Source of the DNA: Dehalococcoidia bacterium
Lineage (GTDB): Bacteria; Chloroflexota; Dehalococcoidia; Bin125
NCBI GenBank assembly: GCA_034421135.1
Contig: DAOUKQ010000029.1
Coordinates: 76,357-140,356 of the forward strand
Direction: 5' to 3'
Length of the DNA stretch: 64,000 nt
Shown: piece after piece, positions 1-64,000 of the stretch
Numbering within the stretch: the first letter of the stretch is position 1
Layout of the letters: the number at the start of each line of letters is the position of its first letter
Position numbers and translations under genes: made by a program
Notes under the pieces: generated by a model
Database searches by the model: none
What the model saw: only the letters and a program-made list of their open reading frames with translations
Told to the model about the DNA's origin: nothing

Positions 1-288
1 TGTGAGATCTAGCAGGCTGCTGAACCCCTCCAAACTGCTAGATTCCGTCATTCCAGGCTTGGCCAGGAATCTCGCTCCCCTCCACCGGCGTACACGGTCG
101 GTCGAGATTCCCGGCTGGAGCCGGGAATGACGAGACAGGAAGGGTCGCCGAAATGAGGATCTGTGCAGCGCGCTGCCACGTCCTCAAGGGCGCCGACCAC
201 AACCAGATGTGGTTACCCGCCGACCACAGAAGTCATGGCGGGCAGTCATCCCGAATTCCAGGCCGTGCCGGTCCGCGATAATCTTGAG

Positions 289-364
289 TGGCACGCCCGG
301 AGGGACTCGAACCCCCGACCCCCAGGTCCGAAGCCTGGTGCTCTATCCGCTGAGCTACGGGCGC
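289..364 (-). tRNA. tRNA-Arg (anticodon TCG)
   Basis: Reverse complement reads GCGCCCGTAGCTCAGCGGATAGAGCACCAGGCTTCGGACCTGGGGGTCGGGGGTTCGAGTCCCTCCGGGCGTGCCA: cloverleaf with GTTCGAGTC T-loop and 3' CCA; anticodon loop CTTCGGA gives TCG. Confidence 0.8.
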
Positions 365-401
365 ATGGTCCCAGCTTATCGCGCCGGCAAGAGACTCTCG
401 C

Positions 402-1799
402 ATGGTTCAGCGCACGCCTAGCCAGCACGCCCGCACCACGCGTCGCTTCGACGACATAGACGAGCCGTCGGCGGCGGTCTGGGATGTAGTCGCACGCGTC
501 GATTCGGGCGAACTGGCGACGGCGGCGGCGCTGCTCCACAACCTGCATCCCGCCGATCAGGCCGACGCGCTGGCGGCGCTCGACCGCACGGAGCGCCAGC
601 GCTTGCTCGACCGGATCGATTCGCACACGCTCGCCGAGTTGTTGCCCTTCCTCACGCCCGAGGAACTGGAGCACGTCGCGCCCGATGTCGCGCTGCCGCA
701 ACTGACCGCCGCCCTGGACGAGACGCCGGCCCAGCTCGGCGCTGACGTGTTGCATGCGTTGCCGGTCGGCGACGCGGAGATCGTGCTCGATCGGTTGCCC
801 AAAGCCGGGCTCGTTGAACCGCTGCTCGAACACGACGACGAATCGGCCGGCGGGATCATGGCGCCTGAGCTGATGGTGCTCAATCCGCACCTCGCGGCCG
901 AGCAGGCGTTATCACTGCTGCGCGCCGCCTCGCCCGCTCCGACGGTCCGCGACACGGTCTACATCGTCGACACCGAGGGTGTGCTGCTCGGCTCGATCGG
1001 GCTGCACACGCTGGTCTTCGCGTCGCCGATGACGGCGTTGCGCGACCTGATGAATCCTGTCGGACCGACGGTCGCCACCGACATCGACCAGGAAGACGCG
1101 CTCAAGATTCTCCAGCGCTATGGATTGCACTCGCTGCCGGTCCTGGATGACGACGGCCGGCTGGTCGGTGTGACGACGGCAGACGACCTGCTCGATATTG
1201 CCCAGCAGGAAGCGACCGAGGACATGTACCGCCTGGTCGGTCTGGTCGACGACGAGGCGCTGACCGCGCCGGTGCTGACGGCGCTCCGACGGCGGCTCCC
1301 GTGGCTGCTGCTCAATCTCGCCACCGCATTTGCGGCGGCTGCGGTGGTGGCGGCGTTCGAGAGCACTCTGGCGAGAGTGGCGGCGCTGGCGATCTTCCTG
1401 CCGATCATCGCCGGACAGGGCGGGAACGCCGGCATGCAGGTGACGACGCTCGCCGTCCGCGCGATGGGATTGGGCGAGTTCGACCGGCATTTCACGCGCA
1501 TCGTGCTACCCCGCGAGGTGATGATTGGGATCGTGTCCGGGATTGCATTCGGACTCCTGGTCGGAATCGTCGGCTGGGTTTGGCAGGACAATCCCTGGCT
1601 GGGTGTCGCCGTGGGCGTCGCCATGCTCGGCACCATGGTCGCAGCGGGTCTGTTCGGTCTCCTGATCCCGATTGTCCTGCGGGCGCTCGGCGCCGATCCG
1701 GCGCTGGCTGCCAGCATCTTCGTCACCACGGCGACCGATATGCTGGGCTTCCTCTTCTTCCTCGGCCTGGCTGCGCTCCTGATCAACCAGATTGCGTGA
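402..1799 (+). CDS. mgtE: Magnesium transporter MgtE (N-domain, CBS pair, TM domain)
   Basis: 465 aa; MgtE_N-like region (LHPADQADALAALD), CBS region, C-terminal hallmark FLPIIAGQGGNAGMQVTTLAVRAMGLGE followed by 5 TM helices. Confidence 0.85.
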   Translation: MVQRTPSQHARTTRRFDDIDEPSAAVWDVVARVDSGELATAAALLHNLHPADQADALAALDRTERQRLLDRIDSHTLAELLPFLTPEELEHVAPDVALPQLTAALDETPAQLGADVLHALPVGDAEIVLDRLPKAGLVEPLLEHDDESAGGIMAPELMVLNPHLAAEQALSLLRAASPAPTVRDTVYIVDTEGVLLGSIGLHTLVFASPMTALRDLMNPVGPTVATDIDQEDALKILQRYGLHSLPVLDDDGRLVGVTTADDLLDIAQQEATEDMYRLVGLVDDEALTAPVLTALRRRLPWLLLNLATAFAAAAVVAAFESTLARVAALAIFLPIIAGQGGNAGMQVTTLAVRAMGLGEFDRHFTRIVLPREVMIGIVSGIAFGLLVGIVGWVWQDNPWLGVAVGVAMLGTMVAAGLFGLLIPIVLRALGADPALAASIFVTTATDMLGFLFFLGLAALLINQIA

Positions 1800-1927
1800 G
1801 CCCATGGACAGCACGACGGACATCGCTGTGGACATGGCGGGGAAGTCGCGGTTGACACCGAGGCGATCTGCTCGGTGATACCCTGATCGAACGCGAAGCC
1901 GTGACGCGGCTCGCCCAGTTCGTGCGT

Positions 1928-2005
1928 GGTGGGCGTCGCCTAGAGGCCTAAGGCGCCAGGTTGTGGCCCTGGTATTCGTGGGTTCGAATCCCACCGTCCA
2001 CCCCA
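1928..2005 (+). tRNA. tRNA-His (anticodon GTG) with extra 5' G-1
   Basis: G-GTGGGCG...CCAGGTTGTGGCCCTGG...GTGGGTTCGAATCCCAC CGTCCAC C CCA; anticodon loop TTGTGGC gives GTG; G-1 is typical of tRNA-His. Confidence 0.8.
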
Positions 2006-2057
2006 CCGAATCTTCGCACTCCTCTCTCTCCATCCCGAACGGCAATCGCGGAGAACG

Positions 2058-2576
2058 ATGGTGAACTTCTCAATGGCCCGTCTACCGCTCGCCTTCATGC
2101 TGCTGATCGCGCTGCTCGGCGGTCTGGCGGCCGCCTGCGGCGGCGACGACGATGAGGAGCGGCTGGCCGCACAGCGGATGTTCCGCAACTACCTGATTCA
2201 ATCGGATCGCACCGCGATCGCCGATGTTCGTGTGCAGGGACTCGTCGACGAGTTGCCGCCGAGCTTCCCCGAGCATGAGCAGTTGGAATTGCTCGGCTCG
2301 GCCTTCAGCGACACTGAAACGCGTCGCGAACTCATCGTTGGCTGGCAATCGGACGACGAGCACGCCGACGACATCTTCAGTTGGTTCCGATCCCGTCTCG
2401 ACACCGATCCCTGGCGAGTGACCGCCGATCCACAACGCGCTGGCGTCGATTTCATCACCTTCCGCGACGCTGACAATCCCGCGTTCCGCGGCGAACTGCG
2501 CATCGCCCAGGAGGGCGACCGAGCGATCGTCGTGCTCGTCGCCGTCGAGACGCTCGCAGTTGACGACGGGGCGTAG
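2058..2576 (+). CDS. Hypothetical secreted protein / probable lipoprotein
   Basis: 172 aa; N-terminal signal peptide MARLPLAFMLLIALLGGLAAACGG with Cys after an Ala-rich lipobox-like stretch; acidic mature part. Confidence 0.5.
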   Translation: MVNFSMARLPLAFMLLIALLGGLAAACGGDDDEERLAAQRMFRNYLIQSDRTAIADVRVQGLVDELPPSFPEHEQLELLGSAFSDTETRRELIVGWQSDDEHADDIFSWFRSRLDTDPWRVTADPQRAGVDFITFRDADNPAFRGELRIAQEGDRAIVVLVAVETLAVDDGA

Positions 2577-2863
2577 GCTCACCGATCGTGGTTTGATGCC
2601 GTTCGTCGTTCGTTTGCGACCTGTCTCGTGGACAATCGGTTCCGTCATTGCCTCACTCCGGCGCGGCAATCTCACCTTCGACAAGCGCGGGTATGACGGT
2701 GTGGTGTGTACGTGACCCGCTTCTCCGACTGTGTCCGGCGGCACTGATTCGGCTCTATACAGATCATATGTTCTTGTAGTATTGCTCGCACTCGCTTGCG
2801 TGGCGATGGCGCTGTCGCTGGGCAAGCGTCCGATGCAGTGCAGCAACGAAACAGGGGTGTCCC

Positions 2864-3124
2864 ATGACCGAACACGAAGGAGGCGAACAGATTGAGGTTC
2901 CTCACGGTCCCGCGACTCGTGAGGAGGTGATGGCGGGGATACGCAGGTTGGCCTATGAGGCCAGTTCCGAGACCGTCTGCCTGCGAGCGTGGGAGTTGAT
3001 GGGCAAGGACATCGGCATGTTCAAGGACGCGCCCGGGGAAGGCGGCGCGCCGGTTGTGCGCATGACGCCGTCGCTGGAAGCCGAACCGAGCATCGAAGGG
3101 GCGGACCATGACAACGAGCAGTAG
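2864..3124 (+). CDS. Small hypothetical protein (phage-associated, overlaps terminase start)
   Basis: 86 aa ORF overlapping the terminase start by 17 nt; preceded by an AT-richer promoter-like region; no recognisable domain. Confidence 0.35.
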   Translation: MTEHEGGEQIEVPHGPATREEVMAGIRRLAYEASSETVCLRAWELMGKDIGMFKDAPGEGGAPVVRMTPSLEAEPSIEGADHDNEQ

Positions 3125-4499
3125 CGTCTCCCTTGACCTCCGCGTCTTGCAACCAGGCGACCGCCACTTCAGACCGACCGAGCGCCAGCTCGCTGTCTAT
3201 GAAGCGCTGCGCGGGACGCCGGCGAGTGGTCTCACGCTGGTCGGATACGGCGGCGCGATGGGCGGCGGCAAGACTCGGGCCGTCGCCGAACTGGCGATCG
3301 ATACCGCCCTCTCCTTCCCTGGCACAAACATCCTCGTCGCCAGGCAGCATTACTCCAACCTGCAAACGACGACCATGCGCGAGTTCTTCGATTGCCTGCC
3401 CCAGCGATTGGTCGTGGAACGACATCGGTCGTCGCCGCAGTGGGTGGCGATCCGCGACGCCGCCTGGCCGAGGGGCGAGCGATCCACGATTCACTTCCGC
3501 CACCTGACCGAGTGGTCGGGCTTGGGTTCGGAGCAGTACGGCGCGGTGTTCATCGACGAAGCGGGCGAGGTCGCCGAAGAGGCCGCGCAAATGCTGCTCA
3601 CCCGGCTCCGCCATCCGGCTCAGCCGCAGCGATGGTTTGTCGCTGCGTCGAATCCCTGGCCGGGCTGGTTCGAGCGCTGGTTCACCCGTCGCGAGCTCGA
3701 CGAGGAATCCCTCGCCGCGGCGGGCGGCCGAATCGTCTTCATTCCCGCCAAAGTCGACGACAATCCGCATCTGCCCGCTCACTACGCCGAGCAGCAGCGC
3801 GCGCTGCAGCCGGGCGAGTGGGTCGACCGTTTCATCGACGGCCGCTTCGACGCGTTCGACGGCCAGATCTACCAGCACTTCGACGCGTCGCGGCACTGCT
3901 GGGACGCCCCGCTGCCGCCGTTCGCCCGCTACATCGGTGGTCTCGACTTCGGAGGACAATCGCCGCGCGACCACTACACGGCGGGTGTCGTCGCGGGCAT
4001 CACCGGCGGGAATGCGCCGTGCGGCGCAAACATCCTCATTCGTCTCGGCGAGTTCGAGGATCGCGGCCCCGGCGTCACCGAGCGGCTGGAGCAGTGGCAG
4101 CGATCCTGGCGACATAAGCTGGGTCCGATCCAGTGGTGCGCCGACCGCTCGCAGTCGGCCTGGATCGATCATCAACGCCGCCAGGGACTCAACGTCGTGC
4201 CCAGCAAGGGCGGCCCCGACTCCGTCAATTGGGGCATTTCGCTGGTCCAGCAACGACTCAACGGCGATCCGCCCAGCTCGTACTACGTCCCCGGCATGAC
4301 CCAGTTTCCAACTCGCATTCGCGAGTACCAGTGGGATCGCTCGGCGCACGATCAGTCGCCCAAACCGCGCAAGCGCAACGACGACTTGCTCGACGCCGAC
4401 CGCTATATGCACGAACTCAGCGTCAAGTCGCAGTCGTTCCCTCCGCGAATCATCATCAACCATCCGCCCCGAGGCCAGGATGCCCGCTGGCGGGGATGA
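3108..4499 (+). CDS. Phage terminase large subunit (PBSX/Terminase_6-like ATPase plus nuclease)
   Basis: 463 aa; Walker A GYGGAMGGGKTRA, Walker B VFIDEAGEV, C-terminal RNase-H-like nuclease region (GGLDFGG...); no other phage morphogenesis genes adjacent. Confidence 0.75.
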   Translation: MTTSSSVSLDLRVLQPGDRHFRPTERQLAVYEALRGTPASGLTLVGYGGAMGGGKTRAVAELAIDTALSFPGTNILVARQHYSNLQTTTMREFFDCLPQRLVVERHRSSPQWVAIRDAAWPRGERSTIHFRHLTEWSGLGSEQYGAVFIDEAGEVAEEAAQMLLTRLRHPAQPQRWFVAASNPWPGWFERWFTRRELDEESLAAAGGRIVFIPAKVDDNPHLPAHYAEQQRALQPGEWVDRFIDGRFDAFDGQIYQHFDASRHCWDAPLPPFARYIGGLDFGGQSPRDHYTAGVVAGITGGNAPCGANILIRLGEFEDRGPGVTERLEQWQRSWRHKLGPIQWCADRSQSAWIDHQRRQGLNVVPSKGGPDSVNWGISLVQQRLNGDPPSSYYVPGMTQFPTRIREYQWDRSAHDQSPKPRKRNDDLLDADRYMHELSVKSQSFPPRIIINHPPRGQDARWRG

Positions 4500-4538
4500 C
4501 GGTGCGTCGCGGAGTCGTTCGGCAAGTGCGAACAGACC

Positions 4539-4916
4539 CTAATCGAACACCACTTCGATCAGCGGCGACCCGTCGACCCATTCCTGGACGTTGTCCTCGT
4601 TGATGTACTCGCTGAGCTTCTTCGCTGCGAGGAACACGGCGCGCTTCTCCTCCGCGTCGGTGACGGCTCGCGCGGCGCCTTCGAGATCGGCCTCGGTCGT
4701 TTCTTTGAGGTGAAAGGTGACGGCCGGGTTGGCCAGCACATTGGCGTACCACGAGCGCGGACCGGGGCGGCCGGTGATGTAGTAGCGATCGTCCACGTTA
4801 TGGAACCAGATCTCGATCCGCTTCGGCTCGCCGCTGGCGCGTCCGGTCGTCGTGATGTCGATTACCAGGTCGTTGGCCAACGCCGCGGCGACGGCGGGGT
4901 CGGAGGACGAAGTCAT
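4539..4916 (-). CDS. Deazaflavin(F420)-dependent nitroreductase family protein (DUF385-like)
   Basis: Core MTSSSDPAVAAALANDLVIDITTTGRASGEPKRIEIWFHNVDDRYYITGRPGP...; start trimmed from the ORF-track 5177 to the internal Met at 4916 because upstream 87 codons are Arg-rich junk overlapping ogt. Confidence 0.6.
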   Translation of the reverse strand: MTSSSDPAVAAALANDLVIDITTTGRASGEPKRIEIWFHNVDDRYYITGRPGPRSWYANVLANPAVTFHLKETTEADLEGAARAVTDAEEKRAVFLAAKKLSEYINEDNVQEWVDGSPLIEVVFD

Positions 4917-5434
4917 GCGTTGTGTCCGTTCCCGGAATGTCTGTCGATGTGGGTGCGCTCGTGCTCGAGGAACCACTCCTTGCGATGCAATCCGCCGCCG
5001 TAGCCGCCCAGACCGCCGTCGGAGCGAACGATTCGGTGGCACGGAACGGCAATGCCGACGGGATTGCGTCCCGTCGCGGTTCCCACCGCACGATACGCCG
5101 CTGGTTTGCCGACCGCCCGCGCGATGTCCTGGTACGACACCGTCGTCCCGGCGGGTACCTCGCGGATGGCCTGCCACACCGCTCGCTGGAACTCGGTCCC
5201 CTGGGGATCGATCTCAATCTCATCGATCAGTTCGACATCGCCTTCGAAGTACGCCGCGACCGCGTCGCGAAGACGCTGGGCCTCGCTCGACAGGCCCGAC
5301 TCCTCCGAGTCCGCTTCGGGCTCCAGCACCGGCCGCGCCCAGGTCTCGACGAATCCCGCCTCGCGCAGCGCGCCATCGGCGATCGCCAGGTACATCGTGC
5401 CCAGCGGGGTCTCAATCCAGCAGTGCTCGGTCAT
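4913..5434 (-). CDS. ogt: Methylated-DNA--protein-cysteine methyltransferase
   Basis: 173 aa; active-site PCHRIV motif, AGT C-terminal HTH; 4-nt overlap with the downstream nitroreductase gene. Confidence 0.85.
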   Translation of the reverse strand: MTEHCWIETPLGTMYLAIADGALREAGFVETWARPVLEPEADSEESGLSSEAQRLRDAVAAYFEGDVELIDEIEIDPQGTEFQRAVWQAIREVPAGTTVSYQDIARAVGKPAAYRAVGTATGRNPVGIAVPCHRIVRSDGGLGGYGGGLHRKEWFLEHERTHIDRHSGNGHNA

Positions 5435-5546
5435 GTCGGTGCTCCTCGGTGTTCGCTGCTGCTAGGCTACGCCGCTGTCAAGTAGAACGCAAGTACTGTG
5501 CGCCCTGGTATCCACTGAGTATCATGACCCGCAGGAGGATTGCGAC

Positions 5547-6188
5547 ATGGTGACCACGGCCGCGCCGTCCAGGCAATCCGCAGACCGGTCTCCCGGTTTC
5601 AACCGGTCGGATGAAGTGGTGATCGCCTTCCCCGACGACCTCAGCCTGACCGATGAACTGATCTGCGAACTGTCGCGCCTCAACGATTCGCTCAGGCTGG
5701 AACGGGACGAGCAAGGGAGGCTGCTGGTGTCGCCTGGGCCGGACTATGACAGCGACGATCACGCTGCGGAGTTGATCGAACAGATCAGCGTGTGGAATCG
5801 TACCCAACGCGGTCGCACGTTGATCCCAAGTACCACGTTGCATCTCCCCGACCACAATCTGCGCATGCCGGACGCCGGCTGGCTCAGTCCCGAGACGGCG
5901 GAACAAGCGCGCTCGGGCGAGCGCCCCTATCCGCAGGTCGTGCCGGACTTCGTGGTTGAGGTGCGTTCCTCAAACGACCGGTTGCCGGTTCAACAGGAAA
6001 AGATGGCCATGTGGATGCGCAATGGCGTCCGCCTCGGCTGGCTCGTCGATCCGTCTTCGCGCACGGTCTGGGTCTATCGACCCGACACAGAAGCGCAGGC
6101 TCATCAGGATCCCGGAGAGCTTTCGGCCGATCCTCCCTGCGAGGGCCTGACGATCTCGTTCGAACGCGTTTGGCGGACAGCGGAGTAG
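5547..6188 (+). CDS. Uma2 family (DUF820) restriction-endonuclease-fold protein, copy 1
   Basis: 213 aa; PD-(D/E)xK-like core PDFVVEVRSSNDRL...KMAMWMRNGVRLGWLVDP...VWVYRPD typical of Uma2/DUF820. Confidence 0.75.
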   Translation: MVTTAAPSRQSADRSPGFNRSDEVVIAFPDDLSLTDELICELSRLNDSLRLERDEQGRLLVSPGPDYDSDDHAAELIEQISVWNRTQRGRTLIPSTTLHLPDHNLRMPDAGWLSPETAEQARSGERPYPQVVPDFVVEVRSSNDRLPVQQEKMAMWMRNGVRLGWLVDPSSRTVWVYRPDTEAQAHQDPGELSADPPCEGLTISFERVWRTAE

Positions 6189-6200
6189 GCTCGAACAGCC

Positions 6201-6404
6201 ATGTCCGAATGCGACACCCGCGCCGTGCGTCTGACCGATCTCCTCCGAGTCCGCTTCAAGTTCCAGCACCGGCCGCGCCCAGGTTTCCACGAGTCCCGCC
6301 TCGCGCAGCGCGTCGTCGGCGATCGCCAGGTACATCGTATCCAGCGGCGTCTCGATCCAGTCGTGCTCGTTCGTGTCGCCGCTCCGCCTCTTCGCTGGCA
6401 TTAG
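6201..6404 (+). pseudogene. Chimeric duplication-junction ORF: first 14 codons of selD (MSECDTRAVRLTDL) fused to antisense of a duplicated ogt 5' fragment
   Basis: 6201-6242 is near-identical to selD start 7138-7180; 6240-6400 duplicates ogt 5291-5450 (minus-strand ORF 5970..6401 re-encodes the ogt N-terminus MYLAIADDALREAG). Confidence 0.6.
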
Positions 6405-6485
6405 GCTCAGGCGACATGAACTAGCACGTAAGTACTGTGCTAATCGCGCCTACCTGGGTATCATGGCGCTAAGGAGGATTGCGAC

Positions 6486-7127
6486 ATGGTGACCACGGCA
6501 GCGCCGTCCAGGCAATCCGCATCCCGCTCGTTCGCCTCAGTCTTGCAGGGCGAGGTCGCGATTGCGTTTCCGGACTCGATCAGCCTGACCGATGAGCTGA
6601 TCTGCGAACTGTCGCGCCTCAACGATTCGCTCAGGCTGGAGCGGGACGAGCAAGGGAGGCTGCTGGTGTCGCCTGGGCCGGACTATGACAGCAACCGAGT
6701 GGGCGCTCGCATTTTGGCGCAAATCTTCGCCTGGGATCCGGAATGGCTTGGGGAGCCGCTTGATCCTTCGTCGACGCTGCACCTTCCCGACCACAATCTG
6801 CGCATGCCGGACGCCGGTTGGCTCAGTCCCGAGACGGCGGAACGGGCGCGCTCGGGCGAGCGCCCCTATCCGCAGGTCGTGCCGGACTTCGTGGTTGAGG
6901 TGCGGTCTTCGAACGACCGGCTGTCCGTTCAACAGGAAAAAATGGCCATGTGGATGCGCAATGGCGTCCGCCTCGGCTGGCTCGTCGATCCGCCTTCGCG
7001 CACGGTCTGGGTCTATCGACCCGACACAGAAGCGCAGGCGCATCAGGATCCCGGAGAGCTTGCGGCCGATCCTCCCTGCGAGGGCCTGACGATCTCGTTC
7101 GAGCGCGTTTGGCTGATGGCGGAGTAG
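6486..7127 (+). CDS. Uma2 family (DUF820) protein, copy 2 (tandem duplicate of 5547..6188)
   Basis: 213 aa, identical to copy 1 except two divergent patches (aa 13-24 and 68-98). Confidence 0.75.
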   Translation: MVTTAAPSRQSASRSFASVLQGEVAIAFPDSISLTDELICELSRLNDSLRLERDEQGRLLVSPGPDYDSNRVGARILAQIFAWDPEWLGEPLDPSSTLHLPDHNLRMPDAGWLSPETAERARSGERPYPQVVPDFVVEVRSSNDRLSVQQEKMAMWMRNGVRLGWLVDPPSRTVWVYRPDTEAQAHQDPGELAADPPCEGLTISFERVWLMAE

Positions 7128-7137
7128 GCTCGAAGGC

Positions 7138-8241
7138 ATGTCCGACCGCGACAATCGAGCCGTCCGACTCACCGACCTCGCCCGCTGCGGCGGTTGAGGC
7201 TCGAAGTTTGGCCCCGAGGGGCTGGCGCACGTGCTGCGCCATCTTGGACCACAGTTTCCGCCCGAGCAGCATCCCGAGTTGCTCGTCGGCCTCGACCGGC
7301 CCGACGACGCAGCGGTCTACGCGCTCGACGACGAACGCGCGCTTGTGCAGACGCTCGATTTCTTCGCGCCGTTGGTCGACGACCCATACCAGTTCGGCGC
7401 AATCGCGGCCGCCAACGCCATGTCGGATGTCTACGCAATGGGTGGACGCGTCCTCTTCGCGCTCAACATCGCCGCCTTCCCCGACGACCTCCCGCCCGAC
7501 ATAATCGCGGAAGTCCTGCGCGGAGGCGCAGACAAGGTTCGCGAAGCTGGAGCCGTGATCGCCGGCGGACACACGATCATCGACGAAGAGCCCAAGTACG
7601 GTCTCGCGGTCACTGGCGAAGTCGCACGCGAACTGATTCGCACAACCGGCGGCGCACAGCCGGGCGACACGATCATTCTGACCAAGGAAATCGGCACCGG
7701 CGTCCTGATTGGCGCGAACCAGCAGGGCGCGGTGTCAGCGGAGCACTGGGACGGTGCAGTCTCGCAAATGATGTCGCTGAACCGGGATGCGGCCGAAGTC
7801 TCATCCGCTTCCGACCTGGCGCAGGGCGTCCATGCGATCGCAGACGTGACCGGCTTCGGACTCGCTGGACACCTGCATGAGATGTCGGGGCTGAGCGATG
7901 CCGCGATCGAGATTGACCTCGGCGCGGCGCCGGCGCTGGGCGGCCTTTCGGAGGCCGTGGCGGCAGGATTCGGCAGCGGCGGACAGAGTCGCAATCGCGA
8001 GTACTATGGCGCGCGCCTGACGGTCGAGGGCGACCGCGCACTGACCGCCTTCGAGGAAGCGCTGCTCTACGACCCGCAAACTTCCGGAGGCCTGCTGATC
8101 TCTGCGGGCATCATCGAGGCGCCGCATCTGATCCACGAACTTCAGCAACGCGGCGTCCAGGCGACACCCGTCGCTCGCGTGATTGAATCCGCCGCCGGCG
8201 GGCGACTGAGCGTTATTCCCTCGGAGACGCCGCGTGTCTGA
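7138..8241 (+). CDS. selD: Selenide, water dikinase (selenophosphate synthetase), selenocysteine-containing; in-frame UGA at 7195-7197
   Basis: ORF track starts at GTG 7231, but the in-frame upstream reads ATG(7138) MSDRDNRAVRLTDLARCGG-TGA-GSKFGPEGLAHVL, matching the E. coli SelD N-terminus [30 protein letters not shown] with UGA aligned to catalytic Cys17; downstream has AIAAANAMSDVYAMGG and the AIR-synthase-like fold. Confidence 0.8.
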
Positions 8242-9466
8242 TGCGTCCGGCAGTTGGGACGCCGATATCGCCGTCATCGGCGCGGGCATTCTCGGACTCT
8301 CGACTGCGATGGCCCTCGCCACATCGCACGACGACCTGCGTGTCGTCGCGCTGGAGCAGGAATCCGGCGTCGGACGACACCAGAGCGGCAACAACTCGGG
8401 CGTGATTCACTCCGGGCTGTACTACCGGCCCGGCTCAGCCAAGGCGCGCATGGCCGTGGCCGGCGCCGAGCGGATGTACGCCTTCTGCGACGAACACGGC
8501 ATCGGCGCAGAGCGCTGCGGTAAGGTTGTCGTCGCGACCCATGAGTCCGAACTCGAGCGGATGCGCGAGCTGCACCGTCGCGGCGACGCCAACGGCGTGC
8601 CCGACATCCGCGAGCTCGGACCCGACGAACTGCGCGAGTTTGAGCCCAACGCGGCCGGCGTCGCCGCGCTGCACATCCCGTCGACCGGCATCGCCGACTA
8701 CCGAGGCGTCTGCGAGAAGTACCGCGAGCTGCTGCAATCGGCTGGCGGATCGGTGCGGCTGCGGTCCCGCGTCTCGGGCGTTCGCGTCGACGCCGACGGC
8801 GTCCGGCTCTCGACCTCTACGGGAATCGTCCGCGCCAGGTACGTCGTCAACTGCGCCGGACTGCAGGCAGACCGCATCGCTCGGCGGGCGGGCGCGTCCG
8901 AGGCTCGCGACCTGCGCATCGTCCCGTTTCGCGGCGAGTACTACGACCTCGTGCCCTCGGCGCGGCACATGCTCAAGAACCTGATCTATCCCGTGCCCGA
9001 CCCGGCCTTCCCGTTCCTCGGCGTGCATTTCACGCGGCGGCTGGACGGCACCGTCGAGGCGGGCCCCAACGCCGTCCTGGCGCTCAAGCGCGAGGGCTAC
9101 CGCTGGCGCGACATCTCCGCCCGCGACACGGCGGAATCGCTGACCTGGCCCGGCTTCCTCCGGCTGGCCAGGGGCCACTGGCAGACCGGCCTCGGAGAAA
9201 TCTGGCGCAGCGCCAACAAACCCGCCTTCGTCAACGCCCTCCAACGCCTGATGCCCAACCTCGAACCCGATCAACTCACCCGAGGAGGAGCCGGAGTCAG
9301 AGCCCAAGCCCTCCGCCGAGACGGCACCTTAGCCGACGACTTCGAAATCGCCCACCAGGATCGCCTCATCCACATCCTCAACGCCCCCAGCCCCGGCGCC
9401 ACGGCCAGCCTGCTTATCGGAGAAGAAATCGCAGCGACGGCAGAGTCGGCATGGTTGGGGGGATAA
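8234..9466 (+). CDS. lhgO: L-2-hydroxyglutarate oxidase/dehydrogenase (FAD-dependent)
   Basis: 410 aa; N-terminal FAD Rossmann DIAVIGAGILGLSTAMAL; alignable along its length to E. coli LhgO/YgaF (GNNSGVIHSGLYY, RIVPFRGEYY, AGVRAQA, NAPSPGATAS). Confidence 0.8.
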   Translation: MSDASGSWDADIAVIGAGILGLSTAMALATSHDDLRVVALEQESGVGRHQSGNNSGVIHSGLYYRPGSAKARMAVAGAERMYAFCDEHGIGAERCGKVVVATHESELERMRELHRRGDANGVPDIRELGPDELREFEPNAAGVAALHIPSTGIADYRGVCEKYRELLQSAGGSVRLRSRVSGVRVDADGVRLSTSTGIVRARYVVNCAGLQADRIARRAGASEARDLRIVPFRGEYYDLVPSARHMLKNLIYPVPDPAFPFLGVHFTRRLDGTVEAGPNAVLALKREGYRWRDISARDTAESLTWPGFLRLARGHWQTGLGEIWRSANKPAFVNALQRLMPNLEPDQLTRGGAGVRAQALRRDGTLADDFEIAHQDRLIHILNAPSPGATASLLIGEEIAATAESAWLGG

Positions 9467-9476
9467 CCTATCCGTT

Positions 9477-10808
9477 ATGACGACCTACCGAGCCACCGAG
9501 GAATCGCAGGATCAACAGGTGCGAGAGCAGTTGCTGCTCAAGGGCATGCCGTCCGAGTACGCGGATAGGCGGGCTTCCCGAAACCAGATACTGGACGGCG
9601 ACCGCCCGATCCACGACTGGTATCGCTTCGTCCTGTCCTTTCCACCGCACCTGGTCCGGGAGTACCTCGAACGCTTTGAGGTCGAGGACGGCATGGTCGT
9701 GCTCGATCCGTTCTGCGGCACCGGCACCACAACGGTCGAAGCCAAGAAGCAGGGAATCGAGTCGATCGGCATCGAGGCGGTTCCCCTCTCAGCCTTCGCA
9801 GCCCGAACCAAGGTCGACTGGTCAATCGATCCGGATGAATTGGTACGCAACGCAGAAGCGATCTCTGAAAGAGCGAACACCAGCATTGCTGCTTCCGATG
9901 ATCAATCGCCTCGTCGGCTCTCCCCTGACCAGAACAGGTTGCTTCTAAAGGATTCGATCAGCCCGCGGCCTCTGCACCGAACACTGCTGCTGCTCGACGA
10001 AATCGATCAGTGCGCCGGTCCGAGCACTCCATTTCTGAGGCTGGCCCTGGCGCGAGAGCTTCCAACTAGGATCGGCAATCTCCGCTTTGGCCCGGAAATC
10101 GGTCTCGGCAACATCAAAGAGGATGCGCCGGTCGTCGATGTCTGGTCCGATCAGGTGCGGCGGATGGCCGACCACCTGCGCATGTGGAAGAAGCACGACT
10201 CAGTGCCGTCGCAGGTGATTCATGGCGACGCACGCACGCCCGACGCGCTCTTGGAGCCCGACAGTATCGATCTGGTCATCACCTCACCGCCATACCCAAA
10301 CGAGAAGGACTACACCCGCACCGTTCGGCTCGAATCGGTGCTGCTCGGCTTCATTCACGACCGGGATTCATTGCGAGAAGTCAAGAAGGGCCTGGTCCGC
10401 TCGAACACGCGAAGCGTCTACAAGCACGATGACGACGACGCCTGGCTTGATCAGTTCCCGTTGATCGGCGAACTGGCCGACCAGATCGAAGCGAAGCGCA
10501 TCGAACTGGGCAAAACCTCAGGCTTCGAGCGGATGTATCACCGCGTGACCCGACTCTATTTCGGTGGTATGGCGAGACACCTGGCGTCCCTCAGGACACC
10601 GCTCAAATCAGGTGCGCGGCTCGCCTACGTCGTCGGCGATCAGGCCTCGTACTTCCGAATCATGATCCGAACCGGAACGCTATTGGCCGAGATTGCGGAG
10701 CGCCTCGGCTACCAGGTGGACAGCATCGACCTCTTCCGGACGCGGGCCGCGACCGCCACCCGTGCCCAGATTAATGAAGAGGTCGTCGTGTTGAAGTGGC
10801 CGGGTTGA
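9477..10808 (+). CDS. SAM-dependent DNA methyltransferase (motif I then motif IV; alpha-class-like N6A/N4C MTase), putative R-M modification subunit
   Basis: 443 aa; motif I VLDPFCGTGTTTVEA at ~aa 75, motif IV DLVITSPPY at ~aa 265 with ~190 aa between (TRD-like); start ATG immediately after lhgO stop; 13-nt overlap with the downstream nuclease-fold gene. Confidence 0.6.
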   Translation: MTTYRATEESQDQQVREQLLLKGMPSEYADRRASRNQILDGDRPIHDWYRFVLSFPPHLVREYLERFEVEDGMVVLDPFCGTGTTTVEAKKQGIESIGIEAVPLSAFAARTKVDWSIDPDELVRNAEAISERANTSIAASDDQSPRRLSPDQNRLLLKDSISPRPLHRTLLLLDEIDQCAGPSTPFLRLALARELPTRIGNLRFGPEIGLGNIKEDAPVVDVWSDQVRRMADHLRMWKKHDSVPSQVIHGDARTPDALLEPDSIDLVITSPPYPNEKDYTRTVRLESVLLGFIHDRDSLREVKKGLVRSNTRSVYKHDDDDAWLDQFPLIGELADQIEAKRIELGKTSGFERMYHRVTRLYFGGMARHLASLRTPLKSGARLAYVVGDQASYFRIMIRTGTLLAEIAERLGYQVDSIDLFRTRAATATRAQINEEVVVLKWPG

Positions 10809-11608
10809 TGCCTCGAATCACGAAGTACGACCGAATCATCTCGCAGATATTCAAGACACACGACGACGGCAGCGCTTCCTTCGAGTTTCCCCGAGCAGCT
10901 ATTGCCGAGGCTGCTGATGCGCTCGGTCTGTCTGCTCCGAAGAACGTCGGCGATGTGATCTATACCTACCGCTCTCGCAGGGATCTACCAGCCGACATTC
11001 AGCAACGAGCGGAGTCGGGGCGCGAATGGATCATCCGGACCGTCGGAACCGCGCAGTATGAGTTCGTCCAGGTCCGTTGGGGAGGAGCGCAACCATCCCA
11101 GAGCCTCGCGGAGACACTGATCCCGGACAGCACTCCGGCCTTGATCGAAAAGTACCGTCAGTCTGATGAACAGGCCTTGCTCGCCATCGTCCGCTATAAC
11201 CGGTTGATCGACGTATTCACCAAGCTGAGCTGCTTCTCGGTGCAGAGCCACCTGCGAACCAATCTTGAGGGCATCAGCCAAGTCGAGATCGACGAGCTCT
11301 ACGTCGGCATCGACCGGCGCGGCGCACACTACGTCCTACCGATCGAGGTCAAGTCGCGCACGGATCGTCTCGGCGCGGCGCAGGTATCCAATCTGTTCGC
11401 CCTCGCCGATCAGAAGTTCCCCAGCCTGATCCCGCGCCCAATCGGCGCGCAGTTCGTTACCGACGATCTGATTGCACTGTTCGAGTTCGAACGCGGCGTC
11501 AACAACCTCGACCTCTCAGTCGTCGCCGAGAAACACTATCGCTTGGCGCCAGCAGACGACATCTCCGACGATCTGATTCGCCGCTACGCCCAAAGACCCG
11601 ACGACTGA
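10796..11608 (+). CDS. Putative Type II restriction endonuclease (PD-(D/E)xK fold), no recognisable family
   Basis: 270 aa; candidate catalytic core GIDRRGAHYVLPIEVKSRTD (D...ExK); translationally coupled to the MTase. Confidence 0.45.
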   Translation: MAGLMPRITKYDRIISQIFKTHDDGSASFEFPRAAIAEAADALGLSAPKNVGDVIYTYRSRRDLPADIQQRAESGREWIIRTVGTAQYEFVQVRWGGAQPSQSLAETLIPDSTPALIEKYRQSDEQALLAIVRYNRLIDVFTKLSCFSVQSHLRTNLEGISQVEIDELYVGIDRRGAHYVLPIEVKSRTDRLGAAQVSNLFALADQKFPSLIPRPIGAQFVTDDLIALFEFERGVNNLDLSVVAEKHYRLAPADDISDDLIRRYAQRPDD

Positions 11609-11634
11609 CTCATCCATTTCAGACAGGCGCCGAC

Positions 11635-13305
11635 TTAGTCGCAACACTCCCCGACGTCCAGGCGGCAGAAGCATGAGGACTGCACTGGCAGGTCTGCTCT
11701 TGCCTGGGCTAGGTCCAGGCGTTGCCGTGCTACCGAGGCGAGGTCATCCTGGCCGAGGCGGTCCAGGCACTCGGTGTAGCCGGCGAGGGCCCAGATGTTG
11801 TCGAGGTGCTGGCGGGGGCGGCTGACCTGTGAGTCGTAGCCGAGGTCGGCTCGGTAGACGTCGAGCGCCTGCTCAACCTGGCCCTGCTCCAGCAGCAGCG
11901 CGCCCAGCGCGTGGCGCACAGGCTGCATCCAGCCCCAGGGCTCGTCGTAGTGCAGATGGTCGTCGAGCTCGACCGCGTGGCGCAGATGCGCGAAGGCGGC
12001 GTCGAACTCGCCCTGCCGATAGGCAATCTCGCCGCGCATCATCTCCTGCGCGATGGCGAGGATGTCTCGGCTGGGATTGTTGAACTGATAGCGCGTTTCG
12101 GGCACGGCGTCGTACGCGCGATCGAACTCCGCCGCCTCGGCGATGGCCTCGTCCGTTCGGCCCAGCGTCGCCAGCGCCACAGCCCGTGCGTAGCGCATCG
12201 TCGCGGTGGTCACGCAGTACAACTCGCGATCCTCCGGCAGCTCCTGTGTGAGAATCTCTTCCCACTTGCCAAAGCGGACCATTACGTGTTGCTCGATCGG
12301 GACGAAGGACTCCAGCCAGTCGGCCATGTTCGGTGATTCCATGCGCAGCAGCGCCTCGGGAATCTCCCCTTGCATCGCACGGGCGGTCTCGATCGCCTGT
12401 CCGTACCGACCCAGGAACATCGCGCCGTAGATCTTGAAGTGATAGTTATGGCAGCGGTACATCGTGTAGAAGTTGAATGCTCCGCGCTCCTCGACGAATA
12501 GCCTGTCGGCCTGGATTGCCCGCTCGTTCCAGTCGACGACGCTGCGGTAGTCGCCGCACAGCACGTCAATGTGCGTGCCCATGTGCTGCAAATGGCCCGA
12601 GTCCGGCATCAATCCCTTCAACTGGTCGGCGGCATGCAGCGCCTCCTGCGGGAAGGGCGACATTTCCATCAGGTGGATATACATGTGCAGCATCCCCGCA
12701 TGAGGCGGGTCGCCGCAGTGTTCGCAGTGATTCATCGCCCGCTCGAGCACGTCGCGAGCTTCGACCGTGTCCGCGCCCTCGGCCGGTTCGCCGGTCTCCA
12801 GATTCCAGAGCGACCACGGCGTGCGATTCATCATCGCCTCGGCAAACAGCGACGCCACATCAGGGTCGTCTGAGTGGGTGGCGTAGACCTCGCGCATGGC
12901 ATTGGCGTAGTCGTCGACCCAGGGCATCATGTCGTCGAGCGGCTGGCTCGACGGGTAGCGCCTCAGCAGCGCCGCAGTCAGGTCGCGCTCGGCGTCCGTG
13001 CCCTCTTTCGCCAATTCAGCCGCGCGATTCGCCGAGTCGTAGGCTCGGCCCAGCGCATGCGCCGTCTCCTTGCGGCCAAACGCCTCCCAGGGCTTGTTGT
13101 AGTTGGGCCCAATCGCATAGGCGACGCCCCAGTGCGCCATCGCGCAGTCGGGATCGGCCTCGACCGCTTGCTCGAAGCAGTAGACCGCTTCGTCGTGGTT
13201 GAAACCGTAGGTCCATGCCAGACCGCGGTCGAACCAGCGTTGCGCCTCGGAGGACGTCGTCGTGATCGGTCGGCTGTAGTCGCCGAGGTCGTAGCGGTAG
13301 GTCAT
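11635..13305 (-). CDS. Tetratricopeptide-repeat (TPR) protein
   Basis: 556 aa, repeated TPR-like helical hairpins (AMAHWGVAYAIGPNY..., LGRTDEAIAEAAEFDRAYD...). Confidence 0.6.
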   Translation of the reverse strand: MTYRYDLGDYSRPITTTSSEAQRWFDRGLAWTYGFNHDEAVYCFEQAVEADPDCAMAHWGVAYAIGPNYNKPWEAFGRKETAHALGRAYDSANRAAELAKEGTDAERDLTAALLRRYPSSQPLDDMMPWVDDYANAMREVYATHSDDPDVASLFAEAMMNRTPWSLWNLETGEPAEGADTVEARDVLERAMNHCEHCGDPPHAGMLHMYIHLMEMSPFPQEALHAADQLKGLMPDSGHLQHMGTHIDVLCGDYRSVVDWNERAIQADRLFVEERGAFNFYTMYRCHNYHFKIYGAMFLGRYGQAIETARAMQGEIPEALLRMESPNMADWLESFVPIEQHVMVRFGKWEEILTQELPEDRELYCVTTATMRYARAVALATLGRTDEAIAEAAEFDRAYDAVPETRYQFNNPSRDILAIAQEMMRGEIAYRQGEFDAAFAHLRHAVELDDHLHYDEPWGWMQPVRHALGALLLEQGQVEQALDVYRADLGYDSQVSRPRQHLDNIWALAGYTECLDRLGQDDLASVARQRLDLAQARADLPVQSSCFCRLDVGECCD

Positions 13306-13431
13306 GGCGGTGGTCCCTCAGAAGCGGCGGTCATCCAGTCTCACTCAGAATCGTAATCTGTTGGCGGGTCTGATCCCTCAACCGACCAGCCTGGATCAGC
13401 ATCTTGATACCCTCACGGGGAGGAGGCTGAC

Positions 13432-13731
13432 ATGGCCCTGCAATGCACCGCAGAGATCTACGAAGAGCGCGTGGGTGGGTACTCCTCGGTTTGTCCCGAG
13501 CTGGTCATTGCCAGCCAGGGCGAGACGATCGACGAAGCTCGTGCCATGCTCATCGAGGCAATCGAGCTCACCCTCGAGGACATGACTCCGCAGGAATACG
13601 AGTACCGCGTTAGCGGACAGATGTTGGCCGACAGCCACATCTCAGAAGACGAGCTGCGCGACGAATCGGTGTTGGTCGAGTCCAGCGTGGTCGATGTGAA
13701 TGTCGACCTGCCGTTCGTGTCTGCGCGCTGA
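13432..13731 (+). CDS. hicB: HicB family antitoxin (UPF0150 / RNase-H-like fold)
   Basis: 99 aa; MALQCTAEIYEERVGGYSSVCPELVIASQGETIDEARAMLIEAIEL is characteristic of HicB; immediately upstream of hicA. Confidence 0.7.
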   Translation: MALQCTAEIYEERVGGYSSVCPELVIASQGETIDEARAMLIEAIELTLEDMTPQEYEYRVSGQMLADSHISEDELRDESVLVESSVVDVNVDLPFVSAR

Positions 13732-13733
13732 CG

Positions 13734-13943
13734 GTGCGCGTCCGTACCGCACGGCAGATCAACCGGATTCTTGAACGGCAAGGGTTCGTCCAGGTCAGGC
13801 AACGCGGCAGCCACCGCCGGTACCGGGCCGTCATCAAGGGTATTGAACGAAACGTGACCGTGTCTCAGCATCGTGACATTCCTCCACGAACACTGAAGAC
13901 GATCATCGAACAATCCGGACTCCCGCGAGACCTGTTCGAGTAG
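13734..13943 (+). CDS. hicA: HicA family mRNA interferase toxin
   Basis: 69 aa; conserved GSH(R) motif and C-terminal PRTLKTIIEQSGL characteristic of HicA/YcfA. Confidence 0.75.
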   Translation: MRVRTARQINRILERQGFVQVRQRGSHRRYRAVIKGIERNVTVSQHRDIPPRTLKTIIEQSGLPRDLFE

Positions 13944-13962
13944 CCCGCGTATCCTCCTCTGC

Positions 13963-15150
13963 ATGACTACTGACAACACTCTCCTCCCGCCGCTCGACGG
14001 CATCACCGTCATCAACGCCGGCCAGATTCTCGCCGCTCCTCACTGCGCCACCATGTTGGCCGAGTTTGGGGCGGATGTCATCAAGGTCGAACGGCCTGGA
14101 TCCGGCGAACCCAATCACGGCACCATCTCCTATGTCCAGGAGAACCGTTCGCAGCGCGGGGTGACCTGCAACCTCGCCGATCCGCGCGGCAAGGAGCTGT
14201 TCCGACAACTCTGCGGGCGGGCCGATGTGCTGATCGAGAACTTCCGGCCGGGCACGTTGGAGAAGATGGGGCTATCGCCCGACTCGCTGCGCGAGCTGAA
14301 TCCCGAGCTTGTCGTGACCCGCGTCTCGGGCTACGGTCAGACCGGACCGTATCGCGAGAAGGCCGGTTTCGACCGGGTCGCGCTGGGATTCGCCGGAATG
14401 ACCTACACGACCGGCTGGGCCGACGGTCCGCCGGTGCGACCGGGCTACATGGTCGCCGACTACTCGGCCGGCGTCTTCGCCGCGATGGGCACGCTGATGG
14501 CGCTGCGGGCGCGCGATGTCAACGGCGGCGTGGGACAGGATGTCGATGTCGCGCTCTACGAGGCGATCTGGAAACAGTCGGGCACGCACGCGTCGCAGTT
14601 CTACATGACGGGAGAGAATCGCGAGCGCTCGGGCAACTATTGGCCCGGCGTCGTGCCAGCCGAACAATGGCAGACCGCCGACGGACACCACCTGATCATT
14701 AACGCGACTACGCAGGGCACATTCGTCCGCCTGGTCGAGGCGATGCAGCGTCCCGACCTGCTGACTGACGAGCGCTTCGAGATCCACCGCGACCGTCGTC
14801 GCAACTACGAGTCTCTGCACGAGATCGTGGGCGAGTGGATCGGCTCAATGACGCTGGAACAGGTCCAGCACCTACTGGACAAGCACGGCGTCCCGGCAAC
14901 CAAGGTCTACGCGACATCCGACGTGATGGCGGACGAGCACTACGAGGCTCGCGAGCAAATCGTCACGGTGCCCTCGGAGCAGCACGGCGAGCTGCCCCAG
15001 CCTGGCATCACGCCGAGGCTGTCGAAGACGCCAGGCGCCGTCAAGCATCGAGCGCCGACGCTGGGCGAGCACAATCGCGAAATCTACGGCGGGATGCTCG
15101 GCGTGAGCGACGATGAGCTGGACGCGTTGTCGGCAGACGGTGTGATCTAG
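13963..15150 (+). CDS. CoA-transferase family III (CaiB/BaiF) protein
   Basis: 395 aa; N-terminal LDGITVINAGQILAAPHCATMLAEFGADVIKVE and C-terminal APTLGEHNREI typical of CaiB/BaiF. Confidence 0.8.
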   Translation: MTTDNTLLPPLDGITVINAGQILAAPHCATMLAEFGADVIKVERPGSGEPNHGTISYVQENRSQRGVTCNLADPRGKELFRQLCGRADVLIENFRPGTLEKMGLSPDSLRELNPELVVTRVSGYGQTGPYREKAGFDRVALGFAGMTYTTGWADGPPVRPGYMVADYSAGVFAAMGTLMALRARDVNGGVGQDVDVALYEAIWKQSGTHASQFYMTGENRERSGNYWPGVVPAEQWQTADGHHLIINATTQGTFVRLVEAMQRPDLLTDERFEIHRDRRRNYESLHEIVGEWIGSMTLEQVQHLLDKHGVPATKVYATSDVMADEHYEAREQIVTVPSEQHGELPQPGITPRLSKTPGAVKHRAPTLGEHNREIYGGMLGVSDDELDALSADGVI

Positions 15151-15193
15151 GGACTCACGCATTGCTACGATTTCGGCAACTATTGGAGATGGC

Positions 15194-15841
15194 ATGATCA
15201 CCAGCGCTCCTGCCGACGCACCACCGCTCCCCGGGTTGATCCGCATCGGTTGCGGCCTGAGTGCGATCAGCGACGAAGACCTCGAGCGGATCTGTGACGA
15301 GAACCCAGGTTGGAAGTTCGAGCTCGACGAAGACGGGGAGTTGGTGATCAACGTGTACGCCGGTGATGAGAGTTCGGACGTCGGAGCGGAACTTGGGGGA
15401 CAGCTTCGCAATTGGCGCATCGGCGGCGGCGGTGGACGAGCCCGAGACGCCAGCGCCGGTTACCGCATGACCGACACCGAGGGACGCACGCGGTTGCTGG
15501 AACCGGATGTCTCCTGGGTGAGTCCTGAACGGCTGGCCGCGGCCACACGCGAAGACGTGAAGGGCGCGATGTCGTTCAATCCGGACTTTGTCGTCGAGGT
15601 TCGCTCGCCCAGCGATAGCTTGAGTGATCAACAGACCAAGATGGAAATCTGGATGCACTTCGGCGTGCGCCTCGGCTGGCTCGTCGATCTCGACGCCTGC
15701 AACGTGTGGATCTACCGGCAAGGTCAGGAGCCGCAGCTCCTTGAGCGACCCTCGACGCTGGACGGCGAAGACGTGCTGGTCGGCCTTGAGGTCGACTGCG
15801 CTGAAATCTGGCGTCTGGCCGACGAAGCCAACGCGGACTGA
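15194..15841 (+). CDS. Uma2 family (DUF820) protein, paralog 3
   Basis: 215 aa; PDFVVEVRSPSDSLSDQQTKMEIWMHFGVRLGWLVDLDACNVWIYRQG. Confidence 0.7.
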   Translation: MITSAPADAPPLPGLIRIGCGLSAISDEDLERICDENPGWKFELDEDGELVINVYAGDESSDVGAELGGQLRNWRIGGGGGRARDASAGYRMTDTEGRTRLLEPDVSWVSPERLAAATREDVKGAMSFNPDFVVEVRSPSDSLSDQQTKMEIWMHFGVRLGWLVDLDACNVWIYRQGQEPQLLERPSTLDGEDVLVGLEVDCAEIWRLADEANAD

Positions 15842-15859
15842 ATTGGAGATTGGACAACC

Positions 15860-16675
15860 ATGACCACTGCCATCGTTGAACGAACCATCACCGCCTTCCT
15901 CGACGGTGACGACTCGCTGGAGATCAACAACATCATTCACTCCACGGCGGGCGCGGCGCGCTATGGCTACAGTGGACCGCTGGTCGGCGGCACGACGGTC
16001 TACTCGTGGTCGGTCGCCGCGCTGGTCGAGGCTCTGGGCGACGCCTGGCTGGACGAGGGCTGGGTGGCGTTCCAGTTGCGCAGGCCCGTGTATCCGAATG
16101 AGGTGATCACGACGCGCGTGGAATCAAACGGCGGCGATGTCGCCTTCACCATGACCAAGCACAACGGCGACATCGCCGTCCGGGGAACCGCCGGGCTCGG
16201 CATCGCCGACTTCAACGCCGAGATTTCAGACGCAACCGACCGAACGCCGGTCCCGGAGCCCGAGCATCGTCTCTACATCACCAGGGAACTCGCCCCGCTC
16301 GGCGACGACCTGCCGGCCATGTCGATCGACCTGAGTTCCGGCGAAGCGGAACGGTACGCCGCAGAACTGGCTCGAGATCCCGACCAGCGCTGGTGCGGAG
16401 CGAATGCTCCCGTGCATCCGGGCTGGATCGCCCAGCGAGCGAATGCGCTGCTCGCGCACACCTGGCGCTACACCTCGATCCACGCATCAAGCCAGATTCA
16501 GCACCTGGCGCCCGTCCATGCCGACCAACGGCTGCTCGTCAGCGGCAGGCTCGACTCGGGCTACGAGCGCAAGGGCCACGAGTACGCGATCATCGATCTC
16601 ACGGTGACCTCTGAGGACGGCCGGGACCTGGTGCGGATGCGGCAACCGACGATCTATCAGGTTGGAGCACGCTGA
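15860..16675 (+). CDS. MaoC-like (hotdog fold) dehydratase/hydratase, tandem paralog A
   Basis: 271 aa; HSTAGAARYGYSGPLVGGTTVYSW and a second hotdog half; 40-50% identical to the next gene. Confidence 0.6.
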   Translation: MTTAIVERTITAFLDGDDSLEINNIIHSTAGAARYGYSGPLVGGTTVYSWSVAALVEALGDAWLDEGWVAFQLRRPVYPNEVITTRVESNGGDVAFTMTKHNGDIAVRGTAGLGIADFNAEISDATDRTPVPEPEHRLYITRELAPLGDDLPAMSIDLSSGEAERYAAELARDPDQRWCGANAPVHPGWIAQRANALLAHTWRYTSIHASSQIQHLAPVHADQRLLVSGRLDSGYERKGHEYAIIDLTVTSEDGRDLVRMRQPTIYQVGAR

Positions 16676-16686
16676 CGAGCGGAAGC

Positions 16687-17553
16687 ATGACTACGCCGAC
16701 CATCGAACGCTCGATCACGGCATTCCTCGACGGCGAGGACTCGATCGAGATCGACAACATCATCCACTCGACCGAGGGCGCCGCGAAGTTCGGCTTCACC
16801 GGCGCGCTGGTCGGCGGCGTCACCGTCTACTCCTGGGCCGTACCGGCGTTAATCGAAGCCCTCGGCGAGGAGTGGCTGGACAGCGGCTGGATTGAGTTCC
16901 GCCTGCGCCGTCCCGTCTACCCGGGCGACGAAATCACGACACGCGTGACTCCAACAGCGAATGCCGTCGCTCCCGCGCAGGCGGGAGCCTGGCCGGACGC
17001 CTCCACGTTCGAGTTCTCCATGGCGAAGGAGTCGGGCGAAGTCTGCATCGCCGGGACGGCGGGCCTGGGCGAGGCCGAGTTCTACGCCGACCTGGCAGTG
17101 GCGCAGAATCGGAACGCGGTTCCGCCCGCCGATCCGCCCGCGCTGCTCACGCCCGAGAATCTGCCAATCGGCGAAGACCTGCCGGCGATGTCCGTGCCGA
17201 TGTCGCTCGACGATGCTGCAACCTACGCCGATCAGTTCGCCCGCGACCCGCACCCGCGCTGGCGCGGCGAGGGCGCGCGCTTGCATCCCGGCTGGATCGC
17301 CGGTCGCTGCGTGCGCCTGACCAAGCACACCTACCACTATCCGGCCGGCATCCACGCCGGCAGCCAGATCCAGATGCTCGCCCCTGCGAGAGCCGGCCAA
17401 ACGCTGATCGTTTCCGGCCACGTCACCGACGGCTATCGCCGCAAGCAGCACGAGTACTGCCTCCTGGACGTCACGATCAGCGACGAATCGGGCCGGGACA
17501 TCGCCCGAATCCGCCATCGAACCATCTACCAGGTCGGCGGCGGGGACGACTAG
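16687..17553 (+). CDS. MaoC-like (hotdog fold) dehydratase/hydratase, tandem paralog B
   Basis: 288 aa; HSTEGAAKFGFTGALVGGVTVYSWAVPALIEALGEEWLD, paralog of 15860..16675. Confidence 0.6.
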   Translation: MTTPTIERSITAFLDGEDSIEIDNIIHSTEGAAKFGFTGALVGGVTVYSWAVPALIEALGEEWLDSGWIEFRLRRPVYPGDEITTRVTPTANAVAPAQAGAWPDASTFEFSMAKESGEVCIAGTAGLGEAEFYADLAVAQNRNAVPPADPPALLTPENLPIGEDLPAMSVPMSLDDAATYADQFARDPHPRWRGEGARLHPGWIAGRCVRLTKHTYHYPAGIHAGSQIQMLAPARAGQTLIVSGHVTDGYRRKQHEYCLLDVTISDESGRDIARIRHRTIYQVGGGDD

Positions 17554-18164
17554 CTCATCCAGCGGCGCCAGATGATCAGGGCGATGGCGAAGATCAGGCC
17601 CAGGAAGACGAGGACGTAGAGGAAGATGCGCAGCGTGTCGACGATCGGCTGATGGTAGACGACGCGCACGCTGAGCGGCGGCGAGTAGGTCCAGGTCTCA
17701 CTGCGCACTTGCTCGAGCGTAACCGGATCGTGCGAGGGGAAGCGAGTACTGCCGTAGCGGCGGTTCGGACGGAGGCTCCTGAAGCCCAGGATGATCTCCT
17801 CGTCGCTGAGCCCTCGTTGGGTGATCCGTACCTTGCTGGGCGCGTTGTCGTCGTCGTTCGAGAGCACGATCGGCTCCGAATAAAGCGAACGGGGCCGGTC
17901 GACCAGCGACAGGTCGAGCGGGAACCCCTCGGCTTCGTAGAAGTGCTCGACGCCTTCGTGATCGGTCTCGAGAATGCCCAGTTCGGCTTGCTGATCGCCG
18001 GCGTGGCGCATCGCGATCTGGACCTGGACCGTGCGCGGCGGCTTGTCGACGCCGAACGCCCAGATGCCGAGCGCGATGATCGCTCCAACAACGATGACGA
18101 GGATCCAGCGCTGGAGGCCGAGGTTCGGGAGTGTCACCGGAGTAGCGTATCGAAGGATCTGCAA
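17550..18164 (-). CDS. Hypothetical membrane protein (N- and C-terminal TM helices)
   Basis: 204 aa; TM helix near the N-terminus (WILVIVVGAIIALGIWAF) and at the C-terminus (IFLYVLVFLGLIFAIALII); 4-nt overlap with the MaoC gene end. Confidence 0.45.
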   Translation of the reverse strand: MQILRYATPVTLPNLGLQRWILVIVVGAIIALGIWAFGVDKPPRTVQVQIAMRHAGDQQAELGILETDHEGVEHFYEAEGFPLDLSLVDRPRSLYSEPIVLSNDDDNAPSKVRITQRGLSDEEIILGFRSLRPNRRYGSTRFPSHDPVTLEQVRSETWTYSPPLSVRVVYHQPIVDTLRIFLYVLVFLGLIFAIALIIWRRWMS

Positions 18165-18221
18165 CGTGCCTCAATGCGCCCCAGCGCGCTACGAGGCGGG
18201 CGGCGCTCGTAGACTGTTCGC

Positions 18222-19610
18222 ATGACGCGAAGTATCTCCGCTTTCGCCACATGGCGGCGCCACACGTTCGCAGCGCTCAACGATCGTCACTTCCGCGTGC
18301 TCTTCGCAGGCACGATGTTCGCCACCTTCGGCTACATGATGATGATGATGGTCATGGCGATCGTCGCCTATGACCTGTCTGGCAACAACACGGCGGTGGG
18401 GCTGATTGGGAGCGGGGTCGGACTGGCGATGCTGCTGGCCCCGTTTGGCGGCGTGATCGCCGACCGGGTGAATCGCAAGCGGTTGATTGTCCTGGGACAG
18501 GGCGGCGGAGCGGGGATGCTGATCCTGACGGGTCTGCTGCTCGCCTTCGACCTGATGTCGCTGCCCTTGATGTTCGTCTTGATGATGGTGCTGGGCTTCA
18601 CCTTTGTGCTGATGGGACCGGCCCGCAACGCCTTCACCGCCGATCTCGTGGGTCCGCGGCTGATCGGCAATGCGGTGGTGCTGAACCAGTTGGCCCATAC
18701 CTGGGGAGCGCCGTTCTCACCCTTCATTGCGACCTTCGCGATGGATTCGTTCATCGGTTCCGGCGGCACATACATGTTGATGGGCGCGCTAGTCAGCGTC
18801 GGCGTCTTCACGATGGTCATCATGCCGAATCGCGGCAAAGTGGCGAGGCGCGCCGAGACGACCGATGGGCCGATCCGGAGCGTGCTCAGCGACATCGCCG
18901 ACGGAGCCCGCTACGTGTGGCAACGGCCATCGTTGAGGTTGATGCTCGCCGTGTTCGTCAGCGCGGTCGTGATTGGCTTCCTCTTCCGCACGTTGGCGCC
19001 GGCCCTGCTCGAAGAGCACCTGGGCCGCAAGTCGACCGAGATGGGGCCGCTCCTGTTGGTCTATGGACTCGCATCAGCGGCCGTATCGCTCTTTGTCGCC
19101 GGCGCAGCGACCACGCGCTGGGCCTGGCCGGTCGTGCTCATCATGATCGCGGTGATGGGCGTTGGTTACTTCGTGCTTGCACAGGCTCAAAGCTACGGCG
19201 GCGCGATGATCTCCATGGCTCTGCTCGGTCCCGGCATGATGGGACCGGTCATGATCCTCCAGGCGCGGCTGATGATGCACACCGAGTCGGCCTACTACGG
19301 CCGGGTCATGTCATTCACCATGATGTCGTGGGGCGTGCAGATGCTCTGCGGGCTGCCGGCCGGGATTCTCGCGGACATGATTGGCGAGCGGGAGGTGCTC
19401 GCCGGAGCGGGGCTACTCTCGGTCGTCGTTGCGGTGCTGGCGACGCTCGGTTGGCTAGCGATTCGCAAGCACGACCGTCCGCCGTTGCCGGCGATTCCAT
19501 CTCTGGCGGGCGAAACAAATGGCGGAGGCGCAGTGGCCGTACAAGCCATGCCCCCACCGCCAATGCTCCGCTCGGTGGCGCTGATGTCGGGTCAGAAGCT
19601 CGACAACTGA
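18222..19610 (+). CDS. MFS transporter
   Basis: 462 aa, ~12 predicted TM helices, MFS-type loop motifs (GVIADRVNRKRL). Confidence 0.7.
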   Translation: MTRSISAFATWRRHTFAALNDRHFRVLFAGTMFATFGYMMMMMVMAIVAYDLSGNNTAVGLIGSGVGLAMLLAPFGGVIADRVNRKRLIVLGQGGGAGMLILTGLLLAFDLMSLPLMFVLMMVLGFTFVLMGPARNAFTADLVGPRLIGNAVVLNQLAHTWGAPFSPFIATFAMDSFIGSGGTYMLMGALVSVGVFTMVIMPNRGKVARRAETTDGPIRSVLSDIADGARYVWQRPSLRLMLAVFVSAVVIGFLFRTLAPALLEEHLGRKSTEMGPLLLVYGLASAAVSLFVAGAATTRWAWPVVLIMIAVMGVGYFVLAQAQSYGGAMISMALLGPGMMGPVMILQARLMMHTESAYYGRVMSFTMMSWGVQMLCGLPAGILADMIGEREVLAGAGLLSVVVAVLATLGWLAIRKHDRPPLPAIPSLAGETNGGGAVAVQAMPPPPMLRSVALMSGQKLDN

Positions 19611-19703
19611 GCGGGCGACCCGCCTCTGGTCCATTTTCCTGATGTAGGGGCGATCCTTGTGGTCGCCCTGCCTGCTCTCTGCGGTTGCCTCGCCCCGAGA
19701 AGA

Positions 19704-19874
19704 CTTGCGTGTAAACCGACCCGGTCCAGTCCCCGACTTGTTCGGGGACCCGTTCCCGTTCGGCTCTACCGGGTATCTACCAGGTACGAGACGGGGAGCC
19801 GAGCGGGTCCCCGAACAAGTCGGGGACTGGGCGGAGTGCGCCATCGCTTTGAAGCTCGGGTTCACGCGCAGGCC
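19704..19874. repeat. MITE/REP-like palindromic repeat, family A copy 1 (TIR GAGACYTGCGYGTAAACC; core CAGTCCCCGACTTGTTCGGGGACCCG ... CGGGTCCCCGAACAAGTCGGGGACTGG)
   Basis: Same ~170-bp element recurs at 32188-32362, 33533-33706 and (degenerate, inverted) 51690-51870; strong internal inverted repeat. Confidence 0.75.
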
Positions 19875-19891
19875 TCCAGCGGGAGGGGAGG

Positions 19892-20614
19892 TTACTCCGA
19901 GGTGAAGGCCAGCGCCGGCGGACCGTGCCGATGATCCTCCAGGGCGGAGAGCCGACGTTCGATCGCCTGGAGCCTTGAATCGATATCGCGGATGGACAGC
20001 TCCGCCACGCGAGCGAGCAACGCATCCCAGGGAAAGTCTCGGCCGGGGTCCGACTTCTGCCGCGTCAGTTCGCTGTGGCCGACGTGGTGGCGGCGGTCGA
20101 TGGGGATGCCGTACTTCGCGCAGATGAAGGCCGACCAGGCGGCGACTGTCTCGAACTGACGGCTGCCTGGCTTGAACGTCTCGCCAATCTGGCGGGCGTA
20201 GCCCTCGATCTCGATCGACAACATGCACGCGTTGTAGCTGATGTACTCGTCCCGCCACCAGGCCGGACGCGGGAGGATCAGGTCCTTATTGCGCACGCCC
20301 TGCGCCCAGGCGAAGTCCTCGTCGCGGACCATCTGATAGAGGTCGCCGTCCGAGTCGGCGTAGTAGTTGGTGCTCGCGTTGGCTCGCGGGTCTTCGAACC
20401 AGGCCGGCGTGACCTCGTTGTCGTCCCACGGCTCTTCCGGCGTGTGGTAGCAGATCGCGACGAAGCGGCGTTGCGCCCCCGAGTAAGGACGCGACCCCGC
20501 CGCGTAGTAGTTCGACCGATGCGCCGGACGCCAGATCGTGCGAGCGCCCTCGGGCAATCCCGCGATGCCCGCCAGGTCCGGCGCAGGTTGGTTGGGTGTG
20601 GTTGCGGTGGTCAC
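19892..20614 (-). CDS. N-acetylmuramoyl-L-alanine amidase (Amidase_2/PGRP, T7-lysozyme-like) - phage endolysin
   Basis: 240 aa; zinc-amidase pattern ICYHTPEEP ... SIEIEG ... HHVGHSELTRQKSDPGRDFPW; C-terminal coiled tail. Confidence 0.7.
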   Translation of the reverse strand: MTTATTPNQPAPDLAGIAGLPEGARTIWRPAHRSNYYAAGSRPYSGAQRRFVAICYHTPEEPWDDNEVTPAWFEDPRANASTNYYADSDGDLYQMVRDEDFAWAQGVRNKDLILPRPAWWRDEYISYNACMLSIEIEGYARQIGETFKPGSRQFETVAAWSAFICAKYGIPIDRRHHVGHSELTRQKSDPGRDFPWDALLARVAELSIRDIDSRLQAIERRLSALEDHRHGPPALAFTSE

Positions 20615-20882
20615 TCGGGGTCTCCCGTCCGGTTGTTGCGATCTTCCCGGCTGCGCAGGACGCCGTAGCCGGCAGCCACCGCGACGGCAATCGAGCGCAC
20701 GGCGTCGGACGCGGGAAGCCCGACCAGACCGGTTTCCAACGCGGCCCAGACGCCGATCATGCCAATCGCGATCATCGCCCTGACGCTGCCGCGCGGCAGC
20801 CAGAGCGGGTTGGGATCCGGGCCCGACTCCGGTTCCGGCCGCGCAAACGGACTTGTCTGTCCTGACTGTTCACTCACAATGC
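20611..20882 (-). CDS. Putative holin-like small membrane protein (GTG start)
   Basis: ~90 aa with two TM helices (AMIAIGMIGVWAALETGLVGL; AVRSIAVAVAAGYGVL) immediately upstream of and overlapping the amidase start; the longer Arg-rich 191-aa ORF-track version is rejected. Confidence 0.4.
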
Positions 20883-20908
20883 GTTCCTTTCCGGTTGCGG
20901 CGGCGGAC

Positions 20909-21211
20909 TCAGCCGCCGCGCACGATGAATGCCGAGGCCAGGCCGATCGCGGCCAGCAGCACCGTGCCGCCGCCGAGGGCGACGTAGAGCCGGTCGATGC
21001 GGGCGTCGATCTGGTCGAGTCCGCTCTCGATCCGGCGCAGGTACTGCCAGAGCGCGTCGGTCTGACTCTCGTGTACAGGCTCGGAGCGCGAAGTCGGGCA
21101 GCCGTCCGGCGCCGACTCGTTGACGGCGCCGGACGGCTTCGAGCTTCTTCGCGCGAAGTGTGGAATGGACATGATGCTCCTCTCATTCGGTTGTTGACCC
21201 AGTCCCCGCAT
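20909..21211 (-). CDS. Hypothetical small protein with C-terminal TM anchor (phage lysis-module associated)
   Basis: 100 aa (or 87 aa from MSIPHF); C-terminal TM LYVALGGGTVLLAAIGLASAFIV. Confidence 0.35.
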   Translation of the reverse strand: MRGLGQQPNERSIMSIPHFARRSSKPSGAVNESAPDGCPTSRSEPVHESQTDALWQYLRRIESGLDQIDARIDRLYVALGGGTVLLAAIGLASAFIVRGG

Positions 21212-21229
21212 GACGTGGGGACTGGGTCA
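21195..21229. repeat. Perfect 12-bp-stem hairpin TGACCCAGTCCCC-N9-GGGGACTGGGTCA sharing the CAGTCCCCG motif of repeat family A
   Basis: Seen directly; lies between two minus-strand genes. Confidence 0.6.
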
Positions 21230-21244
21230 GGGATGAGCGCCGCG

Positions 21245-21664
21245 CTAGGCGGGCGCAGCCGGGAACGGGTCCCGTCCCGCCGCCGACTCCCGCCAGCGCT
21301 CGGGGAGTTCGTCCAGCGACTCGGCCTCGCGCCACTCGATGGCGCGGTGCTTGAGGTACTTGACGGCCGGGACGGGCATCCAGCGTTCCTCCTCGCTCAG
21401 TTCGCGGCCCGTCGAGTCGACATCCTCCGGGTTGCGCATGAGGATGTCGTACTCCTGTAGACCCTGGCCTCGGGCCCGGACGAGCTGGTACTCGTGGTGG
21501 CTGAGCAGGATCCGCTGTTCGCGCGGAGCGATCGTCGGCGGACCCTCCGGCTGTCGCTTCTTGGTTCTGGGTGCCATCGGTCGGTTCCTTTCGGTCGTCC
21601 CCGTGGACTCACAGGGGTCCCACAGGGGAAGTGTGGTGGTGGGTAGGTGGTCAGCTCGGACCAA
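21245..21664 (-). CDS. Hypothetical protein (phage module)
   Basis: 139 aa ORF, no recognisable domain; the real start is possibly the internal MAPRTKKRQ. Confidence 0.3.
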   Translation of the reverse strand: MVRADHLPTTTLPLWDPCESTGTTERNRPMAPRTKKRQPEGPPTIAPREQRILLSHHEYQLVRARGQGLQEYDILMRNPEDVDSTGRELSEEERWMPVPAVKYLKHRAIEWREAESLDELPERWRESAAGRDPFPAAPA

Positions 21665-21968
21665 AACCGGCGTTGATCTCGGTTGCCAGCCATGGCTGGG
21701 CCTCGATCGCCAGCGAATCGTGCGGCAGACCTTGCGCCGCCGCCGTTTCCAGCAGCAGACGCTCGGCCTCGCGCAGATCGTGGAAACCGTGACCCAGTAG
21801 CGCGTGATCGCGGCCGAGATACTCCCGGCCGTGACGGTCGCGCCTGGGCGTCTTCAGATACGCCCGCTGCGCTCGGAGGCCGCCTCCCAGACGCGGCGCC
21901 GAGTAGCGCTCGGACCGCGTCTGGGAGAAATCGGCCGGCGACCAGAGGCCGCGTTCGTCAAGCGGCAT
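21651..21968 (-). CDS. Hypothetical protein (phage module)
   Basis: 105 aa ORF between the capsid and downstream genes; no recognisable domain. Confidence 0.3.
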   Translation of the reverse strand: MPLDERGLWSPADFSQTRSERYSAPRLGGGLRAQRAYLKTPRRDRHGREYLGRDHALLGHGFHDLREAERLLLETAAAQGLPHDSLAIEAQPWLATEINAGFGPS

Positions 21969-21970
21969 GG

Positions 21971-22861
21971 CTAGACTCCGTCCGCGGTGATCTGGCAGCC
22001 GTGATGGGAGAATCCGGCAATGCCCGTGTCGTAGTCAGCCATCGAGCGCAAGGTGACGCCGGGCCACTCGGCTTCCTCGAAGATCGACATCTCCCAATCC
22101 ATCGAGCAGGCCCAGACCAGCGCCTCGGTGCCAAACATCGAGCAGATGTAGTCGCCGGCGCCGTCCGGGGCCATGTAGCCGTCGACGAACACCGCCGTGC
22201 CCATCAGCGGAATCTCGGACACGTGGAAACGGCGGATCAGCCGCTCGGAAATCCCCGCCGGGATCCAGTTCGAGTTGCTGCCGACGCCCGACACGCCAAG
22301 GTCCTCAAGCACGTGCTCGGCGACGACCGGCGAGAGCACGGTGACGACGTCGCCGCGCGGCGGGCCGCCCTTGGAGCGCTTGACCGACTGCAGCACGCGG
22401 CGCGCCTCGCGCAGCTTGGCCAGCGTCAGCTTCTTGCCGGTCGCGCCGATGTCGTTGTCGGTGTGCCAGTTGGCGAACTCGCCGGTCAGGTCGGTGTCGA
22501 TGTCCTGGCCCTGCGAGAGCGCCATCTCGTCCGAGACGAGCCGGACCAGGTCCTGTTGCGAGTAGTTGATCGCGCGCACGTGGATGCGCACGTAGATCGC
22601 GCGGAACGTGGGCGAGATCGTGGTGCTCGCCAGGGTGAAGCGCGAGGTGGTCGAGAGCTCGTTGCCCTCGCTCGGCTTCTGCACGGTCGAAACGCTCGAC
22701 ACGCGCGGAATCTGGGCGCTGTTCGAGCCCTTGGGCACAATCAGCTTGCGCGCCAGCGAGAGCATCGGCGCCGACTGCGGCATCTGCGCAATCGTCCGCT
22801 CGACCATCGCCGCGTAGGACGCTGAAATGTTGGTGGAGAGAGTGTCGGCCATGTGGGGCAT
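21971..22861 (-). CDS. Putative phage major capsid protein (HK97-fold-like)
   Basis: 296 aa, size and position directly after a scaffold-like acidic protein; mixed alpha/beta composition; assignment by context and length, not a verified motif. Confidence 0.45.
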   Translation of the reverse strand: MPHMADTLSTNISASYAAMVERTIAQMPQSAPMLSLARKLIVPKGSNSAQIPRVSSVSTVQKPSEGNELSTTSRFTLASTTISPTFRAIYVRIHVRAINYSQQDLVRLVSDEMALSQGQDIDTDLTGEFANWHTDNDIGATGKKLTLAKLREARRVLQSVKRSKGGPPRGDVVTVLSPVVAEHVLEDLGVSGVGSNSNWIPAGISERLIRRFHVSEIPLMGTAVFVDGYMAPDGAGDYICSMFGTEALVWACSMDWEMSIFEEAEWPGVTLRSMADYDTGIAGFSHHGCQITADGV

Positions 22862-22948
22862 TCCTTTCTGTGCGGTCCGTCATTCCCGCGGGCGCGGGAA
22901 TCGACGTGTACAAATGCGTTCGCGCGTGCGGGCGCGTTCGCGTGCGGT

Positions 22949-23392
22949 TCAGGCTTCGGGGTGCGCCGCCAACCAGTTGGCGAACTGAGCCCGGCGCTGC
23001 TGCCGCAGGTCGTGCCCTTCCGCCGAGCGGATGAACTCGGTCCACTCGTTGACCGAACCGGGCTGCGGCGCCGGAGCGCCGCCCTGCAGTCCGGATGTGG
23101 GACGCTGGCGAGCCGAGCGGACTTGAGACTCGAACTCGCGCGTCAACTCGGCGCGGACGGTCTGCTCCCGCTCACGTGCCGCGCGCTCCGCGATCAGATC
23201 GCGCCAGGCGTTGGCGACATCGCCGGGCTGCTCCGACGACGCGAGCCGTTCGCGCTCATCCGGAGAGAGCTCGCCAATCGCCGAGAGCATCGCCTCACGC
23301 AGGGCCGTATCGCCGTCGGCGGGTCGATCGTCCGGCTCCGGCAGATCGCCGGGCGGCGCTTCCATCGTGACCGTGGTCGGTGCTGCATCCAT
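22949..23392 (-). CDS. Putative phage scaffolding / head-assembly protein
   Basis: 147 aa, acidic N-terminus, Arg/Glu-rich predicted coiled-coil (ERAAREREQTVRAELTREFESQVRSARQ); directly upstream of the capsid-like gene. Confidence 0.35.
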   Translation of the reverse strand: MDAAPTTVTMEAPPGDLPEPDDRPADGDTALREAMLSAIGELSPDERERLASSEQPGDVANAWRDLIAERAAREREQTVRAELTREFESQVRSARQRPTSGLQGGAPAPQPGSVNEWTEFIRSAEGHDLRQQRRAQFANWLAAHPEA

Positions 23393-23476
23393 CGCATGCC
23401 TCCAAACAAACTGAGCGCCGACGGCTGGTGTCCGTCCGGCGCTCGGAGGCGCGCATTGGTGTCGACGCGATGTATC

Positions 23477-23490
23477 TGAACATATGTTCG
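23477..23490. promoter_or_regulatory. LexA (Cheo-type SOS box) TGAACATATGTTCG
   Basis: 13/14 match to the Gram-positive/Chloroflexi/Actinobacteria LexA consensus CGAACATATGTTCG (GAAC-N4-GTTC perfect); in the 250-bp divergent intergenic region between the scaffold/capsid/lysis operon (-) and the fused CoA-transferase (+). Confidence 0.6.
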
Positions 23491-23640
23491 TTCCAAGCGC
23501 ATTGCAAGCGCTTCGTTGTGACGCGAGTTACTGTTCGCTACTGCGAACGCAGACCCTCAGCGCGGGCGGATCCGCCCAGCCTCCGCGCCGCATGATCCTC
23601 TCCGACGCCGGTCTGGCGGGTCTTCGCTTATCCTCCGCTC

Positions 23641-26070
23641 ATGCTGACCGAAACCAGAATTCTCGACCTGACCGACGAACCGTTGGCGCTGGGCGCGCGA
23701 CTCCTGGCCGACCTGGGCGCGGAGGTGGTTCGCGTCGAAGACGCCGCGGGCGACCATCTACGCATGAGGGAACCGGCGATTGATGGCCACGCACCTCGCT
23801 GCGAGCGCGGCTGGGCGCACCTGCTCTACAACGCCGGTAAGCGTTCCGTCGCGGTCGACGTCGCCGATCCTCAGACGTGGTCCCGGATCGAATCGCTGTT
23901 GCCGGAGTTCGATGCGCTCCTCGCTCCGCTCGCGCCCCGGGATGTGTCCGACGCGCTGGCCGAGTGGCTCGAACGCGGACGGCGCGGGGAATGGGCGTCT
24001 GAGATTCCGGTCGTCGACGCCGTGTTCCGCTTCGGCGCCGACGAGCCGATGACCGACCTGACCGCGATGGCCGCGGGCGGGCATGTCGTGCTCAACGGTC
24101 ACCCCGAGGACCCGCCGGTCTGGCCAGGCGGCAATCTCTCGCACAAGCAAGGTTCGATCTCAATGGCCGAGGCCGCCATGGCGCTCATCCTGCAACGCCG
24201 ACGAGGCGGAGGGTGCGGGCGTATCACGGTCGGGATGCAGGAGGCGGTCGCCTTCACCACGTTGCAGACCGCCAGCGGCAACTTCTGGACCTGGCACGGC
24301 ATGTCGCCCGACCGTCACATCCCGATCGGCTCCGGCGCCACCTTCCAGGCCGGCGACGGCCATTGGCTCTCGTTCACGATCCATCCGCCGCACTGGTACC
24401 GATTCGTCAACTGGGTCGACGAGGTGCTCGGCCTTGAGCCGGGCGAGTTGCGCGGCGAGCACTGGGACGACGAGTTCTGGCGCGAGCAGCAGCAGGACGA
24501 GATCAGAACGTACATCGACCGGCTCTGCAAGGCGCTCAGCATCGGCGAACTCCACGATCGAGGCCAGGAGCTTGGCCTGCTGGTGCTGCCTATCAACACC
24601 GTCGAGGAGGTCGCCGAGGACCCGCACCTCTGGGCTCGCGGCTACTACCAGGAGACCGAACACCCTCAGCTCAACCGGGCGCTGATCCTCCCACGCCCCG
24701 CCGTCCGCACTCGAGGCGAGCAACCCCAGGCCGTACGAGCTCCACACCTCGGCGAACACAACGACGAAGTCCTCCCAAGCTCCCCCTCCGATCCCCTCTC
24801 CCTGCGGGAGAGGGCTAGGGTGAGGGTCCCCTCCGCCACGCTCTACGACACCCAACCCCCACCCCGACGCCCGCTCGACGGCGTCCGCGTGATGGACTTC
24901 ACCTGGGCAATCGCCGGATCTCTCGGCACTCGGCTGCTTGCCGACCTCGGCGCCGAGGTGATCAAGATCGAGTCCGAATCACGTATCGATCCGATCCGCT
25001 ACCGCGGCGTGCAGCCGCCCGATCACTTCTCGATCAACACCAACGGCACGTTCAACGACTGCGCCGGCGGCAAGAAATCGGTCACGCTCAATCTCAAGAC
25101 CGAAGAGGGCATTGAGGCCGTCCGCCGCCTGGCTGAACAGGCCGACGTGGTCACCTCCAACTACACGCCATACCGGCTCGACCGCTGGGGCATCGGCTAC
25201 GACGACCTGCGCAAGATCAAGGACGACATCATCGTCTGCAACGTCGCTGTGATGGGCATCGAGGGACCGCGAGCCGAATGGCGCTCCTATGGCAACGGCA
25301 TCATTGCGATGTGCGGTCTGGCCCATCGTTCGGGCTTCCCTGGTCGCGCGCCGATCGGTCTGGGCACGTTGCACTCCGACTTCACGGTCCCCTACTACCT
25401 GTCGATGTCGGTCATGGCCGCGCTCGATGAGCGAGAGCGCACCGGCAACGGTCGATACCTCGAAATCGCGCAGTACGAGACCGCCGTGCAACTGCTCGAC
25501 ACCGAGCTGATCGAGGCGCTCAACGGCGCCGGCGAGCGTCCGCGCATGGGTAACCGCTCGCCGTTCATGTCCCCGCACGGCGTCTTTCCCGCCATCGGCG
25601 ACGACCGCTGGGTCGCCATCGCCTGCCGCGACGACGCCGACTGGCGCAACCTGTGCCGCGTCATCGGCCGTGCCGACCTGGCCTCGCGGGACGACCTCTC
25701 AACCGTCGCCGGTCGTAAGGCCAGCGAGGACGAGTTGGAAGCGATCCTTTCAGGGTGGACGCAATCGCAGGACGAGTGGACGTCCTACCGCTTGCTGATC
25801 AACGCCGGCGTTCCAGCCAGTCCGGTCGAGCGTCTTGAGGATTTCTTCGTCGGTCAGGACCCGGCGATGAATGACCACTTCAACCCGGCCGAGTCGCCCG
25901 AGGGCTGCACCTTCCAGATTCAGCAAGAACCGATCCTCTGGGACGGCCATCGCCTACCCGCCGTCCGAGCCCCGATCTGGGGAGAGCACAACGACGACAT
26001 CCTGCGAAACCTCCTCGGCTACTCCGAAGAAGACATGATCCAACTCGCCGCCTCAGGCGCGATTGGCTAA
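23641..26070 (+). CDS. Tandem-fused double CoA-transferase family III (CaiB/BaiF) protein
   Basis: 809 aa; domain 1 starts LDLTDEPLALGARLLADLGAEVVRVE and ends with the canonical C-terminal APHLGEHNDEVLP; domain 2 starts LDGVRVMDFTWAIAGSLGTRLLADLGAEVIKIE and ends APIWGEHNDDIL; the ~30-aa linker (SPSDPLSLRERARVRVPSATLYDTQPPP) is encoded by a family-B repeat (24786-24836). Confidence 0.75.
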   Translation: MLTETRILDLTDEPLALGARLLADLGAEVVRVEDAAGDHLRMREPAIDGHAPRCERGWAHLLYNAGKRSVAVDVADPQTWSRIESLLPEFDALLAPLAPRDVSDALAEWLERGRRGEWASEIPVVDAVFRFGADEPMTDLTAMAAGGHVVLNGHPEDPPVWPGGNLSHKQGSISMAEAAMALILQRRRGGGCGRITVGMQEAVAFTTLQTASGNFWTWHGMSPDRHIPIGSGATFQAGDGHWLSFTIHPPHWYRFVNWVDEVLGLEPGELRGEHWDDEFWREQQQDEIRTYIDRLCKALSIGELHDRGQELGLLVLPINTVEEVAEDPHLWARGYYQETEHPQLNRALILPRPAVRTRGEQPQAVRAPHLGEHNDEVLPSSPSDPLSLRERARVRVPSATLYDTQPPPRRPLDGVRVMDFTWAIAGSLGTRLLADLGAEVIKIESESRIDPIRYRGVQPPDHFSINTNGTFNDCAGGKKSVTLNLKTEEGIEAVRRLAEQADVVTSNYTPYRLDRWGIGYDDLRKIKDDIIVCNVAVMGIEGPRAEWRSYGNGIIAMCGLAHRSGFPGRAPIGLGTLHSDFTVPYYLSMSVMAALDERERTGNGRYLEIAQYETAVQLLDTELIEALNGAGERPRMGNRSPFMSPHGVFPAIGDDRWVAIACRDDADWRNLCRVIGRADLASRDDLSTVAGRKASEDELEAILSGWTQSQDEWTSYRLLINAGVPASPVERLEDFFVGQDPAMNDHFNPAESPEGCTFQIQQEPILWDGHRLPAVRAPIWGEHNDDILRNLLGYSEEDMIQLAASGAIG
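24786..24836. repeat. Family-B REP-like hairpin repeat (CCCTCTCCCTGCGGGAGAGGGCTAGGGTGAGGGTCC) inside the CoA-transferase linker
   Basis: Near-identical motif at 29455-29500; CTCTCCC-N3-GGGAGAG palindrome. Confidence 0.65.
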
Positions 26071-26122
26071 CCATTGCACCCGCCCAGCTCGGACTTCAAA
26101 CCCTCGACATGCGATGAGCTGG

Positions 26123-27448
26123 TCAGGGAATGTCAGGGTCGTAATCCATGCCGATGTGACCCCGCTCGACCAGGCCGGCGATCTCAGCGTCTGAGAAACC
26201 GAGCACCTCGCGATAGACGTACTCGTTGTCCTCACCCAGCGCGACGGGCGGCTTGCGGATGCTGAGCGGCGTCTCGGAGAACTTCATGAACGGAGTGTTG
26301 AAGCGGAATCTGCCGACGCCGTCGTGCAAATCGTGCGCTTCATTCAGGCCGCGGAACTGAACGTGCGGATCGTCGTAGATGCGCGCCGCTTCCAGGACCG
26401 GCGCAGCAGGAACGCCGTGGGACTGCAGCAAGTGCATCAGCTCGTAGTCGTCTCGTGACGAAGTCCACTCGCCGATTCGCTGGTCTAGCTCGTCGTGCCG
26501 CGCCATCCGGCCCTCGTTGTAGCGCAATTCCGGATCACGAGCCCACTCAGGATCGCCCATCGCCTCGCGCAGGCCGAACCACTGCTCGTCGTCCATCACC
26601 GAGATCGAAATCCAGCGGTCGCCGCCATCCGATCCATCGCCGTCGGACTTCGCCGGATACAGGTTGTACGGCGCATATCCGTCCACCGAGCGATTGCCCC
26701 GACGCTCCTGCACGACTCCGTTGAAGGAGTAGTCCATGAAGGCCTGGGCGAGCATGCCTCCTGCGCACTCGGCTTGCGCGAGTTCGATGAACTGACCCTC
26801 GCCGGTGCGCCGACGATGCCGCAGCGCGGACATGACCGCGAATGCGCCATGAGCGCCGGCCACATAATCCCCGGAGAAGATCGACGTGATGTACGACGGG
26901 TCGAGATCGGGATATCCGCGCAGGAGTGTGTGTCCCATCACCGATTCGAGATGTACGCCCAGCGCTCGGGCGTAGAGGTACGGACCGCTCGCGCCGTAGG
27001 CCGGCATCCGCACGGCGACCAGGTCCTCGCGCGCCTCGCGGAGGAAGTCGGGGCCAATGCCAATCTTCTCCAGCGTGCCGGTCGCGTTGTTCTCGACCAG
27101 CGCATCGGACTCGGCCACGAGTCGCGCGAAGATCTCGCGGCCCTCGTCGGAGACCAGGTCAACCGTCATTGAGTGCTTGTTGCGGTACTGCTGCACGAAC
27201 GTGGGGCAGTAGTTCCACGGTCGAGGCCCGGGCTCGGCGTTGGGATACCCCATCGCCCAGCCTGCGCCGGCGCTCACCAACGCCGGCGAAGGACGCGCCT
27301 GACCGCCGCGCGTCATCGGCTGCCAGACGTGCATGTTCTCGACCTTGATCACCTCCGCGCCAAGATCGGCGAGCAACGTCGTGGCAAACGTCCCCGCCCA
27401 GACGACGGTGAGGTCAATCACCCGGATTCCCGACAGCGGTAAGGTCAT
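26123..27448 (-). CDS. CoA-transferase family III (CaiB/BaiF) protein
   Basis: 441 aa; LSGIRVIDLTVVWAGTFATTLLADLGAEVIKVE. Confidence 0.75.
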   Translation of the reverse strand: MTLPLSGIRVIDLTVVWAGTFATTLLADLGAEVIKVENMHVWQPMTRGGQARPSPALVSAGAGWAMGYPNAEPGPRPWNYCPTFVQQYRNKHSMTVDLVSDEGREIFARLVAESDALVENNATGTLEKIGIGPDFLREAREDLVAVRMPAYGASGPYLYARALGVHLESVMGHTLLRGYPDLDPSYITSIFSGDYVAGAHGAFAVMSALRHRRRTGEGQFIELAQAECAGGMLAQAFMDYSFNGVVQERRGNRSVDGYAPYNLYPAKSDGDGSDGGDRWISISVMDDEQWFGLREAMGDPEWARDPELRYNEGRMARHDELDQRIGEWTSSRDDYELMHLLQSHGVPAAPVLEAARIYDDPHVQFRGLNEAHDLHDGVGRFRFNTPFMKFSETPLSIRKPPVALGEDNEYVYREVLGFSDAEIAGLVERGHIGMDYDPDIP

Positions 27449-27465
27449 AGACGCAATCCTAGTCC

Positions 27466-27684
27466 CTACTCGAACAACGAACGCGGCAGGCCGGAACGTC
27501 GGATGATCGCGGCGAGGGTGCCACGACGCAGCGTGCGGTGCAGCGGTACGGTAAGCGGCCGATTGAGATCGCCGTCGGGTGACACGAAATTCACATGGCT
27601 GCCGCGTTGGCTGAGTTCTTCGATGCCATTCCGCGAGAGTGTCTCGCAGACTTGCCGCCCCGACAGCGCTCGTAGCTTAGCCAA
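27466..27684 (-). CDS. hicA: HicA family toxin (second copy)
   Basis: 72 aa; SQRGSHVNF...TLAAIIRRSGL. Confidence 0.7.
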   Translation of the reverse strand: MAKLRALSGRQVCETLSRNGIEELSQRGSHVNFVSPDGDLNRPLTVPLHRTLRRGTLAAIIRRSGLPRSLFE

Positions 27685-27982
27685 CGGCGATCTCGCTCAC
27701 CGGCGTCTCCATGGCAAACGAGAACCGGCCCACTTCCACGATCGATACTTCATCTTCATCCTCAAACTGCTCCGGCAGAGATGAGAACGGTCCACTCAAG
27801 CGCTGTTCGATCTCATTCCCCGACAGGGTCTTCAAGACACTCTCCACCGCGTCTCGAATCATCTCCTCTGCATCCTCGACTGAGTCACCCTGCGTCAACA
27901 CGTCGAACTGCGGGCAATAGACGAGGTAGCCCGGCGGCGGCTCTCCATCGTCGTAAAGGATTCCGGTCAGCTCGTGCCTCAT
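27677..27982 (-). CDS. hicB: HicB family antitoxin (second copy)
   Basis: 101 aa; GYLVYCPQFDVLTQGDSVEDAEEMIRDAVESVL; 8-nt overlap with hicA. Confidence 0.65.
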   Translation of the reverse strand: MRHELTGILYDDGEPPPGYLVYCPQFDVLTQGDSVEDAEEMIRDAVESVLKTLSGNEIEQRLSGPFSSLPEQFEDEDEVSIVEVGRFSFAMETPVSEIAVG

Positions 27983-28003
27983 ACGAACTCCACATCCCTG
28001 CTG

Positions 28004-28017
28004 CGAACGAGTGTTCC
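28004..28017. promoter_or_regulatory. LexA (Cheo) box CGAACGAGTGTTCC upstream of hicBA
   Basis: Perfect match to CGAACRNRYGTTYC; centred 28 nt upstream of the hicB start codon (27982). Confidence 0.55.
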
Positions 28018-28025
28018 GTAGATGT

Positions 28026-29237
28026 TCATCCTACCACTCCGGAACTCCGCATTGCTGCAATCTCTCCAGCCCCAAACCCGCACTCCCCCAGCACTTCATC
28101 CGTGTGCTGACCAAGCAGGGGCGGCGGACGACGCATTGTCCACGGCGACTTCGGCATGATCAACGGACGTCCGGGGATCCGCACTTCGCCCAGCTCGGCG
28201 TGCTCCACGGTCGACCAGAAGCCACGGTCGCTGAAATGGCTGTCCTCGAACAGCTCGTCGACTGAGAACAGCGGACCGCACAGCACCTTCGCCTCGCGTG
28301 CGGCCTCCCAGATTTCGCGCTTGGTCCGCTCCAACGCCCAGGGCAGGAACAGACCGTTGAACTCTTCGACCAGGTCGGGGATCAGATTGACGCCTGGCTG
28401 CCACCACTTCTCGTCCTGCAACCACTCAGGGCGACCCAGCATCTCATTCAGCCGCGGGATGCGGATCGCCGCTCCCGAGAACTCCACATAACCGTCGGCG
28501 CAGGGATAGACCCCGGCGAGCATCCCGGCGGCTGGACCCGGCGCTCGCAAGGAGCGGCGACCGGCGAACTCGAACCCAATTGTGGCCGCATGGCGACGGT
28601 CGACCCCGTTGAACTGGGCGTCGGCCATGGAAAAGTCGACATGCTGTCCCGCACCCTGCAACTCGGCGGCCGTCAGCGCAGCCATCGCGCCCGAGGCCGC
28701 GGCCGCCCCGCACTCCACCAGCGAGGCGGTCCCGTACATCTTCACCGGCTCGCGATCCTGCACGCCAATCGAGTACATCTCGCCGGCGAACCCATAGAGC
28801 ACGAGGTCGGAGATCCGGTAGTCGCGATACGGCGATTCCTGGCCGAACGGGGTGATCGAGACCATCGGCAGATCGTCCCGCAGTGACGCCACGCGCTCCC
28901 AACCAAAGCCCAACGAGTCGAGACGCCCCGGCGCTTGCGACTCAATCACGATGTCGGCACGTTCCAGCAGCCGTTCAAGAATCGGTGCCGCCTCAGGTCG
29001 CTCGATATCGAGCGCCAGCGAGCGCTTATTGGTGTTGAAGTAGAAGAACGTGCCCGACCGCTCCGGTCCCTCGACGCCCTGGTACCAGGGACCGACCGAG
29101 CGCGACGGATCGCCGCCCGGGGGTTCGATCTTGATCACATCTGCGCCGAAGTCGGCGAAGAGCTTGGTGCAATACGGCCCGGCGATGTGCTCGGTCAGGT
29201 CGAGGACGGTCACGCCGTCAAGCGGTCCAGAAGTCAT
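28026..29237 (-). CDS. CoA-transferase family III (CaiB/BaiF) protein
   Basis: 403 aa; LDGVTVLDLTEHIAGPYCTKLFADFGADVIKIE ... C-terminal LLGQHTDEVL. Confidence 0.8.
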   Translation of the reverse strand: MTSGPLDGVTVLDLTEHIAGPYCTKLFADFGADVIKIEPPGGDPSRSVGPWYQGVEGPERSGTFFYFNTNKRSLALDIERPEAAPILERLLERADIVIESQAPGRLDSLGFGWERVASLRDDLPMVSITPFGQESPYRDYRISDLVLYGFAGEMYSIGVQDREPVKMYGTASLVECGAAAASGAMAALTAAELQGAGQHVDFSMADAQFNGVDRRHAATIGFEFAGRRSLRAPGPAAGMLAGVYPCADGYVEFSGAAIRIPRLNEMLGRPEWLQDEKWWQPGVNLIPDLVEEFNGLFLPWALERTKREIWEAAREAKVLCGPLFSVDELFEDSHFSDRGFWSTVEHAELGEVRIPGRPLIMPKSPWTMRRPPPLLGQHTDEVLGECGFGAGEIAAMRSSGVVG

Positions 29238-29261
29238 GTCGCGATTCTACGTCGTGGCCTG

Positions 29262-29650
29262 TTGGAGAGATGTGCGTACCGTCTGCGCCTTCCCCTTGCA
29301 GGGGGAGGCGCAGACGGCGGAGGGGGTCCCGCTCGGCCGCTCCTGATCTGGTGGCGATGCCGGAGCCCCCCAGTCCCTACGGAGGGCTGTTCGTATTGCG
29401 ACGGGTCTCACTCCCTATCCCTCAGGAGACCTGCGCGTCAACCGCTGGGACGTTACTCCCTCTCCCTCTGGGAGAGGGCTGGGGTGAGGGTCCGGCGCGG
29501 CGATCGAGTCTGGTAGGGACCGCATCCATCGGCACAGAGGGCCCTCACCCTAACCCCCCTGCCTTCGCAGGGGCAGGCTTCTCCCGCCGGGAGAGGGGAC
29601 CGGAAGGGGTCTACGCGCAGGTCTGCGTTGGGGACGCCGTCTCTAGGCGT
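29262..29650. repeat. Cluster of family-B palindromic repeats (CTCTCCC-N3-GGGAGAG hairpins; GAGACCTGCGCGTCAACC ... GGTCTACGCGCAGGTCTGCG inverted termini)
   Basis: Shares a 33-nt block GCAGGGGCAGGCTTCTCCCGCCGGGAGAGGGGA with 43366-43398 and the GGGCTGGGGTGAGGGTCC block with 24812-24835. Confidence 0.7.
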
Positions 29651-29696
29651 CGCCCCTACATTTGTCGTTGCGATGTCCGACCTTTGCACATAAGTG

Positions 29697-30515
29697 TCAG
29701 CGGGCGGCCAGCACCGCGATCTGGGTAAACATGAAGAACGGCTCGCGCGACTCCGACCAGGTTGCCCAGCCGTGAGAGATGCGTTCCAACTGCGACTGAT
29801 TCGCCAGGCCGTACTCCAAAGCCTGATCGGCGATGCCGCTGTAGAGAATGCGTTGCGACCACGTCCGACCCCAGATTCTGGCTTCCTCGCCATCCATGGC
29901 GACGACGTTGGGGTGAATCTCGATTTCGGTGAGTCCAGCCGCTCGGACCCAGGCCGGCAGGGTGCGACCGGCGTCGGGTTCGGCGTGGTTCCGATACGCG
30001 ACCTCGTGGTAGAGCCGGTTCCAGTCCAGGAACTCCGGGAACTTGGGATGCGGGCACATCGTGGCGTAGTCTGCGTCGCGCACCGCGAGCAGGCCGCCGG
30101 GTTTGAGCACGCGGCGCATCTCCTGAATGGCTCGCACGGGGTCCGTCAAGTGCTGGAGAAGCTGGTTGGCGTAGACCACATCGAAGTGCGAATCCGGGAA
30201 ATCGAGTGCATAGACGTCGCCGGCGACGAACGTGACGTTGCCGATTCCCTCCTCGGCGGCGTGTGCGCGGGCGTGGTCCAGCACCTCCGACGCCGCGTCG
30301 ATGCCGATGACTTCACCGGGAGATACCGCTCGAGCGAGCCCCGCGGTCACAGTCCCCGGACCACAACCCGCGTCCAGTAGTCGCATATCCGGCCCAAGAC
30401 GGGGCAATAGAAACCACGCCTCGACCTCTGCTCGCCGGCGCGCGTGCGATTGCACCACCGACTCATGGTGGCCGTGCGTGTAGCGATCTTGCGGCGCCTG
30501 CGGAGTCTCAGTCAT
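29697..30515 (-). CDS. Class I SAM-dependent methyltransferase (Methyltransf_11/25-like)
   Basis: 272 aa from MTETPQAPQ; motif I LLDAGCGPGTVT, motif post-I VIGIDAASEVL, LKPGGLLAV; the ORF-track N-terminal 46 codons are rejected (Arg-rich, overlap neighbour). Confidence 0.7.
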   Translation of the reverse strand: MTETPQAPQDRYTHGHHESVVQSHARRRAEVEAWFLLPRLGPDMRLLDAGCGPGTVTAGLARAVSPGEVIGIDAASEVLDHARAHAAEEGIGNVTFVAGDVYALDFPDSHFDVVYANQLLQHLTDPVRAIQEMRRVLKPGGLLAVRDADYATMCPHPKFPEFLDWNRLYHEVAYRNHAEPDAGRTLPAWVRAAGLTEIEIHPNVVAMDGEEARIWGRTWSQRILYSGIADQALEYGLANQSQLERISHGWATWSESREPFFMFTQIAVLAAR

Positions 30516-31119
30516 CCGGGAATCCGTCCACGAGACGGGTGAGCGTCTCGACCGCGCGGTCCGAGAGCGCCAGACCCTTCGCGGCGGCTTGGCCTCGCGG
30601 CGACATCTTACGCCATGTCCGTCCGAGCGCCCGCCGCAGTTGACGGTCGTCAAGGTCGTCTAGCAGCGGCTCAAGCTGGGTATCGAGGAACACCAGCGAG
30701 AGCGCGTCTTCCAGCGTCTGCGCATCGGCATCGCCGGCTTGCAGCAGATCGGCCTTGGCGACCAGCGCCGCAACTCGCTCGACCGAGCCTCGCGGGTACC
30801 CGCAGTCCTCCAGAATCGCCGCCGTCAGTTCAGCATGAACCGCGTGCAGCGCCCGCCGCCAGCGCAGATAGGATGTCCGTCCTGCCGGAAACGACGATCG
30901 AGGCACCATCCAGCGGCGAACGTGGTGCGCTCGAGCCGCCAGCAGCAGTTCCTCCGACGCATCCGGTTCCAACTCCCGGACCCAACGAGTCATCATCTCG
31001 GCGTGGGTTTGTTCCTTGGGCAACGACTCGCCGTTGACGGTGAGCGTGAAGGGATCGTCGGCGTTGGCCGCGTCAATGGCGGCGATCGCGTCGTTGAAGC
31101 GGTCGGACGTGGTGCTCAC
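30508..31119 (-). CDS. DUF4202-like hypothetical protein
   Basis: 203 aa; helical, conserved ...HHVRRW...LRWRRALH... pattern of the DUF4202 family (recalled, not verified). Confidence 0.4.
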   Translation of the reverse strand: MSTTSDRFNDAIAAIDAANADDPFTLTVNGESLPKEQTHAEMMTRWVRELEPDASEELLLAARAHHVRRWMVPRSSFPAGRTSYLRWRRALHAVHAELTAAILEDCGYPRGSVERVAALVAKADLLQAGDADAQTLEDALSLVFLDTQLEPLLDDLDDRQLRRALGRTWRKMSPRGQAAAKGLALSDRAVETLTRLVDGFPDD

Positions 31120-31203
31120 GGTCGCAGCTTATCCGGCGCTGTGCCGTACCCGGCGAGATACGCGCGACGAGCGCGGGTATGACGAGTGAACGGAATGCTG
31201 AAA

Positions 31204-32106
31204 CTACTGTGGTTGCGCCGAGTCCCACTCCGACGCAAACTCGTCGCAGACGTCGATCGCCCTGCCGAATCTGACGCCCGACTTTGAGCGCATGTATTGG
31301 ATCAGCCGCTCCAACATCGCTACGCGGCCGGGCCGGCCGATGATGTAGGGGTGCATCGTCAGCGTAAAGACGCCGCCCCGTCGCCGGATCTCGTCGAAGG
31401 CGGCTTTCCAGGTCGATTCCACCTGCTCGGGCGCCGCTTGCAGGCGCCGACCGTCGGTGGGGGCGAAGACGAAGTAGGGATAGTCGTCCAGCGCCCAATG
31501 GATCGGAAGCTCAACCAGCCTCGAGTCGCCGGCCGCGACCCAGTACGGCGCGTCCGATCCCATCAGCGATGAGTCGTAGCGGAAGCCGCGCTCGGCCATC
31601 AGGTCCAATGAGACATCACTCAGCTCCCACGACGGCGAACGATAGCCGGCCACCGGTTCGCCGGTGATGCCTTGCAGAATCTCGCTGCCTTTGTCCAGCA
31701 CTTCCGCCTCTTCCTCGGGCGAGAGCGTGGCAGGCGGTTCGTGCAGGTAGCCGTGATGTCCGATCTCATGTCCGGCGGCGGCGATGCGCTCGACCGTCGC
31801 CGGATTGCGCTCGGCCACCCAGCCGGGAATGTAGAACGAGGCGGGCACGTTCGCCCGAGCCAGGGCCGTCAGAATGTGCGGCACGGCAACCGTGGGTCCA
31901 TAGTCCCCGAACGACCGCGCCGAGGGTCGTTGCTCAACACGAGGATCGCGGTTGATCATGCCCGAGGAGCCGTCGACGTCGAATGAGAGCACCACGACGC
32001 ACTCGCCCGCGCCTTCCTCGGAATCAGGAGACCACAGCGCCGCCCCGCAAGCAGGGCAAAACCGGCGCTCGCCGATCCATGCGCAGTGAGGACAGTCGTT
32101 CGGCAT
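31204..32106 (-). CDS. Polysaccharide deacetylase (NodB-homology) family protein with N-terminal zinc-ribbon
   Basis: 300 aa from MPNDCPHCAWIGERRFCPACGAALW (CxxC...CxxC); NodB-like motifs FDVD, HGYLHE, RSPSWE; the first 55 codons of the ORF-track version translate repeat A copy 2 and are rejected. Confidence 0.65.
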   Translation of the reverse strand: MPNDCPHCAWIGERRFCPACGAALWSPDSEEGAGECVVVLSFDVDGSSGMINRDPRVEQRPSARSFGDYGPTVAVPHILTALARANVPASFYIPGWVAERNPATVERIAAAGHEIGHHGYLHEPPATLSPEEEAEVLDKGSEILQGITGEPVAGYRSPSWELSDVSLDLMAERGFRYDSSLMGSDAPYWVAAGDSRLVELPIHWALDDYPYFVFAPTDGRRLQAAPEQVESTWKAAFDEIRRRGGVFTLTMHPYIIGRPGRVAMLERLIQYMRSKSGVRFGRAIDVCDEFASEWDSAQPQ

Positions 32107-32168
32107 GGCTGTGTCTCCCGGACTTAACTCAGCCTCCCAATGGGATCTGAGAGTAGCGCTCGTTGCTG

Positions 32169-32362
32169 TCCCCTCTCCCAGAGGAGACTGGCGCGTAAAC
32201 CCGACTTTCGTCGCACGCGGGCTCTGGCTCCCAGTCCCCGACTTGTTCGGGGACCCGTTCCCGTTCGGCACTACCGGAGATCTAGCAGGTACGAGACGGG
32301 CAGCCGAGCGGGTCCCCGAACAAGTCGGGGACTGGATCGGGTCGGTTTACGCGAAGGTCTCC
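32169..32362. repeat. MITE/REP-like repeat family A copy 2 (with a family-B-like CCCTCTCCCAGAGGAGAC leader)
   Basis: TIRs GCGCGTAAACCCGAC ... GTCGGTTTACGCGAAGGTCTCC flanking the shared core palindrome. Confidence 0.75.
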
Positions 32363-32384
32363 TGTCTTGGGGATTCCCGACTGC

Positions 32385-33428
32385 CTAGGCGAAGTCCGTG
32401 ATCGTGACGAATCCAGTGGTCTGGAAGGTCGTCATCGATTCCACGACCTCGGGTACCTGGTCGATGGAGATGGTGTCGCTGACGATCGTCTCCGGCTGCA
32501 GCTTGCCCGAGGCGACCATGTTCAGCATCGACGGGTAGTTCTGGTTCGGCAGACCCAGCGAGCCGCGGAACTCAATCTCGGACATCGTGATGAAGTCGAT
32601 CGGCAGGCCGACTTCGCCGGCCTCGTCGGCCGAGGTGATGCCGATCTGCACATGGACGCCGCCCTTGCGCAGCGAGTTGACCGAGTTGAGCATCGTCGCC
32701 CTAATCCCCAGCGCATCGACCGAAACGTCGGCGCCGCCCTCGGTGATCTGGCGGACCTTCGTAGGCACATCGTCTTCGAGCGCGTTGATTGTTTCCACCG
32801 CGCCCTGCGAGCGGGCCAGCGAGAGCTTGCCCTCTTCCAGGTCGACGGCGATCACCTGCGCGCCCAGCGAAGCGGCGACTTGCACCGCCGACAGACCGAT
32901 GCCGCCGCAGCCGTTGACGACGACCCAATCGCCGCCCGAGACTTCGCCGCGGTCGGCCACCCCGTGGTACGAGGTCATGAAGCGGCAGCCCATCGCCGCG
33001 CCCGCCTCGAACGAGACATTGTCGGGCAGCGGGATGGCGTTGAAATCGGCGTTGTAGATCGCCGCCTTCTGCGCGAAGCCACCGGCGAATCCGCCCTGCG
33101 TGTCGCAGATGTTCGGCAGGCCGGATCGGCAGATGTTGCAGTTGCCGCAACCATTGTGGAACGGCGTCAACACACGCATTCCGGGACGGATGTGTTCGAC
33201 GTCGTCGCCGACAGCCTCCACCGTTCCAGCCCACTCATGGCCGAGCACGCAGGGAATCGGCAGCTCGAAGCCGACCCACGAGAGGTCGCCCTGCCACAGG
33301 TGCCAGTCCGAGCGGCAGACGCCGCAGGCCTCGACGCGGACCAACGCATCCTTCGGTCCGATCACCGGCTCGGGAAAATCCCGGACCACCAGCGGCTGGC
33401 GGACGCCTTCCATCACAACGGCTTTCAT
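32385..33428 (-). CDS. Zinc-dependent alcohol dehydrogenase (MDR family)
   Basis: 347 aa; catalytic Zn GHEWAGTVEAVGDDV, structural Zn GCGNCNICRSG, NAD-binding VNGCGGIGLSAVQVA. Confidence 0.8.
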   Translation of the reverse strand: MKAVVMEGVRQPLVVRDFPEPVIGPKDALVRVEACGVCRSDWHLWQGDLSWVGFELPIPCVLGHEWAGTVEAVGDDVEHIRPGMRVLTPFHNGCGNCNICRSGLPNICDTQGGFAGGFAQKAAIYNADFNAIPLPDNVSFEAGAAMGCRFMTSYHGVADRGEVSGGDWVVVNGCGGIGLSAVQVAASLGAQVIAVDLEEGKLSLARSQGAVETINALEDDVPTKVRQITEGGADVSVDALGIRATMLNSVNSLRKGGVHVQIGITSADEAGEVGLPIDFITMSEIEFRGSLGLPNQNYPSMLNMVASGKLQPETIVSDTISIDQVPEVVESMTTFQTTGFVTITDFA

Positions 33429-33532
33429 GTCCGATTCCTTTCTAGTGCCTCAGCTCCAAGTGCTCGACAGCGGTTTGCTGCCTGACATGCTACTCGCCGC
33501 CAACAACCATTGCCGCTGCATCCAGGGAAGCC

Positions 33533-33706
33533 CTGCGCGCAAACCGAACGGGTCCAGTCCCCGACTTGTTCGGGGACCCGTTCCCTGACTGCACTGCGGG
33601 GGCTCTACCAGTGTCGAGACGGTGAGCCGAGCGGGTCCCCGAACAAGTCGGGGACTGGAACACAGGGTGCGTTTGTGACGACGATCGGGTTTACACGCAG
33701 GTCTGC
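33533..33706. repeat. MITE/REP-like repeat family A copy 3
   Basis: CTGCGCGCAAACCGAACGG + core palindrome + CGGGTTTACACGCAGGTCTGCG. Confidence 0.75.
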
Positions 33707-33749
33707 GGAAGGGGTGCCGGCGTTGGACGGCGGCGAACCGACCGCACAC

Positions 33750-34157
33750 CTACCCCGACCGATGCAACTGCAACGGACCGACATCGATCGATTCGGATAC
33801 GACGTACACGTTCAGCGTCTCGTTGAGCCTCACCCGACGCCGGACGTCGCTGACCGGTAATCCGATCACCTCCGAGTCTCCAACAGCCTGCGACCTCGTC
33901 CACTCGGCGATCTGGTCCGCCACAGGTTGTTGAGCCGACCTTGCCCGTTCTCGATCCAGCGGCAGCACATAACGTCGGCCTCGTTCGACCTCTTGCCAGG
34001 TGTAGCGGTAGGTCCAGTTGAAGGTCCGCGACTCGCTGTGATGCGCTCCCAGTGGAACAACGGGAACGCCGAGGCGCTCCTGCAAACCGACATCCTCCTC
34101 GATCTGCGCGAGTTCGCGAGCGAGGTACTCCATCAGCGGATCGTCGGCGTCGGTCAT
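33750..34157 (-). CDS. Hypothetical protein
   Basis: 135 aa ORF, acidic, no recognisable domain. Confidence 0.35.
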   Translation of the reverse strand: MTDADDPLMEYLARELAQIEEDVGLQERLGVPVVPLGAHHSESRTFNWTYRYTWQEVERGRRYVLPLDRERARSAQQPVADQIAEWTRSQAVGDSEVIGLPVSDVRRRVRLNETLNVYVVSESIDVGPLQLHRSG

Positions 34158-34208
34158 CGCATATCCCGGGTGCGGTTTGAGGATGGAAGCATCGTGGGCC
34201 GGACCCGG

Positions 34209-34991
34209 TTAGCGGAACACCGGATCGCGCTTCTCGAAGAATGCTGCCAGGCCTTCTTTCGTCTCCGGCCGCCGCGCCGCGTCGCTGATGGCGCGGGTTT
34301 CCCACTCCATCTGCGTCTCCAGACCCTCGTTCCACGACAGGTGATAGAGCCGCTTGGCTGCGCCGATCGACTCGGTTGGTCCGGCAGCGAGCTGGGCGGC
34401 CAGCTCATGCGCTGCGCTGTGCAGTTCGTCGTCGGGGACGACTCGGTTGATCATGCCCCAGTCCAGCGCCTCCTGCGACGAGAGCATGCGATTCGTCAGG
34501 CAGAGCTCGATCGCTCGGCGCAAGCCGACCAGGCGCGGCAAGAAGTAAGTCGACGATCCGTCGGGCGTCAGGCCGATGCGCGAGTAGGCCATGGTGAAGC
34601 GCGACGACTCGCCCGCCAGGGCGAGGTCGCCGATCAGGGCGAGGCTCATCCCCGCGCCGGCGCAGGTGCCGTTGATCGCGGTGATCATCGGCGCGTCCAT
34701 CCGCGTGAAGCGAGATACGGCGGCGTGCAGATAGGTGGTCATGTCCTTGATGTACGTTGCCATCTCAGGACCAGCGGGCGGAAAGCCGCGCAGGTCTGCG
34801 CCGGTGCAGAAGAACCGGCCCGAGCCGCGAAACACGACCGCGCGCACATCCGGATCGTCATCGACGCGGATCGAGGCTTCCATCAGTTCCTTGCACATCT
34901 CCAACGAGAGCGAGTTGGCCGCTTCGGGGCGGTCAATCGTGATCGTCGCTACGCTGTCCGCCACCTCGTAACCGAGCGTCTCGTACGTCAT
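34209..34991 (-). CDS. Enoyl-CoA hydratase/isomerase (crotonase family)
   Basis: 260 aa; ITIDRPEAANSL ... AVVFRGSGRFFCTGADL oxyanion-hole motifs. Confidence 0.8.
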   Translation of the reverse strand: MTYETLGYEVADSVATITIDRPEAANSLSLEMCKELMEASIRVDDDPDVRAVVFRGSGRFFCTGADLRGFPPAGPEMATYIKDMTTYLHAAVSRFTRMDAPMITAINGTCAGAGMSLALIGDLALAGESSRFTMAYSRIGLTPDGSSTYFLPRLVGLRRAIELCLTNRMLSSQEALDWGMINRVVPDDELHSAAHELAAQLAAGPTESIGAAKRLYHLSWNEGLETQMEWETRAISDAARRPETKEGLAAFFEKRDPVFR

Positions 34992-35011
34992 CAGTCAGCC
35001 TTTCGATACTG

Positions 35012-35821
35012 TTGGCACATTCGCAGGCTACCCCTACAGCGGAGATGACCATGCACAACGACCCTGCCCATATCGCGCAACCCATCGTGGACGTGCGCAT
35101 CCCAACGACTCACGGCGAACTGAAGGCGGCATTGGCGCGTCCTGCCGACAGCACGGAGCCCGTGCCTGGGGTGATTGTGCTGCACGAGCTGTTTGGCTTG
35201 AACAACGACATCCGCCGCATCGCCGAGCAGTTCTCGGACCATGGCTACGCGGCGCTGGCGCCCGATCTCTACTCCGTCGGACCGGCGCTCAAGCCGATCT
35301 GCATACGCCAGACGATGAACAGCCTGCGACAAGGCTCCGGACGGCCATTCGATCTGATTGAAGCCGGTCGCGCCTGGCTCGCTGATCGGGACGATGTCGA
35401 CCAGTCGCGCCTGGCTGTCGCCGGGTTCTGCATGGGCGGCGGCTTCGCAATGCTGTTCGCGGCCCGCGCTCCGCTGGGAGCGGCTGCCGTCTTCTACGGT
35501 CAAGCGCCGAGATCGCCCGAGCGGTTACAAGGCATTTGCCCCACATTTGGCGCATACGGGGAAGAAGACCACCTGGCGCCGGGCCACGGCGACATCCTGC
35601 GCGGGCATCTCGAGGAACTCAACGTCGAGCACGAGGTCATCGTCTACCCCGGGACCGGCCACTCCTTCATGAATCGGCACGACGGGTTGATGGGCTTCAT
35701 GGTCCGCCGTCAACGGCGAACCGTCGGCTATCAGGCGGAGTCCGCCGAATCAGCCTGGAATGCCATGCTCGACTTCTTCGACACACATCTCGATGGAACC
35801 ACGAAGCCGTTCCGGTCGTAA
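35012..35821 (+). CDS. Dienelactone hydrolase family protein
   Basis: 269 aa (start could be the internal Met at 35045/35051); VIVLHELFGLN, GFCMGGGFA nucleophile elbow, GTGHSF. Confidence 0.65.
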   Translation: MAHSQATPTAEMTMHNDPAHIAQPIVDVRIPTTHGELKAALARPADSTEPVPGVIVLHELFGLNNDIRRIAEQFSDHGYAALAPDLYSVGPALKPICIRQTMNSLRQGSGRPFDLIEAGRAWLADRDDVDQSRLAVAGFCMGGGFAMLFAARAPLGAAAVFYGQAPRSPERLQGICPTFGAYGEEDHLAPGHGDILRGHLEELNVEHEVIVYPGTGHSFMNRHDGLMGFMVRRQRRTVGYQAESAESAWNAMLDFFDTHLDGTTKPFRS

Positions 35822-35869
35822 GGTAGGTAAGGGTCCGCAACAAGCGGCGGACCATGAGAGGAACCGGGT

Positions 35870-36694
35870 ATGAAGTTCAGGGCATTACATGCGACATCGG
35901 GCCGGCTGCTGGCGCTGTTGACGTTGGCGGCGGCGCTGTTGATCGTCGCCGCGCTCACTGTGAGAGCGGACCAGGAGTACGATCTCAAACTGGTTCCCAG
36001 CCAGGACGAGCAGTTGACCACACTGACGATTGAAGGCGTCAAGTCGCGGCCGGTTGCGTACGACGGAACAGAGGTCCGCTTCAGAGTCAGCGTGCTGGAC
36101 GAGTCGGTGCTGGCGGCGGTATCAACGGGCAACTCCGCCCTTACTGACGTACACACTGCTCTTGAGATGGGTTGCAACGACGACGACCCCGACCAGCTAT
36201 GCGTTACGACTGATCAGTTGCAGACGCGGTCGATCCGCATCTATGAACAGACCGATTGGCGCGATGGACAGCGAGTAACGCTCGGCTTCCGCTACGAAAA
36301 CGAACTGCTCGCGCGAATCGACGGCGTCGATCAGGCTGGCGTGTTGATCGACGTCATCTTGACCGCAGGCGGCGATCATGTCCGATTTGATGGGATCAAC
36401 TTCACGGCCTCGGGCCGGGCCGAGGCGGAGCGCCTGGCGCTGCTCGACGCGATCGACGATGCGCAAGCGACCGCCGACTCAATCGCCGATCACATGGGTT
36501 ACGAGATCGTGCGCGTCGTGGAGCTCAGCCCGATTGGCAGCTTGACGGCGTCGCGTGTCGTTGAGGAATCGGCAGAGGCCGCCATTGCCGATGAAGCCTT
36601 CGAGCCAACCCCGGTCTTCGGCGGCAGCGAGTCGGTGACGTCGAGGGTGCGCATGGTCTTCGAACTGCGACCAATGCCGAACCCAGCCGAGTAG
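35870..36694 (+). CDS. SIMPL (DUF541) domain secreted protein
   Basis: 274 aa; signal peptide, SIMPL-like C-terminal region (LALLDAIDDAQATADSIADHMGYEIVRVVELS ... VTSRVRMVFEL). Confidence 0.55.
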   Translation: MKFRALHATSGRLLALLTLAAALLIVAALTVRADQEYDLKLVPSQDEQLTTLTIEGVKSRPVAYDGTEVRFRVSVLDESVLAAVSTGNSALTDVHTALEMGCNDDDPDQLCVTTDQLQTRSIRIYEQTDWRDGQRVTLGFRYENELLARIDGVDQAGVLIDVILTAGGDHVRFDGINFTASGRAEAERLALLDAIDDAQATADSIADHMGYEIVRVVELSPIGSLTASRVVEESAEAAIADEAFEPTPVFGGSESVTSRVRMVFELRPMPNPAE

Positions 36695-36716
36695 GTCGGC
36701 ACTGACTTGGTGCGCC

Positions 36717-37406
36717 TTACTCGGCGGCGTCCGCAGGACCGCGGGCCGCGTCGAGATCCCAGACGTGCTCGAAGCTGATCGTGAGTCCCTGGCAGACCGG
36801 CTCCGCGGACAACTCCTGGGGACGCTCAGCCAGATCAACCGTCCCATCGGCGCGATAGATGTAGACGGCCTCGCGCTCGGGAACGACGAGCCATCCGAGT
36901 TGAGTCCCGCCGGCGATCCAGGCGGCCATCTTCCGTTGCTGACTGGCGATTGTGTCGCTGCCCGAGCGGACCTCGATCACGAAATCGGGACAGATCGGCT
37001 GATAGATCTCGCGTCGCTCGGCATCGGTCATTGAGGCCCGGCGCTCAGGACTGGTCCAGGCGGCGTCGGGCGCGGCGGTGTTGCCGTCCCCGCGCCGGTA
37101 ACCGCCGCTCGATCCGGTGGTCACGCCTCCGACTCCGCCCCGGACCCACGTCATCAGTTGGTAGGCGAGTTCCAGACTGATCTCATCGGCGTCGTATCCG
37201 GCAGGCGCCATAATCAGCAACTCTCCACTCCCGGTTCGCTCGAACTGCCAGGGCTTGTTCAGCCGACTGATCTGCTCAAGCAGCTTGTCCGACAACGGGA
37301 CATCGTCCGGCAACCGGAGCAGCATCGGCAATCCGTCCGGAGAACAGGCGATCTCCTCCAGCAGCGTGGACGGCTCTACCAAGGGCTTGGCTGGTGTCGA
37401 GACCAT
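36717..37406 (-). CDS. Uma2 family (DUF820) protein, paralog 4
   Basis: 229 aa; PDFVIEVRSGSDTIASQQRKMAAWIAGGTQLGWLVVPEREAVYIYR. Confidence 0.7.
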   Translation of the reverse strand: MVSTPAKPLVEPSTLLEEIACSPDGLPMLLRLPDDVPLSDKLLEQISRLNKPWQFERTGSGELLIMAPAGYDADEISLELAYQLMTWVRGGVGGVTTGSSGGYRRGDGNTAAPDAAWTSPERRASMTDAERREIYQPICPDFVIEVRSGSDTIASQQRKMAAWIAGGTQLGWLVVPEREAVYIYRADGTVDLAERPQELSAEPVCQGLTISFEHVWDLDAARGPADAAE

Positions 37407-37451
37407 CGCAGCGGGCCTTCTCTCGTTGGCAGCGCCCAGCCAGCAGCGGCC

Positions 37452-39422
37452 CTAGCCAGCAGCGGCCGCAGTGGCGTCCTGGCGGACCTTCTGCGCCACG
37501 TGCTCGGGAACCTGATCGTAGCGATCGAACTGCCAGGTGAACGTGCCGCGACCGCCGGTCATCGAGCGGAGGTCGGTGGCGTAGTGCAGGAACTCCGCCA
37601 TCGGACCCTCGGCGATTACGACCGAGGAACCCGGCGGTTCATCGGCAGGCTCCATACCCAGCACACGCGCGCGACGCGAGTTGAGGTCGCTAATGATGTC
37701 GCCGGTCGACGACTCCGGCGCCGTGATCCGGAACGTCTGGATGGGCTCGAGCAGGATCGGCCTTGCCGAAGACACGCCCTCCTTGAGCGCCTGAGCGGCG
37801 GCCAGCTTGAACGCCATCTCCGACGAGTCCACATCATGGTGCTTGCCGTCGAAGAGCACCACCCGAAGGTCGGTGAGCGGGAAGATACCGCGAGGCAGGG
37901 ATTCCACCACGCCCTTCTCGACTGCGGGAATGTAGTTGCGAGGCACCGCGCCGCCGACAATCTCGTCTGCGAACTCGAAGCCCTCGCCCCGGCCCCTCGG
38001 CTCGACGCGCAGCGCGACGCGGGCGTACTGCCCGCTGCCGCCCGTTTGCTTCTTGTGCAGATACTCGGCCTGGCCGGTCGAGGTCACGGTCTCGCGATAA
38101 GGCACGCTGCGATCCTTGATCTCGACCTCAACGTGGTACTTGCTGAACAGGCGTCCGGCCGAGAGCTGGACGTGCGACTCGCTCAGTCCGCTCAGAATCG
38201 TCTGGCCTGAATCCCGGTCGCGCTCGATCTGCAGCGTCGGGTCGCTCTCAACCAGCCGCGTCAGCGATGGACCCAGCTTGTCCACATCGGCCTTGGTCTT
38301 GGGCTCGACCGCCGCCGCGAAGATCGGCAGCGGCATCTCCGGGACCGGAACTAGCAGGCTTGAACCCTTCGTGCGCAGCGTGTTGAATGTGGTCGTCCGC
38401 TGCAGCTTGGTCACCACGCCGATATCGCCGGTCGCAAGCTCGCGCACGGTACTCAGCGTCTTGCCGGTCGCGCGCGACAGGCCGACCAGCCGCTCGTCGT
38501 CGCCGCTCTGCGCATTGTCCAGGTGAGCGTCGCTGCTAATCGAACCGGCCACGACGCGCAAGTACGAGAGCCGACCCACGAATTCGTCGGCCGTGGTCTT
38601 GAACACGAACGCCGCGGGCTCCCCGTCACCGTCGATGCCTTCGGCAATGGGAGGCGCTTCGGACGGATCGGGCAGTGCTTCATCGATCAGCCGCAAGAGC
38701 TCGGCGGAACCGATGCCGCCGACTGCCGAGTTCGGCAGTACCGGCGCGAGCGATCCGGCGAGCACCGCCGACTTGAGCGCCGCGCGCAGGTCGTCTTCCT
38801 CGATCTCCTCGTCTTCGAGGTACAGCATCATCAGGTCTTCGTCGGCCTCGACGATCTGCTCGATCAGTCCTTCGCGCCCTTCCGCGTCTTCGTCGCCGAT
38901 CACGTCGATCAGCTCGGTGAATGACGATTCTGAGCCGTTGGGCAGATAGAGCGGCTGGCACTCGGATCCGAGCACCGACTGGACAGAGGCCAGCGCTTCC
39001 TCGAAGGACGAATTGTCCCGGTCGAGCCGGGCAATCACCACGGCTCGAGGAATCCCGCGTTTGCCGGCCATTCGCCATGCCGTTTCGGTCCCGACTTGCA
39101 CGCCCGACGACGCATCCACCACCACGATCACCGCGTCGACCACGGAAATCGCCGCCACGAGTTCGCCGACGAAATCGGCGTAGCCAGGCGTGTCGAGCAG
39201 ATTGATCCGCGTGCCGTTGTGTTCCAGCGAAACCAGCGAAGTCGAGATCGACATCCCTCGCTGCTGTTCCTCCGGGTCGTAGTCGGCGATCGTGTTGCCG
39301 TCTTCCACGCGTCCCAGGCGCGTCGTCACCCCCAGGGAAAAGGCCAGCGACTCAACCAGCGTCGTCTTCCCTGCACTCTGGTGTCCCACCACTCCAACAT
39401 TGCGAACAGCCATAGCGAACAC
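37452..39422 (-). CDS. Elongation factor G-like GTPase (EF-G paralog)
   Basis: 656 aa; G1 GHQSAGKTT, G3 DTPGYADF, EF-G domains II-V recognisable; shorter than canonical FusA. Confidence 0.7.
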   Translation of the reverse strand: MFAMAVRNVGVVGHQSAGKTTLVESLAFSLGVTTRLGRVEDGNTIADYDPEEQQRGMSISTSLVSLEHNGTRINLLDTPGYADFVGELVAAISVVDAVIVVVDASSGVQVGTETAWRMAGKRGIPRAVVIARLDRDNSSFEEALASVQSVLGSECQPLYLPNGSESSFTELIDVIGDEDAEGREGLIEQIVEADEDLMMLYLEDEEIEEDDLRAALKSAVLAGSLAPVLPNSAVGGIGSAELLRLIDEALPDPSEAPPIAEGIDGDGEPAAFVFKTTADEFVGRLSYLRVVAGSISSDAHLDNAQSGDDERLVGLSRATGKTLSTVRELATGDIGVVTKLQRTTTFNTLRTKGSSLLVPVPEMPLPIFAAAVEPKTKADVDKLGPSLTRLVESDPTLQIERDRDSGQTILSGLSESHVQLSAGRLFSKYHVEVEIKDRSVPYRETVTSTGQAEYLHKKQTGGSGQYARVALRVEPRGRGEGFEFADEIVGGAVPRNYIPAVEKGVVESLPRGIFPLTDLRVVLFDGKHHDVDSSEMAFKLAAAQALKEGVSSARPILLEPIQTFRITAPESSTGDIISDLNSRRARVLGMEPADEPPGSSVVIAEGPMAEFLHYATDLRSMTGGRGTFTWQFDRYDQVPEHVAQKVRQDATAAAAG

Positions 39423-39543
39423 CCTCTCAGTCGGCTCTCAGCCAGCGTGCCGGATTCGACTCAGGTTAACGGATGCATCCGCCCGCGCCGCGATGGGACG
39501 CGGACCTGGCGAGGTTGCAATCCTTGAATGGTCGGCTAGTCGG

Positions 39544-40233
39544 CTACTCGTCCGGTCGCCGAAGTCGGCGCAACTCGGCTTCAAGCGCCTGCACCCGCGA
39601 TTCAGCCCAGATGCGCGCGTTGCGTTCATCCTCGAACGTTGCGATGTGGCGACCGGTCTGCGGGTCGTACCAACCGAGCTGGCCCGCTTCCCAACGGATG
39701 TAGAGGTTCAGCACCTCGCAGAACCCCTGGAGGTCGCCGTTGGGCAACTCTTCGAGATCGACCGGCACGTAGCGGCCATTGACCAGTCGGTCGCCTCCAA
39801 GACGCGCGCCGTGAAACCGGCCGGTCTCGTCGAAGCGCCAGAACTCCGGCACGCCAACGGATTCGTAGTAGACCCGCTTCGGCCCGATGTCCCTGCGTCC
39901 GGTGCTGGCCGAGGCGACTTCCATGACGAAGTCCGGCGGCTTGCCCTGTTCGCTGATCACGTAGGCATTCGTGAGCTTGAACGCCACGGGGTCCACATCG
40001 AACGCGACCAACAGGTCTGGAATTCGCAGACCCCTGGTGCTTCGCCTGAACTCGGGGCTGAGAAAGTGCTCTCCGGTCACGAGCGTCGTGTCCCGGCGTC
40101 CGAAGTGTTGGATCAAATGGTGCGCGCTCCCGGTCGCGGCCAGGTGATCGAACGTCGTCATGTCGTCCGCACTCCGATCAGGGTCGGGAAACGTGATGCG
40201 TTCGAGCGACTGCTTGTGCTTCGCGGTGGTCAT
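39544..40233 (-). CDS. Uma2 family (DUF820) protein, paralog 5
   Basis: 229 aa; PDFVMEVASASTGRRDIGPKRVYYESVGVPEFWRFD. Confidence 0.7.
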   Translation of the reverse strand: MTTAKHKQSLERITFPDPDRSADDMTTFDHLAATGSAHHLIQHFGRRDTTLVTGEHFLSPEFRRSTRGLRIPDLLVAFDVDPVAFKLTNAYVISEQGKPPDFVMEVASASTGRRDIGPKRVYYESVGVPEFWRFDETGRFHGARLGGDRLVNGRYVPVDLEELPNGDLQGFCEVLNLYIRWEAGQLGWYDPQTGRHIATFEDERNARIWAESRVQALEAELRRLRRPDE

Positions 40234-41954
40234 GCGTCCAGTCTACTCACCGAGAGATCAGCGATCTCCAACTCCGGACGGCCCCTGAGCCCTCGACGCA
40301 AGCGCCAGACCAGGTCGACCGACGAGCCGATCTCCGGCGCTGCCTTGCCCAATCGCCAGCCGATCGCCGACCAGCCTTCCACATCAAGACGCAAGTGATC
40401 GCCGTCCTGGCCGACGGTCTTGACGCTGCTCACCGCCACATCCTTGCTCAGGAACACCGGCGCGGGATTGCCCTCGCCGAACGGCGCCATGCGTTCGATC
40501 CAATGCACGACCTGGGGAGAGACCGACGGCAGCGGAACCTGCGCGTCGATTTCCATCTGTCCCTCAAGCGCCGCCCACGCGCCCGCCTCACCGGCGTCGA
40601 GCTGCTCCTGCGCCGACGCGTTGAACCGAGCCATGAGCGCCCCCAGGTGCTGCGGCGATGCTGAAAATCCTGCCGCCATGGCGTGTCCGCCTCCGCGAGT
40701 CAGCAGGTCGCGCGATCCATCAAGCATCCGGACCAGGTCGAACCCGGCCGCGCTCCGGCCCGACCCGCGCGCTTCACCGTCGACGACCGACCAGGCGAAT
40801 GCCGGCCGCGACCACTCGTCGGCGAGCCGTCCGGCGACAATGCCGACGATTCCGTGGTGCAACTCCTCGCCGCCGACGAACAGCACAAGCGGCGCCTGAC
40901 CCGCCGAGTCGAGCTGGCGGCGAATCTGTTCCTGCGCTTCGGTCATCGCTTCCGCAGTCAGCCTGCGACGCTCGTTATTCAGCCGCTCGAGCTGCGCGGC
41001 CAGTTCAAGCGCAGCCTCGCGCCCACGTTCCATCAGCATCCGCAGGGCCAGCGTCGCATCGTCGAGCCGGCCGGCGGCATTGATCTTGGGCGCGATCTGA
41101 AATCCAATCGTCTCCGTATCGACAGGACCGTTACTGCGCCTCGCTTGTAGCAACCGACGCAACCCGGGCCGCTCCGTCGCTTCCAGCGCTCGCAGCCCCT
41201 GGTGGACAATCCAGCGGTTCTCGCCACGTAGTGGGACCACATCGGCGACGGTCGACATCGCAGCCAGTTCGAGCCAGCGCCCTTGATCCGCCTCGACGCT
41301 CATGTGCTGCGCGACCGCATGCGCGAACCGGTATGCGATCCCGCCTGTGGACAAGTCGGCGAGCGGATGTCCGTTCGGCGCCAGCTTGGGCGTCACAATC
41401 GCAGTCGCCTTCGGCAAGTCATCGGCGGGTTCGTGGTGATCGAGGACGACGACATCCATGCCGTGTTGGTCCCGAGCCGCCGCGATCTCCGTCAGCGCCG
41501 TGATCCCGCAATCGGCCGTGATCAGCAAGCGAGCGCCGTCCCCCGCAAGCTGGGCCAGCGCCGCATTCTGGATGCCGTAGCCCTCACGCTCTCGATGGGG
41601 AATGAACGGCCTGGCATCGATTCCGATCTCGTCAAGCGCCTCGGTCAGGATCGCTGTGCTGGTGATGCCGTCGACGTCGTAGTCGCCATAGATCGCGACC
41701 GGTTCGCCGCGATGGGCCGCCAACGCGACTCGTTCGATCGCCTCGCGCCATTGGCCCAGGACCGATGCGTCGGCGGGTTGATACCACTGGGGATTGAGAA
41801 ATTCCTGCGCCGCCGGGACGGTGTCGATTCCCCGCCGTCTCAGCAGACGCCCGACGAATGACGGCGCATCCAGACCCTCGATTGGAGGAGCGTCGTGGGG
41901 CTCGGTGATCTGCCATGTCCGACCGAGCCAGCCGTCGGATCGCTCGCGCACCAC
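40230..41954 (-). CDS. recJ: Single-stranded-DNA-specific exonuclease RecJ
   Basis: 574 aa; DHH motifs (YGDYDVDGITSTAIL, ADCG, VLDHH), DHHA1 domain, C-terminal OB. Confidence 0.8.
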   Translation of the reverse strand: MVRERSDGWLGRTWQITEPHDAPPIEGLDAPSFVGRLLRRRGIDTVPAAQEFLNPQWYQPADASVLGQWREAIERVALAAHRGEPVAIYGDYDVDGITSTAILTEALDEIGIDARPFIPHREREGYGIQNAALAQLAGDGARLLITADCGITALTEIAAARDQHGMDVVVLDHHEPADDLPKATAIVTPKLAPNGHPLADLSTGGIAYRFAHAVAQHMSVEADQGRWLELAAMSTVADVVPLRGENRWIVHQGLRALEATERPGLRRLLQARRSNGPVDTETIGFQIAPKINAAGRLDDATLALRMLMERGREAALELAAQLERLNNERRRLTAEAMTEAQEQIRRQLDSAGQAPLVLFVGGEELHHGIVGIVAGRLADEWSRPAFAWSVVDGEARGSGRSAAGFDLVRMLDGSRDLLTRGGGHAMAAGFSASPQHLGALMARFNASAQEQLDAGEAGAWAALEGQMEIDAQVPLPSVSPQVVHWIERMAPFGEGNPAPVFLSKDVAVSSVKTVGQDGDHLRLDVEGWSAIGWRLGKAAPEIGSSVDLVWRLRRGLRGRPELEIADLSVSRLDA

Positions 41955-41993
41955 GATTCCGATACTCGTCCGATATCCCGCAGGCTCCGCGCC

Positions 41994-43235
41994 TCAGCCT
42001 TCCCAGCGCTTGAACACCAGACAGGCATTGTGCCCGCCGAATCCCATCGAGTTCGAGATTGCCACTCGCACCTCGCGTTCGCGGCTGACGTTGGGCGTGT
42101 AGTCGAGGTCGCAATCCGGGTCCGGGTTCTCAAGGTTGATCGTGGGCGGAATCACGCCTTCGACAATCGCTCCGACGGTCGCGACCGCTTCCACCGCTCC
42201 CGCCGCGCCGAGCAGGTGGCCGGTCATCGATTTGGTTGAGGAGATCGACAGACCGAATGCCGATTCACCGAACACGGTCTTGATCGCCATCGTCTCGAAC
42301 TTGTCGTTGAGCGGAGTCGAAGTCCCGTGCGCGTTGACGTAGTCGACCTCGGACGGAGAAATCCCCGATCGCTCCAGCGCCAGCGACATCGCGCGGACTC
42401 CGCCGTCGCCGCCTTCGGCCGGCTGCGTGATGTGGTACGCATCGCCGACCGAGCCGTAGCCGCAGAGTTCAGCCAGGATCTCAGCGCCGCGAGCAACGGC
42501 GTGCTCGGCGCGCTCGATGACCAGCACCGCCGCGCCCTCGCCCATCACGAATCCGTCCCGCTCGGCGTCAAACGGACGGGACGCCGCCGCGGGATCCTCG
42601 TTGCGTCCGGACAGCGCGCGCGCTGAGGCGAAGCCGGCCACGGCCATCTCACACAGTGGCGCTTCGGCTCCGCCGACAACCATCACGTCGGCCTCATTGC
42701 GCCGGATCGTCTCCGCAGCAAGCCCAAAGGCGTCGGCGGCCGAGGAACAGGCCGACATCGGCGCCAGGTTCGGTCCCCGAGCCTGCAGCGAGATCGAGAC
42801 CTGGCCGGAGCCCATGTTGGGCAGCATCATCGGCACCGCAAAGGGCGACACGCGGTCGGGACCGCGCGAATCGAGAATGCGGAACTGCTCCTGGGTCGTC
42901 GTGATCCCGCCGATACCGGTGCCGATCATCACGCCCACCCGGTCCGAGCCGCCGAATCCGTCGCCGTACCCGGCGCTGGAGGCCGCCTCCTGCGAGGCGA
43001 CAATCGCGAACTGCGAGTACCGGTCCATTCGCCGCGCATCCTTGCGCGCCATATAGTCCTCGGGCTTCCAGTCGCTCACCTCCGCCGCGATCCGAACCGA
43101 CAAGCGCGACGGATCGAAGATCGAGATCGTCTTCACACCGGACTGCCCGGCAATCAGCGACTCCCAGGTCGTCGCGGCAGTCGGACCCACTGCAGTGACC
43201 GCCCCCATCCCCGTCACGACAATGCGCTCGTCCAT
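41994..43235 (-). CDS. fabF: 3-oxoacyl-[ACP] synthase II
   Basis: 413 aa; active-site Cys (SACSSAA), HGTST, NSMGFGGHNACLVF. Confidence 0.85.
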   Translation of the reverse strand: MDERIVVTGMGAVTAVGPTAATTWESLIAGQSGVKTISIFDPSRLSVRIAAEVSDWKPEDYMARKDARRMDRYSQFAIVASQEAASSAGYGDGFGGSDRVGVMIGTGIGGITTTQEQFRILDSRGPDRVSPFAVPMMLPNMGSGQVSISLQARGPNLAPMSACSSAADAFGLAAETIRRNEADVMVVGGAEAPLCEMAVAGFASARALSGRNEDPAAASRPFDAERDGFVMGEGAAVLVIERAEHAVARGAEILAELCGYGSVGDAYHITQPAEGGDGGVRAMSLALERSGISPSEVDYVNAHGTSTPLNDKFETMAIKTVFGESAFGLSISSTKSMTGHLLGAAGAVEAVATVGAIVEGVIPPTINLENPDPDCDLDYTPNVSREREVRVAISNSMGFGGHNACLVFKRWEG

Positions 43236-43335
43236 AAGATCCCCCGTATGTTGTGCAAGCTCAGCCTACCCCGTCGGGGCGTTCAACATCATCGCCTCGC
43301 AGGAGTGCAACCTGAGTGGAACCCGAAGTCCAGTC

Positions 43336-43460
43336 GCCTCTCCCAGAGGAGACCTGCGCGTAAATCGCAGGGGCAGGCTTCTCCCGCCGGGAGAGGGGAT
43401 CAGAAAGAGACCTCGCGCAAGCCTCCTCTGAGCGAGGGGGCCGGTAGGGGTTACAGGCCA
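43336..43460. repeat. Family-B REP-like repeat copy (shares GCAGGGGCAGGCTTCTCCCGCCGGGAGAGGGGA with 29566-29600)
   Basis: Direct sequence comparison. Confidence 0.7.
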
Positions 43461-43478
43461 ACTCTCACACGGGCGATA

Positions 43479-43892
43479 TCAGCCGCCGGCGGCGGCTTGG
43501 CCCTGGAGATCGTGCTCGTACCACTCGGCGGTTTCTTCGCCGGGCTCGGGCAGGACCATCCCGCCCTCCATCGTCCAGCTCGCCGGTCCCTCGGTGATCC
43601 GACCGCCGAACTCGTCCGACGTAACCCCGGTGATGTCGCGGAACGCCGACATCAGGTCGTTCAGCAACTGTGCCTTGACTTCCTCCGAGCGTCCGGCGCG
43701 GTTACCGCCGTCGAGGAAGTAGGGAGTCTCGAACCGGTCATCCTGCTCGTCGAACACGACATGCACGAAGCTGCGCGGCGCGCCAGTCGATCCGCAGTGA
43801 ATGTCGGTGAACGCCTTCGCGACCTCGGCTCGCTGCTCGTAGGGCACCGAGTCTTTCGGTACGACACATCGGTAAAACGGCATCTTGGACAT
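43479..43892 (-). CDS. Tautomerase family protein (Tautomerase_3-like, Pro-1 after Met)
   Basis: 137 aa; N-terminal MPFYRC and ITxIHCxxTGAPRSFVHVVF pattern. Confidence 0.5.
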   Translation of the reverse strand: MSKMPFYRCVVPKDSVPYEQRAEVAKAFTDIHCGSTGAPRSFVHVVFDEQDDRFETPYFLDGGNRAGRSEEVKAQLLNDLMSAFRDITGVTSDEFGGRITEGPASWTMEGGMVLPEPGEETAEWYEHDLQGQAAAGG

Positions 43893-43937
43893 CCTCTCGC
43901 GCTCCGCTGAGCTACTGCCTCATGCTAACGGCCGGTC

Positions 43938-44264
43938 TCAGGCGTCGCGAGCCGAGACGACCAACTCGTCGACCGTGCAGCCGCTGGTCTCCATCCACAT
44001 ATCGCAGATGCGGCGCATCAGGTCTTCTCGCACATCCTGGGCGACCCCGCCGACAATGCTGCCGTTAACCAACGACGTGGTCGACGGCTCACCGCCGCGG
44101 AAGCCGAAGCCGGTTGGGATGTCTCTGAAGCTCACCGGCACATCGTCCGCCGATTCGCCGAGCACTTCTTCCGAAACTCGTCGGAGTCCATCGGCGAGCA
44201 ACGCCCGCGTCTCTTCAGGAATCTGCCCCTCCTGCATCGTGCAGCGGAAACTCACACGGGACAT
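43938..44264 (-). CDS. Hypothetical small protein (possible divergent tautomerase-like paralog)
   Basis: 108 aa; weak similarity in layout to the adjacent gene. Confidence 0.3.
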   Translation of the reverse strand: MSRVSFRCTMQEGQIPEETRALLADGLRRVSEEVLGESADDVPVSFRDIPTGFGFRGGEPSTTSLVNGSIVGGVAQDVREDLMRRICDMWMETSGCTVDELVVSARDA

Positions 44265-44280
44265 GGCGCCACTCCGTTCG

Positions 44281-44919
44281 TCACTTCCAGATACGTCTCA
44301 GGCTGACTTCAAGACCCTGACAGACATCTTCGCCACTGAGGGTATCGGGACGCTGAGCCTGCTCCGGTTCCTCATCTGGCCGGTAGATCGTGACGGTGTC
44401 CCGGAACGGGTCAATCAGCCAGCCCAGCAGCGCGCCGTACCGGAGCCATGCTTCCATCTTCGTTTGCTGTTCCTCAGGAATGTCGGTGGCCGAGACGATC
44501 TCGACAATCAACTCGGGACAGGCATCGAGCAATCCCTCATCGTCGAGGCTGCGGTCGCCCCAGCGTTCATCGCTGATCCACGCGACATCGGGCATCTGCA
44601 TCGATCCGTCGTCATGTCGGACTCCGAGTTGAGGTCCAAAGACCTGGCCCAATGAGGTCGACTCGCTCCAACCTTCGATCTGGAAGGCCGGTCGTATGCC
44701 GCGCCTGCTGCTGCCCGGACCGTCCGGCGACACAAACACCAATTCTCTGTCTGCAGTCAGCTCGAAATCCCAGGGCTCGTTGAGCCGCGCGAGTTCGATC
44801 AACGCCTGATCGGTCGGCTCCCAATCCGCCGGCAGCTTCAAGCGGTTCGAGACTGGCGGCGTATGCGGTTCGGGGAGCTGCAGGGCGTCAGTCCTGGGTT
44901 TGACAGGGGACGTGACCAT
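44281..44919 (-). CDS. Uma2 family (DUF820) protein, paralog 6
   Basis: 212 aa; PELIVEIVSATDIPEEQQTKMEAWLRYGALLGWLIDPFRDTVTIYRPD. Confidence 0.7.
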   Translation of the reverse strand: MVTSPVKPRTDALQLPEPHTPPVSNRLKLPADWEPTDQALIELARLNEPWDFELTADRELVFVSPDGPGSSRRGIRPAFQIEGWSESTSLGQVFGPQLGVRHDDGSMQMPDVAWISDERWGDRSLDDEGLLDACPELIVEIVSATDIPEEQQTKMEAWLRYGALLGWLIDPFRDTVTIYRPDEEPEQAQRPDTLSGEDVCQGLEVSLRRIWK

Positions 44920-44976
44920 TCGGAAGCCTCCTCGATCAAGGCTACAGATCGGGCCGGATCACGGACGAGTCCGCTG

Positions 44977-46668
44977 TCACTGCTGACCGCCGAGCAGTCC
45001 TTCCAGTCCGCCCCCCATTCCGGCGCCTCCCATCTGTCCGAGACCGCCCATGTCGCCCATTCCGCCGCCCAGACCTGCGCCGAAGCCGCCCAGCGATGGC
45101 GACTCGACCGGCTCCTCGCCCGCCAACGAGCGTGATGCCATGGCGATCTGCTCCGCTACGTCGCCGGCCGTGACGCCAATCGAGCCGTGCGCCCGCGCCG
45201 CCCGATTTCCGGCGTCGCCGTGCAGGTAGACGCCCAGGGTCGCCGCGTCGAAGGGCGACAGGCCTTGCGCAATCAACGCGCCGATCGCACCGCTGAGCAC
45301 GTCGCCGGTTCCGGCCGTCGCCAGAGCCGGCTGCGCAACCTCGGAGACTCGCGCGCGATGATCGGGCGTGGCGACAATCGTGTTCGCGCCCTTGAGCACG
45401 ACGTGGCAACCCCACTCGGCAGCCCGATCACGCGCGAGGGTGAGCCGCTGACCCTGCACGTCGTCGGTGGACAGGCCGGTCATTCGAGCCATCTCGCCCG
45501 GATGCGGCGTGACCACGACCGGTGCGACCGCGTTCGGCAACACCGACAGGTCTTCGCTCAACAGGTTGAGCGCATCGGCGTCGACGACGACGCCGTTCAC
45601 CGCCGCCACCTCTTCCGAGATCAAGAATCGGCGCACGAAGACGCCGCTGTGATCGTGCGTGCCGAACCCGCAGCCCAACACCACCGCATCGACGCTCGGG
45701 AGTTCGTCGCGGACCACTTCCCAGGCCGCGTGTCCGGAGATCACGCCCGGATCGTGCTCGGGAAGCGGGAGCAGCGTCGCTTCCGGCACGGCGGCGATCA
45801 GGTGCATCGCAATCGACTGCGGGGTGGCGATTGTGACGAGTCCCGCGCCGGCTCGGTACGCGCTGCGCGCCGCCAGCACCGCCGCGCCGGGATAGCGGGA
45901 CGAGCCGGCAATCACGAGCACTCGGCCGAACGTGCCCTTGTGCCCGTCCGACGGCCGGTCCGGCAACAGCGCTTTGGCCGCGCGCCGTTCCAACACCTCG
46001 GTCTGCAAGTCATCATCGAGCCCGGAGGGAATGCCGATCTCGACATGCTGCACCGACCCGGCAGCCGCGGCTCCGGGCTGCATGTACAGTCCAACCTTCG
46101 GTGCGTGGAAGGTCACCGTCTCGTCCGCCGCGACCGCCAGCGGATCGATCCGCCCGCTGTCTGCGTCCAGACCGCTGGGCAGATCGACGGCGACCAGCTT
46201 CGGCTTGACCGTGCGCGATCGCACCGCCGCCAGTCGTTGCATGATCTCGGCAAGATCACCGGTAATCGGACGCGACGATCCGGTCCCCAACAGCGCGTCG
46301 ATGATCGCCTCGGCCCCGGACAGCAGCGCCTCCAGCGCCTCGAAGTGCTCGTCCTCAGCCACCGTTCCGCAAGGCACGCCGAGCTCGACTGTCTGCGTCC
46401 ACTGCGCGTCCGAGCGTTCGCGCAGCGCGTAGACGCGCACTTGCGCGCCCCACTCGTAGAGATGCCGCGCCGCGACCAGACCGTCGCCGCCGTTGTTGCC
46501 GGGACCCACCAGCACGGCGATCCGCCGGTCTTCCAGCGAGCCAAGCTGCATCCAGATTTCCTGCGCCACGGCCAGACCGGCGTTTTCCATCAAGGTCTCG
46601 GTCGAGACGCCCGCCGCCTCCGCCCGCTGCTCCAGTTCGCGCATCTCCGCCGAGGTCAGCAGTTTCAT
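44977..46668 (-). CDS. nnr: Bifunctional NAD(P)H-hydrate epimerase / ADP-dependent dehydratase Nnr, with an unusual ~50-aa Gly/Met-rich C-terminal tail
   Basis: 563 aa; YjeF_N (VLVGPGNNGGDGLVAARHL) plus YjeF_C/carbohydrate-kinase (GTGDVLSGAIGALIAQG); tail GGFGAGLGGGMGDMGGLGQMGGAGMGGGLEGLLGGQQ. Confidence 0.8.
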   Translation of the reverse strand: MKLLTSAEMRELEQRAEAAGVSTETLMENAGLAVAQEIWMQLGSLEDRRIAVLVGPGNNGGDGLVAARHLYEWGAQVRVYALRERSDAQWTQTVELGVPCGTVAEDEHFEALEALLSGAEAIIDALLGTGSSRPITGDLAEIMQRLAAVRSRTVKPKLVAVDLPSGLDADSGRIDPLAVAADETVTFHAPKVGLYMQPGAAAAGSVQHVEIGIPSGLDDDLQTEVLERRAAKALLPDRPSDGHKGTFGRVLVIAGSSRYPGAAVLAARSAYRAGAGLVTIATPQSIAMHLIAAVPEATLLPLPEHDPGVISGHAAWEVVRDELPSVDAVVLGCGFGTHDHSGVFVRRFLISEEVAAVNGVVVDADALNLLSEDLSVLPNAVAPVVVTPHPGEMARMTGLSTDDVQGQRLTLARDRAAEWGCHVVLKGANTIVATPDHRARVSEVAQPALATAGTGDVLSGAIGALIAQGLSPFDAATLGVYLHGDAGNRAARAHGSIGVTAGDVAEQIAMASRSLAGEEPVESPSLGGFGAGLGGGMGDMGGLGQMGGAGMGGGLEGLLGGQQ

Positions 46669-46695
46669 CGTCTATCTCCAGGGATGTTCATCGGG

Positions 46696-47124
46696 CTACG
46701 GTCGTGGTCGCGGTTGACCCACCGCGAACGCGCACACCATGTTCTTCTCGTGGGTCAGGCTAATCTCGATCCGTTCGAGGCCGATCTCATGCGCGCGTTC
46801 CCGCGCTCCGCCGTGCAGGATCACGACCGGCTTGCCGCGCGCATTGGCCAGAATCTCGATCTCTTTCCACTTCACCCCGCGCACGCCGGTGCCCAGGCAC
46901 TTCATCACCGCCTCTTTGCCGGCGAAGCGAACCGCCATCTCCGCCAGCCGATCGCCGCAGTAGTCGCGTTCGCGGTCGGTCAGGATGCGCCGGGGAAACC
47001 GCTCGGGATGCCGCGAGAGCACGCTCTCGAACCGCTCCAGCAGCAACAGGTCTACGCCGCAAGTCAGGTCGCCGAACATCGAGATGCAGCCTATCAACGT
47101 CCGGCCCACAGCTCGCCTCTGCAT
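46696..47124 (-). CDS. acpS: Holo-[acyl-carrier-protein] synthase (4'-phosphopantetheinyl transferase)
   Basis: Core GVDLLLLERFE...AGKEAVMKCLGTG...ISLTHEKNMVCAFAV; start chosen at the internal Met (47124), the ORF-track 5' extension overlaps folD. Confidence 0.65.
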   Translation of the reverse strand: MQRRAVGRTLIGCISMFGDLTCGVDLLLLERFESVLSRHPERFPRRILTDRERDYCGDRLAEMAVRFAGKEAVMKCLGTGVRGVKWKEIEILANARGKPVVILHGGARERAHEIGLERIEISLTHEKNMVCAFAVGQPRPRP

Positions 47125-47176
47125 CGTGGGCAACCAATGCACACTCGCCCGGCCATGCCTGCCATACCCTGACCGC

Positions 47177-48073
47177 ATGACGGCGACCACCATTGACGGC
47201 GCGGCAGTTGCCGCCGGCATCCGCGAGGCGTTGACCCGCCAGGTCGAAGACATGATCGCCGGGGGTCTGCTGCCGCATCTCGCCGTCTTGCTGGTCGGCG
47301 ACGATCCGGCGTCCGCTTCCTACGTCAAGGGCAAGGAACGCGCCGGTCGGCAGACCGGCATCAAGGTCGTCATTCACCGGATCGAAGCGGATTTCGACCC
47401 GCGCCAGACCGAGCGCCGGATCCGGGACCGGATCGACCTGCTCAACGCCGACCCGGATGTCCACGGCATCATCCTCCAGCTTCCGGCGCCAGAAGGCGTC
47501 GATTCCGACGCCTTGCTCGATCGCATCGACCCGCTCAAGGACGTCGACGGACTCCATCCCGTCAACCAGGGACGCATCCTGCAGGGTCGCGAGCGATTCC
47601 TGCCGGCCACCCCGCACGGCGTGCAACAGTTGCTCGTCCGCAGCGGCGCCGATCCGGGCGGCAAGCACGTCGTGATCGTCGGACGCAGCCGGCTCGTCGG
47701 CATGCCGCTCGCCGCCATGCTCGCTCAGAAGCGGCAGGGCGCCAACGCCACTGTGACCGTCTGCCACACCAACACCGCCAACCTGCCCGCGATCACCCGC
47801 AATGCCGACATCCTCGTCGCCGCCACCGGGCGTCCCAACACGATCACGGCCGAAATGGTCCGTCCCGGCGCGACCGTGATCGATGTCGGAGTGAATCGGG
47901 TCGACGATGCGACTCGCAAGCGTGGCTACCGGCTGGTCGGCGACGTCGACTTCGAGGCCGTCAGCGAAGTCGCCTCGGCGATCACGCCGGTGCCCGGCGG
48001 AGTCGGCCCAATGACGGTCGCCATGCTGCTCAACAACGTGACCCGCGCGGCCCGAATCTCGCAACAGCGTTAG
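47177..48073 (+). CDS. folD: Bifunctional 5,10-methylene-THF dehydrogenase / methenyl-THF cyclohydrolase
   Basis: 298 aa from MTATTIDG; YVKGKERAG, VVGRSRLVGMPLAAML, GVGPMTVAMLL; upstream 64 ORF-track codons rejected. Confidence 0.85.
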   Translation: MTATTIDGAAVAAGIREALTRQVEDMIAGGLLPHLAVLLVGDDPASASYVKGKERAGRQTGIKVVIHRIEADFDPRQTERRIRDRIDLLNADPDVHGIILQLPAPEGVDSDALLDRIDPLKDVDGLHPVNQGRILQGRERFLPATPHGVQQLLVRSGADPGGKHVVIVGRSRLVGMPLAAMLAQKRQGANATVTVCHTNTANLPAITRNADILVAATGRPNTITAEMVRPGATVIDVGVNRVDDATRKRGYRLVGDVDFEAVSEVASAITPVPGGVGPMTVAMLLNNVTRAARISQQR

Positions 48074-49579
48074 CTAATCGCGGCGCGGCGACAGGATTCT
48101 CGCCAGCAGCAGCCCGCTCACAAGTACCAGCGCTCCGGCAACGCCGATGAGCGGGTACTCCCAGGGGAACGGTTCCGAGGCTTCGAAGAACGGGCGTTGT
48201 CGGCGCTCATCCTGACGCCGCTCGATCTCAGCCACCCGTTCGGCGATCTCTTCGTCGGAGCGCCCTGCCGAGACCTGCTCCGACTCGTCCGAGTCGTCGC
48301 CCTCCGAGGTTGACTCGGACGCCTCCTGTGTTTCCTCCTCCGGTTCCGGCTGCTCGCTCTGCGACGGCTCGGATTGGGACTGTTGCTCAAGTTCCGACTG
48401 CGACGATTGTTCGTCGTCGGCCACTTCCGGACCGCCGATCACGTCATCCTCGATCACGGTCGAGCGGTCTTCCTCCTGCTCGCGCGGCGGGAGACCGACG
48501 GACGCGCGCCAGGCGTTGTCGAGCCCTTCACGGTCAAGCTCGTACACCGACATCAATGCGTCGTCGACCGATTTGCCCTCCTTGAAGGCGAGGAACAGGT
48601 CGTTCATCTTGGCCTGTCCATACTCGTCGAGCAGGAACAGCACGACGGCGGCGGACTGTCCGTAGAAGATGTCGACGAACCCCGGTCGATTGGAGGGAGA
48701 CTCCATGCTCCGTAACGAGAGCACCAGATCGTTGTTGATCGCGTACTGCAGTGCGCCCCCGCGTCGGTCGAGCCAGTCGCCCTCGGCGATGGTCGCCATG
48801 CCCTCGTCCAACCAGGCCGGTAGATCGCCGTAGGGACCTTCGCCGGCCAGCTTGGTCAGCACATGGGTCAACTCGTGCCGCACGACCCAGCGCGACGGCG
48901 TGTAGATGTGGACGAGGTCGGCCAGGACTCTGGTACCGCCGGTAATCACCGACTCCTCGAACGCCTCCGACTCGATCCGCTCCACCTCGCGCGCGTCGTC
49001 CGAGTTCGCCCAGACGTAGACTTTCATCGGAATCAGTTCGTCCAGACCCAGGAACGGCGAGATCTCCGCCAACGCTTCGAGTCCTTCGCTCAGCATCGAC
49101 TCGGCTACGCCCCGATCGTCGTAGAACACGACCTCCAGCACGCCCTCCTTGAGCGACTCCCACTCAAAGCGTGGATCCTCGTAGCGCCAGACCTGCGAGT
49201 CGGTCTCGACGGTCTCGCCCGACTCGTACTTGAACTCCCAGCGCCACTCGAAATCGGCGCCGGCGGGAATCCAGATCATCGGCGCGCGCGTCGGGAACTC
49301 AGCCGTGACGCGGGTCACGTCGCCCGCCTGGATTTCGGCCGGCTCGCGAGTCGCCGCGCCTTCCGGCAGCACGGTGTAGAGGAAGGTTGCCGACTCAATC
49401 TCGTCGGCGCTGTCGACTAGCGCGGTCACGGTGACCGAGTCGGGCCAGTTGTTTTCGAATCGCATCCCTTGCACCGTCGGCGTCTCCGCCGATTGGGCGT
49501 CAACCGCGGCCCACGCGACCAGCGACGCAACCAGCGCCGCGAGCGCCACTATGCCGGGCCGGATCCTTGCTCGTCTCAT
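48074..49579 (-). CDS. Secreted HExxH zinc-metallopeptidase-like protein with acidic Ser/Glu/Gln-rich region and C-terminal TM anchor
   Basis: 501 aa; signal peptide, HELTHVLTKL...EGMATIAEG (HExxH...E), low-complexity EQQSQSEPSQSEQPEPEEETQEASESTSEGDDSDESEQ, C-terminal helix LIGVAGALVLVSGLLLARIL; 4-nt overlap with prfB. Confidence 0.5.
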   Translation of the reverse strand: MRRARIRPGIVALAALVASLVAWAAVDAQSAETPTVQGMRFENNWPDSVTVTALVDSADEIESATFLYTVLPEGAATREPAEIQAGDVTRVTAEFPTRAPMIWIPAGADFEWRWEFKYESGETVETDSQVWRYEDPRFEWESLKEGVLEVVFYDDRGVAESMLSEGLEALAEISPFLGLDELIPMKVYVWANSDDAREVERIESEAFEESVITGGTRVLADLVHIYTPSRWVVRHELTHVLTKLAGEGPYGDLPAWLDEGMATIAEGDWLDRRGGALQYAINNDLVLSLRSMESPSNRPGFVDIFYGQSAAVVLFLLDEYGQAKMNDLFLAFKEGKSVDDALMSVYELDREGLDNAWRASVGLPPREQEEDRSTVIEDDVIGGPEVADDEQSSQSELEQQSQSEPSQSEQPEPEEETQEASESTSEGDDSDESEQVSAGRSDEEIAERVAEIERRQDERRQRPFFEASEPFPWEYPLIGVAGALVLVSGLLLARILSPRRD

Positions 49580-50713
49580 GCCACGGCCTCCGCATTGCGA
49601 GCCTGTTGGCCAATCTGATGCTCCAGCGAAGCGCGCAGAAAGTCGCCGATCTCGCCGTCGAGCACACTGTCAGTGTCCGATGTTTCGTGCTGCGTCCGCA
49701 AGTCCTTGACCATGCGGTAGGGCTGCAGCACGTACGAGCGAATCTGGTTGCCCCAGCCCGCCTCGATGTGCTCGCCGCGGATCGCCAGGCGCTCCTCTTC
49801 CCGCTTCTGTTCCTCCAACATCAGCAGGCGCGCCTCAAGCACGCGCATCGCCGACTCGCGATTGCGCCGCAGCGAGCGCTCGTTCTGGCAGCTGACCACG
49901 AATCCGGTCGGCACGTGCGTGATCCGCACGGCCGTGGAGTTCTTCTGCACATTCTGCCCGCCGTTGCCCGATGCTCGGTAGACGTCGATCTTCAGATCGT
50001 CCTCGTTGATCGCCACCTCGGCCGCGCCCTCGGTCTCGGGCATGATTTCGACTCGCGCGAACGAAGTATGACGGGCGTGATTCTGGTCGAACGGCGAGAT
50101 GCGGACCAGGCGATGCACTCCGTGTTCGGCGCGCAGCCAACCGTAGGCGCCGCCGCCCTCGGCCTCTCCGCGCACTTCCAGCATCGCCGACTTCAGGCCG
50201 GCCTCGTCGCCGTCGACGATGTCGACCAGGTCCACGTCGAAGCCCGAGCGCTCGGCCCAGCGCTGGTACATGCGCAAGAGCATCTCGGTCCAGTCCTGCG
50301 AATCGACCCCGCCCGACCCGGCGTAAATCGAGATCACGGCGGAGCGGGAATCGTACGGACCCGAGAACGCCAGCTCGAACGAGCGGCGCTCAATCTCATC
50401 CTCAATCGCCAGCGCCTCCGCCGCCAGATCGTCGGCCAGCTCCTCATCCTCAGCCAACTCGAGCAGCTCCACCGCGTCGAGCAGACGCGACTCCAGGCCG
50501 CGCCAGACTTCGACGGTCCGTTGACGCGAGGCGAGCTGTTTCATGGTCGAACGGGCGCGATCGGAGTCGTCCCAGAATCCGGGAGCAGTCGATCGAGTTT
50601 CCAACTTTGCCACTTCGGCCTCGACACCAGCGAGGTCAAAGACGCTCCAGGATGTCGTTTAGCCGGCCCGAGAGGGCCTGTAGCGAGTCGTCCAGTTCAG
50701 TCACGTCTGCCAC
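49576..50713 (-). CDS. prfB: Peptide chain release factor 2, with programmed +1 ribosomal frameshift at CUU-UGA-C (plus coordinates 50635-50641)
   Basis: Frame-0 leader GTG(50713) MADVTELDDSLQALSGRLNDILERL then UGA; +1 frame continues DLAGVEAEVAKLETRSTAPGFWDD... to GGQ motif (RASGNGGQNVQKNSTAVRITH) and stop at 49576; SD-like GGAG 3 nt upstream of CUU exactly as in E. coli prfB. Confidence 0.8.
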
Positions 50714-50786
50714 GTCACAACTCCGGAGTCGCCTGATGAAGCGATGCGCAGTGATGTCAAGCGATCAATCGTTCATCTTGAGCGTA

Positions 50787-51653
50787 CTACCGATTGGGAA
50801 CGATCAACCCGCCCTCGGTGCGGCGCATGCCTTCGGGCGTTGCCCCAGCTTCACGCGCCGAGCCTGCGGCGGCGGCGATGGGATCGATGGGTCGTGGTCC
50901 CGAGTGGTCATGGACCGGCTGCGGCGGTCGCCACGCGGTCGCTGTTCCAGGCTGCGTCTTAGGCGGATTGAGCTGCGCCTGCTCCGGCCGCGCCTGCCAG
51001 AGTCCGATGAACTCGACCAACGACATCGGCTCGACCAGTCCGGCCGCGAACAGCCGGTCGTCGATGAACAGCGCCGGCAACGCATCCACGCCCGAGCGCG
51101 CCCCGATCTCGGAGAACTCCTCAATCGCGAAGACGTCCGTCTGCAGCTTCGGCGACAACAGAGTCGCTGCGCAGGCCGCTAGCGCCGCCTGACCGGAATT
51201 GGGATCCATCGCCGATCCGAGAAGCCGTAGCCGCGTCGGACGTCGCAACTTGCCCAACGCGCGTTTCATCTGCACCGAGGGCTTGGCCTGCCGAGCCGTG
51301 CTGAGCACCATCGCGCGGATCATGGCGACCAGCAGGTGACCGTTCGGCGCTCCGTAGAAGCGCAGCGGCCGGTTCAGCTCGCCGCGAATCAGCACGCAGG
51401 GCACATCGACGATGTCGCGCCGCTCGACCTGCTCGGGCGAGTCTTCGTGTTCGTAGATCGTCAAGGAGATGTGATCCGAGAGCGCCGCGATCTCCTCGTA
51501 CAGTTCTTTCGCCACTTCGCATGACGGTTTGTTCGGCCTCCCCGGCACGACCACACGTCGCGGACTCTGATGAAAGTACTCAAGCTTGAGCGGTCCTTCA
51601 ATCGCCTCGAACTGCTGCTTGATCTGAGCCCGCTCCACGCCTGCCAACGCCAT
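50787..51653 (-). CDS. Thioredoxin-like fold protein (glutaredoxin/DsbA-like, two Trx-like halves)
   Basis: 289 aa from MALAGVERAQIKQQF; PSCEVAKELYEEI and DALPALFIDDRLF Trx-like elements; ORF-track N-terminal 39 codons translate repeat A copy 4 and are rejected. Confidence 0.45.
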   Translation of the reverse strand: MALAGVERAQIKQQFEAIEGPLKLEYFHQSPRRVVVPGRPNKPSCEVAKELYEEIAALSDHISLTIYEHEDSPEQVERRDIVDVPCVLIRGELNRPLRFYGAPNGHLLVAMIRAMVLSTARQAKPSVQMKRALGKLRRPTRLRLLGSAMDPNSGQAALAACAATLLSPKLQTDVFAIEEFSEIGARSGVDALPALFIDDRLFAAGLVEPMSLVEFIGLWQARPEQAQLNPPKTQPGTATAWRPPQPVHDHSGPRPIDPIAAAAGSAREAGATPEGMRRTEGGLIVPNR

Positions 51654-51689
51654 ACCGCTCCTCGCTCTCGGTAGCCAGAATAGCCGCCC

Positions 51690-51870
51690 GACGAGCCTTC
51701 TCCCATACGAGACTTGCGCGTAAGCCTGATCTTCATCGCCTGGGCGCGCATTTCCCATTCCGCGCTTCATGCGGGGACCCGCTCGGCTTGCCTTCGCGTA
51801 CCTGGTTAGGTCCTGGTAGCGCCGACAGGGAACGGGTCCCCGAATAAATCGGGGACTGGGACTGGGATGA
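51690..51870. repeat. MITE/REP-like repeat family A copy 4 (degenerate, inverted orientation)
   Basis: GAGACTTGCGCGTAAGCC ... GGGGACCCGCTCGGC ... GGGAACGGGTCCCCGAATAAATCGGGGACTGGG. Confidence 0.6.
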
Positions 51871-51950
51871 AGCGGGCGAGGGCATGGAGAGCGGGTTCGC
51901 TCCCGCTAGAGAAGACTGGATTGGTACGCTGTCACCGGAGGAGGGAGCTG

Positions 51951-52322
51951 ATGAACGCAGCAGCGGCTCAATACGCCGCCCGAGGGCGAAAGTACCTCGC
52001 ACGGGCCTCAGACGAACTTGCCAGGGATGACCTGGAGCAGGCTTCGGAGAAAGGCTGGGGCGCGGCAGCCCAGTTCGCGAAAGCGGCGGCGGAGCAGCGC
52101 GACTGGCCGCATGGACAGCATCGGCAATTGTTTGGCGTCGTGCGGCGGCTGTCGGACGAGGTTGGCGAGCGCGATCTTCAGGTTCACTTCGGCCTCGCCA
52201 GCGATCTCCACGCCAACTTTTGCGAGGGATTCCTCGAGCAGGAGGATGTGCTGTTTCACCTGGAACACGTCACCCTGTTTGTCGACCGCATCGAGGAGAT
52301 GCTCTCCAACGGCGCCGCGTGA
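51951..52322 (+). CDS. PaREP1-like / HEPN-like helical domain protein
   Basis: ~124 aa from MNAAAAQYAARGRKYL; SEKGWGAAAQFAKAAAE pattern reminiscent of the PaREP1 family, possible R-x4-H (RDLQVH); assignment tentative. Confidence 0.3.
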   Translation: MNAAAAQYAARGRKYLARASDELARDDLEQASEKGWGAAAQFAKAAAEQRDWPHGQHRQLFGVVRRLSDEVGERDLQVHFGLASDLHANFCEGFLEQEDVLFHLEHVTLFVDRIEEMLSNGAA

Positions 52323-52336
52323 CTGGGAACTGCCGC

Positions 52337-53359
52337 TTAACCCTCATCCTGCACGACCCACTCGATAGCGGAGCGCAGCTCGGCTTCGGTCACCGCGCCT
52401 TCGAAGGCGTAGCGGATCACGCCTGCTCCGTCGACCACGAAGACCCACGGTTCCGACGGCAGCCGCCAGGCGGCGAACGCCTCCGACTCAATCAACCGAG
52501 ACGGATTCTCGGGATTCTCGAACACCTCAACGTGAATGCCGGTGATGCGGTCCGAGAAGTCTCGCCAGACCGCCTTCACCGTATCGAGCACCGGCGCGCA
52601 GGTCCGCGAGTGGCAGAACGCCGGTGTGGCGAACGCCAGCAGCAGCGGACGGTCCAGCGCCAGCGCTTCGGCAATCGACATTGCGTAGAGCCCCGGCTCC
52701 GGATCGGGGTCCGACGTCAGCTCGGCGAAGGATGCGACATTGGCTCGCGTTCTTGACGCAACCGACGGCGCACGTTCGCCGACGCCGGGCGCCGCCTGCC
52801 GTTCGCGCACCGAGAAACGGACTCGAATGGTGTCAGCCGTTTGCTCCGAGGTCATCTCCAACAACATGCCCCACAGGCCGGCCGATTCCAGTTGGACGGG
52901 CGTCACGTAGACCCCGCGGCCGATGGGCAGCGATCGGTCGGACACGCTGGCGTTCGCATGACCATGCGCGGCAATGCGAGTGTCCGGGTCGTACGGAATG
53001 AACCGCGCGTACTGCACCGAGCGCGGAACCGCTCGCTCTTCGTCAAGCGCAAACAGGGAGACTCGCACCGTCGGCGGCTCATCAATGGGCCCCAGACCGT
53101 CCAGACTGAACGCGATCCGCTTGACGCCGACGGCCAGGTCCTGCGTCGCCAGAACCGGCAGCCAGGGCGCATCGGGATCGACGCTGGCGACGTCCCACTC
53201 GTCGCCGTTGGCTATATCGCTGGGTCGCTCCGACTGGTCAGACTGTGGCACATCTCCGCAGGCTGAGCCAAGCAAGGCAAGGACGACGACCAACAGGGCC
53301 ATGGCTGTCAACAGGTGGTCAACACTCGACGTAACGAGCGAGCGAGCCGTGTTTGACAT
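52337..53359 (-). CDS. Lipoprotein with C-terminal thioredoxin-like domain
   Basis: 340 aa from MSNTARS; lipoprotein signal LLVVVLALLGSAC; C-terminal FATPAFCHSRTCAP Cys pair in a Trx-like context. Confidence 0.45.
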   Translation of the reverse strand: MSNTARSLVTSSVDHLLTAMALLVVVLALLGSACGDVPQSDQSERPSDIANGDEWDVASVDPDAPWLPVLATQDLAVGVKRIAFSLDGLGPIDEPPTVRVSLFALDEERAVPRSVQYARFIPYDPDTRIAAHGHANASVSDRSLPIGRGVYVTPVQLESAGLWGMLLEMTSEQTADTIRVRFSVRERQAAPGVGERAPSVASRTRANVASFAELTSDPDPEPGLYAMSIAEALALDRPLLLAFATPAFCHSRTCAPVLDTVKAVWRDFSDRITGIHVEVFENPENPSRLIESEAFAAWRLPSEPWVFVVDGAGVIRYAFEGAVTEAELRSAIEWVVQDEG

Positions 53360-53432
53360 TTGGTGGAATGGTCGCTTATACATAAGACGTAAGTGCATAG
53401 GCGCCTGAACAATTGTCCGGAGGCTGGCAGCC

Positions 53433-53654
53433 ATGGCCTATTCCACCACCAACCGTCGCCAGGAGACCTACTTCCTGCACGCGCGGGACATTGAGTTGCG
53501 GAATCACCACTCGCAGCGCATCTACTTCTTCGCCAAGTCCGAAAAGCCGGGCGCGATCGATGAGATACCGGACGGCTACGAGGTCGTCGAGAACAGCCGC
53601 ACCGGATTGCCCGTGCTGCGCAAGATCAAGTCCCCGGCCGACGCCGCCGCATAG
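53433..53654 (+). CDS. Small hypothetical protein
   Basis: 73 aa ORF in the ino1-side intergenic area, no domain recognised. Confidence 0.3.
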   Translation: MAYSTTNRRQETYFLHARDIELRNHHSQRIYFFAKSEKPGAIDEIPDGYEVVENSRTGLPVLRKIKSPADAAA

Positions 53655-53769
53655 GTCGCCCGGAATCGTGGCGAAGCCTCGGCGACTTCTGTCCTGCCAT
53701 GCTTCGTACGCGTCGATCAATGTCACTCTGCCGTGCATTCATGTGCTGGCGTCACACTCTGGTACAGGG

Positions 53770-54579
53770 TCAGCGGGATGATTCTTGAAGCCGTTCGATC
53801 CCCTGACGGTGCAGGCCGCTGTTTGCGGTCGCCAGGACTTGCGAACCCGACTCGATAGAAAGCGAACAGCCCGACCAGTCCGTCATTTGCCCGCCTGCGC
53901 CACGCACAATCGGGGCCAACGCAAGATAGTCCCAGCGCTTGAGCGACGCCTCGCAGACAACTTCCAGGAACCCGGAGGCCAACAGGCCGTAGGCATAGCA
54001 ATCGGCGCCGTAGCGAACCCGCTGTAAGGCTCCCGACAGCCGCGACCATGCCGATTGTTCCGCTCCGGAGAACATCTCAGGCGTGGTTGCGAAGCCGACA
54101 GCCTGCGCGAGATCCGACGTTGAAGAGCTGTGGACAACCTGTGAATTGTGTGTAGTTCGTGCCATGACACCGGGATAGTCAACGCCGGACCAGCGGTCCA
54201 TCAATATCGGTTGGTCAAGTACCCCGACCAGCGGTATGCCGTCTCTGAGTAGCCCGATCAGGGTCCCGAACGTCGGCAAACCAGACACAAACGCGCCTGT
54301 ACCGTCGATGGGATCGATCACCCAGACCCACTCCGCATCGACCCGATCGGAGCCGAACTCCTCGCCGATGATGCCGTGCTCGGGATACCGGTCCGCAATG
54401 CGCTCGCGAATCGCCAGCTCGGCTCCGCGGTCGGCGCGTGTCACCGGCGACCCGTCATCCTTCCGATCGATCTGCATCGGGCTGCGGAACCAGGGTCGGA
54501 TCGCATCGCCCGCAGCGTCCGCGAGCTCACCTGCGAACTGCAGGTACATGTCTGCGACTAACTCACGCGGGTCCGGCAT
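53770..54579 (-). CDS. Inositol monophosphatase family protein (SuhB/HisN-like)
   Basis: 269 aa; metal-binding motifs EEFG, WVIDPIDGT, and C-terminal WDxxA region. Confidence 0.8.
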   Translation of the reverse strand: MPDPRELVADMYLQFAGELADAAGDAIRPWFRSPMQIDRKDDGSPVTRADRGAELAIRERIADRYPEHGIIGEEFGSDRVDAEWVWVIDPIDGTGAFVSGLPTFGTLIGLLRDGIPLVGVLDQPILMDRWSGVDYPGVMARTTHNSQVVHSSSTSDLAQAVGFATTPEMFSGAEQSAWSRLSGALQRVRYGADCYAYGLLASGFLEVVCEASLKRWDYLALAPIVRGAGGQMTDWSGCSLSIESGSQVLATANSGLHRQGIERLQESSR

Positions 54580-54766
54580 GTCTCAAGCCTACCGCGCGCG
54601 TCCTCGGCGTCGCGGTTGGCGGGGTATGTAGCCAGCGACAGCGCCAGGCTCAGGCTGCTGATACATTGCAGTACTCGCAGGTGGACGACGCGGTCGCCAA
54701 CGTGCGGGATTCCGATCCACGTCGGCACATCATGCTTGACCGCAACACTCGCGGAAGGATTGACTC

Positions 54767-55867
<1,101 letters not shown>

Positions 55868-55960
55868 CCGACTGATTGCGTCAGCGCTTCTTCTTGACGA
55901 TGTCATTCCCGCACAGGCGGGAAGCCTTCCAGGATCAGCTCCATCAGAGAGTCCCAAGCC

Positions 55961-56827
55961 ATGCACTGGCTCGCGGCCGGATACTGGACGCTGGGCCGAG
56001 CGGCCCGCGCGCTGCCTCGGCCACTCGCATATGCCGCCGCCAGGCGGCTCATGGACGCCGTCTACCTGGGTTGGCCGCGCGGACGCGACGCCGCCGGTCG
56101 AAACGCCGAGTTTCTGCTGCCGCACATTAACTGGAGCGAAGACGCGACCTCGCTCGCACGAGCCCAGTTCCGTCGCTACGGCGAGTACCTGGTCGACGCC
56201 GTCCGCCTGGACGAGCTATCGCCCGCCGACTGCTTCGAGGCGGTCGGCGGCGACGATCTCGCATGGACCGACCACTGGCGACAACTCGAACAGTGGCACG
56301 GACGACGCCCGATCCTCTTCGCAGTCATCCATTTCGGCAACTGGGACATCCTCGGCGGCGCCCACACGTACCGCATCGGCCCATCGATGGTCCTTGTCGA
56401 CGACCTCGGGCATCCCGCGCTCAACCGAGCCATCCAGGATCAACGAGCCAGACTCGGGATGACTCCCGCGAGCGGACGCGGCGGCCTCAGGCAGGTCATC
56501 AATCACCTCGACGCCAACGGCACGGCCGCCATCCTCTTCGATCGCCCCTTTAGACCCGGCGAGCAAACGACAACCGACACGCTCTTCACCCGCCCGCTTC
56601 GGCTTCCAAACGAGATTCACCGCATCGCCGAGCGAACCGGCGCCAAGGTCGTACCCCTCACCTGCACCCGCCTCGGACACATCTTCCGCTTCCGCCCCCA
56701 CATCGACCTCGACTATCACCCTGGCCAAGCACTGCTCCCCGCCTTCGAGCCCGCAATCCGCTCCGCCCCCGATCAGTGGTACCAGTTTCGGCCCCTCTTC
56801 GACCTGCCTGGATCCGATGCTGACTGA
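55961..56827 (+). CDS. Lysophospholipid acyltransferase (LPLAT; HtrB/PatA-like)
   Basis: 288 aa; HFGNWD acyltransferase H(x)4D motif; context with ino1 and a CDP-alcohol phosphatidyltransferase suggests phosphatidylinositol(-mannoside) acylation. Confidence 0.65.
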   Translation: MHWLAAGYWTLGRAARALPRPLAYAAARRLMDAVYLGWPRGRDAAGRNAEFLLPHINWSEDATSLARAQFRRYGEYLVDAVRLDELSPADCFEAVGGDDLAWTDHWRQLEQWHGRRPILFAVIHFGNWDILGGAHTYRIGPSMVLVDDLGHPALNRAIQDQRARLGMTPASGRGGLRQVINHLDANGTAAILFDRPFRPGEQTTTDTLFTRPLRLPNEIHRIAERTGAKVVPLTCTRLGHIFRFRPHIDLDYHPGQALLPAFEPAIRSAPDQWYQFRPLFDLPGSDAD

Positions 56828-56851
56828 CCGATGGCTGTGCTCGCTTCGCGC

Positions 56852-57346
56852 TTAGGCCTCGGAAGGATCGCGTTGATGGACAACTCGCTCTACCCGATCG
56901 AGACGTCGATGCATCGCACTGATGAACGCGAGCCATTCCATGGCCTCGATCTGGCTGACCGGTAGATCATCCTCGTGGGTGTACGGATTCCGTACGGCGA
57001 CAGCCAAGCCAACGGCGAGAAATCGAAACCCATTATGAAGATCTTGTTTGGTCAGAGAGTCCCGGTGCTCGTGAAAGGCCAGAATCGGTCTGTCTTCTGA
57101 GAACACGTGATTCATTAAGGAGCGGTTATTCAAGTCTGGCCGATCGGCCTGCTCTGCGACCCGGTTCTTGAACCGCTCGGCCGCTTTCCGGACGGCCTCT
57201 TGCGGCTCTCCGACCTCGTAGAGGGACCGTGCAAGCTGCACCTCGTGATGCAGTTGGTCGAACGACAGATGCGAATCGTGGCGCGAGTATTCATCCGCCA
57301 TTGGAAACCAGATCTTGTGCAAGCCCCTGCGCTGCTTCAGCGCCAA
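56852..57346 (-). CDS. HEPN domain protein, Ymh/TIGR02391 family (putative RNase toxin / abortive-infection effector)
   Basis: 164 aa; C-terminal R-x4-H motif VAVRNPYTHEDD in an all-helical domain matching the Hypoth_Ymh (HEPN) family from memory; overlaps the upstream partner gene. Confidence 0.5.
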   Translation of the reverse strand: MALKQRRGLHKIWFPMADEYSRHDSHLSFDQLHHEVQLARSLYEVGEPQEAVRKAAERFKNRVAEQADRPDLNNRSLMNHVFSEDRPILAFHEHRDSLTKQDLHNGFRFLAVGLAVAVRNPYTHEDDLPVSQIEAMEWLAFISAMHRRLDRVERVVHQRDPSEA

Positions 57347-57896
57347 TCACCCGCATCCGCACCAGTCGGTTCTGTGAGCCCGGCTTGCCCCGCACCGCGA
57401 TCAAATCGAGTTTGGTCAGAGTGGTCATGAAGTTCGAGTCGAACTTCCCGTATGCCTCCACCGCCTCGCGAATCTGCTTGGTTCCTGTTTCTATCCCAAG
57501 CGCTGTGCGCGAACCGCACACGAGCAGAGCGATCTGTCGAACCGCTTCCGCTTTCGATCCAGCGAGCTTGCTCGACGGAATCGCCAGGGTCGGAGCCTCT
57601 TGTTCTAGGACGAAGAGGTCAGCCGCCAGTTCCGCGTCAATCCCGAAGTAGCGACCAATCGCCTGGGCCCGTGCCTGTGGCGTGGCGTAACCGGTATCAA
57701 GGTCGGTCATGCCTCGCTCGCTAGAGGACTGCAGCGCCCCGTTCGACTCTCCATTCGTGGACGGGGTCCCAGCAAGTTCATGCTCTAGCAGTTTCTCGAA
57801 CGCGATTTCCCGCAGGCGAAACTCATCGCCGCTGAGCGACTTGGTCGCCTCGCGGACGCGCTCGACGATGGCTGAGAGTTGCTCGGTCGTGGACAC
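57291..57896 (-). CDS. Hypothetical protein, upstream partner of the Ymh-HEPN gene (candidate antitoxin/sensor)
   Basis: 201 aa; helical N- and C-terminal parts separated by low-complexity linker; no recognised domain. Confidence 0.35.
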   Translation of the reverse strand: MSTTEQLSAIVERVREATKSLSGDEFRLREIAFEKLLEHELAGTPSTNGESNGALQSSSERGMTDLDTGYATPQARAQAIGRYFGIDAELAADLFVLEQEAPTLAIPSSKLAGSKAEAVRQIALLVCGSRTALGIETGTKQIREAVEAYGKFDSNFMTTLTKLDLIAVRGKPGSQNRLVRMRVIGAEAAQGLAQDLVSNGG

Positions 57897-58002
57897 GCTA
57901 AGTCTCCTTCTTGGCCAGATTATCAGAAGCGAACAGATGTCTCTGTATCTCGCGTCGCGTGCTCGTTCGTCTAGTTTGCCAATCTCATGCGAACATAGCT
58001 GT

Positions 58003-58935
58003 ATGCCAACTGCCCTTGCGATTCGCGCACTGGCCTGCCTCGCCCGCTTCGTGCCCAGGGCGTGGCTCTACATCTTCGCCGAGGCTTCCGCTTCGCTTGC
58101 GATTCCATTCCTTGAGCGCCGTCGACTCCGCATTCGCAACAACCTGCAACGCATCCGACCCGATGACTCGGTCCGCCAACTGAACCGGGCGACCGCCGAG
58201 GTCATCGCCGAGACCGCCCGTTACTACGTCGACCTGGCGATCCTGCCTTCACTGACGCCGCAACAGGTGCTGGACGGCCACCTGCATGTCGCTGGTCTCG
58301 ACCACTTGCTCGATGCGCACCGAGCCGGACGCGGGGTTGTTCTGACCACGGCGCACATCTCCAATCCCGAGGTCGCGGTCAAGGCGCTGGCCGCCCTCGG
58401 CATCCCCGCTGTCGCGCTGGTCGAGCGGCTCGACGATCCGCGACATCTCGAAGCGGTCAACGCCGCTCGCACAGCCGTTGGGATTGAGTTCCTCACGGCT
58501 TCGCAGACCGGCGTAGCGTCCGCGTTGCGGTCCCTGCGAGACGGCGGCGTCGTCTGCATCCTCTGGGACCGAGACCGACAGGGCGGCGGCGCATGCGTAC
58601 CATTCTTCGGTCGCCAGGCGCGATTTCCCGTCGGCGCAATCGACCTCGCCATTCGCGCCGACGCCGATGTCCTGCCGCTCTACGCCGTCCGACGTCCCGG
58701 CCCCGACCGGCTGCAGTTCGATGTCACCTTTCTGCCGCCGCTGGAGCTGTTACTCAAAGGCAACCGAGCGCTCGACACCCGCACCAACATCGCCAACCTC
58801 GCTCGGATCTTCGAGCCGATCATCGCCCAATACGCCCATCTCTGGCGAGTTCCCGAGTCTCCCTGGGCGCCTTGCCGCGACACGCCATGGGACGATCCGC
58901 ATCCCCGCGATCAGCCTGCCAGAGTTGAGACATGA
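58003..58935 (+). CDS. Lysophospholipid acyltransferase (LPLAT; HtrB/PatA-like), second copy
   Basis: 310 aa from MPTALAIRAL; HISNPE H(x)4E/D motif, paralog of 55961..56827; ORF-track upstream 98 codons rejected. Confidence 0.6.
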   Translation: MPTALAIRALACLARFVPRAWLYIFAEASASLAIPFLERRRLRIRNNLQRIRPDDSVRQLNRATAEVIAETARYYVDLAILPSLTPQQVLDGHLHVAGLDHLLDAHRAGRGVVLTTAHISNPEVAVKALAALGIPAVALVERLDDPRHLEAVNAARTAVGIEFLTASQTGVASALRSLRDGGVVCILWDRDRQGGGACVPFFGRQARFPVGAIDLAIRADADVLPLYAVRRPGPDRLQFDVTFLPPLELLLKGNRALDTRTNIANLARIFEPIIAQYAHLWRVPESPWAPCRDTPWDDPHPRDQPARVET

Positions 58936-59684
58936 ATGAACCCAACCAGCCGCCGGGACGGGCCGATCTCCAGATTCACACTGAAGAATCGGACGGCATG
59001 GACGACGCGCTGACCATCCTCGACGCGGCGCACCGGCGAGGCGTCGACGTCATCGCGATCACCGATCACGACCAGACCCGAGGCGCGCACATCGCGCGCG
59101 AGGCGGCGGCCCGGGCCAATCATCCCGTCGAGGTGATCGTCGGCAGCGAGGTCACCAGCCGTCACGGGCACATCCTCGCGCTTTGGATCGAGGAACCGAT
59201 TCCCTTCTTTCGCAGCGCCGCGGCGACGGTCGAAGCGATCTGGAAGCAGGGCGGCATAGCGGTCATCGCCCATCCGGCCGCCGTGTTCCCGCTCGCACTG
59301 AGCATTGGCGACATCGACCGCCTCGTCCGAGACCTCTCTCCCGAACGAAGCGGCGACACGCCGCCGATCCTGGGCATCGAGACGGCGAACCCAATCCCCT
59401 CCGCCCGCTGGCGACGCAACTCCGTCATCCAGTCCAACCAACGCTGGCGCCTCGTCACCACCGGCGGCTCCGACGCGCATTTCCACGAGCAGGTCGGCTC
59501 TGCCGTGACAACCTTCGCCGGCCGAGACCAGTCCGCACTCCGAGCCGCGCTGACTCAGGGGTCGACCGCCGCCGAGTTCAACAGCTATCCCAGTCTGCGC
59601 GACGTAGGCGCAAGCCGGCTCATCCGTCAGCAGTGGCGAGGTCTCACCGCCACACCCAAAGCCCTCCTCCGGCGGCTCCGCTAG
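58932..59684 (+). CDS. PHP-domain metal-dependent phosphoesterase
   Basis: 250 aa; PHP motifs DLQIHTEESDG, ITDHD, IAHP, GGSDAH. Confidence 0.65.
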   Translation: MNEPNQPPGRADLQIHTEESDGMDDALTILDAAHRRGVDVIAITDHDQTRGAHIAREAAARANHPVEVIVGSEVTSRHGHILALWIEEPIPFFRSAAATVEAIWKQGGIAVIAHPAAVFPLALSIGDIDRLVRDLSPERSGDTPPILGIETANPIPSARWRRNSVIQSNQRWRLVTTGGSDAHFHEQVGSAVTTFAGRDQSALRAALTQGSTAAEFNSYPSLRDVGASRLIRQQWRGLTATPKALLRRLR

Positions 59685-59712
59685 GGCTCGTTCGCTTGAC
59701 CCTGTTGTTCCG

Positions 59713-60738
59713 TTGCCTGTCAAGCCGGCCAGGTACGTCCCCCGGCTGGCGCAGCCATCCTGGACCGATATACTGCGTGCATTGGTTCTAAGTTGGAGGT
59801 TGGCCGTGACGAGTCGGCGGGTCGAAGGACAAGCTCGCTTCGCCTCCTTGGCGGATGTTCAGCCTCCGTTTCGCTTCGGCAATCAGGTTCTGTACCTACA
59901 AGACTGTCGAGATTGGCTCCGAACCGCCGCGCGCGACAGCGTGCATGCAGTCGTTACTGACCCTCCATACGGCTTGCACGAGTACCAGCCGGTGCAGGTA
60001 TCGAAACTGCGGAATGGTCGAGGCGGAGTCTGGCGAATTCCCCCTTCCTTCGACGGCGCGCAGCGTCAACCCCTGCCGCGATTCACGGTCAACTCTCCTG
60101 CCGACCGGGCGGAGTTGCGTTCGTTCTTCCGCGAGTGGGCTGAACTGCTGCTGCCTGTGCTGCGACCGGGCGGGCATGTGTTCATCGCGAGCAATCAGCT
60201 CATGTCTCCGCTGGTGGCGTCGGCTCTGGAATCGGCTGGCTTCGAGCGGAGAGGAGAGATCGTGCGGCTCGTGAGGACCCTGCGGGGCGGCGATCGACCG
60301 AAGGGCGCCCACGAAGAGTTCGCCGATGTGAGCACGATGCCGCGATCATGTTGGGAACCGTGGGGCCTGTACCGGCGACCCCTGTCCGAGTCGACGGTCG
60401 CAGGCAATCTCCGGCGTTGGGGTGTGGGAGGACTGCGCAGGGTCTCCGAACAAACTCCATTCCTTGACGTGATCGACAGTGGCAAGACCCCGGCGGCGGA
60501 ACGAGCCATAGCGACACACCTTTCGGCCAAGCCTCAGCGGTTCTTGCGCCAGATCATCAGAGCCTCATTACCCACTGGTGAGGGTGTCGTACTTGATCCC
60601 TTCGCAGGTTGCGCCACCACGCTGGCTGCCGCCGAAGCCGTTGGCGTCCACGGCATCGGAGTTGAGATCGACCCCGACTACTGGGCGCGGGCGTGTGAAG
60701 CGATCGCCCCGCTCTCCGAGCTCCGGGTCGACCAATGA
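59713..60738 (+). CDS. DNA methyltransferase, beta-class N4-cytosine/N6-adenine (N6_N4_Mtase: motif IV before motif I), putative R-M modification subunit
   Basis: 341 aa (true start may be the internal GTG near 59806); motif IV VVTDPPYG then motif I VLDPFAGCATTLAAAEAVG near the C-terminus; ATGA overlap with the downstream gene. Confidence 0.65.
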   Translation: MPVKPARYVPRLAQPSWTDILRALVLSWRLAVTSRRVEGQARFASLADVQPPFRFGNQVLYLQDCRDWLRTAARDSVHAVVTDPPYGLHEYQPVQVSKLRNGRGGVWRIPPSFDGAQRQPLPRFTVNSPADRAELRSFFREWAELLLPVLRPGGHVFIASNQLMSPLVASALESAGFERRGEIVRLVRTLRGGDRPKGAHEEFADVSTMPRSCWEPWGLYRRPLSESTVAGNLRRWGVGGLRRVSEQTPFLDVIDSGKTPAAERAIATHLSAKPQRFLRQIIRASLPTGEGVVLDPFAGCATTLAAAEAVGVHGIGVEIDPDYWARACEAIAPLSELRVDQ

Positions 60739-61640
60739 CCAACGCGGAGTTCCGGTTCCTGCAGCCCATCGTTCCGGACCCTGCAGGACTAATCGATCCG
60801 ACCTCATTGCCCGAGCCTCTGCCCTACGGTCTGGCCCCAAGGCACATTCTCAGGACGGTGGAAGACGTACAAGATCTGATTCACCAACTGAACAGCGTGC
60901 TGCAGCAGTCATCCCACGAGCCCCTGGAGGACCTGCTGGACCGGGCGGCGTTCTCAGGGTTGATCAGCCGGACAGTCGCCGCTCGTCTGGCCGAGTCGCG
61001 ACCTGGGAGCCTCGTTGTCAACCGCTATCACAACGGTTATCCAGATCTGATCCCGAAGGGGCAATACCCAGGCGACGCCATTCAACGAGGCATCGGGCTG
61101 GAGGTCAAGGCCAGTCGCAGCGAGGGTAGCTGGCAGTCACATGGTCCGAGACCAGGCTGGTTCGTCGTGGTCCAGTTCGCAATCGACGAGTCGGAGGCAG
61201 TGGCTCGTCTTCAACGACTACCGACTGTTGTTCAAGCAGTGATGATGGCGAGGTTGACCGAAGCAGACTGGTCCTGGACGCCCGCGCGGGCCAATCGAAT
61301 CCGCAGCGGCACGGCCTCGGTCAAACCAAGCGGCAAGCTGAAACTGCGAAGAGGCGCGGTCTGGGTCGCACCTTCGTTTCGGGAGCGACATGACTATCTG
61401 CGGCAATCCCTCGTCGCCTCCGAGTTCAGACGAGATCTGTCACCGAGAGTGCTGGAACTGCTCGACACCGCTAATGAGGTACTCAACGCAGCATTGATCC
61501 GCGACCAGATTGAACTGCCCAGCGAACTGGACGAAGCCAAGGCTCTGGCAGCAGTCAAGTCGGTGCTCGCGAAGCTGCGACAGGAAGGCCGCGTCGAGTC
61601 CTCCGGCAACAGAGGCTTCTATCGCAGGTCGCGGAGCTGA
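60735..61640 (+). CDS. Putative Type II restriction endonuclease (PD-(D/E)xK fold), no recognisable family
   Basis: 301 aa; candidate core GYPDLIPKGQYPGDAIQRGIGLEVKAS (PD...ExK); translationally coupled (ATGA) to the MTase. Confidence 0.45.
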   Translation: MTNAEFRFLQPIVPDPAGLIDPTSLPEPLPYGLAPRHILRTVEDVQDLIHQLNSVLQQSSHEPLEDLLDRAAFSGLISRTVAARLAESRPGSLVVNRYHNGYPDLIPKGQYPGDAIQRGIGLEVKASRSEGSWQSHGPRPGWFVVVQFAIDESEAVARLQRLPTVVQAVMMARLTEADWSWTPARANRIRSGTASVKPSGKLKLRRGAVWVAPSFRERHDYLRQSLVASEFRRDLSPRVLELLDTANEVLNAALIRDQIELPSELDEAKALAAVKSVLAKLRQEGRVESSGNRGFYRRSRS

Positions 61641-61664
61641 CGAAAGGCGCGCCGGCCAACCCTC

Positions 61665-62696
61665 ATGCGCATTGCCCACTTGCTTCCTTACGACCTCCGG
61701 CAGCCGGGTGGGGTTCAGACGCACACGCTGGCGTTGTCCGAGGGGTTGCGACGGTTGGGGCACGAGTCGGTGGTGTTTGGGCCTGAACGGGCGTTTCGGG
61801 TCTCGCTCGGCGGGACTCGGGCTGATTTGGCGTTCCACCCTGGCGACCTGCTGAAGCTTCGGGAGTTTCTGCGCCGACCTCACGACATCCTCCACATCCA
61901 GGAACCGATGCTGCCGATGCTTGGGCCACTGGGGCTGTTGCATCCGGGCGGTGCGCCGGTGGTGGTCACGTTGCACTCCGCCGAGGCGCTCGCGGGGCGG
62001 TTCTACCGCTCGACGGCTACGCTGACCCGATTCTTGCTTCGCCGCGCCGACGCCATCATCTGCGCCACTGCGGTATCGCGAGACGTCGCGGCGGCCTCCT
62101 TGCCGCGCGCCCCCGAGCTGATCCCTCCATGCCTCGACCTGTCGGCGTTTCGCGCAGTAAGCGAGCAGCGGGAGCCGGGGTTGGTGTTGTTCGTCGGACG
62201 CGACGAACCGCGTAAGGGACTCTCGGTGATCGTGAGCGCGATGAAGCGCCTTCCACACGCTCGCCTGGTCGTCGCAGGTCCGGTGCGGGAATCAACCCGG
62301 CGCAGTGCCGGGGCGCAGACCACCTTTCTCGGAGCCGTACCTCATGAGCAGATTCCCCAACTGTTGGCGACAGCGTCGTGCGCAGTCTTCCCCGCTACCG
62401 GCGGCGAGGCGCTCGGCCTGGTGCTGATCGAGGCGATGGCCTCGGGATTGCCGGTGATCGCATCCGACATTCCCGGCTACCGGATCGCTTCCGACGACGG
62501 CCGATCCGCCGTGCTCACGCCTGCCAACGACCCGGCCGCGTTGGCGCAGCATATTGAAGCGCTTCTCAACAATGATCCAAGACGAGCCGAGCTTGCGGCA
62601 CTCGGCCGCTGCAATGCCCGACGATTCGATGCCGATACGGTCGCGCAGCAGCACCTGGACCTGTATCACTCCCTCGTTCAGCCCTACTCTGGGTGA
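61665..62696 (+). CDS. Glycosyltransferase family 4 (PimA/PimB-like mannosyltransferase candidate)
   Basis: 343 aa; GT-B fold, N-terminal MRIAHLLPYDLRQPGGVQTH, C-terminal EALGLVLIEAMASGLPVIASD (E-x7-E region). Confidence 0.65.
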   Translation: MRIAHLLPYDLRQPGGVQTHTLALSEGLRRLGHESVVFGPERAFRVSLGGTRADLAFHPGDLLKLREFLRRPHDILHIQEPMLPMLGPLGLLHPGGAPVVVTLHSAEALAGRFYRSTATLTRFLLRRADAIICATAVSRDVAAASLPRAPELIPPCLDLSAFRAVSEQREPGLVLFVGRDEPRKGLSVIVSAMKRLPHARLVVAGPVRESTRRSAGAQTTFLGAVPHEQIPQLLATASCAVFPATGGEALGLVLIEAMASGLPVIASDIPGYRIASDDGRSAVLTPANDPAALAQHIEALLNNDPRRAELAALGRCNARRFDADTVAQQHLDLYHSLVQPYSG

Positions 62697-63593
62697 GTGA
62701 AGCTTCTCCGCTGCTCCGTCGTATTGGCTGCTATCGCAGTGCTGGGACTGTTTGTCGTCCTCACACCAAGTCTGTCCGCTCAAGCGCCGTCGCATGAATG
62801 GGTCGCGGCCGAGACCAACGACCTGACCCTCTGGCACACGCAGGGGGAGATTCGGGCGGAGGACCTCGCCAATCATGGACAAGGCGCGTACGACCTCGTC
62901 AGCGACCTGATCGACACCTCGATTGACCAGCGCCTCGCATTGATCGTCTGGCCGCAGGGCGGCGATCCGTCCGACGCTTCCGCCTGGCCCGAGGGCATCG
63001 AGGACGATTGGCTGGTCCTGCATGTCATGCGCAACGCATCGGGCGACGTGCGCAACGCGGTCACCAATGCGCTGATCAGCGCAGCCGCAGCGCCTCACGC
63101 CGATCAGGTGCCGCTCTGGATGCGTTCGGCGATGGGCTTCTGGTCGCAGGGCCCACTGCCCGGCTTCTACCTCAGGCGCGCCGGATCGGTGATTCTCTTC
63201 GACCATGAGGATTACTACAGCTTCGAGCAGCTTGAGACGACTCCAACCACCTGGCAGTTCCAGGCCAAGTACTTCGGACAGGCCGGCGGCATGTTGGCCT
63301 GGATGATTCAGGACTGGGGCACCGAAGCGCTGGCCGAACTGTTCCGCCTGACGGGATCAGGCGTGCCCTTCTACGACGCCCTGGAGCAGGTGTACGGCAT
63401 TCCGCAGGAGAAGTTCATCGACGAGTTCACCGGCAACGCCGAGCGTGCGCTGCTGCTGCTCTGGCCCTACATCGAGCCGCAGGATCGGCCGTTCTACGAG
63501 ACGCTGAACCTCAACCACGTGATCATGATCGCCGCCGCCATTCCCCTGGCCATCCTGTTCTTCTTTATCGGTAAACGGCTGTTTTACGACTGA
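62697..63593 (+). CDS. Secreted/membrane-anchored hypothetical protein
   Basis: 298 aa; signal peptide, C-terminal TM helix IMIAAAIPLAILFFFIG. Confidence 0.4.
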   Translation: MKLLRCSVVLAAIAVLGLFVVLTPSLSAQAPSHEWVAAETNDLTLWHTQGEIRAEDLANHGQGAYDLVSDLIDTSIDQRLALIVWPQGGDPSDASAWPEGIEDDWLVLHVMRNASGDVRNAVTNALISAAAAPHADQVPLWMRSAMGFWSQGPLPGFYLRRAGSVILFDHEDYYSFEQLETTPTTWQFQAKYFGQAGGMLAWMIQDWGTEALAELFRLTGSGVPFYDALEQVYGIPQEKFIDEFTGNAERALLLLWPYIEPQDRPFYETLNLNHVIMIAAAIPLAILFFFIGKRLFYD

Positions 63594-63670
63594 ATTCAAT
63601 ACCCGGCTCAGTGCGTCGCCATGTCTGTGTAGAGTGAATCGACGGCGGCTGGGACTTCTCAGAGATCAAC

Positions 63671-64000
63671 GTGTCTCTTCTTCCCCACTCGATATCTCGC
63701 GACTTCTCCGAGCGACTCGGCCGGACTGTCGCGCGCACCGGTCTGACCCCGAATGCGCTCACGGTCATCGGCTTGCTCGGCATGGGCGGCGCTGCGACGC
63801 TCGCCGCCTTCGGGATGTTCTGGCAGGCGGGAATCGTCATGCTCGCCGCCGCCGCGTTCGACATGCTTGACGGCGCCGTCGCGCGTGCGACTGATCGCGC
63901 CACCGATTGGGGCGCGGTCTTCGACGCCGTCTCCGATCGGCTCGCCGACTTCGCCCTGCTCTTTGGCCTGTTGATCTGGTACAGCGACGGCGATCGTTAC
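63671..64000 (+). CDS. CDP-alcohol phosphatidyltransferase (phosphatidylinositol-phosphate synthase-like), truncated at window end
   Basis: GTG start; D-G-x2-A-R...G-x3-D-x3-D motif DMLDGAVARATDRATDWGAVFDAVSDRLAD; runs off the window, so absent from the ORF track. Confidence 0.65.
   Translation, partial: MSLLPHSISRDFSERLGRTVARTGLTPNALTVIGLLGMGGAATLAAFGMFWQAGIVMLAAAAFDMLDGAVARATDRATDWGAVFDAVSDRLADFALLFGLLIWYSDGDRY

Follow-up and report, generated by a model that had tools for sequence, protein, structure and literature searches.

Within the stretch of DNA analysed here (64 kb; hereafter the window), seven tightly packed genes occupy positions 19892-23392 of the minus strand, flanked on both sides by host metabolic genes, encoding an MFS transporter (18222-19610) and a CoA-transferase (23641-26070). 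With gene starts refined by homologue lengths and Shine-Dalgarno positions, the products are, in order, a charged, helical protein (g1, 22949-23392, 147 aa), a capsid protein with HK97 fold (g2, 21971-22852, 293 aa), three small proteins (g3, 21651-21968, 105 aa; g4, charged, 21245-21577, 110 aa; g5, 20909-21172, 87 aa), a holin-like protein with two predicted TM segments (g6, 20611-20877, 88 aa) and an N-acetylmuramoyl-L-alanine amidase of the Amidase_2 type (g7, 19892-20614, 240 aa). Every element of the run of scaffold-like, capsid, small-protein, holin and endolysin genes described in the original prediction was found; the capsid ORF is present, its earlier length of 296 aa reflecting a start placed 9 nt too early. 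In agreement with the original prediction, the cassette itself contains no integrase, terminase, portal or tail gene. Comparison of 40 other window ORFs, including most of those of at least 300 aa, with Pfam brought to light no portal, tail or integrase, and neither in the window nor in related loci, up to 10 kb from the cassette, could a portal, protease, tail or neck protein be recognised. The visible phage-derived DNA amounts to head and lysis genes spanning approximately 3.6 kb and, at a separate location, terminase genes spanning approximately 1.7 kb.

The earlier suggestion of a capsid-like protein was upheld by structure prediction. An AlphaFold2 model of g2 (pLDDT 79.9, pTM 0.75), compared with the PDB using Foldseek, matched phage capsids best (E 3e-12 to 1e-11, TM 0.55-0.67), followed by encapsulin shells (E about 1e-10) and the RcGTA capsid 6tb9 (E 1.6e-10), and on the basis of this model g2 is an HK97-fold major capsid protein. 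Matches at the sequence level were weak (phrog_267, E 1.2e-4; Phage_capsid_4, E 0.016), and the encapsulin Pfam family gave none. A total of 79 homologues of g2 were found; those with 44-53% identity whose neighbourhoods were examined are located in phage-like contigs, characterised by one-directional gene arrays and proteins of 1900-2460 aa, and these related phages occur in the same sample types as the genomes carrying the cassette. The gene order capsid, g3, g4, x93 is common to cassette loci and phage-like contigs: homologues of g3 come after the capsid gene in the latter (E 4e-13 to 9e-10), and g4, which carries a conserved KYLKHRAxEWREA motif, shows a weak match, at E 3e-4 to 2e-3 among 110 ORFs, to a phage family encoded 3' of the g3 homologue. 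The AlphaFold2 model of g3 was poor (pLDDT 65.6) and returned no fold matches. A 714-aa protein occupies the portal position in a related phage contig, and a homologue of it was detectable nowhere.

The remaining products could be characterised to differing degrees. Located in the position of a scaffolding-protein gene directly 5' of the capsid gene, g1 had been described as a coiled-coil scaffold; a scaffold role is proposed from its position and charged helical composition, whereas homology to the scaffold-position proteins of related phage contigs was undetectable (hhalign probability 0.1). Its C-terminus is conserved (RRAQFAxWLAAHPEA in the alignment), and it had no matches in Pfam, PHROGs, NCBIfam or PADLOC. 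Neither these databases nor the fold search yielded a family or fold assignment for g3 to g6. The predicted tail-anchored membrane protein g5 has an amphipathic helix ahead of a TM segment at its C-terminus (residues 61-87 give hydropathy windows above 1.5), and its last 45 residues are nearly invariant between species. We call g6 holin-like by features only, because a family match is absent: it has two hydrophobic segments (hydropathy above 1.5 in the first only), a charged C-terminus and the conserved sequence PLWLPRGSVRAxIALGxIxVWAxLETG...DAVRSxAxxVAAGYG, and lies directly 5' of the amidase gene, its stop codon overlapping the g7 start. The amidase is assigned with confidence (PF01510 at E 6.8e-17, scoring 62.5 bits where the cut-off is 26) and matches twelve PHROG families, ten of which carry a lysis annotation (endolysin or amidase). 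It has a C-terminal helical tail and no signal peptide, and residues H57, H180 and D189 show no variation across 44 species.

When one genome was scanned per species, 45 loci emerged, and 42 have the whole cassette in the same gene order. About 44 species-level Dehalococcoidia genomes carry the cassette, in most cases flanked by the same CoA-transferase and MFS genes; in one clade capsid identity is only 68-72% and the flanking genes differ. Of 44 species, 43 have an intact capsid gene (it is disrupted in locus L049), g1 is present in 43 species, and g1, g3, g4 and g5 are intact in 42-44. Purifying selection acts on all seven genes, with dN/dS values of 0.35 (g1), 0.17 (g2), 0.22 (g3), 0.46 (g4), 0.24 (g5), 0.31 (g6) and 0.22 (g7); the host genes on either side, whose dS is similar to that of the cassette, have values of 0.13 and 0.29. 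The most constrained gene, g2, is also the most codon-biased: its GC3 of 0.93 is the top value in the window, and among 44 loci the capsid gene ranks first in 28. In both base composition and codon use the cassette is fully host-like, and capsid and amidase distances are correlated (r 0.88). A fixed site together with host-like dS indicates vertical inheritance rather than mobility. MAG names in the clade suggest sponge symbionts.

Upstream of g1 lies a LexA-type (Cheo) palindrome, GAACATATGTTC (23478..23489), an exact match and candidate operator, 84 nt from the g1 start codon, where such a box had been reported at about 85 nt. Within a single window the motif is not significant (two GAAC-N4-GTTC sites against 1.0 expected); its weight comes from comparison. 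With up to one mismatch it occurs in 43 of 45 distinct upstream regions (1.6 expected; maximum of 5 in 200 shuffles), 74-163 nt 5' of g1 in relatives, and in perfect form in 23 of 45 (0.04 expected). It is also kept in the clade with 68-72% capsid identity, in which another gene, co-directional with the cassette, adjoins it upstream; one clade carries a GTAC-N4-GTTC variant. A candidate promoter, TTGCAA-N17-TATGTT (23479..23507, minus strand), was recognised by reading the sequence and by anchored comparison of relatives, with its -35 at 23502-23507 and its -10 at 23479-23484, within the box. Matching 8 of 12 consensus positions, it was missed by a strict scan and falls below the consensus threshold, so the assignment is a proposal; the layout TTGnnn-N17-TA(T/C)GTT recurs in loci L001, L013, L031 and L037. 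Variants of GAAC-N4-GTTC have been reported for LexA of Chloroflexi, as summarised in PMC4951493, which cites Fernandez de Henestrosa 2002 (PMC135389). This reference concerns Chloroflexi in general, and the motif at the lineage's own lexA and recA may differ. In the Cheo-box regulons of Firmicutes, Actinobacteria and Chloroflexi, as covered there (PMC4951493; PMC135389), the operator overlaps the promoter as it does here; their cargo is repair genes, whereas here it is a phage-derived structural and lysis operon. We propose that LexA binds this box and that the cassette is SOS-induced.

Between the box and g1 lies a conserved 5' UTR leader element (23387..23458, minus strand; MFE -43.5 kcal/mol, z -3.2), in which GCGCGCCUCC pairs with the ribosome-binding site GGAGGCGC, and an inner stem GAGCGCCG...CGGCGCUC, followed by AGUUUGUUU, is terminator-like. 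The 18-mer GCGCGCCTCCGAGCGCCG is identical in most species representatives; it has 1-2 substitutions in 7 of 45 cassette loci and no match within three in 2 of 45. Of the 18 pairs in the RNAalifold consensus, one shows compensatory changes, and the structure therefore rests mostly on invariant sequence. A search with a covariance model (R1) gave exactly one match, always immediately 5' of g1, in every one of 29 Dehalococcoidia sources (the window plus 28 loci), and none in the phage-like loci; the element matched no Rfam family.

The terminase genes lie elsewhere in the window, on the plus strand. The large subunit (terL, 3108..4499, 463 aa) was identified by Terminase_3 (E 2.6e-10) and Terminase_6N (E 2.3e-7), both above cut-off, while a "PBSX family terminase" model scored 56.8 bits, below its cut-off of 105. 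The Walker A (GGAMGGGKT) and Walker B (DEAGE) motifs do not vary among 14 species, nor do the nuclease motifs GGLDFGG, WCADRSQ and DDLxDADRYMHE; dN/dS is 0.23. An 86-aa ORF (2864..3124) overlaps the terL start in the position of a terminase small subunit, a function suggested by position only; it matched no family in the databases searched, NCBIfam and PADLOC among them, and copies with 47-78% identity lie directly 5' of terL in nine other loci. Ahead of both is a LexA-like box with one mismatch, GATCATATGTTC (2762..2782), directly adjoining a -10-like TAGTAT. The equivalent box has at most one mismatch in 5 of 9 and at most two in 8 of 9 loci with the same type of small ORF; in 7 of 12 other loci a box with no more than one mismatch is located 319-458 nt 5' of terL. 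The earlier observation that the terminase lies 18 kb away holds for the window, where terL is isolated among host genes, but its treatment as a bystander probably does not: in 17 loci no more than 10 kb separates terL from the cassette, and in many relatives the distance is 3-8 kb (3 kb in L031). Because of this proximity and the LexA-like box of its own, terL probably belongs to the same system as the cassette. Distances of terL and capsid correlate weakly (r 0.40), and since the terL N-terminal region and the small ORF exist in two types, terL may have a partly separate history.

The explanation that best accounts for the whole, and which we hold to be reasonably probable, is that the cassette derives from the head and lysis modules of a tailed phage. 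With the same degree of confidence, we suggest that it forms one locus of a multi-locus, LexA-repressed particle system, GTA-like or of the defective-phage kind, with the small-ORF/terL pair as its proposed second locus. We found no description of such a particle system for Chloroflexota in the literature. The head and lysis block would have become fixed in the chromosome of the ancestor of this Dehalococcoidia clade and been maintained by the host since. In an undamaged cell, LexA bound to the GAAC-N4-GTTC box overlapping the -10 would block transcription, and the leader hairpin, terminator-like and masking the ribosome-binding site, would damp leaky expression of a lethal operon. DNA damage would lead to LexA self-cleavage and transcription of both the head-lysis operon and the terminase pair; g2 would assemble into procapsids with the help of g1, g3 and g4 (and x93 in one clade) would complete the head, and the terminase would load it with DNA via a portal, which must be encoded elsewhere because it was not found in the sequences examined. 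Finally, g6, possibly modulated by g5, would give the amidase access to the wall, with lysis and release of particles. Particle assembly and lysis are proposed here from gene content, and DNA packaging has the same standing because no portal or tail gene was recognised in the sequence examined (the window and up to 10 kb around related cassettes). This absence weighs against the proposal, as no function is known for a terminase that lacks a portal. A conserved cassette behind a DNA-damage switch nevertheless suggests that these bacteria make and release virus-like particles.

Several other explanations have to be weighed. The best-surviving of them, which we consider unlikely, is that g2 and g1, the latter as scaffold or cargo, form closed encapsulin-like compartments or empty capsids that are released by SOS-induced lysis with no DNA packaged; part of this reading, at the same low probability taken jointly, is that the terminase is either a relic with no connection to the cassette or now serves another purpose. 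Encapsulins resemble the locus in having an HK97-fold shell of about 290 aa, a small partner gene 5' and no portal, and the lack of recognised portal, neck and tail genes in the sequences examined, the Foldseek matches of g2 to their shells, and a g1 that is unrelated to phage scaffold-position proteins and ends in a conserved peptide that could be a targeting signal all point the same way. On the other hand, the nearest sequence relatives of g2 are capsid genes in phage contigs, not encapsulin operons; the encapsulin family match and enzyme-like cargo are absent; and the cassette is associated with retained phage head-module genes (g3, g4, x93), a lysis cassette and a terminase. A terL that keeps its catalytic motifs, purifying selection and a similar operator is hard to explain without packaging.

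We regard as improbable a helper-dependent element that supplies its own heads and lysis and takes portal and tail from an infecting or resident phage, in the manner of satellites and capsid-forming PICIs, or that interferes with phage assembly as an anti-phage device. Capsid-forming PICIs and phage satellites have their own capsid and packaging genes and no tail, a gene set which the cassette and terminase resemble, and potential helpers would be at hand, as related phages occur in the same kinds of samples. Yet satellites are mobile, helper-phage-induced elements with integrase and replication genes and att sites, whereas the cassette has no integrase, replication, excision or att features, is vertically inherited between the same host genes, matches no PADLOC defence family, and is apparently controlled by a host LexA-type box rather than phage-sensing derepression. 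The PICI-like option of the original prediction is thus not sustained.

About equally improbable is a programmed-lysis module, in which selection acts on the SOS-triggered holin-amidase pair while the head genes ride along in the transcript; examples, at the same low probability taken jointly, would be release of DNA or nutrients, or attack on neighbours if the host has no peptidoglycan. The lysis genes are indeed well conserved, with an invariant amidase catalytic triad, and this lineage may or may not have peptidoglycan: many marine Dehalococcoidia are without peptidoglycan synthesis genes (PMC6306507, PMC10284905), and if this lineage is too, g7 cannot be a self-lysis enzyme, which would count against the favoured reading. 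However, the capsid gene, not a lysis gene, is the most constrained and codon-biased of the cassette, and g1, g3, g4 and g5 are likewise selected and intact; as passengers, the head genes would have decayed over a divergence of dS 0.6-1.0.

A decaying, functionless prophage remnant, for which the incomplete gene set and the single disrupted capsid gene (L049) might speak, is very improbable and is contradicted by the synteny of the same seven genes across about 44 species, selection comparable to that on host genes, conserved operator and leader, and host-like composition; the view of the locus as a domesticated head-plus-lysis unit is upheld by its fixed site, intactness and dN/dS of 0.17-0.46.

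The favoured reading, a host-maintained particle system, has parallels. PBSX of Bacillus and VSH-1 of Brachyspira, encoded by clusters of roughly 16-30 kb, are phage-like particles that do not propagate; DNA damage induces them, and they leave the cell through holin-endolysin lysis. Both have complete head and tail gene sets, in contrast to the few kilobases of head, lysis and terminase genes visible here. VSH-1 is encoded at two loci (PMC5026251). RcGTA is likewise multi-locus, with local synteny, purifying selection and a separate endolysin-holin locus, and is connected to the LexA/SOS response (PMC5026251), as is predicted for the cassette. With RcGTA and other alphaproteobacterial GTAs the cassette shares host-kept phage-derived genes under purifying selection, probably at several loci, conserved local synteny, a predicted holin-endolysin pair and an HK97-fold capsid. 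A sequence relationship to RcGTA is absent, so domestication would have taken place independently, in a different phylum. RcGTA has recognised portal, protease and tail genes, none of which was found in the cassette sequences examined, and its layout is the opposite: here the lysis genes are joined to the head genes in one operon and the terminase is split off. Control would also differ, being direct via the promoter LexA box in the proposed system and via CtrA and GafA in RcGTA.

Seven close-packed genes on the minus strand of the window (19892-23392), each preceded by a Shine-Dalgarno sequence, form a cassette that we interpret as a host-maintained head-and-lysis operon under LexA-type control; together with a terminase pair encoded elsewhere, it is probably part of a multi-locus GTA-like or defective-phage particle system, as predicted from its genes. 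Beginning at the upstream end, the cassette encodes a charged, helical protein of 147 aa (g1, 22949-23392), a capsid protein of 293 aa (g2, 21971-22852), a small protein of 105 aa with no assigned role (g3, 21651-21968), a small, charged protein of 110 aa (g4, 21245-21577), an 87-aa protein with a membrane anchor at its C-terminus (g5, 20909-21172), an 88-aa protein with two hydrophobic segments and a charged tail (g6, 20611-20877), and a 240-aa protein with an Amidase_2 domain (g7, 19892-20614; 62.5 bits against a cut-off of 26). The original prediction had described this layout accurately, except for the start of the capsid gene, which is 9 nt downstream of the stated one; its terms "scaffold" for g1 and "holin" for g6 are labels by position and features only. 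Homology of g1 to proteins found at the scaffold position in phages was ruled out (hhalign probability 0.1), and a reading of the cassette as a defence system was discarded, PADLOC returning no match. For g3, homologue searches found close relatives only, and with an AlphaFold2 model of poor quality, no Foldseek match had an E below 0.7. The cassette is flanked by host genes, an MFS transporter and a CoA-transferase of 809 aa, in a window of 62-69% G+C that is rich in family-III CoA-transferases, MaoC dehydratases and MFS transporters, a gene content that helps to place it in Dehalococcoidia (phylum Chloroflexota).

A scan of one genome per prokaryotic species recovered 45 loci, 42 of which are Dehalococcoidia MAGs carrying the whole cassette with its gene order unchanged. 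Many of these MAGs are complete chromosomes of 2.4-3.6 Mb (OZ241962.1, OZ242948.1, OZ242034.1, OZ219765.1 and OY820591.1 are examples of complete chromosomes in the clade), and their names (IRC, RHO, SB, bin125) suggest an origin in sponge metagenomes, the hosts probably being Ircinia, Rhopaloeides and Aplysina. Capsid identity to the window is 84-97% in the larger clade, where nearly all cassettes have the window's CoA-transferase and MFS genes as neighbours on either side. The second clade (68-72% capsid identity) has a different but related neighbourhood, in which AIRS, DAO and two MFS genes are followed by the cassette. Its members also carry an extra 93-aa gene between g4 and g5 (x93), with homologues in the phage-like contigs L009 and L057, and, immediately downstream of the amidase, genes for large secreted proteins (685-1090 aa) with FG-GAP_2 repeats and a common motif, AEEDYLLIEARVVAQRH, which are not present in the window; these additional genes occupy 11586-11867, 13228-15285 and 15336-15632 in locus L003 and 14009-17029 in locus L180. 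A few kilobases further downstream of the cassette, the same clade has an AAA_15/AAA_21 ATPase and DUF4276 gene pair (L003, 19018-20879; L180, 19272-20885), a candidate defence pair unrelated to the cassette.

The AlphaFold2 model of g2, obtained with 38 homologues (pLDDT 79.9, pTM 0.75), matched 361 PDB chains in Foldseek at E <= 0.001. The best matches were HK97-fold capsids of tailed phages (E 3e-12 to 1e-11, probability 1.0, TM 0.55-0.67), with the RcGTA capsid and encapsulins ranking after them at E about 1e-10. Judged by this modelled fold, g2 is an HK97-fold major capsid protein, and the lack of any HK97 or encapsulin fold, which the original prediction had named as a refutation of its reading, was not what we found. 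The likeness to encapsulins carries no encapsulin membership, since it is shared with all HK97 proteins; we rejected such membership, as g2 has no encapsulin Pfam match and its neighbours are phage head-module and lysis genes. In sequence, g2 is highly divergent from what is catalogued: the curated capsid families it matched scored under their cut-offs (Phage_capsid_4, 15.9 bits against 27; Phage_capsid, 15.0 against 24.2; TIGR01554, 15.1 against 27.5), with weak matches to phrog_267 (E 1.2e-4), TIGR01554 (E 0.009) and Phage_capsid_4 (E 0.016). A tblastn search of 50,697 GenBank phage records gave no match, and, in the same hunt for cultured relatives, a scan of IMG/VR yielded two contigs only. 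The third-position G+C content (GC3) of g2 is 0.93, the highest of 61 candidate genes in the window, and in 28 of 44 loci the capsid gene ranks first in GC3 within the cassette. Such a bias would be expected if the gene is translated in large amounts.

Protein searches returned 79 homologues of g2. Those of 44-53% identity whose neighbourhoods were examined lie on phage-genome-like contigs, with long one-directional gene arrays and proteins of 1900-2460 aa, in which Pfam and PHROGs recognise almost nothing ("dark matter"). On these contigs a gene for 255-291 aa occupies the scaffold position, a g3 homologue directly follows the capsid gene (E 4e-13 to 9e-10), and the next gene, a weak match to g4 (E 3e-4), is followed by a homologue of x93. 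From this common gene order, we infer that the cassette consists of an uninterrupted stretch of a phage head module, to which a lysis module is joined.

Within that lysis module, the zinc ligands of g7 (H57, H180 and D189) are invariant in 44 species and no hydrophobic N-terminus was found, so that g7 has the predicted properties of an endolysin: its peptidoglycan hydrolase domain keeps the catalytic residues, and a signal peptide is lacking. The neighbouring g6 is holin-like in size and position, has a charged tail and two hydrophobic segments, one strong and the other weaker, and matches no holin family. Many marine Dehalococcoidia have lost the genes for peptidoglycan synthesis, but Tepidiformales, whose habitats also include sponges, keep them (PMC6306507, PMC10284905). 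The conserved zinc ligands, together with a LysM protein encoded on one of the related phage contigs, would fit a wall-bearing host, though they are no proof of one.

A perfect LexA-type box of the form GAAC-N4-GTTC, GAACATATGTTC (23478-23489), lies 84 nt before the start of g1, where the original prediction had placed a Cheo-type box at about 85 nt. Two such sites in the window, against 1.0 expected, are unremarkable as a count; the second, also perfect (GAACGAGTGTTC, 28005-28016), is situated between two CoA-transferase genes, shortly past the stop codon of one and ~560 nt ahead of the other. Across 45 distinct regions upstream of g1, 23 contain a perfect box (0.04 in shuffled sequences) and 43 contain one with at most one mismatch (1.6 in shuffled sequences), and this conservation in orthologous promoter regions is what would be expected of a LexA (SOS) regulon motif. 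That LexA would bind here is supported by the literature on Dehalococcoides and Chloroflexi, in which variants of GAAC-N4-GTTC are given as the site of Chloroflexi LexA (PMC4951493, which cites Fernandez de Henestrosa 2002). The second clade has GTAC-N4-GTTC in the same place and a different, co-directional MFS gene upstream; the box therefore belongs to the cassette, and a role in regulating the divergent CoA-transferase is unlikely. In the window and near relatives, the box overlaps a -10-like TATGTT located 17 nt from TTGCAA, a predicted promoter that falls under the strict consensus threshold.

Downstream of the box, the leader of g1 (23387-23458) is conserved above the level of coding sequence, and an 18-mer within it, GCGCGCCTCCGAGCGCCG, is unchanged in most species representatives. 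It is predicted to fold into a hairpin (-43.5 kcal/mol, z -3.2) in which CCUCC pairs with the ribosome-binding site GGAGG, and whose inner G+C-rich stem, followed by AGUUUGUUU, resembles an intrinsic terminator. Covariation support is thin (one pair with a compensatory change), as both arms hardly vary. No Rfam family matched. A covariance model found exactly one copy per Dehalococcoidia locus searched, always before g1; neither the window nor any of the 36 loci scanned (750 kb in total) contained a further copy, and the phage-like loci contained none. Such a hairpin would provide a second lock on a lethal operon. An exact scan for the 18-mer in metagenome and viral contigs gave GC-rich chance matches, with the whole element in one of 122 stretches (L074, JGI contig Ga0307372_10140120; 807-872, 52.5 bits), the sole copy found outside Dehalococcoidia cassettes. 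There, the ORF from 867, after the motif, appears to encode a fusion of a ParB-like domain with a DNA methyltransferase (DPPY motif). This copy hints that the leader may be a control element of phage late operons.

The gene for the terminase large subunit (terL, 3108-4499, plus strand) contains Terminase_3 (40.6 bits against a cut-off of 23.2) and Terminase_6N (31.2 against 22) domains, and across 14 species there is no variation in its Walker A and Walker B motifs or in its three nuclease motifs. By these ATPase and RNase-H-like nuclease motifs, its product can be assigned as a terminase large subunit, presumptively an active one, at 21-31% identity to siphovirus and halovirus terminases. A small ORF (2864-3124, plus strand) that overlaps the start of terL occupies the position of a small terminase subunit and has counterparts of 47-78% identity in nine loci. 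The sequence GATCATATGTTC (2762-2773), directly followed by TAGTAT, precedes this ORF by about 100 nt, and equivalent sites with at most 1-2 mismatches are present in most loci with enough upstream sequence. In the window, terL stands alone among host genes 18 kb from the head locus, next to a lipoprotein-like ORF and an ORF that reads by motif as an Ogt-type methyltransferase. The remoteness suggested by the original prediction does not extend to many of its relatives: the two loci are within 10 kb of each other in 17 related loci (3 kb in L031), usually with just three CoA-transferase genes between them. Distances for terL and the capsid are weakly correlated (r 0.40), and the terL locus may exchange with phages, since the N-terminal part of terL and the small ORF come in two types. 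In four loci (L013, L018, L029 and L037), terL has a low-complexity, P/L/G-rich insert of 30-70 residues with repeats such as PLPPLRGEMPTG, which sits between the ATPase and nuclease parts and leaves the catalytic motifs intact.

Neither the scanned ORFs of the window nor the 10-kb flanks of related loci included a recognisable gene for a portal, protease, neck or tail. A Pfam-based hunt for a portal among 40 window ORFs outside the cassette (most ORFs of at least 300 aa included) and the large ORFs of related loci returned host-type genes only. On the phage-like contig L009, a 714-aa protein at the portal position gave no Pfam, PHROG or PDB sequence match, and is unusable as a portal probe because it has no homologue but itself among 5.8 billion proteins. 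An unlikely reading of these null results is that the genomes are truly without portal and tail, and that on DNA damage the cells assemble g1 and g2 into closed, phage-derived shells, complete them with g3 and g4, and burst to set them free. If so, a phage head would have been converted, independently and not long ago in evolutionary terms, into a nanocompartment or tail-less DNA carrier that leaves the cell, and it would still be accompanied by its lysis module and SOS switch; the retained terminase would load DNA by an unknown route or have another role. The catalytically intact terL and its similar operator argue that the particles would package DNA. The proposed multi-locus GTA-like or defective-phage system would work in the same way as RcGTA, PBSX and VSH-1, from which it differs in being unrelated in sequence. 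The 18-kb split between terminase and head loci is compatible with random packaging of host DNA and no transfer of the system's own full gene set, for which it is not in itself evidence.

Dependence on a helper, or a role as an interference element, is quite improbable. The PICI-like option of the original prediction fails on the lack of an integrase, att sites, a replication module and a helper-responsive repressor in the cassette and its flanks and on a position fixed across species. Of the flanking ORFs scanned, none was recognisable as an integrase, most of the ~44 species share the CoA-transferase and MFS flanks, and the loci appear to be inherited vertically at a fixed site, free of integrase, replication and excision functions, as is characteristic of GTAs. 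In pairwise Nei-Gojobori estimates at comparable dS (0.6-1.0, similar to the host flanks), dN/dS was 0.17 for the capsid gene, 0.22 for both g3 and g7, 0.24 for g5, 0.31 for g6, 0.35 for g1 and 0.46 for g4, alongside 0.23 for terL and 0.13 and 0.29 for the flanking CoA-transferase and MFS genes. These values point to host-maintained structural genes of phage origin under purifying selection, another GTA trait. It is very doubtful, with the capsid gene giving the lowest of the cassette values, that the cassette is a lysis module with passenger genes; capsid and amidase distances are correlated (r 0.88), so the operon evolves as a unit. That the cassette might be a dead remnant is barely credible, and the original view that it is not a decaying prophage was borne out, given its preserved order, these dN/dS values and a capsid gene intact in 43 of 44 species. 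The sole representative with a disrupted capsid gene (L049, 10001-10950) retains a match to 55% of the query in a locus ~74 nt longer, and its remaining six cassette genes appear intact.

To our knowledge, GTAs and other domesticated phage particles are known from a handful of lineages only, each of independent origin, and our literature search found none described for Chloroflexota. The candidate system is conserved in more than 40 Dehalococcoidia species, which, if the MAG names are a guide, are abundant and uncultured sponge symbionts. Should DNA-carrying particles be made upon DNA damage, they would offer a route of gene exchange, as well as programmed cell death, in sponge microbiomes. 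The unusually small and split layout, a 3.6-kb head and lysis operon with the terminase elsewhere, makes this a tractable case of which phage parts a host keeps, and it has yielded two regulatory elements, a predicted LexA operator that precedes structural genes and a leader RNA motif that is new and conserved to a very high degree.

Several further features of the window were recorded. A hairpin after the amidase gene (19727-19829) was ruled out as the operon terminator, being one copy of a dispersed palindromic repeat of ~103 bp that recurs at 32232-32334 and 33555-33657, with a partial copy at 51833-51858. The repeat has perfect arms of 26-27 bp (CAGTCCCCGACTTGTTCGGGGACCCG) and is similar to a MITE or REP element; for the copy that follows the amidase gene, the folding energy is -106 kcal/mol in a 196-nt stretch (z -6.6), and miRNA models matched this copy on both strands. 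The absence of the repeat from all 183 other loci retrieved indicates that it is confined to this genome or to near relatives. An ORF for a 204-aa membrane protein with no family match (17550-18164) lies between MaoC and MFS genes and has no counterpart there in the related locus L001. Four paralogous Uma2-family (putative restriction endonuclease-like) genes are located at 5547-6188, 6486-7127, 36717-37406 and 39544-40233, two of them in tandem just downstream of the terminase region. Beside the AIRS/DAO pair, a partial N6_N4 DNA methylase gene and a neighbour of ~270 aa with no family match (9477-11608; 3211-5273 in L180) are present in the window and L180 and absent from L003 and L181, and may represent a variable restriction-modification-like insert.

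Follow-up and report, generated by a model that had tools for sequence, protein, structure and literature searches.

Few effectors are as common in bacterial immunity and in toxin-antitoxin (TA) systems as HEPN RNases. In the AbiE system, the upstream winged-helix protein AbiEi both autoregulates and neutralises the downstream toxin AbiEii, and winged-helix repressors of the BrxR/CapW type are found upstream of varied defence systems.

The Ymh family of HEPN proteins was defined by Anantharaman et al. 2013 (PMC3710099), who described solo Ymh proteins, fusions of Ymh to paraMORC, AbiJ-NTD1/2 or AbiTii, and Ymh genes in restriction-modification operons. Apart from that study, the papers found to name the family, by accession or by name, are three that mention it incidentally. 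PD-lambda-3 is a two-gene abortive-infection system identified in the E. coli pangenome (Vassallo et al. 2022, PMC9519451), which is employed as an abortive-infection control in PMC13190303 and is listed with a PD(D/E)XK nuclease domain in PMC10952713. The B component of PD-lambda-3 includes a C-terminal HEPN domain of the Ymh type.

The locus described here, found in a 64,000-nucleotide stretch of a Dehalococcoidia bacterium contig (hereafter the window), includes a gene for a solo Ymh-clade HEPN protein, geneB, which is preceded by and overlaps a gene for an unannotated protein, geneA.

Locus layout

An earlier examination of the window made without database searches (the sequence-only reading) had placed two overlapping ORFs on the minus strand between two acyltransferase genes. 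Both ORFs are present where they had been placed, and the products of both flanking genes match PF03279 (Table 1). The gene for acyltransferase 1 and geneB are convergent and separated by 24 nt, while the gene for acyltransferase 2 and geneA are divergent and separated by a spacer of 106 nt. As the start of acyltransferase 2 is at position 58003 (310 aa) and not at 57709, this gene does not overlap geneA. The score of acyltransferase 1 against the PIM acyltransferase model NF005919 was under the cut-off. The extent given in Table 1 for the cassette that includes both genes is approximate, its coordinates having been transferred by synteny.

Table 1. Features of the geneA-geneB locus and its flanks (positions in the window).
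Feature	Position	Strand	Description
Acyltransferase 1	55961..56827	(+)	288 aa; PF03279, E 6.6e-20
Cassette	56830..57990		Approximate extent; hypervariable; both genes plus most of the spacer 5' of geneA
geneB	56852..57301	(-)	149 aa, ATG start; solo Ymh-clade HEPN protein; predicted RNase effector/toxin
HEPN catalytic motif R-N-P-Y-T-H	56975..56992	(-)	R104, N105 and H109 of 149 aa; read from sequence
geneA/geneB overlap	57291..57301	(-)	11 nt; geneA stop and geneB ATG (ATGGCGGATGA)
geneA	57291..57896	(-)	201 aa, GTG start; ORF
geneA winged helix-turn-helix	57303..57554	(-)	Residues 115-198; basic wing NRLVRMR
geneA linker	57702..57767	(-)	Residues 44-65; low-complexity, disordered; pLDDT <50
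geneA N-terminal helical hairpin	57771..57890	(-)	Residues 3-42; AlphaFold2 helices 3-19 and 26-42
Shine-Dalgarno-like AAGGAG	57904..57909	(-)	7 nt 5' of geneA GTG; read from sequence
Direct repeat, copy 1	57922..57935		ATCAGAAGCGAACA; GTTCGC core on geneA strand; directly 5' of a TGATAAT -10-like element
Direct repeat, copy 2	57982..57995		ATCTCATGCGAACA; adjoins the start of the acyltransferase 2 gene
Acyltransferase 2	58003..58935	(+)	310 aa; PF03279, E 5.2e-31; start per public gene call

The longest ORF for geneB extends from 56852 to 57346, begins with TTG and encodes the 164 aa assigned to the second protein in the sequence-only reading. That ORF and its overlap with geneA were recovered, but the length was revised, as translation most likely begins at the ATG at 57301 and yields a protein of 149 aa. 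The gene call of the public contig also begins at this ATG, which is in frame and overlaps the geneA stop codon. A Shine-Dalgarno-like element precedes geneA, whereas geneB has none of its own, and the overlap of the two genes may reflect translational coupling.

Nine syntenic relatives were examined for features of the spacer, and in most of them a purine-rich stretch of the GGAG type is present 5' of the geneA start and the GTTCGC core of the direct repeat is recognisable. Copy 1 of the repeat is a candidate promoter or operator. Neither a sigma-70 consensus promoter, a palindromic operator nor an intrinsic terminator was found in the cassette region, and no Rfam family was detected in or around the cassette.

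GeneB encodes a Ymh-clade HEPN protein

The geneB product scores above the curated cut-offs of PF09509 (E 1e-20; 74.2 bits, cut-off 25), which it covers from position 2 to position 119 of 119, and of TIGR02391 (52.4 bits, cut-off 39.45). A total of 125 homologues were identified. The motif residues R104, N105 and H109 are invariant across 52 homologues, and in the 24 copies derived from the loci the R and N are invariant and the H is retained in over 85%. The AlphaFold model (pLDDT 85.5) has the all-alpha helical-bundle fold of HEPN proteins, and its best structural matches are HEPN domains, known toxins among them. The sequence-only reading had assigned the protein to the Ymh clade on the basis of an R-x4-H motif in a helical domain. 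With both profiles, the motif and the model in agreement, the geneB product is, as judged from sequence and predicted structure, a bona fide HEPN protein of this clade. The grounds on which that reading would have given up the assignment, a missing HMM match together with a missing R-x4-6-H motif in a helical bundle, did not materialise. The protein is predicted to act as an RNase and a toxin.

GeneA represents an unannotated protein family

Close homologues of the geneA product number 87, are about 200 aa in length and share 44-67% identity, and the family as a whole, which is unannotated, forms 632 clusters at 50% identity. Together with the 125 geneB homologues, these numbers place the locus beyond a chance association of ORFs. 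The geneA sequence had no match in Pfam, NCBIfam, PADLOC (E up to 1) or PHROGs, nor among PDB sequences searched with phmmer. A search of the PDB with the family profile returned designed helical proteins (E 0.003-0.008), which were judged spurious, and 46 distant relatives compared with the profile libraries gave matches at chance level only (one of them in PADLOC).

Three parts are distinguished in the AlphaFold2 model: a helical hairpin at the N terminus, a linker that is disordered and, towards the C terminus, a winged helix, which is modelled at high confidence and followed by only one C-terminal helix. The hairpin carries a conserved LRxIAFExLL motif, in which A32 and F33 are near-invariant family-wide. 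Sequence variation is greatest in the linker, where the mean pairwise identity is 27% versus 64% in the winged helix. Neither the Pfam search nor the model revealed a WYL or other ligand-sensing domain, and in whole-chain fold and sequence the protein resembles no known antitoxin. Hence, the earlier statement that the upstream partner belongs to no described family stands, but the protein is not featureless, as the same reading had it. GeneA may serve as a partner, antitoxin or regulator of geneB.

Longer members of the family were also considered. P0030 (333 aa), a candidate geneA-geneB fusion, has an N-terminal extension and no fused geneB, and P0214, P0208 and P0151 have low-complexity extensions with no added domains.

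Comparison with described systems

The geneB product is a full-length member of the family defined by PF09509/TIGR02391, with its R-x4-H motif and HEPN fold. However, the Ymh contexts in PMC3710099 include no obligate upstream winged-helix partner. As in PD-lambda-3, there are two genes, and geneB is related (E 3.8e-11) to the model PD-Lambda-3_B. The match is restricted to positions 165-266 of 270, and the N-terminal 160 residues are missing from geneB. Membership of PD-lambda-3 was rejected, as the B component is not matched over its full length and geneA has no PADLOC match. When the cassette was compared with the validated defence-system models in PADLOC, nothing besides the shared HEPN domain was found.

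Membership of the HEPN-MNT systems (HepT-MntA, type VII) was also rejected, since geneA has no Pfam or NCBIfam match, is predicted to fold as a winged helix and has no nucleotidyltransferase signature. Moreover, HEPN-MNT toxins belong to the DUF86/HepT clade, and geneB to the Ymh clade. By analogy, the logic of AbiE, in which a winged-helix protein is both autoregulator and neutraliser, is that proposed here for geneA. The locus is not an AbiE system, as geneA matches no AbiEi model in Pfam or PADLOC, and the AbiE toxin is a nucleotidyltransferase whereas geneB is a predicted HEPN RNase. The resemblance to the BrxR/CapW repressors is that genes of the geneA family, which are of a DNA-binding type, precede differing putative effector genes across genomes. 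Unlike these repressors, geneA has an N-terminal hairpin and linker and overlaps its effector gene, and with no WYL domain after the winged helix it is not a member of the wHTH-WYL group.

The arrangement of the locus is that of a type II TA operon, with two small adjacent genes that are co-directional and overlapping, a small DNA-binding-type protein being encoded first and an enzyme second. The antitoxin of such operons carries a DNA-binding domain and autoregulates them. For geneA, a winged helix is predicted with high confidence and a conserved direct repeat is situated in the upstream spacer; no palindromic operator was found.

Linkage of geneA and geneB

Overlapping geneA and geneB genes were found in 22 of the 23 Chloroflexota species genomes that have geneA. 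In the remaining genome (L009) geneA is alone, and a remnant of the last geneB codons is fused to it out of frame. Were geneB the harmful partner, such an asymmetry, with geneA kept and geneB lost, would be expected. For 23 of the 24 other loci carrying geneB, the script selected overlaps of 1, 4, 8, 11 or 14 nt, with which the ATG start of geneB in the window agrees. This uniformity is partly by construction because the script chose the in-frame start nearest to the geneA stop. The exception is L020, where geneB had been matched by the script to an upstream paralogue; the ORF list gives a 4-nt overlap with the adjacent copy. The overlap in L037 and L042 likewise lies within 1-14 nt.

A search started from geneB also finds a geneA-family gene as its neighbour, and a geneA homologue at ~28% identity still precedes a Ymh gene. 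Among 24 loci, geneB was always accompanied by geneA, but this sample was mostly started from geneA and is therefore liable to miss loci with geneB only. In nearly every copy, neither reading frame is disrupted and the RNxxxH motif is complete. A metagenome scan with a narrower geneA-family alignment returned two loci. The pair occurs in unrelated neighbourhoods and can be present twice per genome; elsewhere in Dehalococcoidia it is located by Mrr and Mfd, and between luciferase-like and ApbA genes. The proposal that the two genes form a unit is thus borne out by conservation over many genomes and contexts.

Distant geneA relatives precede other small genes in place of geneB, and these are possibly effectors. 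An unannotated family of 224-287 aa, with sub-threshold similarity to TIR-like proteins, was found downstream in four loci. An AF_1680/DUF4145-like protein takes this place in another locus, and in L039 geneA is followed by other small proteins. As a tentative suggestion, which is more doubtful than the interpretation of the locus itself, the geneA family may be a widespread unrecognised modular partner of interchangeable effectors, representing a new class of two-gene conflict system with hypervariable alleles at fixed sites.

A hypervariable cassette at a fixed site

The sequence-only reading regarded the position of the pair as typical of a defence island. It is probably not a classic defence island: the position is a fixed site in a conserved cluster of inositol/PIM-lipid genes, and the pair is found at this site, between the acyltransferase genes, in 12 of 23 species-genome loci. 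In the window the pair is directly flanked by conserved genes of lipid synthesis, and other copies lie among metabolic genes. A type II methyltransferase gene (PADLOC E 2e-104) with a weak restriction-enzyme-like gene is located 1.8 kb from the pair in the window, and this restriction-modification pair is present in 4 of the 23 species-genome loci. Another copy of the geneA-geneB pair abuts an Mrr-type restriction gene. A second HEPN candidate noted earlier in the window, at 51951-52322, proved to be a genuine PaREP1 protein (PF05942, E 2.5e-17).

At the shared site, the flanking proteins are 68-95% identical to those in the window. Alleles were compared in 10 syntenic genomes carrying both genes and both flanks. 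DNA identity among relatives is 90-99% in the flanks versus 47-65% in the cassette, and the fall is located exactly over the cassette. Acyltransferase 2 at 96-98% identity is accompanied by geneA at 50-68% and geneB at 59-66%. The G+C content is 0.57-0.60 over the cassette as compared with 0.63-0.69 around it. The cassette behaves as a hypervariable allele at a fixed site in the inositol/PIM-lipid gene cluster.

In the same 10 genomes, the identities of geneA and geneB correlate with each other (r 0.79) but not with those of the flanks (r 0.13-0.47). Co-inheritance of a swapped cassette can explain the geneA-geneB correlation, which does not prove physical interaction. Searches of IMG/VR viral contigs, and of PLSDB plasmids and GenBank phages with close and distant queries, found no relative of geneA; mobility is hence deduced from allelic replacement only.

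Discussion

With moderate confidence, the locus is interpreted as a TA-like or abortive-infection module in which a Ymh-clade HEPN protein is combined with a partner from a new family. It would be a bicistronic, translationally coupled module of the TA type, in which the geneB product, if unrestrained, would cut cellular or phage RNA as other HEPN toxins do. The winged helix of geneA would probably repress the promoter of its own operon, and the hairpin, held on a flexible linker, would probably contact and restrain the geneB product, though it could alternatively sense a trigger. If the partner were lost or inactivated, as might happen on phage infection, the RNase would be freed and growth arrest or abortive infection would follow. 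Retention of the cassette at one chromosomal site, and its exchange or diversification as a unit, would be as expected of a conflict system. Observed are the overlapping gene pair, the HEPN identity of geneB with its intact catalytic motif, the winged helix in the geneA model, the conserved linkage and the hypervariable alleles; RNase activity, toxicity, direct binding of geneB by a neutralising geneA, autoregulation and phage defence are predictions.

Another interpretation, considered unlikely, is that geneA is a transcription factor only, similar to BrxR/CapW, that silences a self-contained HEPN effector and induces it on a signal of stress or infection, with no protein-protein neutralisation. 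The winged-helix fold, the conserved GTTCGC repeats in the spacer 5' of geneA and the occurrence of geneA-family genes ahead of different genes in distant lineages would all suit such a factor. However, the overlapping stop and start codons imply a roughly fixed co-production that would be odd for a pure pair of repressor and target, and the conserved hairpin with A32 and F33 is unneeded for DNA binding. Furthermore, geneA has no ligand-sensing domain such as WYL, and a free, constitutively active HEPN protein would need another restraint.

Somewhat less probable again is that the host gains nothing from the cassette, which would then be a purely selfish addiction module, or the decaying remains of one, and would owe its diversity to neutral turnover of old alleles by recombination. 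Decay is difficult to reconcile with reading frames and an RNxxxH motif that are intact almost throughout, and retention at the same site with the coupling kept argues for selection. Some copies also adjoin restriction genes. What this interpretation does account for is the TA-like architecture, the lack of matches to validated defence models besides the HEPN domain, and the absence of the family from the phage and plasmid collections searched.

Domestication of the pair for the inositol/PIM-lipid cluster, for example with geneA regulating the divergent acyltransferase-PHP operon and geneB processing or turning over its transcripts, would fit the occurrence of the pair at a single stable site in 12 of 23 loci and the 106-nt divergent spacer common to geneA and acyltransferase 2, where a repeat abuts the start of the latter, but it is very improbable given that the pair also occurs in quite different neighbourhoods and sometimes twice per genome, that geneB has been lost without loss of the cluster, and that a hypervariable cassette among near-identical lipid genes is the opposite of a conserved regulatory circuit.

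The TA-like or abortive-infection module is the preferred interpretation. Functional literature on the Ymh clade is almost nil, and PD-lambda-3 is the only validated system that contains a Ymh domain. The locus offers a Ymh system reduced to two genes, one of them from a new partner family, and a natural example, in uncultivated Dehalococcoidia, of a conflict cassette held at one address with its alleles swapped between near-identical backgrounds. The large geneA family appears to accompany several putative effectors and could lead to further small modules, of defence or addiction, that are absent from current catalogues.

Reading frames and local signals

The upstream gene of the cassette, geneA, starts with GTG, with AAGGAG 7 nt before it. 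The downstream gene, geneB, had been described as a 164-aa frame overlapping geneA. The overlap is real, but the protein is probably shorter: read from an ATG in the same frame at 57301, which overlaps the geneA stop by 11 nt (ATGGCGGATGA), geneB encodes 149 aa, as called in the public contig containing the window. The TTG start of the longest frame is probably not used, translation beginning at ATG 57301 instead. In the same public gene call, acyltransferase 2 starts at 58003 (310 aa); its seeming overlap with geneA is an artefact of the longest-ORF listing, which had put the start at 57709.

The G+C content is 0.57-0.60 across the pair versus 0.63-0.69 on both sides. No Rfam family, consensus sigma-70 promoter or intrinsic terminator was found around the region. 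The 106-nt spacer between geneA and acyltransferase 2 carries a 14-nt direct repeat with a GTTCGC core, which is discernible in most syntenic relatives; one copy lies immediately upstream of a TGATAAT element.

Table. Positions of the genes, repeats, protein regions and downstream genes discussed in the text.
Feature	Position	Strand	Remarks
geneA ORF	57291-57896	minus	201 aa; head to tail with geneB
geneB longest ORF (TTG start)	56852-57346	minus	164 aa
PaREP1-family gene	51951-52322	plus	123 aa; PF05942, E 2.5e-17
Further copies of the repeat core	19799-19816, 32304-32321, 33627-33644		besides 51753-51861
Type II R-M pair	59713-61640	plus	between PHP and glycosyltransferase genes of lipid cluster
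geneA helical hairpin	residues 3-42		conserved LRxIAFExLL; AlphaFold2 model
geneA linker	residues 44-65		disordered, highly variable; AlphaFold2 model
geneA C-terminal domain	residues 70-200		pLDDT above 90; AlphaFold2 model
224-287-aa downstream family	L031 4832-5512, L033 1167-2030, L035 4258-4950, L041 1363-2037		follows distant geneA-family genes

The HEPN protein and its partner

The product of geneB is matched end to end by Pfam PF09509 (E 1.1e-20, 74 bits against a cut-off of 25) and also by TIGR02391 (52 bits, cut-off 39), the two profiles against which the sequence-only reading had proposed to check it. In an alignment of 52 homologues, R104, N105 and H109 (RNPYTH, 56975-56992) are invariant, as is a second block, E122 W123 .. 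F126. S128 A129. H131 R132. L134 D135, and the AlphaFold2 model is confident (pLDDT 85.5, pTM 0.80). All 125 homologues detected are short stand-alone proteins (107-209 aa) with PF09509 as the sole domain, and geneB is a solo Ymh-clade HEPN protein. The sequence-only reading would have fallen with no HEPN/Ymh match and no R-x4-6-H motif; given the profile matches, the invariant motif and the model, its assignment stands.

No match to geneA was found in Pfam, NCBIfam, PADLOC, PHROGs or a PDB sequence search, and 46 distant family members had no library match either. Its 87 close homologues are almost all ~200 aa, none with a precomputed Pfam domain. A geneA profile retrieved 632 clusters at E ≤0.001 (254 at E ≤1e-10) from 1.84 billion cluster representatives, nearly all of 185-215 aa and matched end to end. 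To this extent the partner does lack a recognisable domain, as had been stated, but the structure prediction that had been called for (AlphaFold2, pLDDT 82 overall) shows a hairpin, a linker and a winged helix, the C-terminal domain being ordered. By region, conservation amounts to 27% for the linker and to 64% for the winged helix. A Foldseek search against the PDB returned only winged-helix proteins with non-significant E-values, hence the architecture as a whole has no solved counterpart.

The best-supported reading, which we hold to be somewhat probable, is a toxin-antitoxin-like module that may serve either abortive infection or simple addiction. In this module geneB would be a putative HEPN RNase with a strictly conserved catalytic motif, and geneA its cognate partner, with translational coupling holding the two at a fixed ratio. 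The winged helix probably autoregulates the operon, with the GTTCGC direct repeat in the spacer as the candidate element, while the hairpin and linker are likely to hold the RNase in check or to sense a trigger. By the same winged helix geneA might act purely as the repressor of a self-contained effector; this reading is unlikely.

Conservation of the pair

One genome per species (GTDB) was scanned, which gave 23 geneA loci, all from Chloroflexota (Dehalococcoidia, Tepidiformaceae), and a Ymh gene directly follows geneA in 22 of them. When the geneB start nearest the geneA stop was taken, one overlapping that stop by 1, 4, 8, 11 or 14 nt could be picked at 23 of the 24 other geneB-carrying loci. 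At the remaining locus, L020, the script had paired geneB with an upstream geneA paralogue, and the ORF list gives a 4-nt overlap with the adjacent copy. A geneA homologue at only ~28% identity also has a Ymh gene next, and a reverse search from a geneB homologue, on a contig outside the geneA matches, found a geneA-family gene upstream (HMM E 6e-60, 1-nt overlap). The pair recurs in unrelated settings, in one case adjoining an Mrr-type restriction gene, where another pair lies beside mfd a few kilobases off, and elsewhere between luciferase-like and ApbA genes. Thus, geneA and geneB are a conserved unit.

At L004-L006 (1-858, 8001-9085) two pairs lie within 8 kb, beside mfd and directly after the Mrr-type gene. 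In two genomes (L019 5176-7076, L020 5157-7064) the pair is preceded by a further geneA paralogue, with 39-41% identity to the geneA of the window.

The single exception to the linkage is a Dehalococcoidia locus (L009, 2196-2841) that keeps an intact geneA but has lost geneB. The sequence for the last ~20 geneB residues survives as an out-of-frame tail on geneA, which means that the HEPN gene was cleanly deleted. That geneB and not geneA was lost fits the asymmetry of a toxin-antitoxin-like module. As an alternative reading, a selfish or decaying module is decidedly unlikely.

A hypervariable cassette at a conserved site

The window's order PHP, acyltransferase 2, geneA, geneB, acyltransferase 1, Ino1 (inositol-1-phosphate synthase), inositol monophosphatase is shared by 12 of the 23 species-genome loci, including L009 (geneA alone) and L014 (without the upstream flank genes), and the location between two acyltransferase genes is borne out. 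Identity to the proteins of the window is 68-95% for the flanks and only 40-67% for geneA and geneB. Ten of these loci, among them the contig of the window itself, have both genes and both flanks. In them the matrix of pairwise identities for geneA correlates with that for geneB (r 0.79), and both correlate only weakly with those of the flanks (r 0.13-0.47), whose own correlations are 0.73-0.87, near-saturated Ino1 left out. Linkage alone can account for the co-variation of geneA and geneB, and no inference of physical contact is drawn from it.

Three genomes are 96-98% identical in acyltransferase 2, but their alleles share 50-68% identity in geneA and 59-66% in geneB. Their DNA aligns at 90-99% identity through PHP, both acyltransferases and Ino1, and falls abruptly to 47-65% exactly across the cassette; the left breakpoint lies ~100 nt inside geneA in one genome pair. 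As judged from these alignments, the pattern is that left either by an exchange of old alleles, with recombination in the conserved flanking DNA, or by strong diversifying selection. Such allelic behaviour is typical of conflict systems. A domesticated regulator of the lipid cluster, for which the shared site would speak, is very improbable, as the hypervariability argues against a conserved housekeeping circuit.

The position had been called typical of a defence island, which needs qualifying, the genes next to the cassette being conserved lipid genes. A type II R-M-like pair nearby comprises an N4/N6 methyltransferase (PADLOC MTase_II, E 2e-104; Pfam PF01555) and an overlapping 301-aa gene, restriction-enzyme-like, with a weak REase_II match (E 6e-7). 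It occurs at four of the 23 species-genome loci besides the window (L012, L013 with a fragmented REase, L015 and L017), and is a second variable insertion in the cluster. At L003 a GPP34-family gene occupies its position.

The lipid cluster (53770-63593) includes inositol monophosphatase, Ino1, two PF03279 acyltransferases, a PHP-domain protein and a GT4 glycosyltransferase; the PHP-gene start overlaps the acyltransferase 2 stop, and a CDP-alcohol phosphatidyltransferase gene lies further along the public contig. Together they form a conserved phosphatidylinositol/PIM-type cluster, here in a Chloroflexota genome and not an actinobacterium. With 62 and 114 bits, the two acyltransferases stay under the equivalog cut-off for PIM acyltransferase (209).

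The second HEPN candidate and the MITE-like repeat of the sequence-only reading were both recovered. The former is a PaREP1-family gene, a family assigned to HEPN-T, a clade without the motif's R (Anantharaman et al., PMC3710099). It is syntenic in most relatives, with three tandem copies in L015, and its product had no PADLOC match. Upstream of it lies an imperfect 32-nt inverted repeat (51753-51861; 81% complementary, arms 45 nt apart), a small dispersed REP/MITE-like element whose core, GGGGACCCGCTCGG, occurs four times in the window versus 0.29 expected by chance.

Downstream genes in the wider geneA family

Outside the Dehalococcoidia clade, geneA-family genes stand before genes other than Ymh. 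At four independent metagenomic loci, one adjoining a phage-type integrase, the next gene encodes a mutually homologous protein of 224-287 aa (52-55% identity) with 825 database homologues, including Sphaerobacter and Candidatus Eisenbacteria, and without Pfam annotation. In three of the four copies scanned, the same C-terminal part resembles the CAP12/Pycsar TIR model below threshold (E 0.006-0.21), the L033 copy having no match; PADLOC PDC-S35 was matched by two of three copies scanned (E 0.0015-0.007). One source labels a member an ArsR-type regulator; the N-terminus of the longer forms is wH-like.

L035 also holds, in the stretches 5038-7579 and 2138-2623, a SIR2-domain gene (PADLOC PDC-S25, E 2.5e-141), next to it an unannotated gene of 297 aa, and further a PIN-domain gene and a second, divergently oriented geneA-family gene. 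L039 (3108-6452; L040 is identical) carries two geneA-family genes in one array, one followed by a 242-aa protein with weak helix-turn-helix matches, the other by a 185-aa protein and a 259-aa AF_1680-family (PF27235) protein with a weak match to the HEPN-related DUF4145. At L034 a more weakly matched geneA-like gene (HMM E 3e-10) comes after the geneA-family gene, and the 175-aa ORF in front of the latter was not matched by the geneA-family HMM. This handful of loci and sub-threshold similarities suggests that the geneA family may be a modular partner with interchangeable effectors.

Comparison with known systems and significance

To our knowledge, PD-lambda-3 is the only validated system with a Ymh domain. 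Membership was rejected, since geneB matches only the C-terminal 100 positions of the 270-position B model and geneA none of the models, though the locus would work like such systems. PD-lambda-3 serves as an abortive-infection control in PMC13190303. HEPN-MNT, AbiE and BrxR/CapW were each rejected on a tested defining feature. The Ymh contexts given by Anantharaman et al. 2013 (PMC3710099), beyond which a literature search on the family found essentially nothing further, are solos, fusions (to paraMORC, AbiJ-NTD1/2 or AbiTii) and restriction-modification operons; geneB belongs to this family, but a winged-helix partner is absent from those contexts.

The two-gene observation is confirmed. Within the reach of computation, the toxin-antitoxin-like or abortive-infection interpretation is supported, with the geneB start, the nature of the partner and the defence-island claim corrected. 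A small HEPN effector with a cognate partner is already familiar, and to a specialist a two-gene HEPN module would come as no surprise; what is new is the geneA partner family, together with the allelic hypervariability of a cassette that stays at one site. With an uncharacterised Ymh clade, a large unannotated partner family and a clean cassette-swap signature, the pair is a worthwhile and directly testable candidate.

Follow-up and report, generated by a model that had tools for sequence, protein, structure and literature searches.

Type II restriction-modification (R-M) systems of the EcoRV/SfiI/BglI branch have separate genes for a beta-class amino-methyltransferase (MTase) and a restriction endonuclease (REase) that carries its PD...(D/E)xK signature on strands beta2 and beta3. 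In NaeI (Type IIE) and DpnI (Type IIM), a PD-(D/E)xK nuclease is joined to a DNA-binding domain of the winged-helix or CAP-like type within a single chain of ~250 to 320 aa; NaeI pairs with a C5 MTase, whereas DpnI depends on methylation of its target and is not known to have a cognate MTase. CfrBI-family cassettes combine a REase of family PF09516 with an SPPY-type MTase of family PF01555. Furthermore, ColE1/Col440I-type plasmids of 4.9 kb in Klebsiella, Citrobacter, Raoultella, and Pseudomonas encode a 201-aa "hypothetical protein" and a 372-aa DNA MTase.

We analyzed a pair of genes within a 64,000-nucleotide stretch of DNA from a Dehalococcoidia (Chloroflexota) bacterium, referred to in its entirety as the window. 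The pair has the three features of the EcoRV/SfiI/BglI branch mentioned above. It differs in that the product of the second gene, ORF2, has no homologue detectable by sequence among the REases of solved structure, matches these enzymes only remotely in structure, and contains an extra C-terminal winged helix. The combination of this winged helix with a PD-(D/E)xK domain in one chain is reminiscent of NaeI and DpnI; neither enzyme is found within the top 50 Foldseek matches of ORF2. The core of the 201-aa plasmid protein is homologous to ORF2 (35% identity, E value of 3e-29) and has kept PD...ExK, and the 372-aa protein belongs to the same subfamily as the MTase in the window (52% identity), from which it differs by an N-terminal extension. 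Unlike the pair in the window, the plasmid pair has no winged helix and shows a convergent gene order; it is also unannotated. The CfrBI-type cassettes occupy, in sister genomes, the same junction as the pair studied here, with the same order of MTase and REase genes and a similar length (~2.2 kb). Their nuclease is unrelated: homology between ORF2 and the CfrBI-type REase of locus L019 was rejected with an hhalign probability of 0.2%, and neither ORF2 nor its family has a Pfam match to PF09516. The two MTases have just generic motifs in common, and that of L019 contains SPPY in place of DPPY. In contrast to C-protein-controlled R-M systems, the cassette has no small controller gene upstream, as the 121 nt that precede the MTase gene in the window hold no small ORF.

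The pair very probably is a self-contained Type II R-M cassette of ~1.9 kb (positions ~59767 to 61640) that was acquired horizontally at a recombination-prone junction between the genes of a PHP-domain protein and a family-4 glycosyltransferase (GT4), within an operon for inositol lipids of the membrane. The coordinates of all features are provided in Table 1.

Table 1 Features of the cassette and of its flanking regions in the window
Feature	Position	Strand	Details
Host PHP-domain gene	58932..59684	+	Left border of the integration site; synteny with sister genomes
Left junction spacer	59685..59766	+	From PHP stop codon to conserved leader; flank alignment
Conserved cassette leader	59767..59805	+	Putative own promoter and 5' UTR
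Beta-class amino DNA MTase gene	59806..60738	+	GTG start, 310 aa; PF01555
MTase catalytic motif IV, D-P-P-Y (in T-D-P-P-Y-G)	59959..59970	+	Residues 52-55, numbered from the GTG start
MTase AdoMet-binding motif I, F-A-G-C-A	60601..60615	+	Residues 266-270; FxGxG variant, last G replaced by A
Predicted REase gene (ORF2)	60735..61640	+	301 aa; family and linkage evidence
Predicted nuclease domain	60735..61370	+	Residues ~1-212; N-terminal helices and mixed sheet, PD-(D/E)xK-type core
Predicted catalytic P103-D104 (in G-Y-P-D-L-I-P)	61041..61046	+	Just before beta strand 105-107
Predicted catalytic E123-V-K125 (in G-L-E-V-K-A-S)	61101..61109	+	Within beta strand 122-127
C-terminal winged-helix domain	61420..61637	+	Residues ~230-300; ~70 residues
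Right junction	61641..61664	+	24 nt from ORF2 stop to GT4 start codon; no terminator
Host GT4 gene	61665..62696	+	Right border of the integration site; synteny

The first gene encodes a DNA methyltransferase

Both ORFs were confirmed on the forward strand. The MTase gene had originally been taken to start at position 59713, where the open frame has its first TTG; a gene caller and the homologues place the start at the GTG at position 59806. The protein matches PF01555 with 66.4 bits against a gathering cutoff of 26.7 (4.7e-18) and is a strong, full-length match of the PADLOC/REBASE-derived profile MTase_II PDLC03215 (2.1e-104), of which the related MTases of Klebsiella and Mycobacterium avium are also strong, full-length members. 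Its matches in the Protein Data Bank (PDB) are DNA MTases (8urk, CcrM, and MboIIA). The possibility that the protein is instead an rRNA or tRNA MTase, which would have spoken against the original prediction, was rejected: all matches but one correspond to families named as DNA MTases, and the single exception, TIGR01177, scored 21 bits where the cutoff requires 316.

Motif IV is located N-terminal to motif I, which is the order of the beta class, and the DPPY sequence is kept across six MTases of the family. The predicted beta class and DPPY stood, whereas motif I, initially described as FxGxG, reads FAGCA. This variant is common to the Dehalococcoidia copies and to L049 from another lineage; other family members contain FAGSG. 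By established motif usage, DPPY favors N6-adenine, which is probably the target of this MTase because its motif IV is of this type.

ORF2 is a predicted restriction endonuclease

The ATGA overlap between the two genes is real, with the ATG of ORF2 at positions 60735 to 60737 and the TGA stop codon of the MTase gene at positions 60736 to 60738, and it suggests translational coupling. The PD...(D/E)xK signature noticed in the 301-aa partner has withstood a wider comparison, since P103-D104, E123, and K125 are invariant among 49 homologues with identities down to 42%. In the AlphaFold models, which have pLDDT values of 95.5 and 94.7, PD...ExK falls at the canonical beta2/beta3 positions. When the nuclease domain was compared with the PDB using Foldseek, the top 19 neighbors were all Type II restriction enzymes, namely, EcoRV, SfiI, and BglI, although these matches are remote (TM scores of 0.33 to 0.45) and below significance. 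The absence of a PD-(D/E)xK fold would have contradicted the original prediction; we found a confidently predicted nuclease domain, the only neighbors of which, however remote, are Type II REases. Taken together, the DNA MTase matches, the invariant PD...ExK, and the restriction enzymes as sole structural neighbors argue for the Type II R-M reading of the pair.

Searches of Pfam and NCBIfam placed ORF2 in no named family, and when ORF2 or the profile built from the 49 sequences was searched against all PDB chains, only chance-level matches to winged helices were returned. A 66-residue segment of ORF2 (residues 43 to 108) aligned with positions 23 to 98 of the 267 positions of the PADLOC profile REase_II PDLC03564 at 27 bits. 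Full membership in PDLC03564 was rejected on the basis of this partial match, and ORF2 is at best a distant relative. The same profile was matched by 39 of the 49 family members, in all cases weakly, and the ORF2 family comprises 452 clusters in public data. The initial statement that ORF2 belongs to no recognizable family is thus correct for Pfam and NCBIfam but does not hold in view of these weak matches and clusters. Similarly, the system is not novel in its type, which is classical; its nuclease family is widespread, yet unnamed in curated libraries.

We infer from these data the enzymatic activity, the base specificity, and the metal dependence of the pair. The MTase would protect the host copies of one specific sequence, and ORF2 would be produced after the MTase, and in proportion to it, through the ATGA coupling. 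ORF2 would be a Mg2+-dependent PD-(D/E)xK endonuclease with D104, E123, and K125 as catalytic residues, perhaps together with E65 or D69, and would cut incoming DNA in which the sequence recognized by the MTase is unmethylated.

The C-terminal winged helix

The C-terminal domain was matched by Foldseek with a probability of 1.0 to winged helices of the Z-alpha, LmrR, and IclR types, and weak Pfam matches of this region were to AbiEi_4, PaaX, and linker histone. It is restricted to the subfamily of ORF2. Core-only homologues of 200 to 230 aa, which keep the same MTase partner subfamily, make up most of the family, and the 201-aa plasmid homologue is among the proteins devoid of the domain. The winged helix is probably an accessory DNA-binding module.

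A different role of this domain would imply an R-M system that is not simply of Type IIP. The winged helix would then either form a second effector site, with a Type IIE/IIF-like nuclease that, as in NaeI or EcoRII, requires two copies of its site to cut, or act as an autoregulator that binds the leader of the cassette. The confidently predicted nuclease plus winged-helix architecture is compatible with this reading, as are the core-only relatives, which indicate that the domain is dispensable for the basic fold. In addition, actinobacterial relatives of the cassette contain a conserved extra ORF of 65 to 74 aa that resembles a winged helix and that is missing from the cassette in the window, where the fused domain could stand in for it. 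Against a simple substitution, the small gene of the M. avium, Nocardioides, and Gaiellaceae versions accompanies a nuclease that already contains the fused winged helix, and EcoRII, like NaeI, is missing from the top 50 structural matches. We consider this reading doubtful, but it is the most credible of the alternatives to the self-contained Type II cassette. With regard to controller genes, one contig has an HTH_3 gene.

Cassette boundaries and horizontal insertion at the PHP-GT4 junction

The gene order at the locus was as initially described: ino1, two Lip_A acyltransferase genes, the PHP gene, the MTase/ORF2 pair, and the GT4 gene. An inositol monophosphatase gene, whose homologue in L053 belongs to PF00459, is located upstream on the minus strand, and a CDP-alcohol phosphatidyltransferase gene follows downstream, just past the end of the window. 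Flank alignment showed that the left spacer varies among cassette-carrying loci. The adjoining leader contains a -10-like TATACT (positions 59769 to 59774) and a GGAGG ribosome-binding site (positions 59795 to 59799) six nt 5' of the GTG, and it is kept in L024, L028, L037, L053, L054, and L039 with TATACT, TATGCT, or TATAAT plus GGAG. These sequence elements point to a putative promoter of the cassette; a generic sigma-70 scan found neither a full promoter nor a terminator. Because the right junction has no terminator, transcription of the cassette probably continues into GT4.

The proposed horizontal insertion could be shown directly in sister Dehalococcoidia genomes. Their PHP-GT4 junction is empty at 12 loci, where ~30 to 55 bp separate the two genes, and contains the unrelated CfrBI-type cassette at 10 loci, making this cassette in effect an allelic alternative at the site. 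Other sister loci harbor the pair studied here, sometimes with a disrupted or deleted nuclease gene and an intact MTase gene. In L028, nuclease residues 33 to 94, including PD, were lost to a 1.7-kb insert, and the MTase gene is intact; in L039, the MTase gene alone has been kept. Decay of the nuclease gene while the MTase gene survives is a pattern typical of toxic nucleases. In L055, the cassette is present at a different chromosomal site.

The junction evidence is much stronger than the compositional signal. A comparison of GC content and codon usage of the pair with its neighbors, which had been suggested together with the original prediction, revealed a mild deviation (z values of -0.6 and -1.7 for GC, -1.0 for GC3, and -1.4 for codon usage) that is not decisive alone. 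Around the cassette, we found no integrase or other mobility genes, and the direct and inverted repeats in its flanks were of chance length only. By default, we infer that the cassettes replace one another by homologous recombination between the conserved flanks. The locus represents a clean natural case in which R-M cassettes come and go at one fixed intergenic position of an operon, without integrase or repeats.

The decay observed in L028 and L039 also bears on the state of the cassette in the window, which might be a decaying remnant with an inactive nuclease or MTase; the noncanonical motif I of the MTase would agree with this. Nevertheless, both ORFs are full length and contain every invariant residue, FAGCA is common to several intact family members, including that of the other lineage, and two independent assemblies yielded the identical contig. 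We therefore regard a remnant as improbable.

Search for the recognition site by palindrome avoidance

The avoidance of palindromes was used as a pointer to the recognition site of the cassette. GTGCAC is absent from the window, whereas 12.3 occurrences were expected, and in a differential test it ranked second of 2006 six-mers and first among the palindromes (P = 1.8e-5). A partial replication was obtained for three further cassette-bearing Dehalococcoidia loci, with 3 occurrences versus 10.8 expected (P = 0.006). Neither L054 nor M. avium showed this depletion, and it was also absent from a pool of 29 diverse contigs that carry the cassette. No recognition sequence could be assigned on this basis, as the GTGCAC depletion in the host lineage failed to generalize to other hosts. 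CAGCTG is depleted throughout the lineage, whether the cassette is present or absent. The positive control, CCWWGG, was not depleted in loci that carry the CfrBI cassette, and the method is thus of low sensitivity in this setting. The literature on amino-MTases that recognize GTGCAC, on methylome motifs of M. avium, and on MTases of Klebsiella Col440I plasmids yielded nothing usable.

Family spread and linkage to the methyltransferase

The ORF2 family is linked to a single MTase subfamily. In all seven contexts that were looked up, an MTase of this subfamily (52 to 69% identity) is encoded beside the ORF2 relative. Among the informative metagenome loci, 24 of 25 pair an ORF2 relative with the MTase, either in adjacent positions or, in L071, at a distance of 3.3 kb. 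The linkage was observed in ~30 independent contexts and with three gene orders, tandem, convergent, and divergent. Its carriers are chromosomes, integrative elements, and plasmids, the latter being small ColE1-type plasmids and plasmids of M. avium. A phage collection contained no relatives.

These data weigh against the idea that ORF2 is not a restriction nuclease, in which case the MTase would be functionally solitary and ORF2 would merely accompany it, either as a regulator that binds DNA or as a PD-(D/E)xK-fold protein of another kind, such as a repair or recombination nuclease. This idea could draw on the lack of a named curated family for ORF2 and on structural matches below significance. 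Moreover, our searches yielded at least 8000 MTase matches versus 151 ORF2 matches and, since the MTase family is far larger, many such MTases exist without this partner. On the other hand, the catalytic triad of ORF2 is invariant and its structural neighbors are REases only, ORF2 strictly co-occurs with one MTase subfamily across phyla and gene orders, the small plasmids contain essentially mobilization genes and this pair, and the loss of ORF2 from L028 and L039 bears the signature of a toxic partner. A function other than restriction is accordingly improbable, slightly more so than a decayed cassette. A modification-dependent nuclease of Type IIM or IV, directed at foreign methylation and unrelated in specificity to the adjacent MTase, is the least probable reading of all and very unlikely: the domain architecture of ORF2 resembles that of DpnI, but DpnI is missing among the structural matches, and a methyl-dependent enzyme coupled to, and always co-inherited with, one MTase subfamily would be self-destructive or pointless.

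Within the preferred reading of a Type II R-M cassette, it is possible, albeit tentative, that ORF2 founds a family of Type II REases, that its winged-helix subfamily has either a new specificity or a mechanism that involves two sites or regulation, and that the PHP-GT4 junction is a hotspot free of mobility genes at which unrelated R-M cassettes succeed each other within a conserved lipid operon. If confirmed, this would provide a name and a function for a nuclease family that annotation pipelines call "hypothetical" and might add a new restriction specificity, while leaving the general picture of R-M biology unchanged. In clinical Klebsiella, Citrobacter, and Pseudomonas, the family is present on small plasmids that can be mobilized, and in M. 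avium, on plasmids and integrative elements.

A predicted Type II restriction-modification cassette

The best-supported interpretation of the gene pair is a predicted classical Type II restriction-modification (R-M) cassette, consisting of a beta-class DNA methyltransferase (MTase) and a PD-(D/E)xK nuclease (ORF2); the original prediction of such a pair in the lipid locus was real and its interpretation is supported. The MTase would modify a short target sequence, probably to m6A, and the translationally coupled nuclease would cut the same sequence if unmodified. The two ORFs overlap by ATGA as reported (ATG 60735-60737, TGA 60736-60738). The upstream ORF is present, but translation almost certainly begins at GTG 59806 (310 aa) and not at the proposed TTG 59713, since the gene caller of the source contig and all homologues begin there, with GGAGG six nt upstream.

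Coordinates of the features analyzed
Feature	Locus	Position	Strand	Remarks
Upstream ORF as predicted	Window	59713-60738	+	
MTase T-D-P-P-Y-G	Window	59959-59970	+	Upstream of motif I
MTase motif I, within D-P-F-A-G-C-A-T-T	Window	60601-60615	+	Downstream of T-D-P-P-Y-G
ORF2	Window	60735-61640	+	301 aa
Host lipid operon	Window	53770-63593 and beyond		
HEPN-like insert	Window	56852-57896	-	Between two Lip_A acyltransferase genes
914-aa protein	L001	12300-12906		~6.3 kb downstream of ORF2, just past the window
65-74-aa winged-helix-like gene	L004	4795-4992		Upstream of MTase, translationally coupled
65-74-aa winged-helix-like gene	L006	7774-7989	-	Upstream of MTase, translationally coupled
65-74-aa winged-helix-like gene	L051	5818-6042	-	Upstream of MTase, translationally coupled
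HEAT-repeat ORF	L019	8784-9203		
HEAT-repeat ORF	L033	8638-10017		
Insert in nuclease gene	L028	9740-11460		1.7 kb
GmrSD Type IV nuclease	L053	16819-18648		
GPP34 gene	L054	8231-8869	-	
Solitary ORF2 relative	L084	10001-10660		

The MTase matched Pfam PF01555 (N6_N4_Mtase; 66 bits, cutoff 26.7) and, over its full length, one PADLOC Type II MTase profile (PDLC03215, 2e-104). DPPY and the beta-class motif order were as described, but motif I reads F-A-G-C-A instead of FxGxG. Its sequence relatives in the PDB (8urk, CcrM, MboIIA, DpnA, and N4-cytosine MTases) are all DNA amino-MTases. The alternative of an rRNA/tRNA methyltransferase fails because no RNA-MTase family gave a meaningful match; TIGR01177, the sole matched family whose name does not identify it as a DNA MTase, reached 21 bits (cutoff 316). 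In established motif usage, DPPY rather than SPPY favors N6-adenine, which would thus be the favored target base of this enzyme.

ORF2 represents a widespread, uncurated family of predicted nucleases

The claim that ORF2 has no recognizable family held for Pfam and NCBIfam, where searches gave no match, but a PADLOC Type II restriction endonuclease (REase) profile matched weakly (residues 43-108, 27 bits), a match found again in 39 of 49 homologues. A word-indexed search retrieved 151 homologues, almost all annotated as "hypothetical," and, against 1.84 billion representatives, a full HMMER search with the family profile yielded 452 clusters (E ≤ 1e-3), most of them 200-230 aa long and aligned only to profile positions ~25-210. 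The system type is standard, but its predicted nuclease comes from a widespread, uncurated, and uncharacterized family.

Both G-Y-P-D-L-I-P and G-L-E-V-K-A-S were found in ORF2, and the predicted PD...(D/E)xK signature was borne out by a 49-member alignment reaching down to 42% identity, in which P103, D104, E123, and K125 are invariant, as are D69, H136, R139, W142, D178, and W179. In the AlphaFold2 model built from this alignment (pLDDT 95.5, pTM 0.91), PD directly precedes strand 105-107 and ExK falls within strand 122-127, which are the canonical PD-(D/E)xK positions as modeled. When residues 1-215 were modeled alone (pLDDT 94.7), the top 19 PDB neighbors were all Type II restriction endonucleases (EcoRV, SfiI, and BglI), although this similarity is remote (best E 8e-3, probability 0.93, TM 0.33-0.45). 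A whole-chain Foldseek search identified the last ~70 residues as a winged helix (probability 1.0 to Z-alpha, LmrR, and IclR-type domains), which may provide extra DNA contacts, a Type IIE-like effector site, or expression control.

The cassette occupies an R-M exchange hotspot

The host belongs to a Dehalococcoidia/Chloroflexota lineage known from MAGs, and we mapped the window genes onto 34 sister loci. The PHP-domain (PHP) and family-4 glycosyltransferase (GT4) genes flanking the cassette are adjacent in 12 of them (30-55 bp between), whereas 10 carry a different, 2.2-kb insert. In the two such inserts examined, an SPPY-type PF01555 MTase is followed by a CfrBI-family REase (PF09516; PADLOC REase_II, 1e-56 to 1e-67). 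Kinship of ORF2 to this CfrBI-type nuclease was rejected (hhalign probability 0.2%). The present pair is found at the same junction in L024, L037, L053, and L054, and at another chromosomal site in L055. The PHP-GT4 junction is an R-M exchange hotspot inside the lipid operon. These empty and alternatively occupied loci show the proposed horizontal insertion directly; the GC/codon deviation of the pair from its neighbors is only mild. By flank alignment, the conserved cassette begins ~40 nt ahead of the MTase start, in a stretch including a TATACT -10-like box and GGAGG, and ends at the ORF2 stop; no flanking repeats or mobility genes were found around it.

In L028, an insert splits the nuclease gene, which lacks residues 33-94 including PD, and the MTase is intact; in L039 the MTase alone is left. 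This is the decay pattern expected of a toxic nuclease. On its minus strand, the L028 insert has a 196-aa ORF that bears a metalloprotease-like HExxH motif (LLAHEYFH); no transposase was recognized in the insert. HEAT-repeat ORFs (PF13646; PADLOC HEAT_CxxC_PD-DExK, 2e-9) precede the CfrBI-type cassette in L019 and L033, in the latter in one reading frame with its MTase. At the junction in L054, the R-M pair lies beside a GPP34 (PF05719) gene, a family named as sponge-symbiosis-associated (PMC11706023).

The nuclease core and its MTase form a widely mobile module

In every context looked up (M. avium, Nocardioides, a Pantoea-labelled MAG, Gaiellaceae, and others), a PF01555 MTase gene adjoins that of the ORF2 relative, the two being either tandem or convergent. 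These MTases form one subfamily (57-69% identity among themselves), and their partner nucleases are less conserved (44-57%). Among 29 metagenome loci, 25 were informative, in that they matched ORF2 solidly and had sufficient flanking sequence, and 24 of these contain the same MTase, adjacent or, in L071, 3.3 kb off; one arrangement is divergent. The sole exception is L084, in which no MTase of this family lies within 10 kb of the ORF2 relative; the match there covers just residues 74-293 (44% identity) and may represent a truncated remnant.

Besides mobilization genes, 4.9-kb ColE1-type plasmids of Klebsiella, Citrobacter, Raoultella, and Pseudomonas carry essentially the nuclease/MTase pair alone. 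In contrast to the overlapping tandem of the window, with its winged-helix-bearing nuclease, the plasmid homologue is core-only (201 aa, 35% identity, E 3e-29) and convergent with a 372-aa MTase (52% identity to the window MTase). Because of this linkage across contexts and the core-only plasmid homologue, we conclude that the nuclease core and this MTase subfamily are a widely mobile module and that the ~300-aa subfamily carries the winged helix as an accessory. Unlike the window cassette, actinobacterial versions have a third, conserved gene of 65-74 aa (49-60% identity between phyla). Its product weakly matches winged-helix families (DUF7669, HARE-HTH) and is a candidate controller, though one outside the classic HTH_3 C-protein type.

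Search for the recognition site

GTGCAC does not occur in the 64-kb window (12.3 expected). When cassette-free relatives served as the reference in a differential test, it came second among 2006 six-mers and was the top-ranked palindrome. Three new cassette-bearing loci replicated this partially (3 versus 10.8 expected, P = 0.006); no depletion was seen in L054, the M. avium loci, or 29 pooled diverse contigs, and the CCWWGG control was insensitive. GTGCAC is a weak lead, and another system in the lineage may account for its depletion. CAGCTG is also scarce in the window (1 versus 16.7 expected); since it is depleted in cassette-free sister genomes too, this suggests that a PvuII-type site is under a separate R-M pressure across the lineage. 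Nearby defense genes could confound such analyses, namely, the GmrSD gene in L053 and the 914-aa protein in L001, which has a faint N6_Mtase match and is possibly of a Type IIG or Type I-like kind.

The host operon and its second variable insert

The host operon encodes Ino1, an inositol monophosphatase, two PatA-like Lip_A acyltransferases, PHP, GT4 (PimA-like), and a CDP-alcohol phosphatidyltransferase. All 34 Dehalococcoidia loci retain this operon, which resembles the actinobacterial phosphatidylinositol-mannoside pathway. A candidate for the missing PIP phosphatase is the PHP protein. A second insert within it, where GC is lowest (0.57, z -3.6), encodes a 164-aa Hypoth_Ymh/TIGR02391 HEPN-like protein (PADLOC PD-Lambda-3_B, 4e-11; Aga_HEPN), whose gene overlaps that for a 201-aa protein matching no family. 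Roughly half of the sister genomes have these two genes and the others lack them; in L055 they lie elsewhere. They are probably an uncharacterized defense or abortive-infection module.
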